Assembly: GCA_965222155.1 (NCBI GenBank)
Contig: CBDCTH010000012.1
Coordinates: 64,001-128,000 of the forward strand
DNA from: Gammaproteobacteria bacterium
GTDB taxonomy: Bacteria > Pseudomonadota > Gammaproteobacteria > Eutrophobiales > Eutrophobiaceae
Reading direction: 5' to 3'
Length of the DNA: 64,000 nt
A program made the translations under genes and the position numbers. Every line of letters starts with the position of its first letter. Position 1 is the stretch's first letter. The notes under the pieces were generated by a model that saw only the letters and a program-made list of their open reading frames with translations, had not been told where the DNA came from and ran no database searches. Positions 1-64,000 of this stretch are shown here, in pieces.

Positions 1-35
1 GCCCGGCGCCGGTCGTATCCGGCGATGGGCGCAGC

Positions 36-1976
36 GTGGTGTTCCACACAGCTGACGGTGATTGGTACTGGATGCACGTCGATTCGAACTCGCGCCAACG
101 GCTTGATGATGCCGGGCGCGACCTCCGGCCGATTCTGTCTCATGATGGTTTGAAGGTGGCATACCACACGAACCGGGGCGTCTGGGCTGTGCGTTCCCTT
201 GACGCTCATGGCGCCAAGGGAGCGGAGGTCGAACTCGGTACGTGCGTGCAAGATGAAGTTCGGGCATTGACCGGCGCCTTCACGCCGGACGGCAGCCGGA
301 TTGTATTCGGTGATGAGCAGGGTGGATTTTGTACATGGCTTGTTTCCGGACCGGGAAGCCCCAAGCGACTCAGCGCTCGGCGAGCCGCGTATCCGGGAGC
401 GATCAGGTTGCTTGCAATCGGGCCGGATGGCAAGCAGGTCGCGCTTGGTGGGCATGACGCCACGGTGGCGGTCTGGTCTGTTGCGCCTGTCCGGCGCCGG
501 GCCACACTGGAATTGACCGGAGAGCGTCCTCGTTCTCTCCTGCTGGATACCGGACGCGGCTGGCTGTTCACTGGCGAGGACAACGGAACAGTCGGTATTT
601 ATTCCCTCCGCAACAAGCTGCGTATTGCGCGCCTGGTGTCCATGGATCGCGGTTGGGCAGTGTTGGATCGCGCAGGACGCTTCGACGGCTCTCAAAATGG
701 GTTTGACAGTCTGGTCTGGGCGGGTGAGGCCGAGGAGGATACACGCCCCCTCGACGCCTTCTCGGAAAGTTATTTCGAGCCCGGCCTCCTCCTCAGGCTC
801 GACGATGCGTCGCCTGTGTTCTTGAATGAGAATATCCGCGACCTGTCCGAGGATGGCTATGTTCGCCCGCCCAAGGTCAGTATTGATCCGGTAAGCGCGC
901 AAGCCGCCGACCAACAAGGGCACTTGTCGCTACGGGTCAGGGTCGAGCCTGGCTATTGCTGTGAAGTCTCTGAAATCCGTCTGTATCACAACGGTAAACT
1001 GGTCCCGGCAGACCGCGCTGAGGCCTCCCCTGGCGACATGATCGACTACCTGGTTCAGCCACTGCCCGGCGAGAACAGCTTCGATGCGATCGGGGTAGGA
1101 CCAGGAGGGGTAGACGGACCAAAAGCATCGACAACGGTGATGCTGGACTTACCGGAACCGTCGGCCCCGTCCATTCAGATAGTCGCGGTCGGGATCAACG
1201 AGTACAACGGACCCCTGAGGAAGCTGCGTTTCAGTCGTAACGACGCCGAAACCATCCTGGACACCCTGCACAAACGAGCAAACACCACGTTCGCCAGCGT
1301 GAAAGCGATTAAGTTGCTGGATTCATCTGCAAATTTCCATGCAATCGAAGAGCATATTATAGAAACCACGCTAGCGCCACACGACGTGCTGGTGGTTTAC
1401 TTGGCCGGTCATGGCTACGCCTTGAATAAAGACGGGCGCTGGGAATGGTATTTTCTGCCCTTCACCACAGCTTGGGGTGAACATGCCGGGTTGGACTGGG
1501 AAAAGGAGATGAAGACGATGATCCCTCGCCATGGGTTGTCCAGCCGGCAGTTGCTGAATTTTCTGACGAAGACCGCGCCGCGCCGAGTGTTTTTTATTCT
1601 CGATTCATGCCGGTCCGGTGCGGTAGTTGACACGATGAAGCATTTCGGCGGGCAGGAGCTCACCGATTCGGCGGGACAAAAGATGCTGCACAAGCTCGGG
1701 CGCGTGGGGGGTATTCACGTGTTGGCGGCAACGCGGGCGGACCAGGACGCGGTGGAACTGATTTCCGCTCCGCACGGTGCTTTGACCTATCTGGTCCTGC
1801 ATGGATTGGAAGGCGCCGCCGACGAGAATCAGGATAGCCGGTTTTCCGTACGTGAGCTGATCGGCTACGCAAACCGAGGGATGCCCCTGCTCTCCCGGCA
1901 ACTCGTCCAGGATAATATCAGCCAGAATCCTGTCGGCTATTCGCACGGTGAGGACTTTGTACTCGGCAAATTATAA
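36..1976 (+). CDS. WD40-repeat protein with C-terminal caspase-like (peptidase C14) domain; probably 5'-partial
   Basis: WD-like repeats (AFTPDGSRIV, GHDATVAVW); caspase dyad motifs YLAGHG and ILDSCRSG; C-terminal HGALTY...GLEGAAD. Confidence 0.85.
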   Translation: MVFHTADGDWYWMHVDSNSRQRLDDAGRDLRPILSHDGLKVAYHTNRGVWAVRSLDAHGAKGAEVELGTCVQDEVRALTGAFTPDGSRIVFGDEQGGFCTWLVSGPGSPKRLSARRAAYPGAIRLLAIGPDGKQVALGGHDATVAVWSVAPVRRRATLELTGERPRSLLLDTGRGWLFTGEDNGTVGIYSLRNKLRIARLVSMDRGWAVLDRAGRFDGSQNGFDSLVWAGEAEEDTRPLDAFSESYFEPGLLLRLDDASPVFLNENIRDLSEDGYVRPPKVSIDPVSAQAADQQGHLSLRVRVEPGYCCEVSEIRLYHNGKLVPADRAEASPGDMIDYLVQPLPGENSFDAIGVGPGGVDGPKASTTVMLDLPEPSAPSIQIVAVGINEYNGPLRKLRFSRNDAETILDTLHKRANTTFASVKAIKLLDSSANFHAIEEHIIETTLAPHDVLVVYLAGHGYALNKDGRWEWYFLPFTTAWGEHAGLDWEKEMKTMIPRHGLSSRQLLNFLTKTAPRRVFFILDSCRSGAVVDTMKHFGGQELTDSAGQKMLHKLGRVGGIHVLAATRADQDAVELISAPHGALTYLVLHGLEGAADENQDSRFSVRELIGYANRGMPLLSRQLVQDNISQNPVGYSHGEDFVLGKL

Positions 1977-3012
1977 CCGGCGGTGCGGTGAGCGATACCC
2001 CTGCCTCAGGCTCGCTGCAGCGCGGGCCGGCGCGTATCGTGCCTCTCATCAGCGACACCAGTCTGCCGGGAGCAGATTTGGACGCTCGAAGGGCACCCGC
2101 CGGACATATGTCAGGGAACGCCGCATATCAATAATCCAGCCAGCCGCAACCATAGTGTACCCAAGCGTGCTCACAGCAACCCATTACGAGAAATGCAGGC
2201 AGGGCGTTTCGCTTATCGCCTTCATATGGGTCGTGGCAGGCTGCTCAGTGTTGGAGTCGTCCGTAGCGCCAGGGGTTTGTCCGGATCCAGCGTGTGCGGA
2301 TTGGGAGTTTCTCCCGTTCTCGCACAAGGGGACCCCGCTGGTTGGCTTCCGCAAGCCCGGTGGCGCTGACTCAGGCCATCTGGTCGTTTACATCGAGGGC
2401 GATGGAAAGGGATGGCGAAACCGGTCCAGGCTGTCCGGAAACCCGACACCGGGAGACCCGATCGGGTTACGACTGGCGCTACAGGACTCAAGCCCCGGGT
2501 TGCTCTATCTGGCGCGCCCCTGCCAGTATGTCCAACCCGAACTGCTCGAACACTGCCAGCCGTCGCTCTGGTCAACTGGCCGTTATGCGGAGCATATCGT
2601 AGAGACGATGGATCGTGCTGTCAGCGCGGCAAAGCACGCTCAATCCGACCGGCTTACCCTGGTGGGATATTCCGGCGGTGGGGTGATCGCGGCGCTGCTG
2701 GCCTCGCGCCGGTCGGATGTGGAGCGGTTGATTACGGTCGCCGCCCCCCTGGACACAGATACCTGGGTTAAGCATCACCGCGTGTCACCCCTGACGGAAT
2801 CCTTGAACCCGCTTACAAGCGCGATCACGGGTTCGGTGCGTGAATTTCACTTCCATGGCGAGCGGGACCAGATAGTGCCTCCCGAAGTCATCAAGCCGTA
2901 CATCCGTCAGGCTGCCCGCGCCGGCGTCCGGTTCTTCACGCTGGCCGAGTATGACCATGGCTGCTGCTGGGTACGCGACTGGCCGGCATTGCTGGCCATG
3001 ACGGATGAGTGA
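1948..3012 (+). CDS. alpha/beta hydrolase, probable lipoprotein (true start probably about 2150-2210)
   Basis: VYIEGDG, GYSGGG nucleophile elbow, HGERDQIVP, HGCCW; lipobox-like VVAGC. Confidence 0.8.
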   Translation: MRTLYSANYNRRCGERYPCLRLAAARAGAYRASHQRHQSAGSRFGRSKGTRRTYVRERRISIIQPAATIVYPSVLTATHYEKCRQGVSLIAFIWVVAGCSVLESSVAPGVCPDPACADWEFLPFSHKGTPLVGFRKPGGADSGHLVVYIEGDGKGWRNRSRLSGNPTPGDPIGLRLALQDSSPGLLYLARPCQYVQPELLEHCQPSLWSTGRYAEHIVETMDRAVSAAKHAQSDRLTLVGYSGGGVIAALLASRRSDVERLITVAAPLDTDTWVKHHRVSPLTESLNPLTSAITGSVREFHFHGERDQIVPPEVIKPYIRQAARAGVRFFTLAEYDHGCCWVRDWPALLAMTDE

Positions 3013-3169
3013 GAAATGCGGACTGGTAATTCAATCTGTGACGATCATGCCTGCCCTGGTCAGCTGCTTTGTGGGCCGGACTGGGCTTGTTCAAATCTGA
3101 AGACGCTGGACGAGCATATCAGTCATATCACCTGCCTTTTATTGACTATCTAACACAGGAGAAAGAAAC

Positions 3170-5404
3170 ATGGCGACGACTATTTACGAAGATAAGGGGG
3201 ACGCAGCTGCCGGCTCAGAAGCCAGCTATTCAATGTCTGTCAGCGATATATCTTCGGCCTTTGAGTATCCCTTCACTGGTGTCTATGTGGGTGCTCATAG
3301 CACGCCAACTTTTGTCGACCTGGACAGCGACAGCGACCTGGATCTGATCATAGGCGCGGGTAACGGCAACCTGTACTACTACGAGAACACGGGTACGCGC
3401 AGCCAGCCGAACTTCACTGCACCCGCCGTTAGCGCCAATCCGCTGGGTGGTGTTAATGTGGATTCCGACAGCGCCCCGACCTTTGCTGATCTGGACGATG
3501 ATGGCGACCTGGACCTGATCGTAGGCGCGGGTAACGGCAACCTGTACTACTACGAGAACACGGGTACGCGCAGCCAGCCGAACTTCACTGCACTCGCCGG
3601 CACTGCCAATCCCCTGAGTGACGTCTCTGTAGGTTATGAAGACATCGTGCCAACCTTTGCTGACCTGGACGATGATGGTGACCTGGACCTGGTCATGGGT
3701 GAGTATTACGGCGGTCTGTACTACTATGAAAACATCGGTACGCGCAGCCAACCGGACTTCACACGTACCGATGTCATCAATCCTCTATATAGCATTTATG
3801 TGGCGGGAACACATCACGTTCCTGTCTTTGTCGACTTGGACGACGACGGTGACTTGGACTTGGTGGTGGGTAAGCATGATGGCGACTTGCTCTACTACGA
3901 GAACATGGGCACAAGCAGTCAGCCTGATTTCACAGAGCGTACCGGTGATGCTAATCCAATGAATGGCATTGATAAGGGTGATCATAGCACGCCAGCCTTT
4001 GCCGACTTGGATGACGATGGTGACTTGGACTTGGTCATGGGTGAGGGCGAATTTCCGGATGAGCTTCCGGATCCGATGGACGACAGGCTACTCTACTACG
4101 AGAATACCGGCACGCGCACCAAAGCAAGTTTTACTTTTATTCCCGCTAATACATCGCGCATTGATGGTACTGATGCTGATGATCACCTCATTGGTGACGA
4201 CATGGACAATGAGATATACGGGAAAGGAGGTAACGACATACTGCAGGGTAAGGGTGGTAATGACAAGCTAAATGGCGAAGCTGGGAACGATACCGCTTCC
4301 TACATCGACTCGAACGCCGGTGTGCAGGTCAATCTAGATGCGGGCGATGCTGCGGGAGGCAGCGCGGCAGGTGACACGTTAATCAGCGTTGAGAATCTCA
4401 CTGGGTCCAAGCACGCTGATACCCTGACCGGCGACAACAATAATAATACTCTCAAGGGTCTTGAGGGCGACGACACGCTGGATGGCGGTGCAGGCGACGA
4501 TACACTTGCCGGTGGCGCCGACGCTGATACGTTGGCAGGCGATGACGGCAACGACACACTGGATGGTGGTGCCGGCGACGATACGCTTATCGGTGGTGCC
4601 GGCAGCGACACGCTTATCGGTGGCGGGGGCAGCGACACCGTATCTTATGCTGGTTCGGACAAACCTGTGGCAGTCCTCCTGAGCTACGGTCACCTTGTTC
4701 AACAAGGGCATGCCCAGGGCGATACGTTGAGCGGTATCGAGAACCTCATGGGTTCCGAACACAATGACCTGCTGCTGGGTGATGGCAATGCCAACCGGCT
4801 TACAGGTGGTGACGGCGACGACGCGTTGAATGGCTATGGTGGTGACGATGAACTGGAAGGCGGCGGCGGCGCCGATGATATGGAAGGCGGTAGTGGGGGT
4901 AGTGATACCGTGTCCTATGCAGCCTCGGACGCGGGGGTAACGGTAGACCTTCAAACCCAGTCCGCCAGTGGTGGCCATGCTCAGGGAGACAGGATCTCCG
5001 GCTTTGAAAACGTCACCGGGTCTGACCACGCAGATACGCTGATTGGCTCCGACGGCGCGAACCGACTCAAGAGTGGTTACGGTGATGATACGCTGACCGG
5101 CGGCGCCGGCGAAGATGTTTTCATCTTCGCCTATAACATAGTCCTAGTCCTAGGCCCAGCCGGTTACTACGACGATTTAATTGTTGCTAATGGAAAAGAC
5201 ACGATCACTGACTTTGCCGATGGTGAGGACAGGATCGAGATCGAGCTTGGTGTGTTCGGAATTGAAGATTTCGACGACCTGCAAGAGAAGATCACACAGG
5301 ATGGAAACAACACGCTGATCACCTTCGATGCCGATAACGGGATTACCCTGGAGAATGTAGACATGGCTATCATTGGCGCCGACGACTTCATCTTTGTAGC
5401 CTGA
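3170..5404 (+). CDS. FG-GAP/VCBS-repeat protein with RTX Ca-binding repeats (type I secretion substrate-like)
   Basis: Five PTFADLDDDGDLDL...YYENTGT repeats; GGxGxDxL nonapeptides; C-terminal DDFIF; RBS CAGGAG upstream. Confidence 0.85.
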   Translation: MATTIYEDKGDAAAGSEASYSMSVSDISSAFEYPFTGVYVGAHSTPTFVDLDSDSDLDLIIGAGNGNLYYYENTGTRSQPNFTAPAVSANPLGGVNVDSDSAPTFADLDDDGDLDLIVGAGNGNLYYYENTGTRSQPNFTALAGTANPLSDVSVGYEDIVPTFADLDDDGDLDLVMGEYYGGLYYYENIGTRSQPDFTRTDVINPLYSIYVAGTHHVPVFVDLDDDGDLDLVVGKHDGDLLYYENMGTSSQPDFTERTGDANPMNGIDKGDHSTPAFADLDDDGDLDLVMGEGEFPDELPDPMDDRLLYYENTGTRTKASFTFIPANTSRIDGTDADDHLIGDDMDNEIYGKGGNDILQGKGGNDKLNGEAGNDTASYIDSNAGVQVNLDAGDAAGGSAAGDTLISVENLTGSKHADTLTGDNNNNTLKGLEGDDTLDGGAGDDTLAGGADADTLAGDDGNDTLDGGAGDDTLIGGAGSDTLIGGGGSDTVSYAGSDKPVAVLLSYGHLVQQGHAQGDTLSGIENLMGSEHNDLLLGDGNANRLTGGDGDDALNGYGGDDELEGGGGADDMEGGSGGSDTVSYAASDAGVTVDLQTQSASGGHAQGDRISGFENVTGSDHADTLIGSDGANRLKSGYGDDTLTGGAGEDVFIFAYNIVLVLGPAGYYDDLIVANGKDTITDFADGEDRIEIELGVFGIEDFDDLQEKITQDGNNTLITFDADNGITLENVDMAIIGADDFIFVA

Positions 5405-5494
5405 CCTGGCAATCTGCTGACCAGCCCCCAAACTCTCATGATCAGGGCTTTGCACACCCCGACGGCATGTAACTAAAACAACTAGGGGAGCAAC

Positions 5495-6083
5495 ATGACT
5501 GTTCTGAAAAAAGATAACGGCACTGCGGCGCCTACAGGTGCTCGTGGTCAGTACAAGATGGCCATTGACGAGGACTTGCGGGGCACGCTCAACAACACCA
5601 CTGGTGATAGGAGCAATCCTGTTGCTGACATTGATGGGGGTTATAGCAGCATCCCAACCTTTGCCGACCTGGACAGCGACGGTGACCTGGACCTGGTCGT
5701 GGGTGAGGTCGGATGCCGGGGTGACGGTGAATCTCAAAGACGGCACAGATGAATGAGGTCATGCTGAGGGTGATGTGATTGTTGATGTGTAGAGCGTAGT
5801 TGGTTCAGACTATGAGGATACCCTGACTAGCAACGACGGTGCTAACCGGCTGTACGGCGGTCCCGGCGCCGATACCGTTATTTTTGCGCCTGGGAACGGG
5901 GACGACCTCATCGGTGACTTTACCGATGGCGAGGACTTGATTGACCTCACTGGCTTCGACGATCTCGAAGCGTCGGGCGATGCAGAGGGGGTCACGCTCG
6001 ACCTGTCGGCCCAGGACGGGGGAACGATCCGGCTGGCAGACTTTGATATGGCTGACCTGGATGCGGCGGACTTTATTCTTTGA
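5495..6083 (+). pseudogene. Collapsed FG-GAP/RTX paralog
   Basis: One FG-GAP unit, then a frameshift into RTX-type sequence (DAGVTVNLKDG...GHAEGDVIVDV*SVVGSDYEDTL...DAADFIL*) with internal TGA and TAG stops. Confidence 0.75.
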
Positions 6084-6151
6084 CGGATTCTGAATTCTGG
6101 GGACAGGATATTTGGGGGAACTGCTGCTCCATCACGCCGGCAAAACAAACG

Positions 6152-6829
6152 CTAACGGGAGCTACCGGTCGGCTTGATTTCTTTCAGGAGTGAATTTGCT
6201 GCTACGGCAATAATATTACGGTCCATTGGATAATTTTCTTTCCCTGCGTGAATGATATACAGTCTTTTCAGGTGCAAATCATCCATTGCTATGCGCATTG
6301 ATTTAGTCACTTTTGGCGAGTCGGTGCGCTTGAATTCAACACCGGACCGCTGCCTGCCGTGAGTTATCATCAAATCGAGTTCTGCCCCTGAATGCGTTAC
6401 CCAAAAATAGCATTGATCCCACTCTGCCTTGGACTGCTGTACAACCTGTTCCAGTAGAAAACCTTCCCAACTCGCCCCGAGTTTGGGATGTGTATCCAGG
6501 TCATGAAAGGATTTTATACCGAGTTGAGCGTGCAGCAATCCACTATCCCTTATATACAGTTTAGGAGATTTTACTACCCGTTTACCGATATTTTCGGACC
6601 AGGGTTGCAGCAAACGCACTGCAAAAGTGGCGCTGAGAATGTCCAGGTATTTTCCTATGGTCGTATGGGATACGCCTTCAAGATCGAACCAATTTACGTT
6701 GTTTGAGCTTTGTCCCGCGAGCTGTCTTGCGAGGCTTGTTTTACCGACCTGCCGAGCGCCAAGTAAGGCGACAACCGGGTAATTTTTGCTCAGGCGATTT
6801 ATTGCAGATAGATGTGTGGCACGTAGTAT
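6152..6829 (-). pseudogene. AAA_14/DUF4143 ATPase with in-frame internal deletion and no clear start codon
   Basis: Frame upstream of the ORF reads ...LLGARQVGKTSLARQL...WFDLE, joined directly to GVSHTTIGKYLD...KSPKLYIRDSGL...ELDL...GVEFK; the Walker B region is missing. Confidence 0.75.
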
Positions 6830-7071
6830 ATGTTTTTTCGTTCTTGAAATCTGAAACTATCTGTTTCAGATTTCAAGGTATTCCCATCTAACACAGGGTC
6901 TGCCGGGTTCGGAAAAGTGCTGAAACCAGGCGATTTGTTGCACTTATGACTTGAATTCGCCAGTATATTGGTTACAGAATAAAGATTATTATCAGGGAGA
7001 CAGGCGAGTTGCGGGAATCACTACCGGTCTTGGCTCAGACTGGTGGGCAAACGTAACGACAGGAGAGTGCC

Positions 7072-9471
7072 ATGCAAGAAGTCAGCATCGAATACAACAG
7101 GAACCGGGCGGCCCTGGTACAACTACTGGAGTCAATCGACCGTCCCGGGGATTATTGCACCCATGGCAGGTTGTTCGTGCCGATGCCTCGAATAGAGGTC
7201 GACCAAGTGGGGACGATCGCATTTCCGGTTCTGGAGATGCAAACTCAGGCCTTGATCAGGGCGGCGGAACGCGCCCCCTACGGTCGGGGGCCGGAGACGC
7301 TGATAGACGACACCGTTCGCGCTGGGTGGCAACTCGACGCGAAAAAAGTCCACTTGGGCGGTGATGGCTGGAAAAACACTTTTACTCAGATCCTGGGCGA
7401 AGTGTCGACAGGGCTGGGTTACCCGGTTGAACAGGTCTGTGCGGAATTCTACAAGTTGCTGATCTATGGACCCGGCGGGTTCTTTTCGGCTCACCGCGAC
7501 ACCGAGAAGAAAGACGGTATGGTCGCCACGCTGGTTATCGCCCTCCCGACTGCCGGCGCCGGCGGCGAACTGGTCATCGACCATAAGGGACGCAAGACCG
7601 TTGTCGACATGGGTCCCCGAGACCCGTCTGAGTTGGCATTTGCGGCCTTTTTCGCTGATTGCGTACACGAGGTCCGAGCGGTCACTGAGGGATATCGCAT
7701 CACACTTACCTATAACTTGATCCTGCAAAATGGCGCTACGGGCGCGGCGCCCGGAAACGCGCCGTATTACGGAGACCAGGTAGAGACTATCGCTACCCTG
7801 CTCTCGGAATGGGGCCGCGACGACGAGGCGGAGGATAAGATCGTCTGGCTGCTGGAACACGATTACAGCGAGGCGGGCCTCTCCTTCGCTACCTTGAAGA
7901 ACGTCGATGCCGCGCTTGGACGGGTCCTCACGCAGGCCGCGAGGCGCGCCGATTGTGCGCTTTACGCGGCGATTTTACACATTGAGGAATATGGCAACGC
8001 GGAATACGTGGACATTGACTATTTCGAGAGGGGCCACGGCCGTGGTTACTATGGTGGTCCCGACGAATTGGACTACGAGATGGGTGAACTGGTCGAGGCC
8101 TGGCACTGGCTTGAAGGATGGACCGCCCCCGACGGCATAAAACCGGAATATGAAAAAATTCCGTTGCTGCCTGAAGAACTGCTGCCCCCCGACGCATTGG
8201 ACGACGCTGAGCCGGACGAGCAAAGGGTGAACGAAGCCAGCGGCAACGAAGGTGTCAGCGTGGAACGCGCCTATCGCCGCGCGGCCCTTGTGTTATGGCC
8301 AAACGCAAAGACCTTGGCGAACCTTGTACAGGGCGGAATCACAGGCGCTATCAACCACGTCGAGGCGGAACTCGAACGTAGCGCCGGGCAGGCGGAAGCG
8401 GAGGGTCGGATACGGAAACTGTTTGCTCAACTAATCGATCTCTGGCCACCGCTATCCCCCTACCTGGAGAGCCGTAATGGAGAAGACCGCAGCAGGATGC
8501 TGCGCCTGCTGCACACGCTTACAGATAAGGCCATGACCAGACGTTTCCTGCACCAGGTAATGATACCGCACTACCGCAGCAGTGATAACGAGGACTTGGT
8601 GATCGCAGCGGCGAAGATCGGCCCTGAAGGAATGAGGGACTTCTTGTCAGATTTCGTCGCAATGAATCTGCCGAAGCAGACGGCCGCTGTTATCGAACTG
8701 GTGTGGCGCCTTTGTAAACAACTTGACGGACAGGAGGGTGACGCATGGCGAGCTATACTCAGGGACGCCGCGCGGGCCGTCTACCGCGGGCTGCCGCTTG
8801 TCGTGGAACCACCGAAAGACGACGAATCGCCCTGGCGCCGACGCCGGATAGAGCCGTTTGCCGTGCAGACCATCCGGGATCTTTTTCTGCCGGCTTGTCG
8901 TCTGGACCTTGAGAACAAGGCAAACGACGCTGCCATGCTGCTCACCGGATATCCCCAAATCGTTATACCGGAGCGCGCGCTTCCGCAGGCTTTGGCGGAA
9001 CTACAAACTCTTGCGGAGCCCTTGCTGAAAACCACCACTTTTACGACGCTCTGGTGTCATGCGGCCAGGCACCTGCTGGCGCGCAGCGCGACGCCGCCCA
9101 AGGAACCACAGGATTGGGTCCTCACCGTCAAAATTGGATGTGACTGCCGGCATTGCCGGACATTACAAGTTTTCTGCAATGATCCCATGGCAACGACGAC
9201 ACGTTTCGCAGTACGGCAGGAACTGCGCAGCCACCTGCGTCATACCATCAAATACCACCAACTCGACATACACTATGAGACCGAACGCCGTGGCCGGCCC
9301 TATACGCTCATTTGTACAAAAACCCGGGACAGCTACAAGCGGAGACTTGCGCAATACACCAAGGACATTGAACACATGCAGATGCTGATAGCATCAGCGC
9401 CACCGGACCGGGCACCGGCGTGGAGCGGCGCTGACGACCTGGAACGGCTGCGCACGGCAGTCGCACCTTGA
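7072..9471 (+). CDS. 2OG-Fe(II) oxygenase domain protein with long C-terminal extension
   Basis: YKLLIY...FF.HRDTEK (HxD) and HEV..VTEGYRITLTYNL; C-terminal CDCRHC. Confidence 0.8.
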   Translation: MQEVSIEYNRNRAALVQLLESIDRPGDYCTHGRLFVPMPRIEVDQVGTIAFPVLEMQTQALIRAAERAPYGRGPETLIDDTVRAGWQLDAKKVHLGGDGWKNTFTQILGEVSTGLGYPVEQVCAEFYKLLIYGPGGFFSAHRDTEKKDGMVATLVIALPTAGAGGELVIDHKGRKTVVDMGPRDPSELAFAAFFADCVHEVRAVTEGYRITLTYNLILQNGATGAAPGNAPYYGDQVETIATLLSEWGRDDEAEDKIVWLLEHDYSEAGLSFATLKNVDAALGRVLTQAARRADCALYAAILHIEEYGNAEYVDIDYFERGHGRGYYGGPDELDYEMGELVEAWHWLEGWTAPDGIKPEYEKIPLLPEELLPPDALDDAEPDEQRVNEASGNEGVSVERAYRRAALVLWPNAKTLANLVQGGITGAINHVEAELERSAGQAEAEGRIRKLFAQLIDLWPPLSPYLESRNGEDRSRMLRLLHTLTDKAMTRRFLHQVMIPHYRSSDNEDLVIAAAKIGPEGMRDFLSDFVAMNLPKQTAAVIELVWRLCKQLDGQEGDAWRAILRDAARAVYRGLPLVVEPPKDDESPWRRRRIEPFAVQTIRDLFLPACRLDLENKANDAAMLLTGYPQIVIPERALPQALAELQTLAEPLLKTTTFTTLWCHAARHLLARSATPPKEPQDWVLTVKIGCDCRHCRTLQVFCNDPMATTTRFAVRQELRSHLRHTIKYHQLDIHYETERRGRPYTLICTKTRDSYKRRLAQYTKDIEHMQMLIASAPPDRAPAWSGADDLERLRTAVAP

Positions 9472-9597
9472 GAAAACGGAATGTGATGTAATTGAAACCA
9501 ACCCCAACTCTCTTTTCCAGGGACGGCTGACATGTGAATAGAAGGTTGTGGGGCAGGCGAACCACGCCAACACAATGATAGGCTGGGTTTATAAAAT

Positions 9598-9631
9598 GGG
9601 GACAGATTTAAATCTGTCCCCAAATCTGTCC
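9598..9631. repeat. GGGGACAGATTTAAATCTGTCCCC palindrome with partial tandem duplication
   Basis: Perfect 24-bp palindrome at 9598-9621 followed by AAATCTGTCC. Confidence 0.9.
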
Positions 9632-9679
9632 TTTTCTGGTAATCTTACACCTTGGAAAAATTTTAAACTTCATCAACCC

Positions 9680-10489
9680 ATGAGCCGAATTTCATCCTCA
9701 TTCCAGGCACTTAAGCAACACAGTAGAAAAGCCTTGGTCCCGTTTATCACTGCGGGGGACCCTTGTCCGCAAGTTACGCTCACAATCATGCAATCCCTGG
9801 TACGTCACGGGGCTGATTTAATTGAACTGGGCGTCCCGTTTTCAGACCCGATGGCGGATGGCCCGGTAATTCAACGGGCTAATGAACGCGCGTTGACTCA
9901 GGGAGTCTCACTGACGAGTGTTTTGCAAATGGTCGAACAATTCCGTCAGTCCGATACCCGTACTCCCGTAATTTTGATGGGTTATTTAAACCCCATTGAA
10001 ATCTTCGGTTACGAGGAGTTCGCCCGGGAAGCCGCTGCGGCCGGGGTTGACGGGGTAATAATCGTGGATATGCCGCCCGAAGAGGCGGTGTTGCTTAACC
10101 GGCATTTGCGCGCCAGGCAAGTCGATCAGATTTTCCTTGTTACCCCCACTACTACCGAGCAGCGGATTGAAATCATAGCGGGGATTGCCTCCGGGTTTCT
10201 TTACTATGTCTCTGTGAAAGGGACGACCGGCGGGAAAGGAGCTGACCCGGTTAAGGTTAATGAAAAGCTGCACCTGCTGAGACGCAAAACCGACTTGCCC
10301 CTGGCCGTCGGTTTCGGGATAAAAGATGCTGAAACAGCAGCACGGATCGCAGATTATTGTGATGCCGTTGTCATCGGCAGCGCCCTGGTTGAGACGATCC
10401 ATGCTGCCGCAACTGCAGGAAGGGATATTGCCGCCCAGGCCGGCTCTTTTATTGCACCTGTACGACATACCCTGGATAAGGCGGCATAG
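9680..10489 (+). CDS. trpA: tryptophan synthase alpha subunit
   Basis: [41 protein letters not shown]; ATG at 9680. Confidence 0.97.
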
Positions 10490-10500
10490 CGGCGCGTAAT

Positions 10501-11364
10501 ATGAGCTGGCTGGATAAATTACTTCCCTCAAGGATAAAAACCAACAGCACCAATCACCGGTCGGTGCCGGAGGGGGTATGGACAAAGTGCGACAGCTGTA
10601 ACGCAACACTTTATCGGGCGGAGTTGGCGCGTAACCTGGAAGTTTGTCCAAAATGCAGCCGCCATATGCGTATTGGCGCCAGAGCCAGGCTGAACAGCTT
10701 TCTCGACCGGGGCGATCAGGTTGAAATCGGCGCTGATATCAAGCCGGTAGACAAGTTAAAATTTCGCGACAGCAGGAAATACAAGGACCGGCTGACAAGC
10801 GCGCATAAGGAAACCGGTGAAAATGATGCCCTGGTAGCGATCAGGGGAAGTGTTAAAACAATACCCCTGGTTGCCGCCGCCTTTGAATTTGAATTTATGG
10901 GTGGTTCCATGGGTTCGGTAGTAGGAGAACGGTTTGTGCGCGCCGTGGACGCCTGTATAGAACATAATGTTCCGCTGATTTGCTTCTCTGCAAGTGGCGG
11001 CGCACGCATGCAGGAGACCTTGATCTCGCTTTTCCAGATGGCAAAAACAAGCTCGGCCTTGAGTAAACTGCGCAAGGCCGGCTTGCCTTATATCTCAGTT
11101 CTGACGAACCCTACAATGGGAGGCGTATCAGCGAGCCTGGGTAGTCTGGGAGATATAAATATTGCAGAACCGGGCGCTTTGATAGGGTTCGCCGGTCCCC
11201 GCGTAATCGAACAAACCGTACGCCAGACCCTGCCGGAGGAATTTCAGAAAAGTGAGTTTTTATTGGAACACGGGAATATCGATATGATTTCGGACAGGCG
11301 TGACATGCGGGATAAGATAGCATCATTATTATCTATTCTTTGCCATAAACAGCGCATCGTTTAA
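10501..11364 (+). CDS. accD: acetyl-CoA carboxylase carboxyltransferase beta subunit
   Basis: WTKC..C zinc finger, [31 protein letters not shown]. Confidence 0.97.
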
Positions 11365-11369
11365 CGTCG

Positions 11370-12698
11370 ATGAGTTCCGTCCCTGAAATAGCGCCCAGGC
11401 TACAACAGCAACCTGAATTCAGGTTTTCTCACCTGACTGGCTGGCTGGCGTGGCAGGAAAGCCTGCATTTCACAGCCATAGAATTGGGTCTGGACCGCTG
11501 CAACAAGGTGGCCGGGAGAATGGGCCTGCTGAAACCGAACAGTAAGGTAATCAGCATATCCGGCACTAACGGGAAAGGTTCCAGCGCGGCAATGCTGGAT
11601 GCAATGTTGAGACAGTCCGGTTACAAGGTGGGGACATACACTTCACCACACTTAACCAGGTATAACGAACGGATTTGTATTAACGGCAAGCAGGTGACGG
11701 ATGACCAGCTTTGTCATTCATTTCAACGCATTGACCAGGCGCGGGGAGATATTTCCCTGACCTATTTCGAATTCGGCACCCTGGCTGCCCTGGACATATT
11801 CCAGCGTTCAGGCCTGGACATCATTATTCTGGAAGTCGGGCTGGGCGGTCGATTGGATGCTGTCAATATCCTGGATGCTGACATTGCCCTGGTAGTAACG
11901 ATCGACCTGGATCACGAGAAATGGCTGGGTTATACCAGGGAAAGCATCGGCAGGGAAAAAGCAGGGATATTCAGATGTGGTCGTCCGGCAGTCTGCTCAG
12001 ATTTAGTCGCGCCGGGATCCATCGCAGCTTGTGCGCAAGAATCAGGCGCTTCGCTGTATCAGGCAGGTCAGGATTTTACCTTTACGATTGATGCGGACAC
12101 CTGGACCTGGAGATGTTCCGATAAAGTTTATGAAGGTCTGCCCAAGCCCAGTATCAATAATGCCAGGCAGGTACAAAATGCCGCCGGCGTGCTGATGGTG
12201 CTGGAAACCATGGCCGCTGAATTTGTGGTCAGCCGGGAAACAGTAAAGGCCTGTCTCCGGGATTTTCGACTTGCCGGCCGGTTCCAGGTTATTCCAGGAG
12301 AAATACCCTGTATCCTGGACGTCGCGCATAACCGCCAGGCCATCTCGGCATTGGTTGAAAATGTGAAGAGGATTCCATGTCTCGGAGAAACGCATATTGT
12401 GATAGGCATGCTCAAGGATAAAAATCATACTGCCGTTTTCGAGGAATTGGAGGAAATTGCCGATCGCTGGTATGTGGCCGAATTGCAGGCTGACCGCGCG
12501 GCAAGTCTGATAGAATTAACCGGCGCCTTGGGAAAATATGAAGACGCCGAGAAAATCAAGCAGTTCCAAACTGTCTATGAAGCACTGGCAGAAGCCGAGG
12601 CTTGTACTTATATCGGCGACAGGATCATTGTTACCGGATCATTTGTAACTGTCGGCACCGCAATTGATTATCTGAAGCGTAATTGGGGACGGAATTAA
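11370..12698 (+). CDS. folC: dihydrofolate/folylpolyglutamate synthase
   Basis: GTNGKGS, YTSPHL..YNER, LEVGLGGRLDAVN, DVAHN; conserved gene order. Confidence 0.96.
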   Translation: MSSVPEIAPRLQQQPEFRFSHLTGWLAWQESLHFTAIELGLDRCNKVAGRMGLLKPNSKVISISGTNGKGSSAAMLDAMLRQSGYKVGTYTSPHLTRYNERICINGKQVTDDQLCHSFQRIDQARGDISLTYFEFGTLAALDIFQRSGLDIIILEVGLGGRLDAVNILDADIALVVTIDLDHEKWLGYTRESIGREKAGIFRCGRPAVCSDLVAPGSIAACAQESGASLYQAGQDFTFTIDADTWTWRCSDKVYEGLPKPSINNARQVQNAAGVLMVLETMAAEFVVSRETVKACLRDFRLAGRFQVIPGEIPCILDVAHNRQAISALVENVKRIPCLGETHIVIGMLKDKNHTAVFEELEEIADRWYVAELQADRAASLIELTGALGKYEDAEKIKQFQTVYEALAEAEACTYIGDRIIVTGSFVTVGTAIDYLKRNWGRN

Positions 12699-12708
12699 TT
12701 CCGTCCCC
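12685..12708. repeat. Palindrome variant GGGGACGGAATTAATTCCGTCCCC overlapping the folC stop codon
   Basis: Perfect 24-bp palindrome. Confidence 0.85.
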
Positions 12709-12721
12709 TGTGGAACTGGAA

Positions 12722-13288
12722 ATGGAACAGAGATTAAAAGAAAGACTTACCGGGATAGTCGTTTTGATTTTGCTGGCTGTGATCGTTATGCCCCTGCTGC
12801 TGGATGATACCCGGGAAGTGGAGACCAGGATCACGGCAACCAACATTCCGGAAAAGCCGGATGACAATTTCACCACGCGCTTGATACCCATCCCGGAACA
12901 GGATGAAATTCTCCCGGTTACAGAGGAGGCGGAAGATATTCCGGCCCCGGTCGATGGGAATGACGTGGGCAGCGTTGAGGCGGCTAGCGCTAATGAGCCC
13001 ACACCGACTGCACCCGAGGCCCGCGCTGAATTGGAAAACAAGGATTTAACCGGATGGGTTGTACAGGTTGGCAGTTTTTCCAGGGCAAATTCCGATAAAC
13101 TTAATGAACAATTACGAGAAGCCGGATATCGATCATATGTTGTTGATGAGCCGGTGAAAGCGAAAGACGGTTCTTTGTTGTACCGGGTAAGAATAGGCCC
13201 CGAGGTTCTCCGTTCGGAAGCATTGAAGCTGAAGGCTGAATTAAAGAAGGAAATGAACCTGGAAGGTCTTGTATTGAACTATCCGTAA
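12722..13288 (+). CDS. dedD: SPOR-domain cell division protein (DedD-like)
   Basis: LKERLTG plus TM helix, acidic linker, WVVQVGSF...YRVRIGP; located between folC and cvpA. Confidence 0.85.
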   Translation: MEQRLKERLTGIVVLILLAVIVMPLLLDDTREVETRITATNIPEKPDDNFTTRLIPIPEQDEILPVTEEAEDIPAPVDGNDVGSVEAASANEPTPTAPEARAELENKDLTGWVVQVGSFSRANSDKLNEQLREAGYRSYVVDEPVKAKDGSLLYRVRIGPEVLRSEALKLKAELKKEMNLEGLVLNYP

Positions 13289-13377
13289 CACTCGGTTCTT
13301 GCAAAGGTTGCTTATAAATATGCAAACATTCTGGGTTTCAACCAGTCAGATCAGATAAATCGGACAAGGATCTGATT

Positions 13378-13884
13378 GTGGAAGGCGTTGACATAGGTAT
13401 TCTGATAATTTTGTTCCTGCCTGCAATCATGGGATTGCTATACGGTTTCTTGAACGTCCTGTTTTCAATTGCCGCATGGATAATGGCTGTTGTGACGGCA
13501 GCTAAAGTCAGTGGTTATCTTTCTCCCTTATTGGCTGATTATCTGGAACCGGTACTCAGGAATGTCATTGCTTTTGCCGGCGTTTTTATTATCAGTCTGG
13601 TGATCTTCACTGCGTTGGGATATTTCGTAGTGAAATTACTCGGCAGGACAGGGTTGACTGCCGCCGACAGGTTTTTAGGTTTTTTCTTTGGAATTGGACT
13701 GGGTGGGGTGATTATTGTCATCCTTGTTTTCCTGGCCGGCTTTACGGCAATATCAAAACATGAATGGTGGCATGAAGCCGTTCTAATCGAACCGTTCCAG
13801 CGTGTCTGCGTATGGGGCCAACGCTTTCTTCCGGAAGACATTGCGGTTTATCATCGTTACGAACCAAATCCGGTAGGAGAATAG
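13378..13884 (+). CDS. cvpA: colicin V production family membrane protein
   Basis: Hydrophobic; GLTAADRFLGFFFG; directly upstream of purF. Confidence 0.9.
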   Translation: MEGVDIGILIILFLPAIMGLLYGFLNVLFSIAAWIMAVVTAAKVSGYLSPLLADYLEPVLRNVIAFAGVFIISLVIFTALGYFVVKLLGRTGLTAADRFLGFFFGIGLGGVIIVILVFLAGFTAISKHEWWHEAVLIEPFQRVCVWGQRFLPEDIAVYHRYEPNPVGE

Positions 13885-13893
13885 AGAGAGCAG

Positions 13894-13918
13894 GGGGACA
13901 GATTTGAAATCTGTCCCC
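13894..13918. repeat. GGGGACAGATTT(G)AAATCTGTCCCC palindrome
   Basis: 12-bp arms around a central G, between cvpA and purF. Confidence 0.9.
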
Positions 13919-13935
13919 GGAAGCTATTACAGAAA

Positions 13936-15453
13936 ATGTGCGGCATTATCGGAATTGTTGGTAAATCCAACGTCAACCAGGCGCTGTTCGACGGCCTGAC
14001 GATCCTGCAGCACCGGGGGCAGGATGCAGCGGGTATCGTTACCTGCGACAGTGCCCGGCTTTATCTCTGCAAAAACAACGGTCTGGTCAGGGATGTTTTC
14101 AATGCCAGCCAGATGCTTAACCTCAAGGGCAACATGGGCATCGGGCATATCAGGTATCCCACTGCAGGATGTTCATCTTCCTCTGAAGCACAGCCGTTTT
14201 ATGTTAACTCTCCCTACGGAATTGCCCTGGCTCATAACGGGAATCTCACCAACAGCGAAGAACTGAAACGGGTTCTCATAATGGATGGATTAAGGCACAT
14301 AAATACGGAATCGGATTCTGAGGTTTTGCTGAATATCCTGGCCTTCGAATTGCAACACATCGGCAAACTGAAAAAGGACCTGACGCCGCAGGATATTTTT
14401 TCGGTTGTACGGAGGCTGCATAAGCGCTGTCGGGGTGGGTACTCTGCCGTTGCACTGATTTCCGGCGTCGGTGTTCTTGCCTTCCGCGACCAGTTCGGCA
14501 TCCGTCCGATTATCTATGGCGAGCGCACCACCGACAGGGGCAAGGAATTTGTTGTAGCCTCTGAAAGTGTGGCCATGGACGCCCTGGATTTCAGCGTGCT
14601 GCGTGATATAAGACCGGGAGAGGCGATATTCATCAGTGAACAGGGTGAGTTATTTTCAGATCAATGTGTGGAACACCCGCAACATACGCCTTGTATCTTT
14701 GAATATGTCTACCTGGCCAGACCGGATTCCGTTATCGATAACATCTCCGTGTACAAGACCCGTTTGCGCATGGGGGAGGCCCTTGCCGCGCAGATATTAA
14801 GGCTCCGGCCGGACCATGATATCGACGTGGTGATCCCCATCCCGGACACGGGTCGCACCGCTGCACTGCCGCTGGCCTATGAACTGGGCGTTAAATACCG
14901 TGAAGGATTTATTAAGAACAGGTATATCCCCCGCACGTTTATCATGCCCGGACAGAGCATCAGGAAAAAGTCTGTAAGGCAGAAACTGAACGCAATCGGA
15001 CTGGAGTTCCGGGGAAAGAATGTGCTGCTGGTGGATGATTCCATCGTGCGCGGTACAACCTCCGGGGAGATCATACAGATGGCCCGTGATGCGGGTGCGG
15101 CAAAAGTGTATTTTGCCTCTGCGGCTCCACCGGTACTTTATCCCAACGTTTACGGTATTGACATTCCGACACCTGACGAACTGGTTGCCCATGGCAGGAC
15201 TGAAGAGGAAGTATGCGCGGCTATCGGCGCTGACTGGCTGATCTACCAGGAAGTGGAAGACCTGATTAAGGCGGCAAGGGAAGGGAATCCGAGTATCAAC
15301 CGGTTTGAAATGTCCGTCTTTACCGGTGAATACGTTACCGGAGACGTGAGCGAAGACTACCTGACAAACCTGTCGATACAGCGCAACGATGCGGTCAAAC
15401 AGTCCCGCGCCCTGGTCGATGACGTGCTCAACGACCTGTCGGATATGACGTAG
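13936..15453 (+). CDS. purF: amidophosphoribosyltransferase
   Basis: MCGI N-terminus, [14 protein letters not shown] motif [13 protein letters not shown]. Confidence 0.98.
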
Positions 15454-15683
15454 TCACAAAGCCATTAAATTAAGACGTCTGGACATCTACCATGTCAGAC
15501 ATGAAACAACGGCTTCAAGAAGTCCTCTTGGTCAGATACGAGTGCTACCCTGCAGACACTGTTGTTAATGTCCAAGCCACTGTTAATCAAGGAAATTGAG
15601 GACCGAGTATAAAAAGCGGGATCTGGAGTGGTATCTACTGCGTTACTGTAACTTATCGTTACCCTTCTTTCTCGTGTTGAATT

Positions 15684-15889
15684 CAGGGCAAACGCATACT
15701 TTTGAATTCAGACGTTTTTACCCGATTCCGTCATTCTGGCGCAAGCCAGAATCCAGTGAATAACCCCTCATCACCATGATCATGCGCTGTTGTTTGACTG
15801 GATGCTGGCATTCGCCAGCATGACGGGCGGCGTTTTCCGGTTGGTTTCCTGTCTTCTGCAACAGAATCCAAAAGTATGCGTTTGCCCTG
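15684..15889. mobile_element. MITE, ISAs1-like ends (copy 1)
   Basis: TIR CAGGGCAAACGCATACTTTTG; perfect 10-bp TSD GTGTTGAATT at 15674-15683 and 15890-15899. Confidence 0.9.
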
Positions 15890-15918
15890 GTGTTGAATTA
15901 CTCTGAATGAAATAAAAC

Positions 15919-15946
15919 TTGACAATACATATATTATATGTATATT
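15919..15946 (+). promoter_or_regulatory. sigma70-like promoter with overlapping inverted-repeat operator for brnTA
   Basis: TTGACA-N16-TATATT; spacer contains ATACATAT-att-ATATGTAT; ATG follows after 6 nt. Confidence 0.6.
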
Positions 15947-15952
15947 TAAATT

Positions 15953-16228
15953 ATGGAAGTTGAATGGAATCAGGAAAAGGCCAGATCAAACCTCGAAAAA
16001 CATAGCGTTTCGTTTGAAGAAGCGTTCAGTTCCTTATTGGACCCTGATGCTTTGGTATTAGAAGATTTTGATTCTGAAGGGGAAAGCAGATGGATTCTCA
16101 TAGGGATGAGTAACAGGGTACGACTTCTTACGGTCGTATATACACTCCGTAGTGAAGATAGTATCCGTTTAATTTCCGCCAGAAAGTCCACTCGTAAAGA
16201 AGGTTACTACTATGCGCAAAGAATATGA
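15953..16228 (+). CDS. brnT: BrnT family toxin
   Basis: EWNQEKARSNLEKH.VSFEEA...E.RWILIG...IRLISARK. Confidence 0.92.
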   Translation: MEVEWNQEKARSNLEKHSVSFEEAFSSLLDPDALVLEDFDSEGESRWILIGMSNRVRLLTVVYTLRSEDSIRLISARKSTRKEGYYYAQRI

Positions 16229-16481
16229 TTTTTCCAAAGCCAGGAAAGCCGTGGATGTTCCGCACCTGGCCAGACTGCAAGCCGGGTTAAAGGGTAAAAC
16301 CAGAATAACCATCATGCTTGATAATGACGTACTGGAAGAATTTCGCCATAGAGCCAATGAGGTAGGACTGGGCTATCAAACACTTATCAATCAGACTTTA
16401 CGCTCCCATATAAACGCTCGCCCACTTGATGAACAAACAATTCGTAAGGTTATCCGGGAAGAGATATCGTCAATAAAATAA
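16212..16481 (+). CDS. brnA: BrnA/CopG-type antitoxin
   Basis: MRKEYDFS, KTRITIMLDNDVLEEF...GYQTLINQTLR; overlaps brnT. Confidence 0.9.
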   Translation: MRKEYDFSKARKAVDVPHLARLQAGLKGKTRITIMLDNDVLEEFRHRANEVGLGYQTLINQTLRSHINARPLDEQTIRKVIREEISSIK

Positions 16482-16616
16482 AAGTAAGAGATAAGAAATT
16501 ACGTTAAAAAAGAAATAATACACATCGAATCGTAGCTTGAAATACTCGTCATACTGGCGCAGCCTGCTGGAAAAGTTGCTGCAATAATGACCCATCATCC
16601 TAAATATTTCATTCCA

Positions 16617-16808
16617 TTATTGCCACACTGGGTGCTCCATCCAGTTTTCTGGTATTCCCATTGCCGCTCGCCATTTCCTGTCTGCTGCAATGGGTTTAAA
16701 CAGGTCGTTACATTGTTTTTTCCATTCATCGATACGATGTGAGGGGAGATTTCGTGTAGACTTCAACCACTGGGAATCCTCGTGACGCAGGCAAAAAAAA
16801 GCCGCCAA
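16617..16808 (-). pseudogene. Possible C-terminal remnant of an Abi-family (AbiD/F-like) protein
   Basis: Ends AMGIPENWMEHPVWQ, resembling the MGFPxxW C-terminus of Abi_2 proteins; no N-terminus. Confidence 0.35.
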
Positions 16809-17010
16809 GGTTGCGCATTGTTAAGAGGCGTGACGGCTATGTTAGACATATTATAGCTCCAGTAGATGGCAGATTCAAGAGAATTATGACTTCTTCCCGT
16901 AAAACTGATCTAGACCAAAAAATTCTGGCATTGTTGAGACTCACCTTAAGCAATGGGGCTATCGTGTAGCTCAATACCAAAACTGGCGACATATAGAGTG
17001 AATGGAAGTG

Positions 17011-17297
17011 CTAAAGCCTGTATATCCAGCTATCCCGAAGTTTCTTGACGCCGTCCTTATGTAACGTGGCAGTACGCGTACCCAATTCACCTCTGGGATT
17101 TTTTCGGAAATCTTCCACTGTTACTTGTCCCAGATAGACCTCAGTGAATGTCATCGGAGCCCTGTTATTGGCAGGTTCTGAAGTGGTATCTACCGATCCT
17201 GTATCGCCATTTGAAAATCCTGCCAGCGCAGTTCGTATGGTGGTTTGGCTGCATCATTAAATTTGGAGGCATCAACAATATTATGTGTGATTACCAT
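17011..17297 (-). pseudogene. Internally deleted, frameshifted gene resembling a type II restriction endonuclease-like family
   Basis: MVITHNIVDASKFNDAAKPPYELRWQDFQMAIQD, then a frameshift into VDTTSEPANNRAPMTFTEVYLGQV...FRKNPRGELGTRTATLHKDGVKKLRDSWIYRL*; family assignment from recall only. Confidence 0.5.
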
Positions 17298-17340
17298 GAT
17301 GTTATTTGAAGTGTGCCGAGGAAAAGCCCCAGGGCCTATG

Positions 17341-17814
17341 CTACTCTTCTTCCTTGCGCTTGTTTTCCGGGCCGGTAAAACCGGTCGCCTTGAAAAAGTT
17401 GTTCTGCAGTTGCCGCCATGCTTCCATGTTTTGCTCCGTTAGCTCGTTCATTGTTGCGGTAAAAGGGTTGCTGCTGACCGCCTGCTGGAAATTTTTCTGG
17501 ATGTTCCGTTGTTGTGAAGCCAGCATTTCCAGGCTTTTCTCCATGTATTCGCTGAACGCGGACTGGTAGGCGTTGCCGTAAAAACGGATGAGCTGGGTCA
17601 GCATCGGTGTATTGAAGATGGGTTCGCCTTCGTGTTCCTGTTCCGCGATAATCTGCAGTAATACGCTGCGCGTCAGGTCTTCCTCAGATTTGACGTCGGT
17701 GACACAGAACTCAACACCGTCCAGCACCAGCTTCCTGACGTCATCCAGCGTGATATATCTACTGATCTCGGTATCGTAGAGGCGGCGATTGGGGTATTTT
17801 TTTATGATACGCAT
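17341..17814 (-). CDS. phaR: polyhydroxyalkanoate synthesis repressor
   Basis: MRIIKKYPNRRLYDT..SRYITL, EDLTRSVLLQIIAEQE, LIRFYG. Confidence 0.95.
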   Translation of the reverse strand: MRIIKKYPNRRLYDTEISRYITLDDVRKLVLDGVEFCVTDVKSEEDLTRSVLLQIIAEQEHEGEPIFNTPMLTQLIRFYGNAYQSAFSEYMEKSLEMLASQQRNIQKNFQQAVSSNPFTATMNELTEQNMEAWRQLQNNFFKATGFTGPENKRKEEE

Positions 17815-17833
17815 GTCGGTGAAAATGCTCAGG

Positions 17834-19015
17834 TTATCTTTCCAGCGCCAGGGCAACTCCCTGGCCGCCGCCGATGCACAACGTGGCCAGGCCCTTGTGC
17901 GCGTCCCGGCGTTGCATGGCATGAAGAAGCGTGACTAAAACCCGGCAGCCCGAAGCGCCGATGGGATGTCCCAGCGCAATAGCACCGCCGTTGACATTCA
18001 CTTTCTCCGGGTCCCAGCCCAGTTCGTTATTGACGGAGATGGCCTGGGCGGCAAATGCCTCATTGGCTTCAACCAGGTCCAGTTCATCGACGCTCCAGCC
18101 CGCCTTGCTCAGACAGCGTTGTGTTGCCGGAATCGGCCCGGTGCCCATGATAGCCGGATCAACGCCGGCGCTGGAGTAAGCTCTGATACCGGCCATTACC
18201 GGCAGGCCCAATTCATCGGCTTTTTGGCGTCTCATGACAACTACCGCCGCTGCGCCGTCATTGAGGCCGGAGGCATTGGCCGCAGTGACCGACCCCTCGC
18301 GGCTAAAAGCAGGCCGCAACTTCGCGATCTTTTCCGCAGTAACCCCTTGTTTCGGATACTCATCTTCAGAGAATATGACAGGGTCGGCCTTTCGTTGCGG
18401 GATGCTTATGGGAACGATCTCTTCATTGAATATGCCGTCTGCCTGGGCTTTTTCCGTTTTTTGCTGGGAGAGTGCAGCGAACCGGTCCTGTTGTTCGCGG
18501 GAGATCTGAAACTTGTTCACGATATTTTCTGCGGTCACGCCCATGTGGTAGTCGTTAAATGCATCCCACAGACCGTCGCTAATCATGGAGTCCAGCATCT
18601 TCCAGTCGCCCATCTTGGTGCCGGAGCGGGATCTGGGCAACACGTGCGGCGCCCGGCTCATGTTTTCCTGTCCCCCGGCTATGATGATTTCAGCGTCACC
18701 GCATTTTATTGCCTGTGCCGCGAGGTGGACGGCTTTCAAACCGCTTCCGCAGACTTTGTTAATCGTCATGGCCGGCACTGAATGGGGCAAACCGGCTTCT
18801 ATCGCAGCCTGGCGCGCCGGATTTTGACCTTCACCGGCGGTAAGCACCTGTCCCAGGATAACCTCATCGATCCGGTCAGGGTCCAGGCCGGTTTTTTCCA
18901 GTAGAGATTTGATTACCGCGGCTCCCAGGGAATGAGCCGGAATATTCGCAAGGGAGCCGCCGAAAGAACCGATAGGGGTCCGTCCTGCGGCGACAATAAC
19001 TACATCGATGGTCAT
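17834..19015 (-). CDS. phaA: acetyl-CoA C-acetyltransferase (beta-ketothiolase)
   Basis: [31 protein letters not shown]; adjacent to phaR. Confidence 0.93.
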
Positions 19016-19166
19016 AATAATACTACCTCAATATCATGGGTTTTCATGTCGGAACGGTAATCAAGCATTATAACCATAATAGATGCACTGCACAAAACAG
19101 CCCCGCATCCTAACAAAAACATTGCGCGGATACCAGCCCGGATTTACGCAAGCGCAGTGTCCCTCA

Positions 19167-19190
19167 GGGGACGGATTTAAATCCGTCCCC
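19167..19190. repeat. Palindrome variant GGGGACGGATTTAAATCCGTCCCC
   Basis: Perfect 24-bp palindrome downstream of lpdA. Confidence 0.9.
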
Positions 19191-19207
19191 GGTACTTCCC
19201 TAGTGCT

Positions 19208-20632
19208 TTAGATGTGCAGTGCGCGTTTATCGCTTGCAAGGGCCGCTTCATGCATGGCTTCCGCCAGAGTCGGGTGGGCATGGATGGTGCGTGCAATATC
19301 TTCGGAACTGCCGTCGAATTCCATGGCGAGAACAGCTTCGGCAATCAGTTCGGAAGCGTTCGGTCCCAGTATGTGGATACCGAGGATCTGATCAGTCCCG
19401 GCATCACTGAGTATTTTTATCATGCCGCTGCTATCGCCCATAGCCAGTGCGCGTCCGCTTGCGGCAAATGGAAATACGCCCGTTTTATAGGGCTTCCCGT
19501 CTGCCTTCAATTCGAACTCGGTTTTTCCGACCCAGGCGATTTCCGGCCAGGTATAAATTACCCAGGGTACCAGGTCCAGGTTGAATCCGCTTTTTTGTCC
19601 GGCAAGACGTTCGGCTACCATCACACCTTCTTCAGAGGCCTTGTGAGCCAGCATCGGGCCGCGTACCACGTCGCCGATGGCATAGACATTCGGTAAATTG
19701 GTGGCGCAATAGTCATTAACTTTAATACCGCCCTGGTCGTTCAGGGCCAGGCCTGCTGCTTCGGCCTCCAGTCCGCGCACGTTGGGAGAGCGCCCGACAG
19801 CCACAATCAGTTTGTCGAAAGTCAACTGCTGCTTGTCTTCGCCCTGTTGGTAAGTCACGCTGACTTCACGCTTGTTAACGCCCGTACCCATGACCCTGGC
19901 GCCAAGTCGTATATCCAATCCCTGTTTCGTCAGAATTTTTTCGGCTGCGGCGGCAATCTCCCGGTCTACGGGCGCCAGGAAGTCATCCAATGCCTCCAGT
20001 ATGATGACCTGGGAGCCCATCCTGCCCCAGACGCTGCCCAGTTCCAGACCGATCACGCCTGCGCCTATGATACCCAGTCTCTGCGGCACTTCCGTGAAGG
20101 CGAGAGCGCCCGTGGAATCGACAATCCTGTTCTGGTCGACAGAGGCAAAGGATGTTTCGGTCGGGACGGAACCGGTGGCGATAATAATGTTTTGGGCGGT
20201 GACCTTGTATTCCTCGGCAGACTTAGTACCTGTCGGCAATACCTGTACCTGATTGTCGCCCAGGAGTTTGCCCTGGCCCTGTAGCCAGTCTACCCCGTTC
20301 TTTTTGAACAACCCGGCGATACCCCGGGTCAGTTTCTGCACGATCCTGTCTTTCCGGGTTATCATTTTATTGATATCCAATTTCACACCGGTGACGTTGA
20401 TGCCGTGCTCAGCCGCCTGCTGTTTGATGAAGGAGTAATGATGAGAGGAATCCAGCAGCGCCTTGGACGGTATACAACCTGTATTCAGGCAGGTTCCACC
20501 CAGGTTGGGTTTGCCGTCAATGCTCAGCCCGTTATCCACACAGGCCGTAGTGAGTCCCAGTTGCGCACAGCGGATCGCACTGATGTAGCCGCCGGGACCG
20601 GCGCCTATCACTACCACGTCATAATTTTTCAT
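19208..20632 (-). CDS. lpdA: dihydrolipoyl dehydrogenase
   Basis: GAGPGGY, GGTCLNTGCIPSKALL, HAHPTLAE. Confidence 0.97.
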   Translation of the reverse strand: MKNYDVVVIGAGPGGYISAIRCAQLGLTTACVDNGLSIDGKPNLGGTCLNTGCIPSKALLDSSHHYSFIKQQAAEHGINVTGVKLDINKMITRKDRIVQKLTRGIAGLFKKNGVDWLQGQGKLLGDNQVQVLPTGTKSAEEYKVTAQNIIIATGSVPTETSFASVDQNRIVDSTGALAFTEVPQRLGIIGAGVIGLELGSVWGRMGSQVIILEALDDFLAPVDREIAAAAEKILTKQGLDIRLGARVMGTGVNKREVSVTYQQGEDKQQLTFDKLIVAVGRSPNVRGLEAEAAGLALNDQGGIKVNDYCATNLPNVYAIGDVVRGPMLAHKASEEGVMVAERLAGQKSGFNLDLVPWVIYTWPEIAWVGKTEFELKADGKPYKTGVFPFAASGRALAMGDSSGMIKILSDAGTDQILGIHILGPNASELIAEAVLAMEFDGSSEDIARTIHAHPTLAEAMHEAALASDKRALHI

Positions 20633-20639
20633 GTCGGGG

Positions 20640-22040
20640 TCAGATTTGTAACAACAGGCGTGACGGGTCTTCCAGTAATTCTTTCATCGCCACCAGGTAA
20701 GATACGGCTTCCCGTCCGTCGATAATACGATGATCGTAAGACAGCGCCAGGTACATCATCGGCCGAATCACGACTGCGCCGTTTTCCGCAATCGGACGCT
20801 CCTCAATTTTATGCATTCCCAGGATGGCGCTTTGTGGCGGATTGATGATAGGCGTGGATAACAGGGAACCGAATACGCCGCCATTTGTGATGGTAAACGT
20901 TCCACCGATTAACTCTTCTATGGTGAGTTTTGCATCACGCGCTTTTTGGCCGTATTCGCCTATGGTCTTTTCTATTTCGGCAAAACTGAGCTTGTCCGCC
21001 GCGCGTATTACCGGCACGACCAGCCCGCGTGGCGAACTGACGGCAATGCCTATATCAAAATAGTTATGATAGACAATCTCGTTGCCGTCCACCGAGGCGT
21101 TAATGATCGGGAATTTCTTCAGGGCTTCAACCGCCGCCTTGGTGAAGAACGACATGAACCCCAGCTTGACCTGATGGGTTGTTTCAAAACTATCCTTGTA
21201 GCGGCCGCGCAAATCCATTATCGGCTTCATATCTACTTCGTTGAACGTAGTCAGGATAGCGTTTTCCTGCTGTGCCGTGAGTAAACGTTGCGCCGCTCGC
21301 CTGCGCAAACGACTCATAGCGACACGCTTTTCCGCTCCCTCCGGAGCTTCATCTCCGTCCTTTTGTTGTTCAGCATCAGTTTTCCACCTCCTGTCTTCTG
21401 CCTGCTGTTCTGTTCCCGCTGTTCCGGCACCCTGTTCAGCAGTGGCTGTTGCCGTACGCGTCGCGCCTGATGTCTGTTCCTTGTCTCCTGCCGCCTGCCC
21501 ACTGTCTTCTGTTGTCTGTTCCCCTTTGCCTGTTTCAGCCAGATAATCCAGCACCTGTTTTTTGGTCAGTCTGTCTCCGCTTGCCGGGACATCCCTGGCA
21601 TCCAGGTTATGTTCGGTCAACAGCTTCCTGACAGCAGGGCTTAATTTGGGCTCTTTTTCCGCAAGCAGTGATTGTTGCCGGGAATCAGCTTCAGTTTCAG
21701 CTTCTGCCGTCGGCGCTACGCTATCCGGCTCATTTGCAGGCTCAGCCGAGACTTCCTGTTCATCTAAGCCGGATTTCTCTGTTATTACGGCGGCAGCCTG
21801 CCCCTCGGTATCGATTTCTGCAATCAACTCGTCACTTTCCACGTCCTCGCCGCTGTTTTTCAGGATTTTTACGAGCATCCCGTCTTCCGGCGCAACCACT
21901 TCCAGGGTGACTTTGTCCGTCTCCACGTCAATCAGGGCATCACCAAATTTGACCATATCTCCAGGCTGTTTCTGCCAGTCCATCAACGTGGCTTCAGCAA
22001 CAGACTCTGCCAATACGGGAACTCTGACTTCGACTAGCAA
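20640..22040 (-). CDS. sucB: 2-oxoglutarate dehydrogenase E2 (dihydrolipoamide succinyltransferase)
   Basis: Lipoyl motif [23 protein letters not shown]. Confidence 0.97.
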
Positions 22041-22077
22041 TGCGCTCTCCTGTTCTTGCTCGGGTTATCGAATGGTC

Positions 22078-24960
22078 TCAGCGCGCCCACCTTCTTCTTT
22101 GCATCTTCTGTAAATGGGTAGTCACTTCCATCTTTTCCAGTTGCAGTGCGTCATCAACCAGTTGTTTTTGCTGGGCCAGGTGCAAACTCATGGAGCCCGC
22201 CGCGGGGGAGGCTGAATAAAAGCGCCCGGCATAGCCAAAGACATGCTGTGTACTCAGGCATCCAATCATTGTCCCCCTGGATTGCATATAGTACCAGCCC
22301 CCTTGATTCTTGGGCTCTTCCTGTACCCATACGACTTCCCTCGCGTTCGGGTATGAGTCGATCACGCGTTTCATTTCATCAAGCGGAAACGGAAATATCT
22401 GCTCCAGGCGGATAATGGCTATATTGCCGATCTCATTGGTGCGCCTGGATTCCAGCAGGTCATAATATACTTTACCAGTGCAAACCAATAAACGGGTTAC
22501 GGCTTCCTTTTGTATGTTGTCGTCAATTTCGTCAATGACCAGTTTAAATCCGCCCGCGCTGATTTTGTCCAGGGTTGAGGTCGATAACTTATGTCGCAGC
22601 AGGCTTTTCGGACTCATGACGACGAGGGGTTTACGATAAGGCCTGAGAACTTGCCGGCGCAGCAGGTGGAACATCTGGGCCGGCGTGCTGGGTTGGCAGA
22701 CCTGCATGTTCTCCAGGGCGCATAATTGTAAAAAACGCTCCAGCCTGGCGGAAGAATGTTCCGGTCCCTGGCCGTCATAGCCGTGGGGTAAAAACATGGT
22801 TAGTCCGCAAAACCGCCCCCATTTTGCTTCGCATGAACTGATAAACTGGTCAATCACAACCTGTGCGCCATTGGCAAAATCACCGAACTGGGCCTCCCAG
22901 ATCACCAGTGCATTAGGCTCGGCGCTGCTGTAACCATAATCAAAGGCCAGCACGGCCTCTTCCGAAAGTATTGAATTGATGACCAGGAACGAAGGCTGCA
23001 CCTCCTTGAGATGCTGCAAGGGTAAATGCTTGTCACCATCATCCTGGTTGTGGATGACGGCATGGCGGTGGAAAAAAGTTCCGCGCCCGCTGTCCTGGCC
23101 GGAAATCCGCACCGGGAAACCGGCATCAAGCAGCGCCGCATAGGCCAGTGTCTCCGCGTAGCCCCAATCCATTTCCAACTCGCCGGCGCCCATTTTTTTT
23201 CGGTTTTCTATGATCCTCGACACGGTCGGATGCAGGTTGAAATGATCCGGGACATCGGTGAAACGTTCAGTCAGCCTGGTCACTAATGCCGGGTGTATAG
23301 CCGTAATGACTTCCATGTCCCAGGAAGTATTTTTATACGGTTCGTAGTTGATTAAATACCGGAAATCGGCATTGCTTGCCTTGGCGCCCGCTACGCTCCG
23401 GTTGGATTCCAATGAATTGACATAGGACCTGGCAGAGGCCTGGATTTCATCCCGGGTAACGATTTTTTCACCTGCCAGGCGTTCGGAATATATGTCCCTG
23501 ACGTTCTTGTGTTCCCTGATTTTCCGGTACATGATGGGCTGGGTTGCAGCAGGTTCGTCCGCTTCACTGTGGCCGTGTCTGCGATAACACACCATGTCGA
23601 TTACCACGTCTTTTTTAAATTCCATGCGATAATCCAGGGCCAGTTTGGTAATGTATACGACCGCTTCAGGGTCATCTCCATTAACGTGAAATATCGGCGC
23701 CTGCACCATCTTGGCAACGGCCGTGCAATACAGGGTTGAGCGTGAATCCAGGGGGTCGCTTGTAGTAAAACCGATCTGGTTATTGACGATGATATGAACG
23801 GTGCCGCCGGTGGAATAACCACGGGTCTGCGACAGGTTGAACGTTTCCATCACTACGCCCTGGCCGGCGAAGGCAGCGTCGCCGTGGATGAGGATAGGTA
23901 ATACCTGGTTGCGCAATTTATCGTGGCGCCGGTCCTGGCGTGCGCGCACGGAACCCTCTACAACCGGGTCAATAATCTCAAGATGGGACGGATTAAATGC
24001 CAGGGTCAAATGAATGACTCCCCCCGGGGTTTGAATATCGGATGAATAACCCAGGTGATATTTTACGTCCCCGGAGCGGGTAAATTCGTCGCCGCTTGTC
24101 TGGTTGCCTGCGCCCTCAAATTCACCGAACAATTCTCCGGGCAACTTGCCGATAATATTGATGAGTACGTTTATCCGGCCGCGGTGCGCCATACCGATTA
24201 CCGCTTCCCGCACCCCCATTTCCCCACCCGACTGGACTATTTCATCAAGCATCGGAATTATTGCTTCGCCTCCTTCCAGCGAGAAACGTTTTTGTCCCAC
24301 GTATTTCCTGTGCAGGTATTCCTCCAGGGCATTGGCGGCAATAATACGCTCCAGTATCCGTTTTCTTTTCTCCGGCGAGAATTGGGGGCTGCCCCTGGTT
24401 TCTTCCAGTCTTTTTTGAATCCAGCGCTTTTCCTTTGTTTCATTCATGTACATGTATTCAGCGCCTATCGACCGACAGTAAGTGGTCTTGACGATATCGA
24501 TGATCTCGGAAAGAGGCAGTTCATCAGGCGCAAACAGCGAACCCGTGTTGAATATCCGCCCCATGTCTTCATCGGTGAACTGATAATAAGCAGGGTCCAA
24601 CTCGGGTACTTCCGGTCGCACATATTGTTTCAGGGGATCCAAATCGGCTTGCTGGTGGCCGCGAAAGCGATGCGCGTTGATCAGCTGTAATACCAGGGCC
24701 TGTTTTTTATTATCCGTGTTAACGGCATCTGTTTGCCGCGCAGCAGGTGCAGGGACTTTATCATCTATTGCCGCAGTCTGCGCTGTCTCCTCGACAGGAC
24801 TGGGCACAACATCGGTTTCCGGGCCTTCCTGATTCAGGTCATCAAAGTATTCACGCCATTCAGCAGCCACGCTGGCAGGGTTATCCAGGTACCGTGCATG
24901 TATTTCTTCAATAAATGCGGTATTACCGCTGTAAAAAAGGGATGGTCCGGGCGCGCTCAT
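22078..24960 (-). CDS. sucA: 2-oxoglutarate dehydrogenase E1
   Basis: KRFSLEGG, GMAHRGR, HGDAAFAGQGVV, WEAQFGDF, GPEHSSARLER. Confidence 0.98.
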   Translation of the reverse strand: MSAPGPSLFYSGNTAFIEEIHARYLDNPASVAAEWREYFDDLNQEGPETDVVPSPVEETAQTAAIDDKVPAPAARQTDAVNTDNKKQALVLQLINAHRFRGHQQADLDPLKQYVRPEVPELDPAYYQFTDEDMGRIFNTGSLFAPDELPLSEIIDIVKTTYCRSIGAEYMYMNETKEKRWIQKRLEETRGSPQFSPEKRKRILERIIAANALEEYLHRKYVGQKRFSLEGGEAIIPMLDEIVQSGGEMGVREAVIGMAHRGRINVLINIIGKLPGELFGEFEGAGNQTSGDEFTRSGDVKYHLGYSSDIQTPGGVIHLTLAFNPSHLEIIDPVVEGSVRARQDRRHDKLRNQVLPILIHGDAAFAGQGVVMETFNLSQTRGYSTGGTVHIIVNNQIGFTTSDPLDSRSTLYCTAVAKMVQAPIFHVNGDDPEAVVYITKLALDYRMEFKKDVVIDMVCYRRHGHSEADEPAATQPIMYRKIREHKNVRDIYSERLAGEKIVTRDEIQASARSYVNSLESNRSVAGAKASNADFRYLINYEPYKNTSWDMEVITAIHPALVTRLTERFTDVPDHFNLHPTVSRIIENRKKMGAGELEMDWGYAETLAYAALLDAGFPVRISGQDSGRGTFFHRHAVIHNQDDGDKHLPLQHLKEVQPSFLVINSILSEEAVLAFDYGYSSAEPNALVIWEAQFGDFANGAQVVIDQFISSCEAKWGRFCGLTMFLPHGYDGQGPEHSSARLERFLQLCALENMQVCQPSTPAQMFHLLRRQVLRPYRKPLVVMSPKSLLRHKLSTSTLDKISAGGFKLVIDEIDDNIQKEAVTRLLVCTGKVYYDLLESRRTNEIGNIAIIRLEQIFPFPLDEMKRVIDSYPNAREVVWVQEEPKNQGGWYYMQSRGTMIGCLSTQHVFGYAGRFYSASPAAGSMSLHLAQQKQLVDDALQLEKMEVTTHLQKMQRRRWAR

Positions 24961-25140
24961 CGTATTTCCACGTTTCTGCAATAGTTTTGTCTGTTATTTC
25001 TGAGGTTTGTCCGCAATTATTCAGTCTCATACACAAAATCAAGCCGTATTATATGACTATTTCTTGAAATTATACCTGAATACTTTCGTAACACACTAAA
25101 CTGTAAGCTGTTTTATATTATGGGAGGATCTTCTTCGAGA

Positions 25141-25340
25141 CAGGGCAAACGCATACTTTTGAATTCAGATGTTTTTGCCCGATTCCGTCATTCTGGCGCA
25201 GGCCAGAATCCAGTGAATAACCCTTCATTACCCTGAGCTGTTGTTTGACTGGATGCTGGCATTCGCCAGCATGACGGGCGGTGTTGTCCGGTTGGTTTCC
25301 TGTCTTCTGCAACAGAATCCAAAAGTATGCGGTTGCCCTG
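25141..25340. mobile_element. MITE, ISAs1-like ends (copy 2)
   Basis: Closely similar to 15684-15889; TSD TTCTTCGAGA / TTCTTCGAGG. Confidence 0.9.
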
Positions 25341-25449
25341 TTCTTCGAGGTTTTGACATCTTGACTTGCGGACTGTTCTCATAGATGTATGCTAGATAAA
25401 TAACATAACTATAATAGTTGCAGATTCCCCGGTAGAAGGAGAAGGTTTC

Positions 25450-26739
25450 ATGACGCGTACAGTTACTATCACTGATAACAAAACCGGCAAACAACTCGAA
25501 TGTCCGGTTTCTGAGGGCACTTACGGCGCCCCGGTTATCAATACCAAGTCCCTGTATAAGGAACTGGGTATGTTTACCTATGATCCGGGTTATACCACCA
25601 CCGCCAGTTGCAGCAGCGCCATTACTTACCTGGATGGAGAGAAAGGGATACTGTTGCACCGCGGTTACCCGATAGAACAACTGGCGGAAAACAGCACCTT
25701 CCTGGAAGTTGTCTATCTGTTGATCCATGGTGAATTGCCAAACCGACAGCAGATGGATGAGTGGGAGCATTCCATCAAGATGCACATGATGACACATGAG
25801 CACCTGTCCCGGTTTTACTCGGCCTATCGCTACGATGCTCATCCCATGTCGATCATGGCAGGTGTGACCAGCGCCATTGCCTCGTACTACCATGACCGTA
25901 CCGATATCAGGGACCCTGATAACCGCTTGATGACCGCCAAGCGAGTTATCGGCAAGATTCCCAACGTGGCATCCAAATGCTATCGCTATGCCTCCGGCCT
26001 GCCTTTTGTCTATCCCGATAATTCACGCAACTATATTGAAAATTTCATGTATATGATGTTTTCATGGCCCACTGAGGAATACACGCCGTCAGCGGTTGCC
26101 GTACGCGCCCTGGACCTTCTTTTCATACTCCATGCCGACCACGAACAGAACGCCAGCACCTCGACCGTGCGCCTTGCCGGCAGTTCTGAAACCAATCCTT
26201 TTGCCTGTGTCGCCGCCGGCATTACAACCCTGTGGGGCAAGTCCCACGGAGGTGCCAATGAGGCCGTGATCCGGATGCTGGAGGAGATCGGCAAGCCATC
26301 GAACGTCGGGAAATTCGTTGCCCGGGCAAAAGACAGCAAAGACAGCTTCAAGTTGATGGGCTTCGGCCACCGGGTTTACAAGGAATATGACCCAAGGGCA
26401 AAAATCATTCGTGAGGCAAGCCATAATTTATTGGATGAAATGGACCTGAATCAGCCTTTGTTTGAAATAGCTATGGAATTGGAACGGATAGCCCTGGAGG
26501 ATGACTATTTTATCAAGCGGAAACTGTACCCGAACGTTGATTTTTATTCAGGCCTGATCTACCAGGCCCTGCGCATTCCTACCTCCATGTTTACGGTGAT
26601 GTTTGCCCTGGCGCGCAGTGCCGGCTGGATTACCCAATGGATGGAATTGATGGAGGATAAGGACTTTCGTATCGGTCGCCCAAGACAGTTGTATGTCGGC
26701 GAAAAATCCCGTGATTACATACCCATTGAAGATAGATGA
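25450..26739 (+). CDS. gltA: citrate synthase
   Basis: [36 protein letters not shown]. Confidence 0.98.
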
Positions 26740-27722
26740 GCATGAAACCCAGCGTACGCGTTGTTGTTACCGGTGCTGCCGGTCAAATCGGTTATGCCTT
26801 GCTGTTCCGGATTGCCGCCGGAGAGTTTTTAGGCAAGGATCAACCGGTAGTTCTACAACTGCTTGAGATTCCCCCCGCCTTGCCGGCATTGGACGGTGTG
26901 GTTATGGAACTGGATGACTGTGCTTTTACGACGCTGGCCGGGGTGGTGACCACCTCTGATGCCGATATTGCCTTCAAGGATGCGGATTTTGCTTTCCTGG
27001 TCGGGGCAAAACCGCGCGGGACCGGAATGGAACGTGCAGATCTGTTATTGAGCAATGCCGAAATCTTTAACGTGCAGGGCAGGGCCTTGAACGATCATGC
27101 AAGTCGTGACGTTAAAGTGCTCGTTATCGGCAATCCGGCCAATACGAATGCCTTGATCACCATGAAGAATGCACCGGACCTGGACCCGCGTCGGGTCATG
27201 GCGATGATGCGTCTTGATCACAACAGGGGATTGGCAATGCTTGCCTCCCGGGTTTCGCGCCCGGTAGACGTCATCCGTAAACTCACTGTCTGGGGGAATC
27301 ATTCAACCACGCAATACCCGGATCTCCACCATACTCTGGTGGATGGGAAACCGGCCATGGAACTGGTCGAACAAAGCTGGTATGAGAATGAATTTATTCC
27401 CGGAGTGGCGAAGCGCGGCGCCGAAATTATCAAGGCCCGGGGTGCGTCCAGCGCCGCATCTGCTGCAAACGCCATCCTGGATCATACCCGTGACTGGGTA
27501 TTCGGAACCCGTGAAAATGACTGGACAAGTATGGCTGTGGCTGCAGATGGTAGTTACGGCATTCCGGAAGGCATTGTCTATTCCTTCCCAGTTACCTGTG
27601 CTGATGGTACTTGTGAGATAGTCCGGGGGTTGGACATCAATGAATTCAGCAGGATAAAGATGAAACAGACGCAAGCCGAACTGGAACAGGAAAGAGACGC
27701 GATCAAGCACCTGTTCCGTTGA
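26736..27722 (+). CDS. mdh: malate dehydrogenase
   Basis: [42 protein letters not shown]. Confidence 0.97.
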
Positions 27723-27723
27723 C

Positions 27724-27748
27724 GGGGACGGAATTGAATTCCGTCCCC
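27724..27748. repeat. Palindrome variant GGGGACGGAATT(G)AATTCCGTCCCC
   Basis: 12-bp arms, immediately after the mdh stop. Confidence 0.88.
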
Positions 27749-27825
27749 AGCGCAAGGTTGCAGCTTGCCGTCAAAGGTAATGTGTGTTAAAAATACCACC
27801 TTTTTGCACTGGTATAATAGACAAA

Positions 27826-28335
27826 ATGCCCAGTTCACGTTCACAAATTGATGCAGATGGGTTTCGCGCTAACGTAGCAATCGTCTTGTTCAACGATCAG
27901 CGCCGCCTGTTCTGGGCAAAACGGGTTGGAATGGACGCTTGGCAGTTTCCCCAGGGCGGCATCAGACAGCACGAATCTGTTGAAGCGGCCATGTTCAGGG
28001 AACTGCATGAGGAAGTAGGGCTATTGCCTGAACACGTGGAAGTGGTTGGCGTGAGCCGGGACTGGTTACATTACAGACTGCCGAAAAAATACATCCGACG
28101 CCACATCAGACCGCTCTGTATCGGTCAGAAGCAGCGCTGGTACCTGCTCAAACTGACAAGCGATGAAAGCAACGTCAACCTGGCCTCAAGCCGTCGCCCG
28201 GAATTTGATCACTGGCGCTGGGTAGACTCCTCTGAGCCCGCCAGAAGCGTCGTGTTCTTTAAACGGGATGTCTATAAGCAGGCGCTGGCGGAACTGGGAC
28301 CGTTGATGAAAGTGCAGTCTCTATATGAAAGTTAA
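27826..28335 (+). CDS. rppH: RNA pyrophosphohydrolase
   Basis: IDADGFRANV, WQFPQGG, Nudix box RELHEEVGL, CIGQKQ.W, PEFD.WRW. Confidence 0.95.
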   Translation: MPSSRSQIDADGFRANVAIVLFNDQRRLFWAKRVGMDAWQFPQGGIRQHESVEAAMFRELHEEVGLLPEHVEVVGVSRDWLHYRLPKKYIRRHIRPLCIGQKQRWYLLKLTSDESNVNLASSRRPEFDHWRWVDSSEPARSVVFFKRDVYKQALAELGPLMKVQSLYES

Positions 28336-28537
28336 TCAGCGTCTAGCGTTATTAAAGGAGTGGCACAAAAGTTTTCACGCCCTGACAAATGGTATTGATC
28401 CCGATTCTCTTTCAACCTTATCTGACGATCAGAAAAAGGTATTAAAAGATATCGTATATAAATGACTCCGCCAGAATGGGTGTTGTCTGTTTTCCATATG
28501 AACAAGCCATGAAAAATCGTGCCACAATGGAAGATGT

Positions 28538-28940
28538 ATGCCAACTGTATTAAGAAATGGGCCGTACAGGTTTTACTTCTATAGCAATGAAAGAGGAGAA
28601 CCGCCTCATATTCATGTCAGGGCAAACGCATACTTTTGGATTCTACCCGTTGAAACCGTGATCCAGCCCTGAAATTCGGCATACCATTCCTGCGAAAGCA
28701 GGAATGGGAAACGGAGTTTTCACGGGGAATTCATGTTTTTTGCTATTGAATATAAAAGTATGCGTTTGCCCTGATATTTATGTACAAAGAGAGCGATTTC
28801 TTGCAAAATTCTGGCTGCAACCAGTTGCTTTGGCAAGCTCAAAAAGATTTAAGTCACATGAATTGAATTCGATAAAGCAGATAATCGAAAAGCACAAAGA
28901 GCAATTACTGGAGGCTTGGTATGAACGAGCGAGCAGTTAA
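28538..28940 (+). pseudogene. DUF4160-family protein interrupted by MITE copy 3
   Basis: MPTVLRNGPYRFYFYSNERGEPPHIHV | MITE | QRERFLAKFWLQPVAL...LLEAWYE. Confidence 0.85.
28618..28773. mobile_element. MITE, ISAs1-like ends (copy 3; inverted, different interior)
   Basis: Same TIR; TSD ATATTCATGT / ATATTTATGT; internal hairpin CCATTCCTGC-GAAA-GCAGGAATGG. Confidence 0.88.
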
Positions 28941-29157
28941 AATGTATCCGTTAGTAGAGTTCTCGGAAGATAAACTTGTTGTCTGGTTAGTGGATGGACG
29001 AACAATAATGATACCTCTTATATGGTTTCCCCGGCTTGCAAGCGCGACAGCTGAACAGTTACGAAAATATGAAATATTGGGAGATGGTGAAGGTATCCAC
29101 TGGCCGGATATAGATGAAGATCTGAGTGTAAATGGACTGCTTCGTGGCACGCACTGA
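28921..29157 (+). CDS. DUF2442-family protein (usual partner of DUF4160)
   Basis: L.DGR.I.IPL.WFPRL..AT......E....GIHWPDIDEDLSV.GLL. Confidence 0.9.
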   Translation: MNERAVKMYPLVEFSEDKLVVWLVDGRTIMIPLIWFPRLASATAEQLRKYEILGDGEGIHWPDIDEDLSVNGLLRGTH

Positions 29158-29190
29158 AGAGTGAACCCACCGTCTACATGATTTACGCAG

Positions 29191-29537
29191 TTAATCTCCC
29201 TGGTTTGATTTCTCCATCATAAGCAACGGCAATAAGCGCCGGATGGCCCGCTTCTTTATTCTTTCTACCGCGCCCACATAGAAATCGGGGTTGACCCCCC
29301 TGTCTGTCAGGGCGGTTTGCAGTTCGGCCAGGATCGAATTGCAGGTTTCAACCGCATTGCCTGCGACGACACGAATATCCGGGCTTGATGCCACATGCTC
29401 ACGTGCCTCGTCCTGCAAACAGCTTGTATATGCCAGATTTGTTTCGCCCATCAATATCATATCTGCGCTGTCAAATGAGTTTCTCGGCGGCGTTTCTGCA
29501 AATGCCGCAACGCCGGCAAAATACAGGAACATCATTA
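29191..29537 (-). CDS. hypothetical exported protein
   Basis: Signal-like MMFLYFAGVAAFA; start uncertain. Confidence 0.55.
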
Positions 29538-29557
29538 TCCCGTATATCTTGCCGGGG

Positions 29558-30034
29558 CTAACCATGGTCTTCCAGCAAACTGCGCAGCATCCAGGCATTT
29601 TTCTCGTGGATTTGCATGCGTTGCGTCAACAGGTCCGCCGAGGGTTCATCATTGGCGCTCTCCACTACCGGGAATATACTCCTGGCTGTCTTGACCACCG
29701 CTTCCTGACCCTGGACCAGTTGCCTTATCATCTCTGCCGCTCCCGGCACTCCGGTTTCCTCCCGGATCGAGGACAATCGGCTGAATTGCTCATAAGACCC
29801 GGGTGCCGCTACCCCCAATGCCCGGATGCGTTCTGCAATTTCATCCACTGCCGTCGCCAGTTCCGTGTAGTGCTGTTCAAACAGGGTGTGCAAAGTGCTG
29901 AACATCGGTCCGGTCACGTTCCAATGGAAATTATGTGTCTTCAGATAGAGTGTATAACTGTCGGCCAGTAACCTGGACAAACCTTCAGCTATCTGTTGCC
30001 GGTTATCTTCGGAAATACCAATATCTATATGCAT
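29558..30034 (-). CDS. dps: DNA starvation/stationary phase protection protein
   Basis: [39 protein letters not shown]. Confidence 0.96.
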
Positions 30035-30237
30035 GAGATCCTCCTGTCTGGAATCGTGATTAATCAATTATCAAACAGCATAGCGCAATATCTTGGATAA
30101 CGATATTCGTAATATTTTATGGAAAGGATAGATTAAATTAATCATTACCGGCTACGCCGGAATAGCCAATGCAGAGCTATGTGTTTGCATTGAGTCATTC
30201 CAATACAAGTGATGTGGTTTTCATATAAACTGTTGCC

Positions 30238-30765
30238 ATGTATAAGGATGCCGTAATACTCGCCAAGACCTTTTGTTACATATGCCTGCTGAAGTATCGG
30301 CCCCAGGACGTTCCTGCTTCCCGGGAGTTGTTGATGCTCAGCGTCGGAATTTATTTTCTGCTTGATTTCGTGCTGGCAGAACTGGATAAGAACATAACGG
30401 GGGCGCTGCCGGCAGCTATCGTCGGTACTGTGTTTTTATTGGTGTTTGTTCTGTTACTGTTGCTGTTGTGTCGTAAAGTAAACAGGTGGGCTCAGACTGT
30501 AACGGCATTGGCCGGAACCGGGATAATTTTTGGTTTATTGCTCATGCCTGGTGTCCTGACCGTGTCCGAATCCGGCCCGATGACATTCATGCAACAAATC
30601 TTCTCCGTACTCCTTTACCTTGTGCTCATCTGGTACGTGGTGGTTCTGGCGCATATTTTTCGACATGCAATGTCGTCCTCGTTCGCCCTCGGGACATGCG
30701 TCTCGATCATGTATATGTTACTGGGGATATTCATCGAGTTAACCCTCGTGTATCCCGATTCGTGA
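30238..30765 (+). CDS. hypothetical membrane protein
   Basis: Several TM segments, PQDVPAS motif; stop overlaps the mpl start. Confidence 0.75.
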   Translation: MYKDAVILAKTFCYICLLKYRPQDVPASRELLMLSVGIYFLLDFVLAELDKNITGALPAAIVGTVFLLVFVLLLLLLCRKVNRWAQTVTALAGTGIIFGLLLMPGVLTVSESGPMTFMQQIFSVLLYLVLIWYVVVLAHIFRHAMSSSFALGTCVSIMYMLLGIFIELTLVYPDS

Positions 30766-32117
30766 AGCTGCATATACTCGGGATCTGCGGTACGTTTATG
30801 GGCGGTATCGCCCGCCTGGCGCAACAACTCGGTCACGAGGTTGCCGGCAGTGACCGGAATGTTTATCCGCCCATGAGTGAGGAATTGGCCAAATCAGGCA
30901 TACAGGTCAAGCAAGGCTATGACCCGGACCGGCTCAACCCCAGGCCGGACCTGGTCATAGTCGGGAATGCCCTGTCCCGGGGCAACGAGAGCGTAGAGTA
31001 CGTGCTGGCGGAAAAGATTCCCTACATGTCCGGGCCACAATGGCTGGCAGAAAATGTGTTGCCGGGACGCATGGTAATTGCCGTCTCCGGCACCCATGGC
31101 AAAACCACCACTTCAAGCATACTTGCCTGGCTGTTGCATGGCGCGGGACGGGACCCCGGGTTTTTGATCGGCGGGGTGCCGGAAAATTTCGGGTGCTCCG
31201 CGACCATCGGCAGTTCAGAACTGTTCGTGGTTGAAGCCGATGAATATGACACGGCTTTTTTCGATAAGCGGTCGAAGTTTATCCACTACCGTCCCGATGT
31301 ATTAATCATCAATAATATAGAATATGATCACGCGGATATATTCGCAGATGTAGCGGCTGTTCAGAGGCAGTTTCACCATCTTATCCGGACCGTTCCCGGC
31401 AACGGCCGGATTATTGCGAGGGCGGCAAGTCCACATATCGATACGCTGCTGGAGATGGGATGCTGGTCACCGGTGGACCGTTTTGGTGACGTTTCCAGCG
31501 CCTGGCGAACCGTACCGTTGAACCGGAACTATTCGGAGTTCCAGGTAATCAAACAAGGACAGGAAGTGGGGAGGGTGCACTGGTCGTTATTTGGCGAGCA
31601 TAACGCGGAAAATGCCCTGGCGGCGCTGATAGCGGCACACCGGGTTGGTGTGGATATGCAGCAGGCCTGTGAAAGCCTGTCCGGTTTTACCAGCGTAAAG
31701 CGGCGGTTACAATTGCTGGCGAGAGTCGATGGCGTTTCAGTTTATGACGATTTTGCCCACCATCCGACGGCCATCAAACGTGCGCTGCAGGCGCTCAGAA
31801 GCCATGTTGGTGAACAACGTCTCATTGCCGTACTGGAGTTACGTTCGAATACGATGAAAGCAGGAATACATAAAAATACGCTGGCCGCGGCGCTGACGGA
31901 TGCGGACCTGGTCTATGTGCTTGAACCTTCGGGACTTGGCTGGGACCTGCGCGCGAGTCTTAGCGGTCTGGCTGACAAGTTGCGCGTATTTGTCACTGTG
32001 GAAGACATTGTGGCGCAACTGGATCGGATCAGGATACAGCGCGACCATATCCTGATCATGAGTAATGGCGGGTTTGAAAATATTTACCGGCGTCTGATTG
32101 AGAGGTTGTCAAACTGA
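30762..32117 (+). CDS. mpl: murein peptide ligase
   Basis: HILGICGTFMGG, GTHGKTTT, EADEYDTAFFDKRSKF, DDFAHHP; GTG start at 30762. Confidence 0.96.
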   Translation: MKLHILGICGTFMGGIARLAQQLGHEVAGSDRNVYPPMSEELAKSGIQVKQGYDPDRLNPRPDLVIVGNALSRGNESVEYVLAEKIPYMSGPQWLAENVLPGRMVIAVSGTHGKTTTSSILAWLLHGAGRDPGFLIGGVPENFGCSATIGSSELFVVEADEYDTAFFDKRSKFIHYRPDVLIINNIEYDHADIFADVAAVQRQFHHLIRTVPGNGRIIARAASPHIDTLLEMGCWSPVDRFGDVSSAWRTVPLNRNYSEFQVIKQGQEVGRVHWSLFGEHNAENALAALIAAHRVGVDMQQACESLSGFTSVKRRLQLLARVDGVSVYDDFAHHPTAIKRALQALRSHVGEQRLIAVLELRSNTMKAGIHKNTLAAALTDADLVYVLEPSGLGWDLRASLSGLADKLRVFVTVEDIVAQLDRIRIQRDHILIMSNGGFENIYRRLIERLSN

Positions 32118-32725
32118 TGCAAACCGTCCCCCTGTTCCCGCTGCATACCGTTTTATACCCGGATGGCCAACTGCCGCTACGGATATTCGAGCCGCGCTAC
32201 GTGGACATGGTCAGCGAGTGCCTGAAAACCAATAGCGGATTCGGGGTTTGCCTGATAAAACAGGGAGCGGAAACCGGTCCGGCGGCCACCTGTTTCAACG
32301 TAGGCACATACGCGGAAATTATTGATTTCTCGCGCCAGACAAACGGCTTGTTGACTATTACCATACAGGGGAAAAGACGCTTACGGGTTTTGCAAACGGC
32401 TGTACGGAGCAATAATTTACTCACAGGGAATATCGACTGGATTGCCTCGGACGAAGCAGAGGAAGGTCTGGATGAATACCCGTTGCTCAAGGATATATAC
32501 CGGCATATCGTCGAGAATTATGACACCTTATATGCAGATGAAGAGCACGAGTCAGTGAGTCCGGAAGTACTCAGTTATCGCCTGGCGGAATTTTTACCGT
32601 TTGACAATAACATCAAGCAGGAAATCCTGGAAGCAGACAGGGCGAAGGCCCGGCTGGAGTTAATCAAAACAAACCTGATGAGTATGGAAATTGAGTTTGA
32701 TGCCACCGAGTCCGGTATGCAATAG
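32117..32725 (+). CDS. LON peptidase substrate-binding domain protein
   Basis: PLFPL..VL.P...LPLRIFEPRY..MV..C. Confidence 0.9.
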   Translation: MQTVPLFPLHTVLYPDGQLPLRIFEPRYVDMVSECLKTNSGFGVCLIKQGAETGPAATCFNVGTYAEIIDFSRQTNGLLTITIQGKRRLRVLQTAVRSNNLLTGNIDWIASDEAEEGLDEYPLLKDIYRHIVENYDTLYADEEHESVSPEVLSYRLAEFLPFDNNIKQEILEADRAKARLELIKTNLMSMEIEFDATESGMQ

Positions 32726-32727
32726 CA

Positions 32728-33357
32728 ATGTATTATCCTGATTTATCCAAATCCTTGGATCCGGTCACGCTCAGTCTGGTCGGTCTGACGCCCATGCTGG
32801 CGGTATCGACCACGCTGCTCAGCGGTCTGTCCATAGGGATTGTCTACCTTGCCGTGTTGATCCTGACCGGCGTTACCGCGTCCTGCGCCGGACGCATTAT
32901 CCCGATGCAGCATAAATCTGTTTATTTATTGCTGATCTCGGCAGCCTGGGTGTCAATCGTCGACTTACTGTTACAGGCCTGGTGGTATGAGCTCAGGAAC
33001 CAACTCGGTATTTACCTGCTTCTCCTGGCCATGAATACCACTCTCCTGTTTCATCTTGACGCGTTCCCGTGGCAAAAAAGTTTGCGGGAGGGTGCACTGG
33101 TCAGCCTGAAAACAGCCCTGACGGGTGTTGCCTTAGTCACAGCCACAGGCCTGTTGCGTGAATTAGCGGCCAGGGGAGGCATACTGACGGATATTCACCT
33201 GGTATCCCATGTTGAACCATTGGGTTCACTACAGCCTGTATCCATTTTCACGAGGGGATTACACCTGTTTGACGGTAGCGCCGGCGCGTTCATCATCTTC
33301 GGGTTATTGCTGGCTGCCCTGTCACTTCCCATCCCGGGTAGAATCCGCTCTTCCTGA
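32728..33357 (+). CDS. RnfE/RsxE-like membrane protein (divergent)
   Basis: GL.PMLAVS, LGIY..L..N, GLLREL, GAFI.FGLLLA; immediately upstream of nth, as in rsxE-nth. Confidence 0.75.
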   Translation: MYYPDLSKSLDPVTLSLVGLTPMLAVSTTLLSGLSIGIVYLAVLILTGVTASCAGRIIPMQHKSVYLLLISAAWVSIVDLLLQAWWYELRNQLGIYLLLLAMNTTLLFHLDAFPWQKSLREGALVSLKTALTGVALVTATGLLRELAARGGILTDIHLVSHVEPLGSLQPVSIFTRGLHLFDGSAGAFIIFGLLLAALSLPIPGRIRSS

Positions 33358-33367
33358 TCAGCAGACC

Positions 33368-34024
33368 TTGAACCGTAGCAAACGCGCACAAATCTTTTCC
33401 CTGCTAAGGCGACATAACCCTGCGCCTGCGACGGAACTTCGTTATTCCAGTCCCTTTGAGTTGCTCGTATCCGTTATCCTGTCGGCGCAGGCCACGGATG
33501 TCAGTGTCAACAAGGCTACGGAAAAACTGTTCCCGGCGGCCAATACGCCGGAGCAGTTTATCAGGCTGGGCGAACCGGGATTGAAGCAATATATCAAATC
33601 GATCGGCCTGTACAACACAAAAGCCGAAAACATTATCAAGACCTGCCATATCCTGGTTGATACCCATGCCGGCAAGGTGCCTGAGAACCGGGAAGCATTG
33701 GAAAAACTGCCGGGGGTCGGCAGGAAAACGGCAAACGTCATCCTCAATACCGCTTTCGGCCAACCCACCATTGCCGTAGACACCCACATATTCCGGGTAT
33801 CCAACCGCACCGGTCTGGCGCCCGGCAAAAACGTCCTGGAAGTCGAGCAGCGCCTGCTGAAGTTCGTCTCTGATGAGTACAAACAGGACGCCCACCACTG
33901 GCTGATCCTGCACGGCCGTTATACCTGCATGGCGCGCAAACCGAAATGCGCTGGCTGCCTGATCTATGAGCTGTGTGAGTGGAAAGAGAAGAAAATGTTC
34001 AGGGACGTTCAGCAGGGGCAATAA
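33368..34024 (+). CDS. nth: endonuclease III
   Basis: ILSAQATD, HhH LPGVGRKTANV, AVDTH, C-x6-C-x2-C-x5-C. Confidence 0.97.
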   Translation: MNRSKRAQIFSLLRRHNPAPATELRYSSPFELLVSVILSAQATDVSVNKATEKLFPAANTPEQFIRLGEPGLKQYIKSIGLYNTKAENIIKTCHILVDTHAGKVPENREALEKLPGVGRKTANVILNTAFGQPTIAVDTHIFRVSNRTGLAPGKNVLEVEQRLLKFVSDEYKQDAHHWLILHGRYTCMARKPKCAGCLIYELCEWKEKKMFRDVQQGQ

Positions 34025-34085
34025 CAGGTGGACATCGGCACCTTTTGAAAACGAAGATGTGGCTGTAAGTGTTGGCATGTCTACC

Positions 34086-34280
34086 GTCGTCATTCCGGCG
34101 AATGCCGGAATCCAGTGGAACAAGGAGTCGCCGGAGCCTGCCCCGGCATGTCGTAAGCCAGGGGCGACACAGTATCAGACTGGGTTCCGGCCTGCCTGCT
34201 GCAGGCAGACGCCGGAACGACGACGGAGGTAACAGCATAACAATGCTACAGATATGTCTGCGCAAGCAGGAATCCAGTAG
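34086..34280. repeat. Nested palindromic (REP/RPE/dRS3-like) element
   Basis: CGTCGTCATTCCGGCGAATGCCGGAATCCAGT ... CTGGGTTCCGGC...CGCCGGAACGACGACG, with inner hairpins. Confidence 0.7.
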
Positions 34281-34338
34281 AGCGATTATTCCTTGTCTGT
34301 GAAGCAAGGTTATCGGGCGTGTTTTGAAAGAGATTGAT

Positions 34339-37300
34339 ATGTCAGGACAACTATTCAAACAATATTTTTTAACGGACGGTATCAGGGAAACCAGGGAGTG
34401 GCAGGAATCGGTGAAGCAACCGGAGACGTATACCGGGTTCGCCAATGCCATCACCGCTCGCTTCAACAATTTCAGTCGCTTCAGTGAACCCAATGAAGCG
34501 GTTACGGAACAGGAACTCATTCGTCCGGTCCTGGAGATGCTGGGCTGGACCGACTACCTGCCGCAGCAGGGCACAGCGCGCAATGAGGACGTTCCCGATC
34601 ACCTTCTCTTTGCTGACGCGGACGCGAAGAAGCGGGCCAGTGCCCGCGGCAATTCGCAAGATCGTTATAAGGATGCGCTGCTGGTACAGGAAAGCAAGCG
34701 TATCGGCCGGTCTCTCGATAGCCGGGCAGATGACGAGCAGGCGCATGAGGGCACGCCCCAGGGGCAGATATTACGCTACCTGTTAACTGCTGAAATTGTG
34801 TCGGGGGGTCAGGTCCGTTGGGGCATTCTCACCAACGGCAGTGTCTGGCGACTTTACGACCAGCGCGCCAGACCGCGCGCCAGTGGCTTCTTCGAGACCG
34901 ACCTCAAGGCGATACTGGCTCAGGATGATGAAGACGGGCTGAGGATGTTCTTTCTGCTGTTTCACCGGGAAGCGTACCTGCTCCGGCAGGGCGCAACGGC
35001 TACCTTCCTGGAAGCCGCCCTCGCGCAGGGCCGGCGCTACGAAGAACAGGTGGCCCAGGACCTTTCAAGCGTCGTCTTTGATCGTGTCTTCCCCGGTCTC
35101 GTAAGGGCGCTTGCGGACGCTACCGGAAAAAGCCTGTCGCAGGTTCGCCCCGCCGCGCTGATCTTCCTGTACAGGTTGCTGTTCATCCTGTACGCCGAGG
35201 ACCGCGGGCTGTTGCCTGTCAACGACCTTCGCTATGATGATTACGGCCTGCGCAAGCGGGTGCGAGACGATATCGCGCAACGGAAAAAGCAGGGTGATAT
35301 CTTCTCCGACACGGCAGCCAACTACTACAACCGCTTGACCGAGCTTTTCAGGCTTATCGACAGGGGTGACGACTCCATCGGCTTACCTCCCTACAACGGC
35401 GGGCTGTTCGCGTCCGGGACTGCGCCGATTCTTGGCCGCGCGCGCCTGTCGGACGTGGTGGTCGCTGATATTATTTATGACCTGAGCCACACCGGAAGCG
35501 CGGATGAGCGTCGCTTTGTCAATTACCGCGACCTGTCGGTGCAGCAGATGGGTTCAATCTACGAGAGGCTGCTGGAGCGCGAACCGGTGCGCGCAGACGA
35601 CGGGAGCGTGTCGACCCGTCCCAATCCGTATGCGCGCAAGGACAGCGGCAGCTTCTACACGCCACAGGAGCTGGTTGACCTGATTGTGGAGCAGACGCTT
35701 AAACCGTTGGCTGAAGAGCGATTACAGGCGTTCGAGCACAGGTCGGAAGCGCTCAGGAGCGACCGTCGTCCAAAGGCCGAACGCTACGCCGAACTGGCCG
35801 ATCTGGACCCGTCCGAAGCGGTCTTGAATGTCAAAGTCCTGGACCCGGCGATGGGAAGCGGTCACTTCCTTGTCAGTGCGGTGGACTTCCTGTCTGACTA
35901 CATTGTTACCCTGGTCGAATATGTGCCGGCAGTGCCGGAATGGCTGGACGGCAAGTACACATCGCCACTCGTTGAGCGGATAACCGCAATCCGGGCCGAT
36001 ATTCTGAAACGGGCCGTCGAGTCCGGCTGGGTTATTGACGAGGCGCAGTTTACCGACCAGGCCATTATCCGGCGGATGGTGCTCAAACGCTGTATCTACG
36101 GCGTGGACAAGAACCCGCTGACCGTCGAGTTGGCGAAGATATCGCTGTGGCTGCACAGTTTCACCGTCGGCGCGCCGCTGTCGTTCCTGGACCACCACCT
36201 GCGCTGTGGCGATTCGCTTATCGGTCTCAGTGTGAAAAGCGCCACCGAGGAGTTGTACCGGCTTGGCAGCCTGTTTGTTTCCAGCGCTATTCAGGGCGCC
36301 GAGAACGCCGCCGCCGGTATGCAGCTCATCGAGGAGATGTCCGATGCTGACCTGTCGGAGGTGCGCGAGTCGGCAGACCTGTTCCGAGGCGTTGAAGCAA
36401 CAACAGTGAGCTTACGCGGCCTTCTTGACTTCGTCTGCGGCCTGCGCTGGCTGACGGCGGGAATGAACAAGTCGCAGCGCGCCGGTTTTGAGATTCCTCT
36501 CGTTGAGGCATTGGGAGCGAACCCCGATAACGCCTATAAGATGCTGTCCGGCGGCCCCGCCGCCGCGGCGGGTGATCAGGAAGAATCCTCTCCCTTCGGA
36601 GTGTTATGGAATCAAGCTGTGTCAATAGCCAGGCGCGAGGGCTTCCTGCATTGGCAGGTGGCCTTCCCCGGCGTCTAGCAGCGCTGGCAGGATCAGCGTC
36701 CTGAAGGCGGATTCGACGCCATAATTGGGAACCCTCCCTGGGAGCGCATCAAGCTGCAAGAAGTGGAGTGGTTCGCGACCCGCGCTCCGGAGCTGGCTCG
36801 CGCCCCGACCGCTGCCGCGCGTAAGGCCGGGATCAGGCAGCTTCGCGAACGGGGCGAGCCGTTGGCGCATGAGTTCGACGCGGCCAAGGCCCGTGCTGAT
36901 GACCTCGGTCAAATGGTTCGCACATCAGGTCACTACCCCCTGCTGGGCGGGGGTGATATCAACCTCTACTCACTGTTTGTCGAAAGGGCTATGGGGTTGG
37001 TCAAACCTGACGGTCTGGTGGGGTTGCTCACGCCGTCCGGCATCTACGCCGACAAGACTGCGGCGCGGTTCTTCAAGACTGTTTCGACAAGTGGACAAAT
37101 CGCCGGCTTGTTCGACTTCGAGAACCGCCGCCTCAGGTCCAACCAGCCACCATTTTTCCCGGACGTGGACTCGCGTTTCAAATTCTGCGCCCTGATATTC
37201 GGCGCTGACGAGCGACATTTTACAGAGACCCGGTGTGCTTTCTTCCTCAACGACACCGGCGCAATCAACGACCCGGAGCGCTGCTTCCCCTTATCACCTG

Positions 37301-38400
37301 AGGATTTCGCCCGGGTGAACCCCAATACCGGCACCGCGCCAATCTTCCGCCGCCGCGGCGACGCCGACATCACTCGCCGCATCTACGAGCGGCACCCGGT
37401 GCTCGTTGACCGTTCAGGCGATGAGCAGCGCCGCGCCTGGCCGGTACGCTACCAAACCATGTTTCACATGACCAACGACTCCCACCTGTTCCGTAGCGCG
37501 GCACAACTTGAAGCTGGAGGCTTCTATCCCGTTGAGGGCAATCGCTGGAAACGGGGAGAGGAACTGTACCTGCCGCTGTATGAGGGGAAGATGGTGCAGG
37601 CCTTTGACCACCGAGCCGCCAGCGTAGTGGTTAATCCCACAAATTTGAGCCGGCCCGCGCAGCCCATGATAACTACTTTGACACAACACCAAGATCCGGA
37701 CTGGCTACCCACCCCACAGTTTTGGGTTCCAGCATCGAAATGTGGTTGGCCGTCGGGATCAACCTGGGTTCTTGGCTTCAAGGAAATTACGGCGCCCACG
37801 AACGTCAGAACATTCATCTCGGCGCTTTTACCAACGGTTGGATTCGGGAACAAAGTACCAATTCTCAAACCAGAGACGATAAACCGCAATGAATGGTTAC
37901 TAGCCGCCAACTTCAACGCAATAATCTTCGACTTTGCCGCACGCCAGAAAATTCAAGGCCAGACCTTGAATCTGTTCATCGTTGAGCAGCTTCCTGTCAT
38001 AGCATCCGATGACTACGACCGGCAGTTCGGAGATATTACCGCCCGCGATCTCGTCCGCGACCACGTGCTTCGTCTCACCTATACGGCCCACGACATGGCG
38101 CCGTTTGCCCGCGACCTCGGCTATGACGGGCCGCCGTTCACTTGGGACGAAGAGGAGCGGCGTCACCTGCGCGCCCGCCTTGATGCGTTGTACTTCCACC
38201 TGTATGGGTTGTCGCGGCAGGATGCGAGTTACATACTGGATACCTTCCCTATCGTCCGCAAAGAAGATGAAGCAAAGTTTGGCTGCTACCGCACCCGTGA
38301 CCTTATCCTGGCATACATGAATGCCCTGGTGGCTGGTGATACAGAGACGATTGTAGCGGTACAGGGGAACCGAAGAAGCGCCTCACGGCGCCAAAGATAG
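34339..38400 (+). pseudogene. Type IIG (Eco57I-like) fused restriction-modification enzyme with one in-frame amber codon at 36676-36678
   Basis: PD...ESK nuclease motif, WGILTNG, YNGGLF, GSFYTP, VLDPAMGSGHFL; after the TAG the same frame continues QRWQDQRPEGGFDAIIGNPPW and into ORF 36763-38400. Confidence 0.88.
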
Positions 38401-38420
38401 TGAAAAAAACAGAAATTGTA

Positions 38421-38672
38421 TCAGGCAGCTCGCCTACCGGTAATAGCTTCACGCAGCCCTTCGAGCAAGCCTTCCAGTTTGCCCATCCTACCGGCCATAT
38501 CTTCACGGAACTTCGATTGTTCCTTGCCCTGCTCGTCAATGCGCCTGGCCAGGTCATCAATCCGCTTGTTCAAGTCGCTACGCAATCCACGTTGATTAAA
38601 GTGGATAAAGGCAGCTATAGCGATCACCGCGCTGATGATACCGATGATGGTTGTCCATATTTCCGGGGTCAT
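38421..38672 (-). CDS. small membrane-anchored coiled-coil hypothetical protein
   Basis: N-terminal TM helix then heptad-like sequence ending LEGLLEGLREAI. Confidence 0.6.
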   Translation of the reverse strand: MTPEIWTTIIGIISAVIAIAAFIHFNQRGLRSDLNKRIDDLARRIDEQGKEQSKFREDMAGRMGKLEGLLEGLREAITGRRAA

Positions 38673-38831
38673 GTCGTCAGTATAGCAGAATCCGCAGTAG
38701 CTTACGGATACACATAAAATCTAAACAGTTGCTCCCGCTAAATCGAGGTCAACACAGTGATTTTTGCCGGATTCGGGCAAGGGGGACAGATTTAAATGGG
38801 ACTTACTATACAATCTTACCCAAGGGTTTGG

Positions 38832-39248
38832 TTATTCAAAGAACAGGGGTCCCAATACTTTATGGCTTATCTCCCACATTTCGTGAGGTTGGTCTTCTAT
38901 ATAAATTTTGCATGAATGAGAATCCTTGTTCCAACGCGGATAGGTAAGCATTTCATCTTCATGTGCGCTAATTCTGATGGCATTGATTGATTTTTCAAAG
39001 TAAACAGATTTGATATCATTGCTGTCCTGATCGTCCTCAGGGAAACGGCGAACGCTGAACATAGGATAAATTCCTTCGCCATTTTGTTCCAATTGAAAAG
39101 CAAAACCGCGCCTGCGCTTGGCTGACAGTTTATTTGCTTCCTCCACATCGCGTTGCACTATTTGAAAGAGCGATTCGAACGTTAGATAAAGGTTGCACTT
39201 GGCTCGTTCGGCGACCTGGTTAGGGGGCAATGGCGTATTCTCAAACAT
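38832..39248 (-). CDS. hypothetical protein (IS1595 passenger)
   Basis: 138-aa ORF divergent from the transposase, ending just inside the left TIR; no motif recognised. Confidence 0.6.
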   Translation of the reverse strand: MFENTPLPPNQVAERAKCNLYLTFESLFQIVQRDVEEANKLSAKRRRGFAFQLEQNGEGIYPMFSVRRFPEDDQDSNDIKSVYFEKSINAIRISAHEDEMLTYPRWNKDSHSCKIYIEDQPHEMWEISHKVLGPLFFE

Positions 39249-39291
39249 CCATAATTATATTAGCAGCAAAGGAAATAATTACCAAAAAAGC

Positions 39292-39320
39292 TTGACTTTT
39301 GGGTTGTTTTTGGGTAAAAT
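39292..39320 (+). promoter_or_regulatory. sigma70-like promoter of the transposase
   Basis: TTGACT-N17-TAAAAT. Confidence 0.65.
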
Positions 39321-39348
39321 ACTCCCATATATTAATAGGTGCAACCAG

Positions 39349-40257
39349 ATGAAAAAGCAAAGAAATAAGTTATCAGTAGTCCAGATAATGAATATGTTTC
39401 CCGATGATGAAACTGCGGAGCAATGGTTTATAAATTGCCGCTGGCAACATGGGATAGATTGCCCGGCCTGTGGGTCAAAGCGAGTTTCGGAAAGAACGAC
39501 AGGCAAGCGGTCATGGCGTTGTAAGGATTGCCGTAAGGATTTTAGCACCAAGACCGGAACGTTAATGCAGGGCAGTAACCTGGGGTTCCGGGTGTGGGCG
39601 ATTGCTATTTACCTACTGACTACCAGCCTGAAGGGGATTGCCAGCACCAAGCTGGCGAGCGACTTGGGGATTACACAAAAGGTTGCCTGGCACCTGGCGA
39701 TGCGGATTCGGGAAACCTGCGGGGATAGGATGGCCCAGCTTCAGGGCGTTGTTGAGGTAGATGAAACGTATATTGGCGGCAAAAAAACTAATAAACATCA
39801 GAGCAAGCGTATTCCTGGCCGGGGGCCGTCCGGCAAGCAGGCGGTTATCGGCGCTAAGGAGAGAGGCGGCAACATCAGGGCAAAAAGCATTACCCGGCCA
39901 GACTTCTACAATCTCCGATCCTTCGTTAGTGAGGTTGTTGCTGAAGATGCCAATGTCATTACCGATGAGAACCGAGGGTATCAAGGTATTCCACAGGCGC
40001 ACCAGACAGTACACCATTCAGCTAAGGAATATGTCCGGGACCAAGCGCATACAAATGGTATTGAGTCCTTTTGGGCTTTATTAAAGCGGGGCTATTATAG
40101 CACTCACCATCACATGAGTTATAAGCATCTGGATCGGTACGTTAAGGAGTTCTCAGGCCGGGCCAATGACCGCCAGTCACACACTATTGAACAGATGTCG
40201 CACATGGCGCAGGCTATGAGAGGGAAACAATTGAGGTACAATGATCTGATTGCTTAG
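39349..40257 (+). CDS. IS1595-family transposase
   Basis: Zn ribbon CPACG...WRCKDC, VEVDETYIGG, ITDE..GY, HS..EYV, TNGIESFW..LKR, HL.RY..EF. Confidence 0.95.
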   Translation: MKKQRNKLSVVQIMNMFPDDETAEQWFINCRWQHGIDCPACGSKRVSERTTGKRSWRCKDCRKDFSTKTGTLMQGSNLGFRVWAIAIYLLTTSLKGIASTKLASDLGITQKVAWHLAMRIRETCGDRMAQLQGVVEVDETYIGGKKTNKHQSKRIPGRGPSGKQAVIGAKERGGNIRAKSITRPDFYNLRSFVSEVVAEDANVITDENRGYQGIPQAHQTVHHSAKEYVRDQAHTNGIESFWALLKRGYYSTHHHMSYKHLDRYVKEFSGRANDRQSHTIEQMSHMAQAMRGKQLRYNDLIA

Positions 40258-40337
40258 CAGCAACTCCCAAGCACGATCAGTAAGTGGTTAAAAAAGCTAT
40301 ATTGGCCTGTCCGCGACACCCGCCTGGGTTAAAATAA

Positions 40338-40372
40338 AAAACCCGTGAACTCAACTGAGTTGCACGGGTTTT
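40338..40372. terminator. Hairpin with A/T tails between the transposase and the tRNA
   Basis: AAAACCCGTG-AACTCA-AC-TGAGTT-G-CACGGGTTTT. Confidence 0.6.
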
Positions 40373-40380
40373 AATTTATC

Positions 40381-40465
40381 GCCCGGGTGGCGAAATTGGT
40401 AAACGCAGGAGTCTCGCACACTCCCAGTCCTCGTGGCTTTGCGGGTTCGAATCCCGCTCCGGGCA
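40381..40465 (+). tRNA. tRNA with Leu-type body and CGC (Ala) anticodon; CCA not encoded
   Basis: Acceptor GCCCGGG/TCCGGGC plus A73; D arm GCG-AAATTGGTAAA-CGC; anticodon arm GGAGT-CTCGCAC-ACTCC; long variable arm; T arm GCGGG-TTCGAAT-CCCGC. Confidence 0.88.
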
Positions 40466-40516
40466 CTCCTTTCTAGTGCACTTAGAAAGTCATTATAGTT
40501 ATTGTAATTCGGTATA

Positions 40517-40663
40517 TCAAACCGTGTTGTTTTTCTTCAAGTATTGCCAGTCTTTCTTCGGCGGGGCCTGCATGATGGCAACGGCAACCCCTTCAGGCCT
40601 GGTATCAACCGGCGGGATCACATTCTTAACAGGCCTCCCGCGCTGTTTAGTTTTCTTGGTCAT
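40517..40663 (-). CDS. 48-aa basic peptide with AT-hook-like RGRP motif (IS1595 passenger)
   Basis: MTKKTKQRGRPVKNVIPPVDTRPEGVAVAIMQAPPKKDWQYLKKNNTV*; starts 9 nt after the hicA stop. Confidence 0.6.
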   Translation of the reverse strand: MTKKTKQRGRPVKNVIPPVDTRPEGVAVAIMQAPPKKDWQYLKKNNTV

Positions 40664-40672
40664 AACCAATTT

Positions 40673-40879
40673 TTATAATTCATGCTCTTCAATGCCAGTG
40701 ATATTCATTATTTTTTTCTGTAGTCCTACTTTTAAAGATTTATTGCCATGAACCGGTATTGAAATGGGATAAATCTCACCCTCCTTTACATAAATATGAT
40801 GGCTACCTTTAATGCGCTTAAGCTGCCACCCCTTCTTCCGGATAAGATAACACAACGTCTTTCCGCCTACTGTCTTCAA
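40673..40879 (-). CDS. hicA: HicA-family toxin
   Basis: GW...RIKGSHHIY...IPVHGNKSLK.GL. Confidence 0.9.
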   Translation of the reverse strand: MKTVGGKTLCYLIRKKGWQLKRIKGSHHIYVKEGEIYPISIPVHGNKSLKVGLQKKIMNITGIEEHEL

Positions 40880-41078
40880 AAGTAATCTCCCGTAAATCCC
40901 GTTCCAGGATAGTCTTTACATTATCAGCAAGAACAGATAAGCAACCATCAACAGCGTCCTTTAAATTAACAATCAACTCGTTAATTGTGTCTCCTTGTGT
41001 TACACAGCCAGGAATAGACGTAACTTCTGCCCAATAACCTCCTTCATCTGCAATATGAACGATAATCTCTGTTTTCAT
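40818..41078 (-). CDS. hicB: HicB-family antitoxin (short form)
   Basis: EGGYWAEV.SIPGCVTQGDT..EL..NLKDAV. Confidence 0.88.
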   Translation of the reverse strand: MKTEIIVHIADEGGYWAEVTSIPGCVTQGDTINELIVNLKDAVDGCLSVLADNVKTILERDLREITFEDSRRKDVVLSYPEEGVAA

Positions 41079-41258
41079 AACAGTTATCCTAATAACCATT
41101 TAGTGCGTACCCTAAAGGTACGTATACAATATATTATATATTTCAAACAGAAAAAATCAATTTTTTTGTTGACATCAATCTACCGCTAATCACGGGGTCA
41201 TGGGTAAGATTGTATATAAGTCCTATTTAAATCTGTCCCCCAGGAGGCCGAAGACAGC

Positions 41259-41371
41259 GGGGACAGATTTAAATCTGTCCCCTAGGAGGCGCGGGACATG
41301 TTTCCCTGGGATGGAGGGCGTCTCGCCCTCCACGAGGGCAGGATGCCCTCGATCCCGGGAGTTAGCGGGAG
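41259..41371 (+). repeat. Composite repeat (24-bp palindrome plus REP-like double hairpin); inverted copy at 56111-56223
   Basis: GGGGACAGATTTAAATCTGTCCCC...GAGGGCGTCTCGCCCTCCACGAGGGCAGGATGCCCT...CCCGGGAGTTAGCGGGA. Confidence 0.85.
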
Positions 41372-41381
41372 CACCTGAAAT

Positions 41382-44300
41382 CTAAAATTCGCGATCTTCC
41401 TGGATTATTGCCGCTTCGATCCGACCACTCAGGTAATCAATATATTTTCCCAACCATAGCTGGATTCCGGGAGATGGGATTTCTGACATCCAGCGCCTGG
41501 CGGCATCCCGTTTTTTTGATAGGTATATGCTATCAGGTCCCGTCCATCCGCCCATATAAAAATGCACGCAAAGGCTGCCGGCGATGCGATCATCATCACA
41601 GAATTCTTCAATAAATAAGCGTGTCAATTGACCACCGGCGTTTTCATCAAGGGTTTTCGGTAATACTTCTTGAATTAACCGGAGTCGGTTCTCTATGTCT
41701 GAGTTAATCCAGTCGATAATATCTTCTGCTGGCATGTAGTTAATGGCGCTGTGTTTCGGGTTATCTTCAAATCCAATATCCCCTAACCAGCTGATTAACT
41801 CATAATGATTCTTTGACTCAGATATCAGGAGTTCTGATACGATTTCCCATGCTTCATGGGGGTGGTCCTTTACAATATCAGAGGCGATGTTGTAAACAGT
41901 ATTTCGATAATGAAAAATTCTCCCTATATCGCTCATAATTTCCTTGAACAGATCCATATTCCGGTCAGGATGTTTCTTAAGAAAGCCTTTTGCTATTTTA
42001 TCCCAGTAAAACCCATACATCTGATCATAATCATCGCTGGAGGGCACTGCAGTCAGTACTTTAAAAATCAGATATTCAGGAAAATCGTCCGTGCAGTCCT
42101 CATGAAAATAATAATTGTAGACATACTGCGTACAAATATTGATTGAAGTGCCGTCAGCATGGTGCAGGAGTGCGGTAATGACCTGATGAAGTAGATCACT
42201 TGATAAACTGGTTGTATTCTGTGTAATAATAAATCCACCAAAAGCCACTGGTTCTAATTTCCCGTCCTCAAACAGGGCCAGCATAGCTCGCATGATTGAT
42301 TCGGTAAGACTGGAATCCCGTATGCAATCAATTGCGATTTTGCGAGTTGTTTCATTATATAATAAGCGATGTAGCAGATTTTCCCAGCGCACGGCACTAT
42401 GTGTGCGAACGCCGGCAAGATAGCTTCCCAGGAATTGACCATTGCTATTGGGACTGGCGGATTCGATATAACTCATTATTGGTTCATCAAATTTCGCTTC
42501 GGCTAACTTCCCGCATTCCTTTCCCAACTCCGGCACTCGATATCCGGATGCCTTGACCAGTCTTGGTATATGCTCAGAAAATACGGTAAGGTCCTTCATA
42601 TATTCTTCAGCTAAATCTTGTACTCGTTTGCCGGGTAGTTGTGCTTCCTTAAGTTTTTCCCCACGGGATATATGATCTTCTTCCCAGTTGATATACAGGA
42701 CATAGCGGCAGGTTCTTTCCCATAGTGAGGTGCCGGTTAATACGCTATCCAGTTGTCGGATTCTGGCAAGTGTTTTTTTATCAAGGGGAGCGCTATTTCG
42801 GTGGAGTTGCCGGATAACAAATTGAATCAAAGGGCGACGATTTATTTCTTTGTCGTCAGCAAGCTCAAACAGGATGTCCATTACTTCACCCACCATCGCT
42901 TTGTTATGCACAAACCCACTGGCGGCGCCAACGAATATCTCAGCAACCCGATTCCGATCATCTGCATCAAACCCTTTCATTTCAGCGCGTAGAAATTGTA
43001 ATACCTGGCGCCAATAATCGAATAACTCACCGTATGTCTTGGGGCGCCAGAATTCGATGGCCGGTTTTAGTCCCTGGTACTCAGCGCCAATCATCCGATA
43101 ACCTCCATGCGTCTTTAGCCATTCTTTGCACATTTCCAATCCAAGTGAACGACGACTGGCATCGTCACTCATGACCAGGTCTCGTAAGATTGAAAAGCGC
43201 TTGGACGGTGGCGCCTGTGTCGGCGCCCACCCCGGCCGGACCTGGAATAAACTGAGTAGTAGCTCCTTTGAGTTATTGGAATAGCCAGCATTTTCTGCCA
43301 GTGCCATGGGAATTAGTACAGACACCGCACGGGCAAACAAGTCATCCCATACCGCAATTTTTTCCAAGGCCCATACAATATCCTGGCAGCCGGTATTCCA
43401 GGCATACAGTTCTTCCTGTGACCATGTTTTAATCGTCCTTTCCAATAGGGCCACTGTTGCCCTCGGGTCAGCCTCAGACAGATAGTTCAGGAACCGTAAA
43501 CCGACTTCCGACTTTAAGAAACTCTGATCAGAGAATGGTCCGGTAGTTGATAATATATTTTTGACAACCTTTTTTGCTTGTGGCGCTTCTTGGGCGTAGA
43601 TAAACAATTCTAAAAACCATCGTTTCATACTCTTGGGAACCAGTCCCAGGAAATGCTGAAATTGAAATCCGTGACCATGATTCTTCCAAAATTGTACCCA
43701 TAGGTGTACATGTAACATTTTTGGCACAATGAACAAGGTGTGACGTCCTTGCAGTATGCGTTTGTCTCGATAGTACTGCACAATGACTTGAAATCGGCCC
43801 CAGGTAATCATTGGGTCAACTTGTTTAACGAGGTCGGAAATAAATTCAGCCTCAGCATCCACCGGTACTTCAAACCCAAATCGCTGAAATAATGCAATAT
43901 GACGCAGGACGATTCGATGTTGCGCCGCTTCGTTGCTTGCCATCTCTTTGTGCCCGATAATATATCGATCCCATACGTCAACATCGGCAGGTGCTTTCAG
44001 TAAGTCATCGGGATTACTTTTCAGATTTTCACCGAGCAGGTGGGCAACGCGCGGAGACCCACCGCACCACTTTGCCCAATTACTTAAATCCACCTGTTGT
44101 TGGAGATAGCTGAACAGGATATTTTTGATTTGTTCTTCTGGAAGTTGCGGACAGTGATATATCCGCATGGCGCTGTCGTGGGTATTATCCGGGCCATGAT
44201 CAATCGTAATCAAATTAATGCTGCTACGACCCTTCAACGCTGACCAGATCGATACCCTGTCACGATTATCACAATCATCAATCACTAATGTGACGGAATA

Positions 44301-45461
44301 GGTTCTGTCGGGTTTGAGCAATTCATTGAATAATTTACTCGTTTGAAAATCTTCACCTGCCGACACATAGATGACCGATGGCCCTATTTCATCGACGTCT
44401 AATGCTTCAAGCGCCAGGCGGGTTTTTCCGATACCCGGTTCACCGATGATGCGGATATGTTGAACGGTATTTTCCTGCAGGGCCGTTCTTATCTCCTTGA
44501 TCAATTCTGCCTGTTCATTGCCGAGTTCCAGTACGCCCTGCATCTGGGCGTTATTTCGCCAGCCCTTAATGGGCAGAAAGCTGCCGTCATCCAGACCGAC
44601 CAAGTCACAGCAAAGAGAAGGGTATTTGTACAATTCACCGGCTATCTGTCCTTGTCCGTACACGCGTACCTTTGGATTGGTATAGCCACATTCCTTGAAC
44701 AAATCAGCCAGGTGAGTGGCTGCCTGCGAGTGTTGAATTGGAAGCAAATCATGGCCGAACGTGACGAGAACGTAAGTCCCGTCCTGTTCGAGGCAAGTCC
44801 TTACCTCACTCCCTAAGCGTTGCTTCGATGGAAAGGCACCTGATTTCCCAAGTAATTCTTTCTTCAAGGCGCTGGGTTGCCAGGGTTTAAAAGCCGGGCC
44901 TGTCTTGATTTGATAATACGTACTACCTTTTGCCAACAGAAAACCAGAGGTCGGTGAATTTTCTACCTTTGCGTCAATACCGCTGTCTGGTGCGTTGATA
45001 TTTGAAGACAGCACCACGTCTTTTGGACTAAGCCCGTTGGCGATGGCTTCACATCGTAACAGCCTGAGGAACAGGTTGGGGCCTTCCTGCGAGCCCAATT
45101 GGCCCAGCTGGCTCGGGGTGGGGGCAAATGTCGAATGTACAGGGGCAAGATTTAGATTTATCGAGGCTGATTCTGGATGAAGTTGCACAGCTTGTACATG
45201 TATGCTTACACGCAGACCGGCTTTTTTGGCTAGTGATACAAGGGCATCAAGACTGAATTTATCAATTCTGTCTTTGAGTAAATCGTTCAAACGAGGCTGA
45301 GTAATGCCTAGTGCCTTAGCCTTATCAGCCTGTGTCCCGCCGATATGTTTTTGTATGTGTTCCCGCAAGGCTGCCATCAGTTTTGTCCGTCCCGGCATGT
45401 CAGCGGATGATTCACGACGGGTTCTTGTGGCAGGTTGCTGTTTCTTTACAGTTTTTGTCAT
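41382..45461 (-). CDS. XRE helix-turn-helix + PD-(D/E)XK-like + P-loop NTPase + helical domain protein (putative defence)
   Basis: TQADKAKALGITQPRLNDLL...KFSLDALV; DSGIDA...YQIK; GEPGIGKT; LVIDDC. Confidence 0.75.
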   Translation of the reverse strand: MTKTVKKQQPATRTRRESSADMPGRTKLMAALREHIQKHIGGTQADKAKALGITQPRLNDLLKDRIDKFSLDALVSLAKKAGLRVSIHVQAVQLHPESASINLNLAPVHSTFAPTPSQLGQLGSQEGPNLFLRLLRCEAIANGLSPKDVVLSSNINAPDSGIDAKVENSPTSGFLLAKGSTYYQIKTGPAFKPWQPSALKKELLGKSGAFPSKQRLGSEVRTCLEQDGTYVLVTFGHDLLPIQHSQAATHLADLFKECGYTNPKVRVYGQGQIAGELYKYPSLCCDLVGLDDGSFLPIKGWRNNAQMQGVLELGNEQAELIKEIRTALQENTVQHIRIIGEPGIGKTRLALEALDVDEIGPSVIYVSAGEDFQTSKLFNELLKPDRTYSVTLVIDDCDNRDRVSIWSALKGRSSINLITIDHGPDNTHDSAMRIYHCPQLPEEQIKNILFSYLQQQVDLSNWAKWCGGSPRVAHLLGENLKSNPDDLLKAPADVDVWDRYIIGHKEMASNEAAQHRIVLRHIALFQRFGFEVPVDAEAEFISDLVKQVDPMITWGRFQVIVQYYRDKRILQGRHTLFIVPKMLHVHLWVQFWKNHGHGFQFQHFLGLVPKSMKRWFLELFIYAQEAPQAKKVVKNILSTTGPFSDQSFLKSEVGLRFLNYLSEADPRATVALLERTIKTWSQEELYAWNTGCQDIVWALEKIAVWDDLFARAVSVLIPMALAENAGYSNNSKELLLSLFQVRPGWAPTQAPPSKRFSILRDLVMSDDASRRSLGLEMCKEWLKTHGGYRMIGAEYQGLKPAIEFWRPKTYGELFDYWRQVLQFLRAEMKGFDADDRNRVAEIFVGAASGFVHNKAMVGEVMDILFELADDKEINRRPLIQFVIRQLHRNSAPLDKKTLARIRQLDSVLTGTSLWERTCRYVLYINWEEDHISRGEKLKEAQLPGKRVQDLAEEYMKDLTVFSEHIPRLVKASGYRVPELGKECGKLAEAKFDEPIMSYIESASPNSNGQFLGSYLAGVRTHSAVRWENLLHRLLYNETTRKIAIDCIRDSSLTESIMRAMLALFEDGKLEPVAFGGFIITQNTTSLSSDLLHQVITALLHHADGTSINICTQYVYNYYFHEDCTDDFPEYLIFKVLTAVPSSDDYDQMYGFYWDKIAKGFLKKHPDRNMDLFKEIMSDIGRIFHYRNTVYNIASDIVKDHPHEAWEIVSELLISESKNHYELISWLGDIGFEDNPKHSAINYMPAEDIIDWINSDIENRLRLIQEVLPKTLDENAGGQLTRLFIEEFCDDDRIAGSLCVHFYMGGWTGPDSIYLSKKRDAARRWMSEIPSPGIQLWLGKYIDYLSGRIEAAIIQEDREF

Positions 45462-45718
45462 ACCGACGTTTACCGAACAATAATAATGAGTTTAATTTCA
45501 AAAATTATATCAGTATAGATATAAAATATACAAGATATTCAGATAAATCCATCAAATAAGGATAAATGCAGAAATTATCTTGTTACTATTGTAATTATAG
45601 CTATACTAACAATTAGTTATAGTTAATTCATTTACTATCATTGTATGAATTGACCGATCCGATATTATAATTTCACTATTTAATATATTTTCAACGTTTG
45701 TTGATTGTTTATATTTTA

Positions 45719-46774
45719 ATGAAAAAAGAAGATATTCAAATTGAAGAAGCAAGATGGGTAATTTTATCCACTTTACAACGAATTCCGGAGTTAATGGATA
45801 TCCGGGTTGACCTGGAAACCTGGACAGAGAAGTATAGAGCCGACCTCCTCGTCTCGTTTCGAAAACAGAACGACAGGAAGACCTTACTGGTTAAAATCGG
45901 AGCATCCGGTCAGCCCCGTTCAGCACGTGCCGCCGTGAACCAGTTGATAATACTTCGACAGAATCGACCTGGTGGCTATGGTGTATTTGCTGCGCCGTAT
46001 ATCTCTGATGCCTCAGCCGAGATATGTAAGAGTAGTGGGGTCGGCTATATCGACTTCTCCGGCAATTGCTGGTTACATTTCGACTCGATATTTATAGAGA
46101 TAAAGGGAAATCCTAATCGTTTTCTTCGAAAAAGCGGGCTCAAGTCGTTGTCCAAACCCAAAGCCGAGCGAATACTGCGTGCTTTGTTATGTGAACCGGG
46201 CCGTCAGTGGTTGGCAATGGAACTCGCCGAAGCAGCCGATGTCAGTATCGGTCAGGTTTCTAACGTTCGCAAGCTGCTGCTGGAGCGTGAATGGATACAG
46301 GATCAGAAACGAGGGATCAAGCTGACGGAGCCTTTCCAACTGCTTGCTTCCTGGTTAACCGAGTATCAATCGGACCGGAATACTGTGTACGAGTTTTATG
46401 ATATGGGTTCGACAGGGGAAATTGAGTCAATGATCGGGGATTTCTGTAAACGGTCGCAGACTCGCTATGCCCTCACCTGTTTTTCCGGTGCGTCGCGTTA
46501 TGCGCCGTTTACAACCTATAGAACGGTGGCGGTTTATATGGATATTTCAGAGAGAAATATAAAGGAACTGCCATTCAAGCGGGTGACATCCGGCGCCAAT
46601 ATCAGGATTATTTCGCCCTATGATGACGGGGTATTTTACCGAACTCGTAATATACGGGGACAGTTCGTGGTATCACATGTACAGTGTTATCTTGATCTCA
46701 AGGATGAAAAGGCAAGGGGTGAAGAAGGGGCTGAAGCCTTGCTTGAACAGGTGATTAAGCCATCATGGCAATAA
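45719..46774 (+). CDS. type IV TA AbiEi-family antitoxin / wHTH regulator
   Basis: APYIS....C...GVGYIDFSGN, ELAEAADVSIGQVS, GANI...PYDDGVF, QCYLDL....RGEEGAE. Confidence 0.8.
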   Translation: MKKEDIQIEEARWVILSTLQRIPELMDIRVDLETWTEKYRADLLVSFRKQNDRKTLLVKIGASGQPRSARAAVNQLIILRQNRPGGYGVFAAPYISDASAEICKSSGVGYIDFSGNCWLHFDSIFIEIKGNPNRFLRKSGLKSLSKPKAERILRALLCEPGRQWLAMELAEAADVSIGQVSNVRKLLLEREWIQDQKRGIKLTEPFQLLASWLTEYQSDRNTVYEFYDMGSTGEIESMIGDFCKRSQTRYALTCFSGASRYAPFTTYRTVAVYMDISERNIKELPFKRVTSGANIRIISPYDDGVFYRTRNIRGQFVVSHVQCYLDLKDEKARGEEGAEALLEQVIKPSWQ

Positions 46775-47094
46775 CAAAGGTTGACTATCCCGAATTAACT
46801 GTCAGCGAAAAAAAGAAATTCTGAAGCAGCGTAATTATTGGATAAACCGAAACGTGGTCGAGTATCATGAGTAAAATATTGAATCCTTGGAATAACATCA
46901 AGTCCCGGTTGGCGGATTAACTCGTTAAAAAGTTAAGCGGGCTGCTGAAATGATGAGGAGAAAAGAATACAAGGACCCATCAGTACCTGTACAGTTGGCT
47001 GGAAGGAAACCATGAACAAAGTATCGCCTGCAAAGGGACAAAGCGCCGCTCTGGTTGCGGAGAATGTTGATTGACTGAAAGGGATGTATGAGAC

Positions 47095-48216
47095 ATGACA
47101 GAAAGTCAAACCGGACACCTGAAACGCATAGCCATCAAGGGCTTCAAATCTATCGGAGAACTGGAACTCAACATGCAGCCAGTCAATATACTGATTGGTG
47201 CAAATGGGGCGGGGAAAAGTAATTTCATCTCCGTGTTTACTTTTTTAAGCCATCTGTCCCAGGGAAAGTTACGAAATTATGTGGAAATGGAAGGCGGCGC
47301 GGAACGGTTTTTCCATTTCGGTACTCGCCAGACCCCCAGCATAACCATTGAACTCGAAGTTGAGAACAACGGCTATTACGTGGAATTTTCACCAAACCTG
47401 GATGATGATTCACTGGTCTTCAACAAGGAATACTGCACATTTGTCAGCTCTTCCAGGAAATGGCAGCTTTATCCGGCAAAAGGTGAAAGCGGTTTTGTAT
47501 CAGGTCAGCAGGCTGATAGTGGATCGGTAAAGTTTTACACGCGTAGCTAGCTTGAAAAATGTCGGATTTATCACTTTCACGACACCAGCAGCCAGGCACG
47601 ATTCAAGAAAAACAACCCACTGTCAAACGATTATTACCTGGAGAAAGATGCGGCGAATATCGCGACATTTCTCAATCGACTCAAGAATTGTGATGACAAT
47701 GATTACAGGAACTCATACCAACAAATAGTTTCTGCGGTCAAAGCTGTAGCGCCATTTTTTCATGACTTTTATTTGCAACCGACTGGCAACAGTGGAGATG
47801 AAAATATCCTCTTGCGCTGGACCCATGCACAGCATGAGTCGCCTTTCAGCGCGAATGTCCTGTCCGATGGAACCGCGCGCTTCATATGCTTGGCGACACT
47901 ATTTTTACAGCCGGAATCATTGAGACCCGGCACCATAATTCTGGATGAACCGGAGCTTGGCCTGCACCCTGCCGCACTGGATGTGCTGGCAGATATTATC
48001 CATGCGACAGCAAGGAAAACACAGGTAATTTGCTCTACGCAGTCAATCGCTTTTGCTAATCTTTTTACTGCAGAATCATTTATTGTGACTGATGCCGAGA
48101 AAGGCGTATCGCATTTCAGACGTCTTGATGATGACAGCCTGAAGCATTGGCTGGCAGAATACGGCATCGGCGACGTATGGGCTAAAAACCTGATTGGAGG
48201 TCGCCCGGCATGGTAA
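47095..48216 (+). pseudogene. ABC/AAA_21-type ATPase with one in-frame amber codon at 47548-47550
   Basis: IKGFKSI, GANGAGKSN; the same frame continues LEKCRIYHFHDTS...LSDGTARF...ILDEPELGLHP...STQS. Confidence 0.88.
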
Positions 48217-48437
48217 GGCTGGCCATATCAGTGGAAGGCTCTACAGAAGAACGTTTTATGAAGCTGGTAATTGTCCCGTATTTGGAGAAACATAAAATAT
48301 TTGCTACGCCCTTGCTGATTAGTAAAAACGGTGGCGATGTTTCTCTATCACGCATTAAAAAGGATTTGAATAACCTTGCGCGCAGTTTTGATAAAGTTAC
48401 GACATTTTATGACTTTTACGGATTCCATGGCAAGGAA
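48210..48437 (+). pseudogene. DUF4276-family protein, N-terminal part
   Basis: MVRLAISVEGSTEERF...VTTFYDFYGF; cut at the 38-bp direct repeat. Confidence 0.8.
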
Positions 48438-49366
48438 GAGTATTTTCCAACATGAAATGAGCCTGAAGGCGGGACTGTCGCAGACAGGCGTTCGGTGTTC
48501 TGAGTGATGCCGATACGTCAAGACGGGCGGGAGAGGGCTGATCATAGCACTACAAGCACGCTGTTTAAAGGATCAGGGACCAGGGGGATCCGGCGCGCGA
48601 CACGTTGAATAAAAGATTGCCTGGCTGGTATTACATAATGCGGGCGATCACAGTCTGATCATGGCGGGCTTATCTCAATGACATGATCGCAATCTATTGT
48701 CAGCGCTGTGGCACGCGCCAGCGACTGAAAGCTGCAGCGTAAACAGCGGGACGGCTATGTATCATAGATAATACAAAGCGGGCTGATCACTCTGTTCCAC
48801 AGGCGGGCTGCTTTGAAAATTATCCTATCCAAGCCGTCTATTTAACTGGCCTGAAACCGTTGTCGATATGGACAGGGTCATCACTGGCGGGCTGTCATAA
48901 GAAATGTGCGGCCTGGTAATAAAGTTAATGTTGTGACCGCCTGTCCGACGAACTCAATGGTGGATATCGGGGGGGGGGGGGGTCAAAATGCCCTCCTCCC
49001 CCCGTTACTGTACTTTCGGGGTCGAAAATACAGTAACACTTTTGCACGGCTGTTTTTAAGCCCTCCTGAAGCCAACCAGACCACTTGCCCGCTGTTCAAC
49101 GGCACACCCGTTTTTCTGCCCGCAAATCTCGTCCATTTCCTGCCTGTGCCGTCCCCGTTCCTCACCCACACCTACCGGGCCCGCCTGAGACGTGAAACAC
49201 GCACAAAGCGAACCCACAGGAACAGGGCTCTTATCGTACCGCTACAGGGTCTCAACGGTGCCTGCCGGGACGTCTGTTGCATTCCATCGTTGTTCTCTAT
49301 AGCGTAGTCTGCTTTAACCCCTGCCGGTGCTGGCGCTCAAAATTTCCGAGGCCACTAACAGATATA

Positions 49367-49395
49367 TTGACAGTATTGATACATTTCGCTATAAT
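49367..49395 (+). promoter_or_regulatory. consensus sigma70 promoter
   Basis: TTGACA-N17-TATAAT upstream of the AbiE pair. Confidence 0.8.
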
Positions 49396-49421
49396 ATATG
49401 TTAATTAACAGTGCTGATGCC

Positions 49422-49958
49422 ATGAAACAGATTGACGCCATTCATCACTTCATGCGCCTGGACGACAGGGAAGGCGCCCATGTCTTCACGAAGAACGACC
49501 TCAGAGCGATTTTTGCCGATGACGAGCCCGCCCTGAATGCAGGCATTAATAGGCTGGTCAAAAGCGGTGTGCTGCAGCGTGCGGTAAACGGCGTGTATGT
49601 CAATGCCCTGTCGCCGAACCGCGGGGGTCACACCCTGGAGCATATTGCCGCGGCGATGCGCCGTAGCGAGTACAGTTATGTCAGCCTGGAGTCCGCCCTG
49701 TCCGAGTACGGCGTTATCTCGCAGATCCCGATGGTTATGACCGTCATGACCACCGGCCGAAGGGGCGACTACGAAACGCCCTACGGGGTCATTGAGTTTA
49801 CGCATACGGCGCGGCCCACGCCGGACGTGATTAACGGGACGGTCGACGCAGGGCGCCCGCTCAGACTGGCGACCAAGCAGACGGCCTACCGGGACCTGAA
49901 GCGCGTGGGGCGAAACCTGGACCTGGTTGATGAGGAAGCGCTCCATGAAGAGGACTGA
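49422..49958 (+). CDS. AbiEi-family (MosA-like) antitoxin
   Basis: SYVSLESALSEYGVISQIP, TVMTTG..G...TPYGVIEFTHT, A.RDLKRVGRN. Confidence 0.85.
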   Translation: MKQIDAIHHFMRLDDREGAHVFTKNDLRAIFADDEPALNAGINRLVKSGVLQRAVNGVYVNALSPNRGGHTLEHIAAAMRRSEYSYVSLESALSEYGVISQIPMVMTVMTTGRRGDYETPYGVIEFTHTARPTPDVINGTVDAGRPLRLATKQTAYRDLKRVGRNLDLVDEEALHEED

Positions 49959-50871
49959 CAATACCCTCAACGCCTTGGTTGACATGGCCGTGAGAGACGG
50001 CCATGACGAGAACAGCCGCCCCGTCATCCAGAAGGAATTGCTCCACTATGACATCCTGTTTTACTTGAAGCAATCCGGCCTGCTGAACGACCTGGTTTTT
50101 CAGGGCGGTACATCCCTGCGGTTGTGCTACGGCTCCGCCCGGTACAGCGAGGATTTGGATTTCGTTGGCGGCAGGGATTTCAGCTCGTCCTCGCTAACTG
50201 AGCTGAAAAGCCTTATTGAAGAGTACCTAAGCGAAAGATATGGCCTGGAGGTCACAGTCAAGGAGCCAGCCACGCTGAAAGCGGAGGAACCGGCACATGC
50301 GGCACTGAACGTCGACAAATGGCAGGTGTCTGTGGTCACCGAACCGGGGCGACCGGATTTGCCGAGACAGCGCATCAAGATTGAGGTCGCCAACATCCCG
50401 GCCTACACGTGTGAAGATCTGCAACTGAACGCCAATTACCGGTTCCTGCCGGACGGCTACAAAACCGTAAGGATTGGAGTGGAAGCAATGGATGAGATCA
50501 TGGCCGACAAGCTGGTTGCGCTGGCGGCCTCACAGAAATACGTACGCTACCGAGATATCTGGGATCTGGTATGGTTGAAGCAGATGGGCTGCACTGTTCG
50601 GCCTGACTTGGTGGAGTGCAAAATCGAGGACTACGGGGAGACCGATTATCAGGCACAGTTGGACCGGATCATCGACCAAGCCCCGTCCCTTATTGCTGAC
50701 GGAGCATTCGGGCGGCAGATGAGGCGGTTTTTGCTGAGAGAGACGTACAATCGCGCCTTTGGCGAGCCGGGATACGAACAGAGAGTCACCCAATCAATCA
50801 CAGGCATGTACAAGGAACTAAGGTCTAGGCTCTATTCTTCGCCTGTGGAGGATGTTTCCTACTCTCTGTAG
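49945..50871 (+). CDS. AbiEii-family (MosT-like) nucleotidyltransferase toxin
   Basis: KELLHYDIL, FQGGTSLRLCYG..RYSEDLDF, EIMADK, RYRDIWDL. Confidence 0.9.
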   Translation: MKRTDNTLNALVDMAVRDGHDENSRPVIQKELLHYDILFYLKQSGLLNDLVFQGGTSLRLCYGSARYSEDLDFVGGRDFSSSSLTELKSLIEEYLSERYGLEVTVKEPATLKAEEPAHAALNVDKWQVSVVTEPGRPDLPRQRIKIEVANIPAYTCEDLQLNANYRFLPDGYKTVRIGVEAMDEIMADKLVALAASQKYVRYRDIWDLVWLKQMGCTVRPDLVECKIEDYGETDYQAQLDRIIDQAPSLIADGAFGRQMRRFLLRETYNRAFGEPGYEQRVTQSITGMYKELRSRLYSSPVEDVSYSL

Positions 50872-51305
50872 GCGTGCTGAAAGCTTTTAACTGGCGCTGA
50901 CTGACTAATCGAAAAACAGCAGATTTGATACTGAATCATCCAGATCCGGGCTTGATTGCCAATTTTGAAGTAGATTAGTCTGACTTGTAATTTACCGGAT
51001 TATTCATTCAAACCTATGCAGGGAGGCGTTAAGGACAATGACCATAGACCCCGAATTACCCATCAGGCTCATCCTGGGACTTATTGATCTTTTTCCTGAA
51101 TTAGGCCCAAGTCAGTTGAGTGGAAAATAAATCTGTCTACTTTTTTTACATATTCTTTTGAAAGAAAATTGCATATCTTTTTCTTCCAAAAATAGTGGGT
51201 GTCCAAGTTCAATACATATTAAACAAAGCTTATGTTGGCGAAGACCGTATCAGGCAGTTTGTGTGAGTAGATAATGATACGCTCTGTACAATAGATGCAC
51301 CCACG

Positions 51306-51443
51306 TGCCATTCCCGCGCAAGTTTACCCCTGTATGGCGTTGAGCAGGGGCGGGAATCCAGTCAATAAACCTTTCTTATGATAAGGAATAAGTTGTCCAC
51401 TGGATTTCCGTTCTTTGGAATTCTGGGGACACGATACCTAATT
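51306..51443. repeat. Degenerate palindromic repeat plus GAATTCTGGGGACA element end
   Basis: CATTCCCGCG...GCGGGAATCCAGT...CTGGATTTCCG; GAATTCTGGGGACA also at 6092. Confidence 0.5.
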
Positions 51444-51796
51444 ACCGTTTGTTTCACTCAGGCCTTACCTTTCTCCCCTCCCATCCAATATCCCGTGAAT
51501 TAAGTAGGGGTTGCTGGCGCCCGCGGCGGTACCCTGATCACAGCTGCCCGGTGTGGACCCGCAGATCCCGACCCCCCGGGTGCATGGGGTATCGTCTGCA
51601 AAACTGGACCAAACGAACGCATGCCGCTTCATTCCGTTGAAAAACGGACATCCAATCTAATCCTGACGGTTAATATAACTGTTTGAGAGTATACTGGTTA
51701 TTATGAATATTTATTAATGTGTTTGATTGTTTACTAATCATACAAACTGTCAGCAAAAAATCCGAACGGCTTGATATTCAACAATACCAGACTGGC

Positions 51797-53947
51797 TCAG
51801 ATAAGAAAATCCCCCGCATCCGGCAGCGCGGTCAGGTTCGCCAGCAGGATGGTGCCGCCGCCGATGTCGCTGAGATCGACGGTCACGCCGTCATCGCCGG
51901 TCGTCATGGAAATATCGTCGATGCCCTCAATATCAAAGGCCGTGAGGTCCACTTTATCGGTCCCGCTGAAGAAATCCGTCACGGTGTCCGCGCCGTCCCC
52001 GGGACTAAACACGAACACGTCCTCACCGGGACCGCCGACCAGCCGGTCCTCTCCGGGGCCGCCGCGGAGGGTATCATCGCCCTGCCCCCCGAACAGCCGG
52101 TCGTTGCCCGGCCCGCCGGTCATCTCATCGTCACCGCCGCCCGGGCCACCGTACAGGGTGTCGTTGCCGCCGCCACCGTCAATGACGTTGTCGCGCCGGT
52201 CGCCGGCCAGTACGTCGCTGTGTGCCGAACCGGTGAGGTTCTCGACGTCAGGCAGGGATTCGCTTTGCTCCTGCCCGTTCGCGTCCGTATAAGTCACGTC
52301 CACAAGACCGGGAAAGGTATCGCCGTCGGCATCCCCGCCATTGGTCGCCCGGCTGTGCAGGCGCACGGTCACCCCGTCCGGTGAATTTGTGTAGGACGCC
52401 GTGTCCATGCCGTTCTCGCCATGTAACTGGTCGGCGCCAGCACCCCCTTCCAATACGTCGTCACCACCATTGCCCCAAAGCCTGTCGTTGCCGATAACTA
52501 CATCGTTTCCAAACCCGGCAATGAAATTCTCAATCAAGATGTCACGAGCGATGATCAGGTTGCCGACCTCTCCATAGACATCCGAGATCCCTTCTGGACG
52601 CAGGTCAACCTGTTGGTCGATCGTATCCGTATGCAGATCCAACGTGTCCGTACCACCGTTGTCATAGAGTGTAAACGAGGTTCGATGGGTGAGACCTTTT
52701 GCGATAAATTCGGAGTTCGAGGCAGTACCGGCATTCTCAGCGTAGTGAAAGTTGCCGTCGGAATTCCCGAAGGCAAGATCAAGGTCACCGTCATCATCAA
52801 TATCGACCAATACGGGAGCAATATAAATATGCAGATTCCCGTTAATGTGCGCCAGTGGATTGGCTATGTCGGTACGTTGTGTAAATTGAAGGTTGGTGAC
52901 TGTGCCTGTGTTTTCGTAGTAGTTAATAATAACTTGACCATCAGAGACTTCACCAATAATGAGATCTATATCGCCGTCGCCATCCAGATCGGCCAGATCC
53001 GGAGAGGAGGCAAAGCGGCGGGAACTCTCATCGAAGATACCGTCCAACGGACTTGCCTCTCCGGTGAGATGCGTGAAAACAGGAGTAGTTGCTGTGCCGG
53101 TGTTCTCGAAATAGGCGATATTCCCGTAAAAATCTCTAAGAAGAATCAGGTCAATATCGCCGTCGTCGTCAAGGTCGGCCAGTGCAGGGGAGAGGTCGCT
53201 GTATAATCCTTCATCAATACTGTCCAAAGGATTCGCTGCGCCGGTACGTCGGGTGAAGCTAGGGCTGGTAGCTGTGCCGGTATTCTCATAGTAGGCCATG
53301 GTGCCCCGGATATCTACTACAATGAGGTCAACATCGCTGTCGTTGTCGATGTCAGCCAGAGTATGGTCAATGTACCACAATTGGTCATTAATATCGTCCA
53401 ACGGATTGGCTTCGCCGATACGTTGGGTGAAGTCGGGGTTGGTAGCCGTACCCGTGTTTTCGAAGTAGTTAATGTTATAGATGCCCCCAACTACGAGGTC
53501 AAGGTCGTCGTCGCCGTCTAGGTCGGCAAAGTCAAGCTTACTGTTTAAATTCGTATTGATACTGACGAAGGGATTGTCCTGCTCGGTCCACAGTTTAAAG
53601 AATTCTCCCAGGTAACCGTCCACATTGGAATGGTAGCCATACACGGTGTCACCTGTGTTGATATCGGTGGGGGTGCCATAGAGATTCTGGATCGCAATAA
53701 TATCCACGATCATGGGGGTGAGAATGTAGCTACCATCGGCTGTTATGTAGGTATTGAAACCTCGATCAATATAGGACATCAAAGTTGCCTGATCGGAGTC
53801 GATCAGAAATATGTTGTCGACTCCAAAATTGGCCACAGGATTGTCGATATCTGTTGGGTAGGGTCCCGGATGACCGAGGCCTAGCGCATGACCTATCTCA
53901 TGGAGATAGGCATAGAAGGTATAACTGTAAATTGTGTCTCCGTACTC
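51797..53947 (-). pseudogene. 5'-truncated serralysin-like (M10) metalloprotease with FG-GAP insert and RTX repeats
   Basis: Frame reads EYGDTIYSYTFYAYLHEIGHALGLGHPG...ATLMSY...DIIAIQNLYG from the direct repeat onward; FG-GAP and GGxGxD repeats follow. Confidence 0.85.
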
Positions 53948-53985
53948 AGAGTATTTTCCAACATGAAATGAGCCTGAAGGCGGGA

Positions 53986-54361
53986 GTCACCGATAATAAG
54001 GAAGTGCTGGAAGATAAGAGAGAGTGTTTCAGCCCCCTTACGTGAACGAGTGATTCCCTATGTGCAGATGCATGAATTCGAGGACTTGCTGTTCTCCTCG
54101 CCGGATGCCATTGAAAATAACATCCGGGAAAAGGGGCTATCGGTCTGGGCACAGAAAGTGCTTAAGGAATTTGGAAAAAACCCTGAACAAATCAATGAAT
54201 CAGAACAAACCGCACCCTCAAAGAGGCTGTTATCCCAAGCAAACTACATAAAAACGGTGCATGGACCAGACATCGCCGCAGAAATAGGCTTGGAGGCTTT
54301 AAGAGACCAATGCTCTGGTTTCGGCGCCTGGTTCAATCAATTGGAAGGACTGCGGGCATGA
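53986..54361 (+). pseudogene. DUF4276-family protein, C-terminal part
   Basis: VTDNKEVLEDK..., then a frameshift into IPYVQMHEFE.LLFS...NPEQIN....APSKRL....Y.KT.HG...C..F..W. Confidence 0.8.
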
Positions 54362-54440
54362 GACCCTCGGTCCTGGGAGTTGGCGGGAATTGCTTTGCCT
54401 CAGTGAATCCACTCACGCACACAGGATAAAGCACCTCTCG

Positions 54441-55164
54441 TCACTTCCTGATTTTGACGAGTATAACGGAAATATTATCTTTCCCGCCGTTTTCATTTGC
54501 CAAGCGTACCAATTCCTCTGTCGCTCGGTTAAGATCGGTATCGTATTCGGCCAGGGCTGTCTGAATGTCTTCATCGTTTACCATGTCGGTCAGGCCGTCT
54601 GAGCACAGCAGGTAAGTATCTCCCGGCAGGACAGACTCCTCCATCATGTCGACCAGTACATATTCCTCAATTCCCAGAGCCCGGTCCAGCCAGGGCCAGG
54701 TGAAATGGTCCTCGGTCAGTTGTGTGAAGTTATGTTTCCTTTTTTGGTACAGGCGTGAGTCACCCACGTGGGCGGTTGTAATCAGGTCATCATGAAAGGC
54801 ACAAACCACGATGGTGGTTCCCATTCCTTGGTACTCGATCTCCTTTTGAGCCTTGGCATGGATGGCCGAATTCGCATGAACGACTGCTTGTTCCACGACG
54901 TGAGAGATGCTGCTTAACCCGGTTTTTTCGTCTATCCGGTTGCTGTCCGCATCCTTGAGTCCTTGCAGGATTAGCTCATGGGCCACAGTCACAGCGAGAG
55001 CGCTGGCGACTTCCCCGGCGTTGTGTCCCCCCAGACCATCGGCCAGGATCACGAGTCCTGTATCAGCGTCGGTTAAAATGCTGTCTTCATTCTGAAGGCG
55101 CTCTCTACCCCTGTCGGAGAGGGCCGCGACAGTGATGTCACCAGTCGCGTTCCCAGTGCCGGCT
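54441..55164 (-). pseudogene. PP2C (Stp1/IreP-type) phosphatase, 5' end cut by the IS3 remnant
   Basis: SDRG..R.QNEDS, ADGLGGHNAGE, HVGDSR, CSDGL, GKDN. Confidence 0.8.
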
Positions 55165-55435
55165 TGAAGTGGTACCCAAAAACTGGACAGGTTGTTAAGC
55201 TCTGATATTGAGGAATAGAGAGTATAAGCAATGAGTAAAAAAACGACAACAGTATTCCGGTGAGTTTAACGCGAAGGTTGCCTTCGCTGCGGTGCGGGGC
55301 GATGAGACGGTGCCGCAACTGGCCACCCGGTAGGGGTTGCATCCGACCCGGGTGAATGCCTGGAAGCGGCCATTGACGTCACGGGCCAGTGAGTTGTTTG
55401 CCCGCGGGCAGGGCAACCGGACTAACCTAATCTGA
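55165..55435 (+). mobile_element. IS3-family remnant (left end plus orfA with an amber stop)
   Basis: TGAAGTGGTACCCAAAAACTGGACA end; MSKKRQQYSGEFNAKVA...TVPQLATR*GLHPT....WK. Confidence 0.75.
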
Positions 55436-56008
55436 TTAATGGCTCGACGCGGCTGAACTGAACATTTTGTCCAGTTCCTCTTCGTCGTGTATTCTCTGCT
55501 CGAGTTCTCTGACAACCTCAGGTTTATGCCCTATGCAATTCAGTACCCTGCTATATGGAATGAGTTGCGATGTATCTCCGGGGTCTTCCCACTCCGGGCA
55601 AATCTGATGCGTAATATCGCGGAGCTTGTACTTGTCATATTTACCGAACTTGTCCCATATGAAATCAAGAATCTCCATATCTGCGTCACTTAATTGCGTC
55701 AACTTATCGGCGGGGTCGTGCGCTGGTTGTAATCCTGGCTGGTGTCCTGCCCTGGCGCTGATCCAGCTTTCCCATCCTCCTTCTTCTGAATCTATGAAAC
55801 CATTAATATGATCCAGTGTTTTAGATAATACCGGACCATGTTTCATGGAAACCAGGACATCGCCTGTGATAGGCTCACCATACCTGGTAAGAGATTCGCG
55901 CTCGGCCAGATACATTAATTTCATAAGTTTTAATAATTCGATTGTGCCGCCAGCGCGAGAAATAAAGAATGCGGCAGTCTGTGCCGCCCGCTTTTCACTA
56001 TATGCCAT
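55436..56008 (-). CDS. Panacea (DUF4065/SocA) domain protein
   Basis: LKLMKLMYLAER, GPVLS, L...TH...PEW. Confidence 0.85.
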   Translation of the reverse strand: MAYSEKRAAQTAAFFISRAGGTIELLKLMKLMYLAERESLTRYGEPITGDVLVSMKHGPVLSKTLDHINGFIDSEEGGWESWISARAGHQPGLQPAHDPADKLTQLSDADMEILDFIWDKFGKYDKYKLRDITHQICPEWEDPGDTSQLIPYSRVLNCIGHKPEVVRELEQRIHDEEELDKMFSSAASSH

Positions 56009-56110
56009 ATAAGATGCTCACTGATGTTCCCTGAGATGTGGATAAGGGTCCTATTAATCGATATATACTCTTCTGCTGAATCAGTCAAGTGAACGGTTCT
56101 CAGAACAGCC

Positions 56111-56223
56111 GTTCCCGCTAACTCCCGGGAGCTAGGGCATCCTGCCCTCGTGGAGGGCGAGACGCCCTCGATCCCAGGGGAACATGCCCGTGACTCCTGG
56201 GGGACAGATTTAAATCTGTCCCC
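56111..56223 (-). repeat. Inverted copy of the composite repeat at 41259-41371
   Basis: Reverse complement matches along its length with scattered substitutions; includes the 24-bp palindrome at 56200-56223. Confidence 0.85.
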
Positions 56224-56400
56224 TCTGTCTTCGAATCCGGCAAGAATCACTGTATTGACTTCGAGTTAGCGGGAGAACCTGTTCTCAGAATGCTTTCCGT
56301 TGTATCTACCATTAATTCCAACCTGCTGTTCAACCGGGGGTATACTGATTTTTCCTTAATCGTTGTTCACGAACTGTCGCATGCACATATTGACCCACGG

Positions 56401-57651
56401 CTAAGGTCGGAAAGATGAATCCGGGTCTGCCGGTTCCGGACGAGTGTTCCGTGAAGCGGGCGCAGCCTTCGGCAGGCTGAAATGGAGCAGTACACAGGCC
56501 GCCAGCGCAGACAGGAACGAACCCACCAGGATACCCAGGCGGTCTCCGCTGAAGTAATCACCACTCCCGTGCTCAAAGGCCAGGCCGGCGATAAACAGGC
56601 TCATGGTAAAACCGATACCGCAGGCAAAGGCCACGCCGAGCAACTGTGGCCAGTTGACGTCTTTTGGCAATCGGGCCAGCCCCAGGGCGACGGCGAGGCC
56701 GACGAAGAGCATGATTCCGAGTGGTTTGCCCACCAGCAAACCGGTTGTCACACCGAGGGTGACGGGATGCGTAAACTCGTTGAGGGACACGCTTGCTACT
56801 GACAGCCCGCCATTTACAAAAGCGAAAGCCGGGAGAATTACAAATGCGACGGGACCGTGCAGGTTGTGTTCCAGTTCGCGCAGGGGAGAGGTTCCCTGCT
56901 CATCGCGTATTGGTACGCAAAAAGCGATGAGCACGCCGGCCAGCGTTGCATGGACCCCTGATTTCAATACGGCGACCCACAACACCACACCCAGTAATAT
57001 ATAGCTTGAAGTGCGCGTCACGCCCATGCGGTTCATGACGGCAGCAATGGTGAGAGTAATAATCCCGATGAGCAGCATGCCGGGTGACAAATCACCCGAA
57101 TAGAAAAGTGCGATGATGGTGATGGCTGCGAGATCATCCAGTATCGCCAGTGTGAGTAAAAAAACCTTGAGAGAAGTGGGTACGCGAGCGCCGAATGCGC
57201 CTAACAGGGCGATCGCAAATGCGATATCGGTAGCAACCGGGATCGCCCAACCGTCTAAAGCGACGGCATCTCCCCGGTTGAGCCAGACATAGATTAACGC
57301 GGGCAGGATCATGCCGCCGAGCGCGCCCATTCCCGGAACAACGACTTGCTCAAAAGACGACAGTTCCCCCTCCATGATCTCACGTTTGATTTCGAGCCCC
57401 ACCAGGAAAAAAAATACTGCCATAAGTCCGTCGTTCACCCAGAGGAAAAGGGGTTTGTTAATGACCAGGGCACCGACCTGAATTGCTACCGTCGTATCGA
57501 GAAGAGCGGCATATACACCTGACAATGGCGAATTTGCGACCAGCATTGCCACGGCGCCGGCAATGAGCAGGAGGACGCCTCCCGTTGTCTCCAGTTGCAG
57601 GAACTCGCGCAGGGCCTCAGCTATGGGTGATGTTTTCTCTTGTGTTTCCAT
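56401..57651 (-). CDS. nhaA: Na+/H+ antiporter
   Basis: NDGLMA.FF, ATDIAFA, LAILDDL, SGVHATLAGV, GIGFTMSLFI. Confidence 0.96.
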   Translation of the reverse strand: METQEKTSPIAEALREFLQLETTGGVLLLIAGAVAMLVANSPLSGVYAALLDTTVAIQVGALVINKPLFLWVNDGLMAVFFFLVGLEIKREIMEGELSSFEQVVVPGMGALGGMILPALIYVWLNRGDAVALDGWAIPVATDIAFAIALLGAFGARVPTSLKVFLLTLAILDDLAAITIIALFYSGDLSPGMLLIGIITLTIAAVMNRMGVTRTSSYILLGVVLWVAVLKSGVHATLAGVLIAFCVPIRDEQGTSPLRELEHNLHGPVAFVILPAFAFVNGGLSVASVSLNEFTHPVTLGVTTGLLVGKPLGIMLFVGLAVALGLARLPKDVNWPQLLGVAFACGIGFTMSLFIAGLAFEHGSGDYFSGDRLGILVGSFLSALAACVLLHFSLPKAAPASRNTRPEPADPDSSFRP

Positions 57652-57652
57652 G

Positions 57653-57810
57653 TCACTCCCGGATTTTAATCAAGGTGACTTCCCCGGCGTTGTGGCATCC
57701 CCGGCCATCGGCCGGGATCGCGACACCTATGCCGACATCGGTTAAAATGCTGTCTTCGTTCTGAAGGCGCATTCTACCCCTGTCGGAGCAGGCTGCAATA
57801 GTGATGTTCC
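57653..57810 (-). pseudogene. Internally deleted PP2C paralog
   Basis: ITIAACSDRGRMRLQNEDS...ADGRGCHNAGEV joined to TLIKIRE*; DNA similar to both ends of 54441-55140. Confidence 0.8.
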
Positions 57811-57852
57811 GGTAGCGCTCACTGTACCGGCTTGTGGACAGACCCGGTCGTG

Positions 57853-58176
57853 TTATCGCTCCAGGTGTTGGAGCTTGCCTGTTACCTCTTTCCAATCGTC
57901 GGCATCTGCAGGGGCATCTTTCATCTCATTGATGACGGGCCACTGCCTGGAGAGTTCTGCGTTCAGGTCAATGAATCCCTGCATGCTCTCATCGACGTCT
58001 TCATCAGACATAATGGCGTCTACCGGGCATTCGGGTTCACATAAGGTGCAATCAATACACTCGTCAGGGTCAATAACCAGCATATTCGGACCTTCATGGA
58101 AGCAATCAACCGGGCATACTTCTACGCAATCAGTATATTTACACTTGATGCAGCTTTCTGTGACGACAAAAGTCAT
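57853..58176 (-). CDS. fdxA: 7Fe ferredoxin
   Basis: [24 protein letters not shown]...CIDC.LCEPECP. Confidence 0.95.
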
Positions 58177-58279
58177 AAGGACATCCTACCATAGTTGAGT
58201 TACGATAAAGTTAACTGCAATTATACCTTGTTTCTGCACTTTATGGCAAAAGGAAGGTTCATCCACTATCAAATAAAAT

Positions 58280-60838
58280 CTATCCATTCTCTGCCATCAG
58301 TTTGCGTAATCGATATAATATTTCCAAAGCCTGTTTGGGCGTAATGGTGTCCGGGTCGACCTCATTCAATAATTCCCGCAATTCATCGGGTTGTTGGAAA
58401 AAGTCCTGTTGCGGCATATCCGGGAGCAGGTCTACGGTATTTTTTTCCATGATGTCGAGCTGGTGGTTCGCCTGGTTGATGACTGCGCGGGGAATACCCG
58501 CCAGTTGCGCCACCTGTATCCCGTAACTCCGGTTCGTGGCGCCGGGTTTAACCGTATACAGGAATATAATCTCGTTATTATATTTGATCGCGTCCAGGTG
58601 CGCGTTGTTTACCGTATCCACGATCTCAGGCAGGGTGGTCAATTCGAAATAGTGGGTGGCGAACAGGGTAAAAGCCCGGATATTGTTTGCCAGGTAGACG
58701 GCGCAGGCCCAGGCCAGGGCCAGACCGTCGTAGGTGCTGGTGCCGCGGCCTATTTCGTCTATCAATACCAGGCTCTTGTCTGTAGCGTTGTTCAGGATTG
58801 CTGCGGTTTCCACCATTTCAGCCATGAAGGTGGATTTCCCGGAGGAAATGTCATCGACCGCACCGATACGGGTGAAGATACGGTCCACAGGGCCAAGGAC
58901 TGCCTTGTCGGCGGGGACGAAACTGCCGGTATGGGCCAGCAGGGTGATGAGCGCAGTCTGGCGCATGTAAGTTGATTTACCTCCCATATTCGGACCTGTA
59001 ATCAACAGCATCCTGGTTGAATCGTTCAGCCGGATATCATTGGCAATAAAGGGATTAGTCTGTAAGCGTTCGACCACGGCGTGACGGCCCGCCCGGATAT
59101 CAAGCCCGGGGGTCTCGACGAATTCGGGTTGACAGTAATCGAGTACGTCTGCCCGTTCGGCAAAACAGGCCAGCACGTCTGTCTCACAAAGCCCTGCTGC
59201 GGTTGTTTGCAAGGGGGTCAGGTCGGTACAAATGCGATCCAGAATTTGCTCGTACAATAATTTTTCCCGCGCCAGTGCGCGTTCCTTTGCGCTCAGCGTT
59301 TTATCTTCGAATTCTTTCAATTCCGTCGTGATGAAGCGTTCCGTGGATTTCAGGGTTTGCCGCCTGCGATAGCGCTCCGGAACGGCTTCGCTGTGTAACC
59401 GGGAAACTTCTATGTAGTAGCCATGCACGCGGTTGAAACCCACTTTCAGTGTGGGAATGCCGGTATGTTCCCGCTCGCGTTCTTCAAGCGAATTCAGGAA
59501 TGTTCCGGCATCCCGACCCAGTTGCCGCAGTTGGTCCAGCTCAGCATCGAAACCATCCGCGATCACGCGGCCGTCGCGGATGCTTGCCGCCGGCGTTTCC
59601 AGCAACGCGTTTCCCAGATACGTCTTCAACTCGGGAAACTCCTGAAGCGCTTCATTGAGTTCATTCACACGCGGACTGTTCACAGTAGCCAGTACTGATT
59701 TCAGGTCCGGCAGCCGGAGCAGTGACTTATGCAGTTGCGTCAGGTCCCTGGGGCGAGCGGATTTCAGGGCGACCCGCGCCAGGATGCGTTCCAGGTCGTT
59801 TACATGTTTCAATGATTCGTGGACAACAGCGTAAGTTTTGCCGGTTGACAGGTGGTTAACGGCATCATGGCGCAGCCGCAGGGTCAGTTGATCGCGCAGG
59901 GGCCGATTCAGCCAGCGTTTCAGCAGCCGGCTGCCCATCGTCGTCGCGGTCGTATCCAGTACGCCCAGCAGGCTGTATGCTTTCCTGCCCCTGAGGTCCT
60001 GTTCAAGCTCCAGGTTGCGTCGGCTGACGGCATCGAGGATGATGCTGTCCGTGCGGTGTTCTACCTTAATCGGTTGCAGGTGCAGTAACGCCGTGCTCTG
60101 GGTTTCATTGACGTATTGCAACAGGGCGCCTGCTGCCGCGGTTGCCGCCGCTAACCCGGCGCAGCCCAGCCCTTCCAGTTCTGTGACCTGGTATTGCCGC
60201 TTGATGAGGTTTGACGCGCTGGCGTAATCGAAATACCACGCGGCGCGGGATACCACACTGTTACAGGAAATACCCGGGTTTTGTTCCAGTTCGCTGCCTT
60301 CACAGATTAACAGTTCGGCGGGTTGCAGGCGCGCCAGTTCATCCTGCAATGAGCTTAAATCGGTAGTCTGGCTGACTATGAAGCGGCCGTCAGCCAGGTT
60401 CAGGCTGGCGATTCCTTGCTCATTTGCGAGGATATGTACGCAAACCAGCAGGTTGTCGGTCTTTTCTTCCAGTAACAACTCGTCGGTAACGGTGCCGGGG
60501 GTGACCACGCGGGTGACCTTTCTCTCAACCGGCCCCTTGGCCAGGGTCGGGTCGCCGATTTGCTCGCATATGGCGACCGATTCACCCAACCGGACCAACT
60601 TCGCCAGGTATGAATCAACGGCATGGTAGGGCACGCCTGCCATGGGAATGGCCTGGTTATCAGACCTGCCCCGGGAGGTCAGGGTGATGTCAAGTAGACG
60701 GGCCGCCTTGCGTGCGTCTTCAAAAAACAGCTCATAGAAATCACCCATGCGAAACAACAGCAGGATGTCGGGATAGTCAGCTTTAAAACCCAGGTATTGC
60801 TGCATCACCGGGGTGTGTGCGGGGATTATTGCAGGCAT
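58280..60838 (-). CDS. mutS: DNA mismatch repair protein
   Basis: [38 protein letters not shown]. Confidence 0.98.
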
Positions 60839-60869
60839 GGGTTTATTCTGGTGAAAATAGTGACAAAAG

Positions 60870-60971
60870 AAAAGAGGACAGATTTATTTTTTTCCCATCC
60901 CGGCCGCGACCGGGGACAGACTTCAGTATGTCCCCCTACCGGCTCATAAAAAAATAAATCTGTCCCCTTTT
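60870..60971. repeat. Expanded GGACAGATTTATTTT...AAAATAAATCTGTCC element with a nested degenerate copy
   Basis: Outer arms of about 24 bp; inner GGGGACAGACTTCAGTATGTCCCC. Confidence 0.8.
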
Positions 60972-61004
60972 TTCAAGGGTAACAAATAAACTGCGCCTTT
61001 ATCA

Positions 61005-61033
61005 CTTGAAATTCCGCACCGTCAACCCCAAAT
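61005..61033 (+). promoter_or_regulatory. sigma32-like heat-shock promoter
   Basis: CTTGAAA-N14-CCCCAAAT upstream of htpG. Confidence 0.65.
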
Positions 61034-61070
61034 AAGGCATTTGAACACTCTGATTTATGACGGGGATACC

Positions 61071-62954
61071 ATGACTGTAGATACAAAAAAAGAATTGCTT
61101 GGTTTTCAAACCGAGGCCCAGCAATTACTGGACCTGATGATCCATTCCTTGTACGGCAACCAGGAGATCTTTCTGCGTGAACTGATCTCAAACGCCTCCG
61201 ATGCTGCCGACAGGTTGCGCTTTGAGGGTTTACAGGACGACAGCCTGTTTGAAGACGAACCAGAACTGAACATCAGGGTGGAGTATAACAAGACTCAAAA
61301 AACGATCACCGTCCTCGATAACGGCATAGGCATGTCCAGGCAGGAGGTGGTCGATAACCTGGGCACCATCGCCAAGTCGGGCACCAGGCAGTTTTTTGCC
61401 TCCCTGACCGGTGACCAGACCAAGGATTCACAACTGATAGGACAGTTCGGCGTGGGGTTTTACTCTTCTTTTATCGTTGCGGAGAAAGTGGAGGTCGTCA
61501 GCCGGCGCGCCGGTCTGCCCCGGGAGGAGGGCGTGCGCTGGGCTTCCGACGGCAAGAGCGAATATACTGTGGAGAGCGTAGACCGGCCGAAGCGGGGAAC
61601 CAAGGTAGTCTTGTACTTGCGTAAAGAGGCCAAGGAATTCCTGGATGGCTACCGGCTGCGCAGTATAATCAACAAGTATTCGGATCATATCTCCCTGCCC
61701 ATCGTCATGCCGAAAGAGGGCGAGGATGAAAAAGGGGAAGAAACGGTCAACACGGCAACGGCATTATGGACCCGTAATAAAAAGGATATCAAGGAAGAGG
61801 AATACAATGAGTTCTATAAAACCGTATCCCACGATTTTGAAGATCCGCTTTGTCATATCCACAACAAGGTGGAAGGCAAGCTGGAGTACTCCAGTCTGTT
61901 GTTCATTCCCGCCCGCGCGCCGTTCGACTTATGGGACCGGGAACAACGGCATGGCGTCAAATTGTATGTAAAACGGGTCTTTATCATGGACGACGCAAAA
62001 CAGTTGCTGCCAGCGTATTTGCGCTTCGTAAAAGGGGTGGTGGATTCCGATGACCTGCCGTTGAATATCTCCAGGGAAATACTGCAACAGAACAAGATCA
62101 TCGAAACCATCCGTTCCGGATGCACAAAAAAGATACTGGACCTGTTGAAAAAACTGGCGGACAAGGAACCGGACAAATACAAACAATTCTGGCAGACGTT
62201 CGGCCGGGTCATGAAGGAGGGTGTCATCGATGCGCCGGATAAACGCGCTGAAATAGCGAAATTATTCCGCTTCAAATCCACCCATGAAGATACTGAGGAA
62301 GAAACCGTCTCCCTGGATGACTATATTGCCAGGATGAAGCCGGGGCAGAAAGCGATTTATTATGTCACTGCCGAGAATTACGCTACTGCAAAAAACAGCC
62401 CTCACCTTGAGATATTCCGAAAAAAAGAGACTGAAGTATTACTCCTGACCGACCCCATTGACGAGTGGCTGGTTACTCACTTGACTGAATATGAAGAGAA
62501 ACCGCTGCGGTCTGTGAACAAGGGCGAGTTGGACCTGGGTGATCTTGCCGATGATAAAAGCGAGGATGAATCCGAAGAAACTGCCGATGACAAGCTGGAC
62601 GATCTTACCGATCGTATCGGGAAAGTGCTGGATGAACGGGTGAAGGAAGTGCGCATTACCCGGCGCCTCACCGAATCACCTGCCTGCCTGGTGGCTGATG
62701 AACATGAAATGGGCCGACACCTGGAGCAGATACTGAAAGCGTCGGGGCAGGAAATTCCAGGTTCAAAACCCATCCTGGAAATCAACCCGCGCCACCCCAT
62801 CGTGGAAAAAATGCAAAACGAAGCGGATGAAAACCGCTTCAGTGACTGGGCGAATATCCTTTTTGAACAAGCCCTGTTAAGCGAAGGTGGACAGCTGGAC
62901 GATCCCGCCGGCTTTGTTCACCGGCTTAACAGCATGTTTCTGGAGTTGGCATAA
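61071..62954 (+). CDS. htpG: chaperone HtpG (Hsp90)
   Basis: IFLRELISNASDA, DNGIGM, IGQFGVGFYS, DLPLNISRE. Confidence 0.98.
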   Translation: MTVDTKKELLGFQTEAQQLLDLMIHSLYGNQEIFLRELISNASDAADRLRFEGLQDDSLFEDEPELNIRVEYNKTQKTITVLDNGIGMSRQEVVDNLGTIAKSGTRQFFASLTGDQTKDSQLIGQFGVGFYSSFIVAEKVEVVSRRAGLPREEGVRWASDGKSEYTVESVDRPKRGTKVVLYLRKEAKEFLDGYRLRSIINKYSDHISLPIVMPKEGEDEKGEETVNTATALWTRNKKDIKEEEYNEFYKTVSHDFEDPLCHIHNKVEGKLEYSSLLFIPARAPFDLWDREQRHGVKLYVKRVFIMDDAKQLLPAYLRFVKGVVDSDDLPLNISREILQQNKIIETIRSGCTKKILDLLKKLADKEPDKYKQFWQTFGRVMKEGVIDAPDKRAEIAKLFRFKSTHEDTEEETVSLDDYIARMKPGQKAIYYVTAENYATAKNSPHLEIFRKKETEVLLLTDPIDEWLVTHLTEYEEKPLRSVNKGELDLGDLADDKSEDESEETADDKLDDLTDRIGKVLDERVKEVRITRRLTESPACLVADEHEMGRHLEQILKASGQEIPGSKPILEINPRHPIVEKMQNEADENRFSDWANILFEQALLSEGGQLDDPAGFVHRLNSMFLELA

Positions 62955-63010
62955 GATAAGGTCTACGCCTCTACGATCAGTCGATAAATGCGGTGTTCTG
63001 CTTTATGAAT

Positions 63011-63039
63011 AAGGGGACAGATTTTAAATCTGTCCCCTT
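63011..63039. repeat. AAGGGGACAGATTTTAAATCTGTCCCCTT palindrome
   Basis: Between the convergent htpG and amidohydrolase genes. Confidence 0.9.
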
Positions 63040-63045
63040 ATCCGA

Positions 63046-64000
63046 TTAAAGATTGAAAAATTCGACGGCATTTCCGCCTGACAATCTGGATTTTGTCTCA
63101 GCGCTGAATGCGTTCGAGTTTTTGATCAGGGAACCGATTCTCTGTTCTCCCAGAGGGAACGGATAGTCCGAACCCAGCATGACGCGATCCTCCCCCATTA
63201 CGCCCACCAGCAGAGCCAGCGCTTTTTCATCAAATACGGCCGAATCCGTAAAAAAACGGTCAGTGTAATGGGAAGGTGGGTGGGGGCAATCCTCCCGGAC
63301 GATATCCCGGTTGTTCCAGGCATTTTCCACGCGGCCGAGTAAAAAGGCGAAGCCGCCGCCGCCGTGGGCAAAGCAGATGCGCAATGTATCCGGCAGGCGT
63401 TCGAATGCGCCCGATAAAATCAGGGAAAGAATGGATAATTGTGTTTCTGCCGGCATCGCCACCAGCCATTGCAACATGTATTTCGGCATGCGCTCCCGCG
63501 CCATCATGTCCCACGGATGAACCAGCACGGGTGCGCGTTCAACGGCGCAGTGCTGCAGGAAGGTAATCAGCCCCTCATCGTCCAGGTTCCTGAGTTCAAC
63601 ATGGTTGCCGATTTGTACCCCCAGGTGTCCCGCTTCCATGGCCCGGCTGACCTCTTTACAGGATGCATCGATATCCTGTAGCGGTACCTGACACAGTGCT
63701 TTTAACCGGTTGGAATTGTACTTGCATATCTCCAGAGCCGTGTCGTTGAACAGTCTGGCGCACTCCAGCGCCTGGTGCGCCGGTTTTTCGTAGGCAAATA
63801 ACAGGGGGGTTGCGCACATAACCTGGATATCTATGCCGTCACGGTCCATTTCTTCCAGTCTGAGTCCGGGGTTCCAGCAAGCCTCATATACCGGTCGATA
63901 GTCTTTATTACCCAGAGTGATCATGCCCTTGCCGGGCTCTGTGTGGCGAAAACCCGGCCACTCCCCGCCAAAACGTGCGGATAAATCAGGAATATTGTCC
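63046..64000 (-). CDS. amidohydrolase_2 family, ACMSD (aminocarboxymuconate-semialdehyde decarboxylase)-like; 5'-partial
   Basis: [34 protein letters not shown]; frame runs off the window edge. Confidence 0.88.

What the first reader, a model, noticed from the sequence alone, without database searches (positions are those of the whole stretch)
40381..40465. Transposon-borne tRNA with leucine identity but an alanine anticodon (candidate mobile Ala-to-Leu mistranslating tRNA)
Seen: an intact 7/5 cloverleaf inside an IS1595 element. It has a long variable arm, a tRNA-Leu-type D arm (GCGAAATTGGTAAACGC with A15, G18G19 and A20a), U48, discriminator A73 and a C3-G70 pair. The anticodon loop is canonical (C32 U33 CGC A37 C38). 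Established: E. coli-type LeuRS relies on A73 and the D-loop/tertiary core (A15:U48) rather than the anticodon, whereas AlaRS needs G3:U70, which is absent here. CGC differs from every Leu anticodon (NAG, YAA) at two or more positions while the stems still pair, which is hard to explain by simple decay. Inference: if expressed and CCA-added, it would insert Leu at GCG codons. It could act as a proteome-diversifying or toxic cargo, a decoy for anticodon nucleases, or part of an addiction module with the neighbouring hicBA. Conceptual precedents are allo-tRNAs and the Streptomyces tRNA-Pro with a Thr anticodon, but this fold and context differ. I cannot verify novelty without a search.
Basis: partly seen in the sequence, partly recalled or inferred. 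Interest (0 to 1): 0.9.

Follow-up and report, generated by a model that had tools for sequence, protein, structure and literature searches.

The report
Leucine-shaped tRNA with alanine anticodon
A jumping gene in this bacterium carries an intact transfer RNA built like a leucine tRNA but reading the alanine codon GCG, and similar tRNAs occur in several bacterial groups, so it may be a natural tool for deliberately misreading the genetic code.

Summary
Window 40381-40465 (+) is an intact 7/5 cloverleaf (ARAGORN; Rfam tRNA 54.7 bits). It has a long variable arm, a Leu-type D arm, A73, C3-G70 and the anticodon loop C-U-CGC-A-C.

It lies inside an IS1595-family element, which I re-bounded to 38798-41224. 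The element has 24/25-nt terminal inverted repeats and an 8-bp ATTTAAAT target duplication. It sits in the centre of a palindrome present 97 times in the genome. hicB/hicA-like genes are co-cargo.

The case is not isolated. A Leu-D-arm + CGC pattern gave 68 hits in 185,579 species genomes, 49 of them labelled Gemmatimonadota. Sixty unique intact copies keep the anticodon stem 96% paired through many pair types. A73 occurs in 59/60 and G3:U70 in 0/60.

No copy is a close relative of the window's tRNA; the best is 78% identical, about the same as ordinary tRNA-Leu.

Function is untested. Against strong expression:
- no + strand promoter was found;
- a strong bidirectional hairpin lies 11 nt upstream;
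- no CCA is encoded, whereas 44/46 host tRNAs encode it;
- one related IS copy lacks the tRNA and another has it truncated.

Best reading (0.4): a weakly or conditionally expressed, Leu-accepting GCG decoder. The closest known kinds are nematode nev-tRNAs and bacterial allo-tRNAs. I found no paper describing this bacterial form.

The parts
38781..38789 (.). Left half (GGGGGACAG) of the host palindromic repeat that served as the insertion target.
   Evidence: The 24-nt core GGGGACAGATTTAAATCTGTCCCC occurs 97 times in the genome. Sequence read.
38790..38797 (.). Left copy of the 8-bp target-site duplication ATTTAAAT.
   Evidence: Identical 8-mer at 41225-41232.
38798..38822 (+). Left terminal inverted repeat of the IS (GGGACTTACTATACAATCTTACCCA).
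   Evidence: Inverted-repeat pairs I1 and I6. The right arm differs by one substitution and one missing base.
38832..39248 (-). ORF of 138 aa inside the IS. No family match.
   Evidence: ORF listed. No hit in Pfam, NCBIfam or PADLOC. A diverged copy is present in run X5 (record 15).
39292..39320 (+). Promoter-like site TTGACT-17-TAAAAT ahead of the transposase start.
   Evidence: 10 of 12 consensus positions. A consensus match only.
39343..40257 (+). IS1595-family transposase (304 aa from the ATG at 39343).
   Evidence: Pfam PF12762 1.8e-37 and PF12760 7.5e-09. NCBIfam NF033547 3.3e-50. One copy in the genome.
40338..40372 (.). Strong hairpin with an A run before and a T run after; looks like a bidirectional intrinsic terminator.
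   Evidence: -20.8 kcal/mol on + (z -7.26) and -20.3 kcal/mol on - (z -7.23). 0 of 200 shuffles fold as well on either strand.
40381..40465 (+). Class II, 7/5 tRNA with a Leu-type body and anticodon CGC (40415-40417). A73 at 40465. No encoded CCA.
40469..40489 (+). Weak hairpin just 3' of the tRNA.
   Evidence: -5.9 kcal/mol, z -2.52; 4 of 200 shuffles fold as well.
40492..40520 (-). Promoter-like site TTGATA-17-TATAAT pointing antisense through the tRNA towards the hairpin.
   Evidence: 11 of 12, the best match in 38700-41350. A consensus match only; 7 sites found against 4.8 +/- 2.5 expected.
40673..40879 (-). hicA toxin gene (68 aa).
   Evidence: Pfam HicA_toxin 2.7e-15, 56.7 bits.
40818..41099 (-). 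hicB-like antitoxin gene (93 aa).
   Evidence: Pfam HicB_lk_antitox 1.5e-05, 25.5 bits, below the 27-bit cut-off. A promoter-like site lies at 41160-41133 on the - strand.
41201..41224 (-). Right terminal inverted repeat of the IS.
41225..41232 (.). Right copy of the 8-bp target-site duplication ATTTAAAT.
41233..41241 (.). Right half (CTGTCCCCC) of the interrupted host palindrome.

Best explanation
Shown: the element is a structurally intact class II tRNA gene. Its body is that of a bacterial tRNA-Leu and its anticodon, CGC, reads the alanine codon GCG. It rides as cargo, with a hicB/hicA-like pair and an unknown 138-aa ORF, in a 2,427-bp IS1595-family element. That element transposed as one unit into a host palindromic repeat.

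Inferred: when transcribed, the tRNA is trimmed by RNase P and 3' nucleases. One of the host's two PolyA_pol-family nucleotidyltransferases then adds CCA. The host LeuRS charges it with leucine, because bacterial LeuRS reads A73 and the D/T-loop core and not the anticodon, while AlaRS needs G3:U70, which is absent. On the ribosome it would then place Leu at GCG codons.

Inferred: expression is probably low or conditional, either by read-through of the hairpin after the transposase gene or held down by an antisense transcript. The outcome would be occasional Ala-to-Leu missense (a stress, toxic or diversifying cargo) rather than a recoding of GCG.

It is one instance of a wider and apparently undescribed population of canonical-geometry Leu-bodied tRNAs with non-Leu anticodons, mostly from the alanine box.
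For: Fold and identity:
- ARAGORN and Rfam calls.
- All stems pair. The loop is C32 U33 CGC A37 C38. A73, A14 A15, G18 G19, A20a, a U at the end of the variable region and the T loop TTCGAAT are all present.
- C3-G70 stands where AlaRS needs G3:U70.
- Rules: in E. coli A73, A15-U48, G18G19 and A20a are essential for leucylation, and the anticodon and variable-arm sequence are not (passages of PMC9976931).
- The nearest host tRNAs are Leu(taa) and Leu(caa).

Mobility:
- IS1595 transposase, inverted repeats and an intact 8-bp duplication inside a 97-copy palindrome.

Maturation is possible:
- two PolyA_pol (PF01743) genes are present in the host.

Not chance decay:
- The pattern of a Leu-type D arm plus Y-U-CGC-A gave 68 stretches in the species-genome collection.
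- The reversed-pattern control gave 0 in every genome-handle search.
- Sixty unique intact copies (acceptor stem at least 6/7 paired, T loop found) have anticodon stems 289/300 paired, with 5-6 standard pair types per position. A73 occurs in 59/60, A37 in 59/60 and G3:U70 in 0/60.
- CGC is the commonest non-A35 anticodon on Leu-type D arms in 401 Gemmatimonadota genomes: 13 of 32 matches. Three of the genomes giving those CGC matches had been found through CGC beforehand.
- CGC ties for first among sense anticodons in a capped metagenome sample, 9 of 81.
- CGC is at least two changes from every Leu anticodon.

Precedent for Leu charging of such tRNAs:
- nev-tRNAs are charged only with Leu in vitro and decode GGG as Leu in vitro (abstract of PMC3333845).
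Against: - No sigma-70-like promoter on the + strand between the transposase stop and the tRNA.
- A -20.8 kcal/mol hairpin with a T run ends 11 nt before position 1, so read-through should be weak.
- No encoded CCA, whereas 44 of 46 host tRNAs encode it.
- Related IS copies are not constant. In run X5 a contig joins the transposase 3' end (40233) directly to an inverted hicAB segment, without the tRNA. In run X17 a contig keeps 40370-40426 (11 differences) and replaces 40427-40513 with 5 letters (tables 5 and 8). Both are other organisms' copies.
- 0 of 29 loci with related transposases (27-51% identity, from 300 other genomes of the phylum) holds a long-arm tRNA.
- No close homologue exists. 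The best is 78% identity to a Gemmatimonadales CGC tRNA against 77% to an ordinary viral tRNA-Leu(UAA). Descent from the CGC population is therefore not shown.
- GCG makes up 28% of host Ala codons, 26.6 per 1000 codons, so efficient Leu insertion would be very damaging.
- In C. elegans no nev-tRNA mistranslation was detected in the proteome (abstract of PMC4300185).
- In an alphaproteobacterium that carries a Leu-bodied CGC tRNA, GCG codons of a Clp ATPase align with Ala 31 times and with Leu 0 times.
- No RNA data for this locus.
Confidence: 0.4

Rival explanations
1. It is a tRNA-shaped RNA that does not work in decoding. It could be a processing or stability signal for neighbouring transcripts (an RNase P/Z site after the transposase mRNA). 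It could be a decoy or substrate for tRNA-directed toxins or defence nucleases. Or it could be one partner of an RNA-RNA pair with the antisense transcript predicted from 40520-40492.
For: - A hairpin sits directly 5' of the tRNA in the window. The same holds in gammaproteobacterial and cyanobacterial Leu-bodied CGC copies, several without a T run.
- The best promoter-like match of the element points antisense through the tRNA to a hairpin that is as strong on the - strand and is followed there by a longer T run.
- The element carries hicA and lies in a defence island: a type IIG RM/DrmMI-like gene and a PD-Lambda-4_A-like gene.
- A second mismatched class II tRNA in the same genome (Ser body, anticodon GAT) lies between a MazF/PemK gene and a truncated AbiEii with its AbiEi partner.
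- Allo-tRNAs near toxin-antitoxin systems were largely inactive in translation in E. coli (passages of PMC5389517).
- Where such tRNAs are chromosomal, GCG still aligns with Ala.
Against: - A non-decoding RNA has no evident need for the canonical 7-nt loop with Y32, U33 and A37, yet this is kept in 59-60 of 60 copies. It also has no evident need for A73 or a canonical T loop.
- Several lineages encode CCA after A73, which points to aminoacylation.
- The promoter matches are consensus hits only: 7 found against 4.8 +/- 2.5 expected.
- No partner protein is conserved next to these tRNAs across lineages.
Confidence: 0.3
2. It is a neutral passenger: a tRNA-Leu gene, or a copy of a mismatched tRNA, captured by the IS and no longer used. 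It looks intact only because the capture was recent.
For: - Single copy in the genome.
- No promoter found and no encoded CCA.
- Lost or truncated in related IS copies and absent from 29 loci with related transposases.
- Truncated copies of Leu-bodied CGC tRNAs exist elsewhere: L014, L020, L025, L040 and L239, L244.
Against: - All 22 stem pairs outside the variable arm are standard pairs, and the tertiary positions are intact, although the anticodon differs from every Leu anticodon at two or more positions.
- Position 37 is A, as in 59/60 other CGC copies. The host's four Leu tRNAs have G37 for CAG/GAG and A37 for UAA/CAA.
- In the X17 relative the tRNA remnant differs at 11 of 57 positions while the adjacent hicAB stretch differs at 30 of 596. 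An unconstrained copy would therefore be expected to show damage.
Confidence: 0.2
3. It is a true alanine tRNA of unusual shape, charged with Ala by some route that does not use G3:U70.
For: - The host has no ordinary tRNA-Ala(CGC) among the 46 tRNAs found; only tgc and ggc are present.
- Alanine-box anticodons (CGC, GGC, AGC) make up 16 of 32 non-A35 anticodons on Leu-type bodies in the Gemmatimonadota sample.
- GCG stays Ala where tested.
Against: - G3:U70 is present in 0 of 60 copies and no other G:U position is shared.
- Genome G741 has an ordinary 76-nt tRNA-Ala(cgc) as well as four Leu-bodied CGC copies, so the latter are not needed to read GCG.
- The same bodies also carry Gly, Pro, Arg, Val, Asp, Glu and Thr anticodons.
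- No synthetase gene lies beside the tRNA in the window or in the loci examined.
Confidence: 0.07

Closest known systems
[quoted passage not shown]
   Same: Both are class II tRNAs derived from tRNA-Leu, with leucine identity elements but anticodons for other amino acids. For nev-tRNAs, Leu charging and GGG-to-Leu decoding were shown in vitro.
   Different: nev-tRNAs are eukaryotic and nematode-restricted. Their anticodons (CCC, UAU) tend to match rare codons, and they are not reported on mobile elements. The tRNA here is bacterial, cargo of an IS, and reads a common codon. Nothing about it has been tested.
allo-tRNAs (Mukai et al., PMC5389517, passages read; review PMC7609411, passages read)
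   Same: Both are bacterial class II tRNAs with very diverse non-cognate anticodons, often next to toxin-antitoxin systems and transposon-related genes.
   Different: Allo-tRNAs are defined by an 8/4 or 9/3 acceptor/T geometry and have Ser or Ala identity. This tRNA has the canonical 7/5 geometry, a Leu-type D arm and A73.
tRNAProX with ProRSx of Streptomyces and relatives (PMC10404621, searched for terms only; review PMC11415595, passages and one section read)
   Same: Both are bacterial tRNAs whose identity elements and anticodon disagree. The known family is proposed as encoded mistranslation.
   Different: tRNAProX has a class I proline body and comes with a dedicated synthetase gene. The element here has no synthetase.
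IS1595-family insertion sequences with passenger genes
   Same: It has a DDE_Tnp_IS1595 transposase with an N-terminal zinc ribbon, short terminal inverted repeats and an 8-bp duplication. That 8 bp is typical of the family, and that some members carry passengers, is recalled and comes from no call.
   Different: The passengers here include a tRNA gene. None of 29 loci with related transposases had a long-arm tRNA.

Membership tests
tRNA (Rfam RF00005) | Covariance-model score at or above the gathering score, full-length match. | tested here: met
   54.7 bits against 29, model positions 1-71 of 71. ARAGORN agrees.
bacterial tRNA-Leu | Class II architecture with a long variable arm and 7/5 acceptor/T stems. 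| tested here: met
   16-nt variable region, 7-bp acceptor stem, 5-bp T stem.
bacterial tRNA-Leu | Leucine identity set of E. coli type: A73, A15 with U48, G18 G19, A20a, and intact D/T-loop tertiary pairs. | tested here: met
   All bases are present in the sequence. The rule is from PMC9976931 passages. Whether the host LeuRS uses the same set is not known.
bacterial tRNA-Leu | Leucine anticodon (NAG or YAA, always with A35). | tested here: not met
   The anticodon is CGC at 40415-40417.
bacterial tRNA-Leu | Charged with leucine by LeuRS. | not testable with these tools
   Needs an aminoacylation assay.
tRNA-Ala | G3:U70 wobble pair in the acceptor stem. | tested here: not met
   C3-G70. G3:U70 is present in 0 of 60 related-type copies.
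tRNA-Ala | Alanine anticodon NGC on a class I body. | tested here: not met
   The anticodon condition is met (CGC) but the body is class II. The host's tRNA-Ala genes are 76 nt.
allo-tRNA | 8/4 or 9/3 acceptor/T-stem geometry. | tested here: not met
   7/5 geometry. The definition is from PMC5389517 (listing abstract, passages).
allo-tRNA | Non-cognate anticodon and a location near toxin-antitoxin or transposon genes. | tested here: met
   CGC on a Leu body. hicA and a hicB-like gene plus an IS1595 transposase lie in the same element.
nev-tRNA | tRNA-Leu-derived class II tRNA with a non-Leu, non-Ser anticodon. | tested here: met
nev-tRNA | Conserved in and restricted to nematodes. | tested here: not met
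   The host is bacterial, with a bacterial tRNA set, an IS and TA genes.
tRNAProX/ProRSx-type encoded mistranslation | A dedicated synthetase gene next to the tRNA. | tested here: not met
   No synthetase domain in the ORFs from 34324 to 45461.
IS1595 family | DDE_Tnp_IS1595 catalytic domain with an N-terminal zinc ribbon. | tested here: met
   PF12762 1.8e-37, PF12760 7.5e-09; NF033547 170.9 bits against a cut-off of 75.
IS1595 family | Terminal inverted repeats and a direct target duplication flanking the whole unit. | tested here: met
   Inverted repeats at 38798-38822 and 41201-41224. ATTTAAAT at 38790-38797 and 41225-41232.
HicAB toxin-antitoxin | A HicA toxin domain and a HicB antitoxin domain in adjacent genes. 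| tested here: inconclusive
   HicA is clear at 56.7 bits. The HicB-like match is 25.5 bits, under the 27-bit cut-off. PADLOC and NCBIfam gave nothing for either.

The most novel reading that the evidence does not exclude
The tRNA is an RNA toxin. It is a leucine-accepting tRNA aimed at a very common alanine codon, normally silenced by a terminator upstream and an antisense transcript downstream, and carried with hicBA on an insertion sequence. It would be the mobile tip of a widespread, undescribed class of canonical-shape Leu-bodied missense tRNAs, seen here in Gemmatimonadota, Alpha- and Gammaproteobacteria, Cyanobacteria and Planctomycetes. In some genomes these form promoter-equipped tandem arrays. 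Bacteria would use them for regulated proteome-wide or gene-neighbourhood mistranslation, whether for defence, addiction or surface-protein diversification.
Probability: 0.15. Interest if true: 0.95.

Novelty: new variant of a known kind. Interest (0 to 1): 0.8.

Why it matters
Natural tRNAs whose body and anticodon disagree are the raw material of genetic-code change and of deliberate mistranslation. Few bacterial cases are known, and those have odd geometries (allo-tRNAs) or their own synthetase (tRNAProX).

Here an ordinary-shaped leucine tRNA body carries an alanine anticodon and sits on a mobile element. The same combination recurs in at least five bacterial phyla under clear structural selection. 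In one genome it forms six promoter-equipped copies beside an ordinary tRNA-Ala(CGC).

If these tRNAs are charged with leucine, bacteria tolerate or exploit Leu at one of their commonest codons. If they are not, an unknown mechanism keeps a perfectly tRNA-like molecule out of translation or charges it differently. Either answer is testable with standard charging assays, tRNA-seq and proteomics. These tRNAs could also serve as new scaffolds for code engineering.

Tried and rejected
Searches that gave nothing or little:
- Element against plasmids, distant mode: no match.
- tRNA against phages: no match.
- tRNA against plasmids: one unannotated 77.5% match.
- Window-specific anticodon arm with free anticodon in viral contigs: 0.
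- Leu-D-arm + CGC in viral contigs: 1 stretch, L078, whose acceptor stem does not pair.
- The element as DNA in 40 relatives: only hicAB-like and weak transposase matches, plus ordinary Leu tRNAs at 71-78%. Seven of those loci held no long-arm tRNA.

Ideas considered and rejected or left open:
- The D arm GCGAAAYTGGTAAACGC as a marker of the CGC type. Rejected: in 80 viral loci it goes with TAA 42, TAG 11, CAA 11 and CGC 0.
- A conserved synthetase or other partner gene beside Leu-bodied CGC tRNAs. None is shared across lineages. The neighbours are Ser/Thr kinases in Gemmatimonadota. In other lineages they are ComEA-like, GreA, KilA-N, ABC transporter, Clp and SDR genes, and unknown secreted proteins in G741.
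- GCG reassigned to Leu. Rejected for the one informative gene: Clp of L062, GCG aligned to A 31 times and to L 0 times. The four other genes were too small or too diverged to say.
- Avoidance of GCG by the element's own genes. The transposase has 9 GCG codons. hicA, hicB and orf138 have 0 of 13 Ala codons as GCG, but they are AT-rich. No conclusion.
- My first IS boundary (38781-41241) was wrong. The outer 17 nt on each side belong to the host palindrome and the duplication.
- MFE folding of the tRNA does not give a cloverleaf. Not informative.
- Host taxon: only a weak hint of Pseudomonadota, from RpoB look-alikes.

Read laying: only Logan contigs were available, so nothing can be said on transcription, ends or level. 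Runs X3 and X5 leave parts of the stretch uncovered, which proves nothing. X17 is an RNA library, but DNA can be in it.

Tools and limits:
- tRNAscan-SE isotype models were not available.
- Supplementary files of the papers were not opened. Those of PMC5389517 and PMC8450103 (lists of unusual tRNAs and of isotype/anticodon disagreements) could already contain such genes.
- Not-in-print statement: it rests on the paper search, and on passages read.
- One count includes genome G868, which is flagged unpublished (a GCC match).
Full report
THE OBSERVATION. ARAGORN finds one tRNA in the window, at 40381-40466 on the + strand, with anticodon cgc. Rfam's tRNA model matches 40381-40465 end to end at 54.7 bits, against a gathering score of 29.

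Read from the sequence, the parts are:
- a 7-bp acceptor stem, GCCCGGG/TCCGGGC, with C3-G70 and G7-U66;
- U8 G9;
- the D arm GCGAAATTGGTAAACGC;
- a 5-bp anticodon stem, GGAGT/ACTCC;
- the loop C-U-CGC-A-C, with the anticodon at 40415-40417;
- a 16-nt variable region;
- the T arm GCGGG-TTCGAAT-CCCGC;
- A73 at 40465.

The next bases are CTCC, not CCA. With anticodons masked, the closest of the 45 other tRNAs in the genome are Leu(taa) at 73.8% and Leu(caa) at 67.9% (alignment).

A contig of public run X1 covers the whole element without a difference. That run may be the assembly's source, so this is weak independent support.

THE ELEMENT AROUND IT. The ORF at 39343-40257 is an IS1595-family transposase (Pfam DDE_Tnp_IS1595 1.8e-37 and zinc ribbon 7.5e-09; NCBIfam 170.9 bits). 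It occurs once in the genome.

The repeat finder gave 42-nt inverted arms at 38781-38822 and 41200-41241. The outer 16 nt of those arms proved to be a host repeat. The 24-nt palindrome GGGGACAGATTTAAATCTGTCCCC occurs 97 times in the genome.

Read again, the structure is:
- half palindrome;
- ATTTAAAT;
- the IS at 38798-41224, with inverted repeats of 25 and 24 nt that differ by one substitution and one base;
- ATTTAAAT;
- the other half palindrome.

So a 2,427-bp unit inserted into the centre of one palindrome with an 8-bp duplication. The unit holds:
- an unknown 138-aa ORF (- strand);
- the transposase (+ strand);
- a strong hairpin;
- the tRNA (+ strand);
- hicA (HicA_toxin 2.7e-15);
- a hicB-like gene (25.5 bits, below the cut-off), both on the - strand.

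The intact duplication shows that the tRNA moved as cargo.

One further right-end repeat stands alone on contig C4.

The insertion lies in a defence island, between a type IIG RM/DrmMI-like gene pair and a PD-Lambda-4_A-like 1359-aa gene.

IS THE tRNA A REGULAR PART OF THIS IS? No.
- In run X5 a 2,066-nt contig of a diverged relative joins the transposase 3' end (up to 40233) directly to the hicAB segment in inverted orientation, and then reaches the right end. It has no tRNA (tables 5 and 8).
- In the RNA library X17 an 827-nt contig of another relative keeps 40370-40426 with 11 differences, replaces 40427-40513 with five letters, and continues through hicAB with 30 differences in 596 nt. There the tRNA is a 5' remnant.
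- Among 300 other genomes of the host's phylum, 42 have a related transposase at E <= 1e-20. The 29 loci fetched (27-51% identity) hold no long-arm tRNA and one ordinary tRNA-Thr.

CAN IT BE EXPRESSED AND MATURED? The consensus scan finds no promoter on the + strand between the transposase stop and the tRNA.

A hairpin of -20.8 kcal/mol spans 40338-40372, and no shuffle in 200 folds as well. An A run precedes it and a T run follows, and it ends 11 nt before position 1. It is equally strong on the - strand. It looks like a bidirectional terminator, so read-through from the transposase gene should be limited.

The best promoter-like match in the element, TTGATA-17-TATAAT at 40520-40492 (11 of 12), points antisense through the tRNA towards that hairpin. 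This is a consensus match only.

The host encodes CCA in 44 of its 46 tRNA genes; the exceptions are this tRNA and a Gly(ccc) gene. It has two PolyA_pol-family genes that could add CCA.

Only contigs were available for read laying, so transcription could not be tested.

WHAT WOULD CHARGE IT? According to passages of the identity review PMC9976931, E. coli LeuRS depends on A73, the A15-U48 pair, G18 G19, A20a and the D/T-loop pairs. It does not depend on the anticodon or the variable-arm sequence. All of these bases are present.

G3:U70 is absent. That AlaRS depends on this pair is stated for allo-tRNAs in PMC5389517. No synthetase gene lies nearby. By the known rules the RNA is therefore a leucine acceptor that pairs with GCG. 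That is inference.

IS IT AN ISOLATED ACCIDENT? I scanned one genome per species (185,579 species) for a Leu-type D arm followed at the right distance by Y-U-CGC-A. There were 68 stretches.
- 49 come from records labelled Gemmatimonadota, Gemmatimonadales or Longimicrobiales, several per genome.
- The other 19 are labelled Pseudomonadales or Gammaproteobacteria, Alphaproteobacteria, Rhodobacteraceae or Paracoccaceae, Planctomycetales, two cyanobacteria (one an isolate genome), Burkholderiales and Chloroflexota.

These counts are my reading of the titles.

ARAGORN confirms 53 of the 68. Of the 15 it misses, 11 are intact tRNAs with a 26-32-nt variable arm and 4 are truncated.

Rfam's tRNA model hit 18 of the 20 loci I submitted, at 45-61 bits. 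L011 and L069 gave no hit.

The reversed pattern matched nothing in any of the genome-handle searches.

I pooled genome and metagenome copies and kept those with at least 6 of 7 acceptor pairs and a recognisable T loop. That gave 60 unique CGC tRNAs, the window's included. In this set:
- the anticodon stems, which played no part in the selection, are paired in 289 of 300 cells, with 5-6 different standard pair types at every position;
- A73 is present in 59;
- A37 is present in 59;
- G3:U70 is present in none.

This is the signature of RNAs kept as tRNAs, not of decaying copies.

IS CGC SPECIAL? With position 35 set to 'not A', which excludes all Leu anticodons, I took three samples.
- 401 evenly drawn Gemmatimonadota genomes gave 32 matches in 26 genomes: CGC 13, GCG 7, TGG 5, GGC 2, and one each of AGC, CGG, GCC, GGT, TTC and CTC. 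Three of the genomes with CGC had been picked through CGC before.
- A capped metagenome sample of 81 matches gave CGC 9 and TGG 9. It also gave GTT 6 and GTG 5 (mostly Asn- and His-type bodies), stop-codon readers (TTA 4, CTA 3, TCA 2), and many false 'TGA' calls caused by group I introns.
- In 300 other genomes of the host's own class only 3 had any such tRNA, and none had CGC.

So Leu bodies carry many foreign anticodons, alanine-box ones most often. CGC leads even though it needs at least two changes from any Leu anticodon.

LIMITS OF THE COMPARISON. The window's tRNA has no close relative. The best match is 78% identity, to a Gemmatimonadales CGC tRNA that shares its acceptor and T arm. 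An ordinary viral tRNA-Leu(UAA) is 77% identical. I therefore cannot say whether the window copy descends from the CGC population or arose on its own.

The contexts also differ.
- Gemmatimonadota copies sit in a repeated intergenic module next to Ser/Thr kinase genes.
- The long-arm copies of proteobacteria and cyanobacteria sit among housekeeping genes, often with encoded CCA and a hairpin just upstream.

One alphaproteobacterial genome (G741) has a complete ordinary tRNA set, including a 76-nt tRNA-Ala(cgc). It also has six ~98-nt Leu-type copies (CGC four times, GCC twice) in tandem. Each copy lies behind a TGnTATAAT box, and the copies differ almost only in the anticodon loop and the variable-arm loop. 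The arrays alternate with large secreted Gly/Thr/Ala/Ser-rich proteins of no known family.

In another carrier (L062) GCG is the main Ala codon of a Clp ATPase, 59 of 87. It aligns with Ala 31 times and with Leu never. GCG is therefore not reassigned there.

WEIGHING. The intact fold, the canonical loop, the identity set and the selected population elsewhere favour a working tRNA that LeuRS would charge.

Several points argue that in this genome it is weakly expressed at best and dispensable for the IS:
- the lack of a promoter;
- the terminator-like hairpin;
- the missing CCA;
- the loss of the tRNA in related IS copies;
- the cost of Leu at a codon used 26.6 times per 1000.

The nematode precedent cuts both ways. 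nev-tRNAs are Leu-charged and decode as Leu in vitro (PMC3333845, abstract). They leave no detectable trace in the proteome (PMC4300185, abstract).

I put 0.4 on a conditionally expressed Leu-inserting GCG reader, 0.3 on a tRNA-shaped RNA with a non-decoding role, 0.2 on a neutral passenger and 0.07 on an unusual alanine acceptor.

The genome holds a second mismatched class II tRNA. It has a Ser body, anticodon GAT and encoded CCA, and its first two acceptor pairs are broken. It lies between a MazF/PemK gene and an AbiEi with a truncated AbiEii. Both odd tRNAs are thus toxin-antitoxin neighbours, as reported for allo-tRNAs (PMC5389517).

NOVELTY. Eight full-text searches and the passages I read turned up no description of bacterial 7/5 Leu-bodied tRNAs with alanine or other foreign sense anticodons.

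The 2024 review PMC11415595 lists tRNAProX, selC-like tRNA-Cys, a tRNA-Sec with a Cys anticodon and allo-tRNAs as the bacterial cases (section 18).

The kind itself, class II tRNAs whose anticodon contradicts their identity, is known from nev-tRNAs and allo-tRNAs. I therefore rate this as a new variant of a known kind. Supplementary tables that I could not open might already list such genes.

Noticed in passing
own genome G000, contig C4:126382-126470 (-), locus L376:4383-4471: A second anticodon-mismatched class II tRNA. Its body is close to the host's tRNA-Ser(tga), with anticodon GAT (Ile), G73 and encoded CCA, but the first two acceptor pairs are C-C mismatches. Rfam scores it at 45.2 bits. 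It lies between a MazF/PemK toxin gene and an AbiEi gene with a truncated AbiEii fragment.
   Followed up: partly
L408 (G741:C1:1513000-1523000), tRNAs at record positions 1515297, 1515503, 1520307, 1520513, 1520720 and 1520927: Six ~98-nt Leu-type tRNAs with ~29-nt variable arms and encoded CCA, in tandem arrays of 2 and 4. Anticodons are CGC four times and GCC twice. Each copy lies behind a TGnTATAAT box. The bodies are identical; differences are concentrated in the anticodon loop and the variable-arm loop. The same genome has a full ordinary tRNA set, including tRNA-Ala(cgc). The arrays alternate with secreted G/T/A/S-rich proteins of at least 709, 1454 and at least 628 aa, none with a Pfam match.
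   Followed up: partly
L012-L077 (Gemmatimonadota loci), e.g. L069:3353-3440 between kinase ORFs 74-3202 (-) and 3626-6481 (-): Leu-bodied CGC tRNAs sit in a repeated intergenic module. About 80 nt upstream are conserved, and a conserved TTGACTCGGC with a TAnAnT about 17 nt later follows the tRNA. In 20 of the loci the neighbours are Hanks-type Ser/Thr kinases with TPR or beta-propeller tails. L029 and L030 also hold a Leu-bodied tRNA with anticodon CAC (Val) about 500 bp away.
   Followed up: partly
whole genome G000; in the window at 41259-41282, and the interrupted copy at 38781-38797 / 41225-41241: A 24-nt perfect palindrome, GGGGACAGATTTAAATCTGTCCCC, occurs 97 times in the 4.55-Mb genome. 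It is a REP-like repeat and served here as the IS1595 insertion site. A solitary related IS right end abuts another half palindrome at C4:276920-276959.
   Followed up: partly
window 34324-38400 and 41382-45461: Defence-island context. Two adjacent ORFs (784 and 545 aa) match type IIG restriction-methyltransferase/DrmMI models and may be one split gene. A 1359-aa HTH_37 + ATPase protein matches PD-Lambda-4_A (4.2e-30).
   Followed up: no
window 16800-16837 (-): Rfam abiF RNA motif, 40.2 bits against a gathering score of 37.
   Followed up: no
own genome G000, tRNA list: ARAGORN finds Leu taa, caa, cag and gag but no Leu(tag) among 46 tRNAs. A 71-nt tRNA-Gly(ccc) at C12:471667-471737 is the only other gene without encoded CCA. 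Contigs C7 and C8 repeat tRNAs of C10 (Thr cgt, Gln ctg), in line with the 7.28% contamination/duplication figure.
   Followed up: no
metagenome loci L227, L234, L299, L233, L246: These tRNAs have an Asn-type acceptor end (UCC...G73) and anticodon GTT, but a Leu-like D arm and a long variable arm. Leu-bodied readers of stop codons (TTA, CTA, TCA) also turned up in L243, L281, L290, L247, L300 and L256.
   Followed up: no
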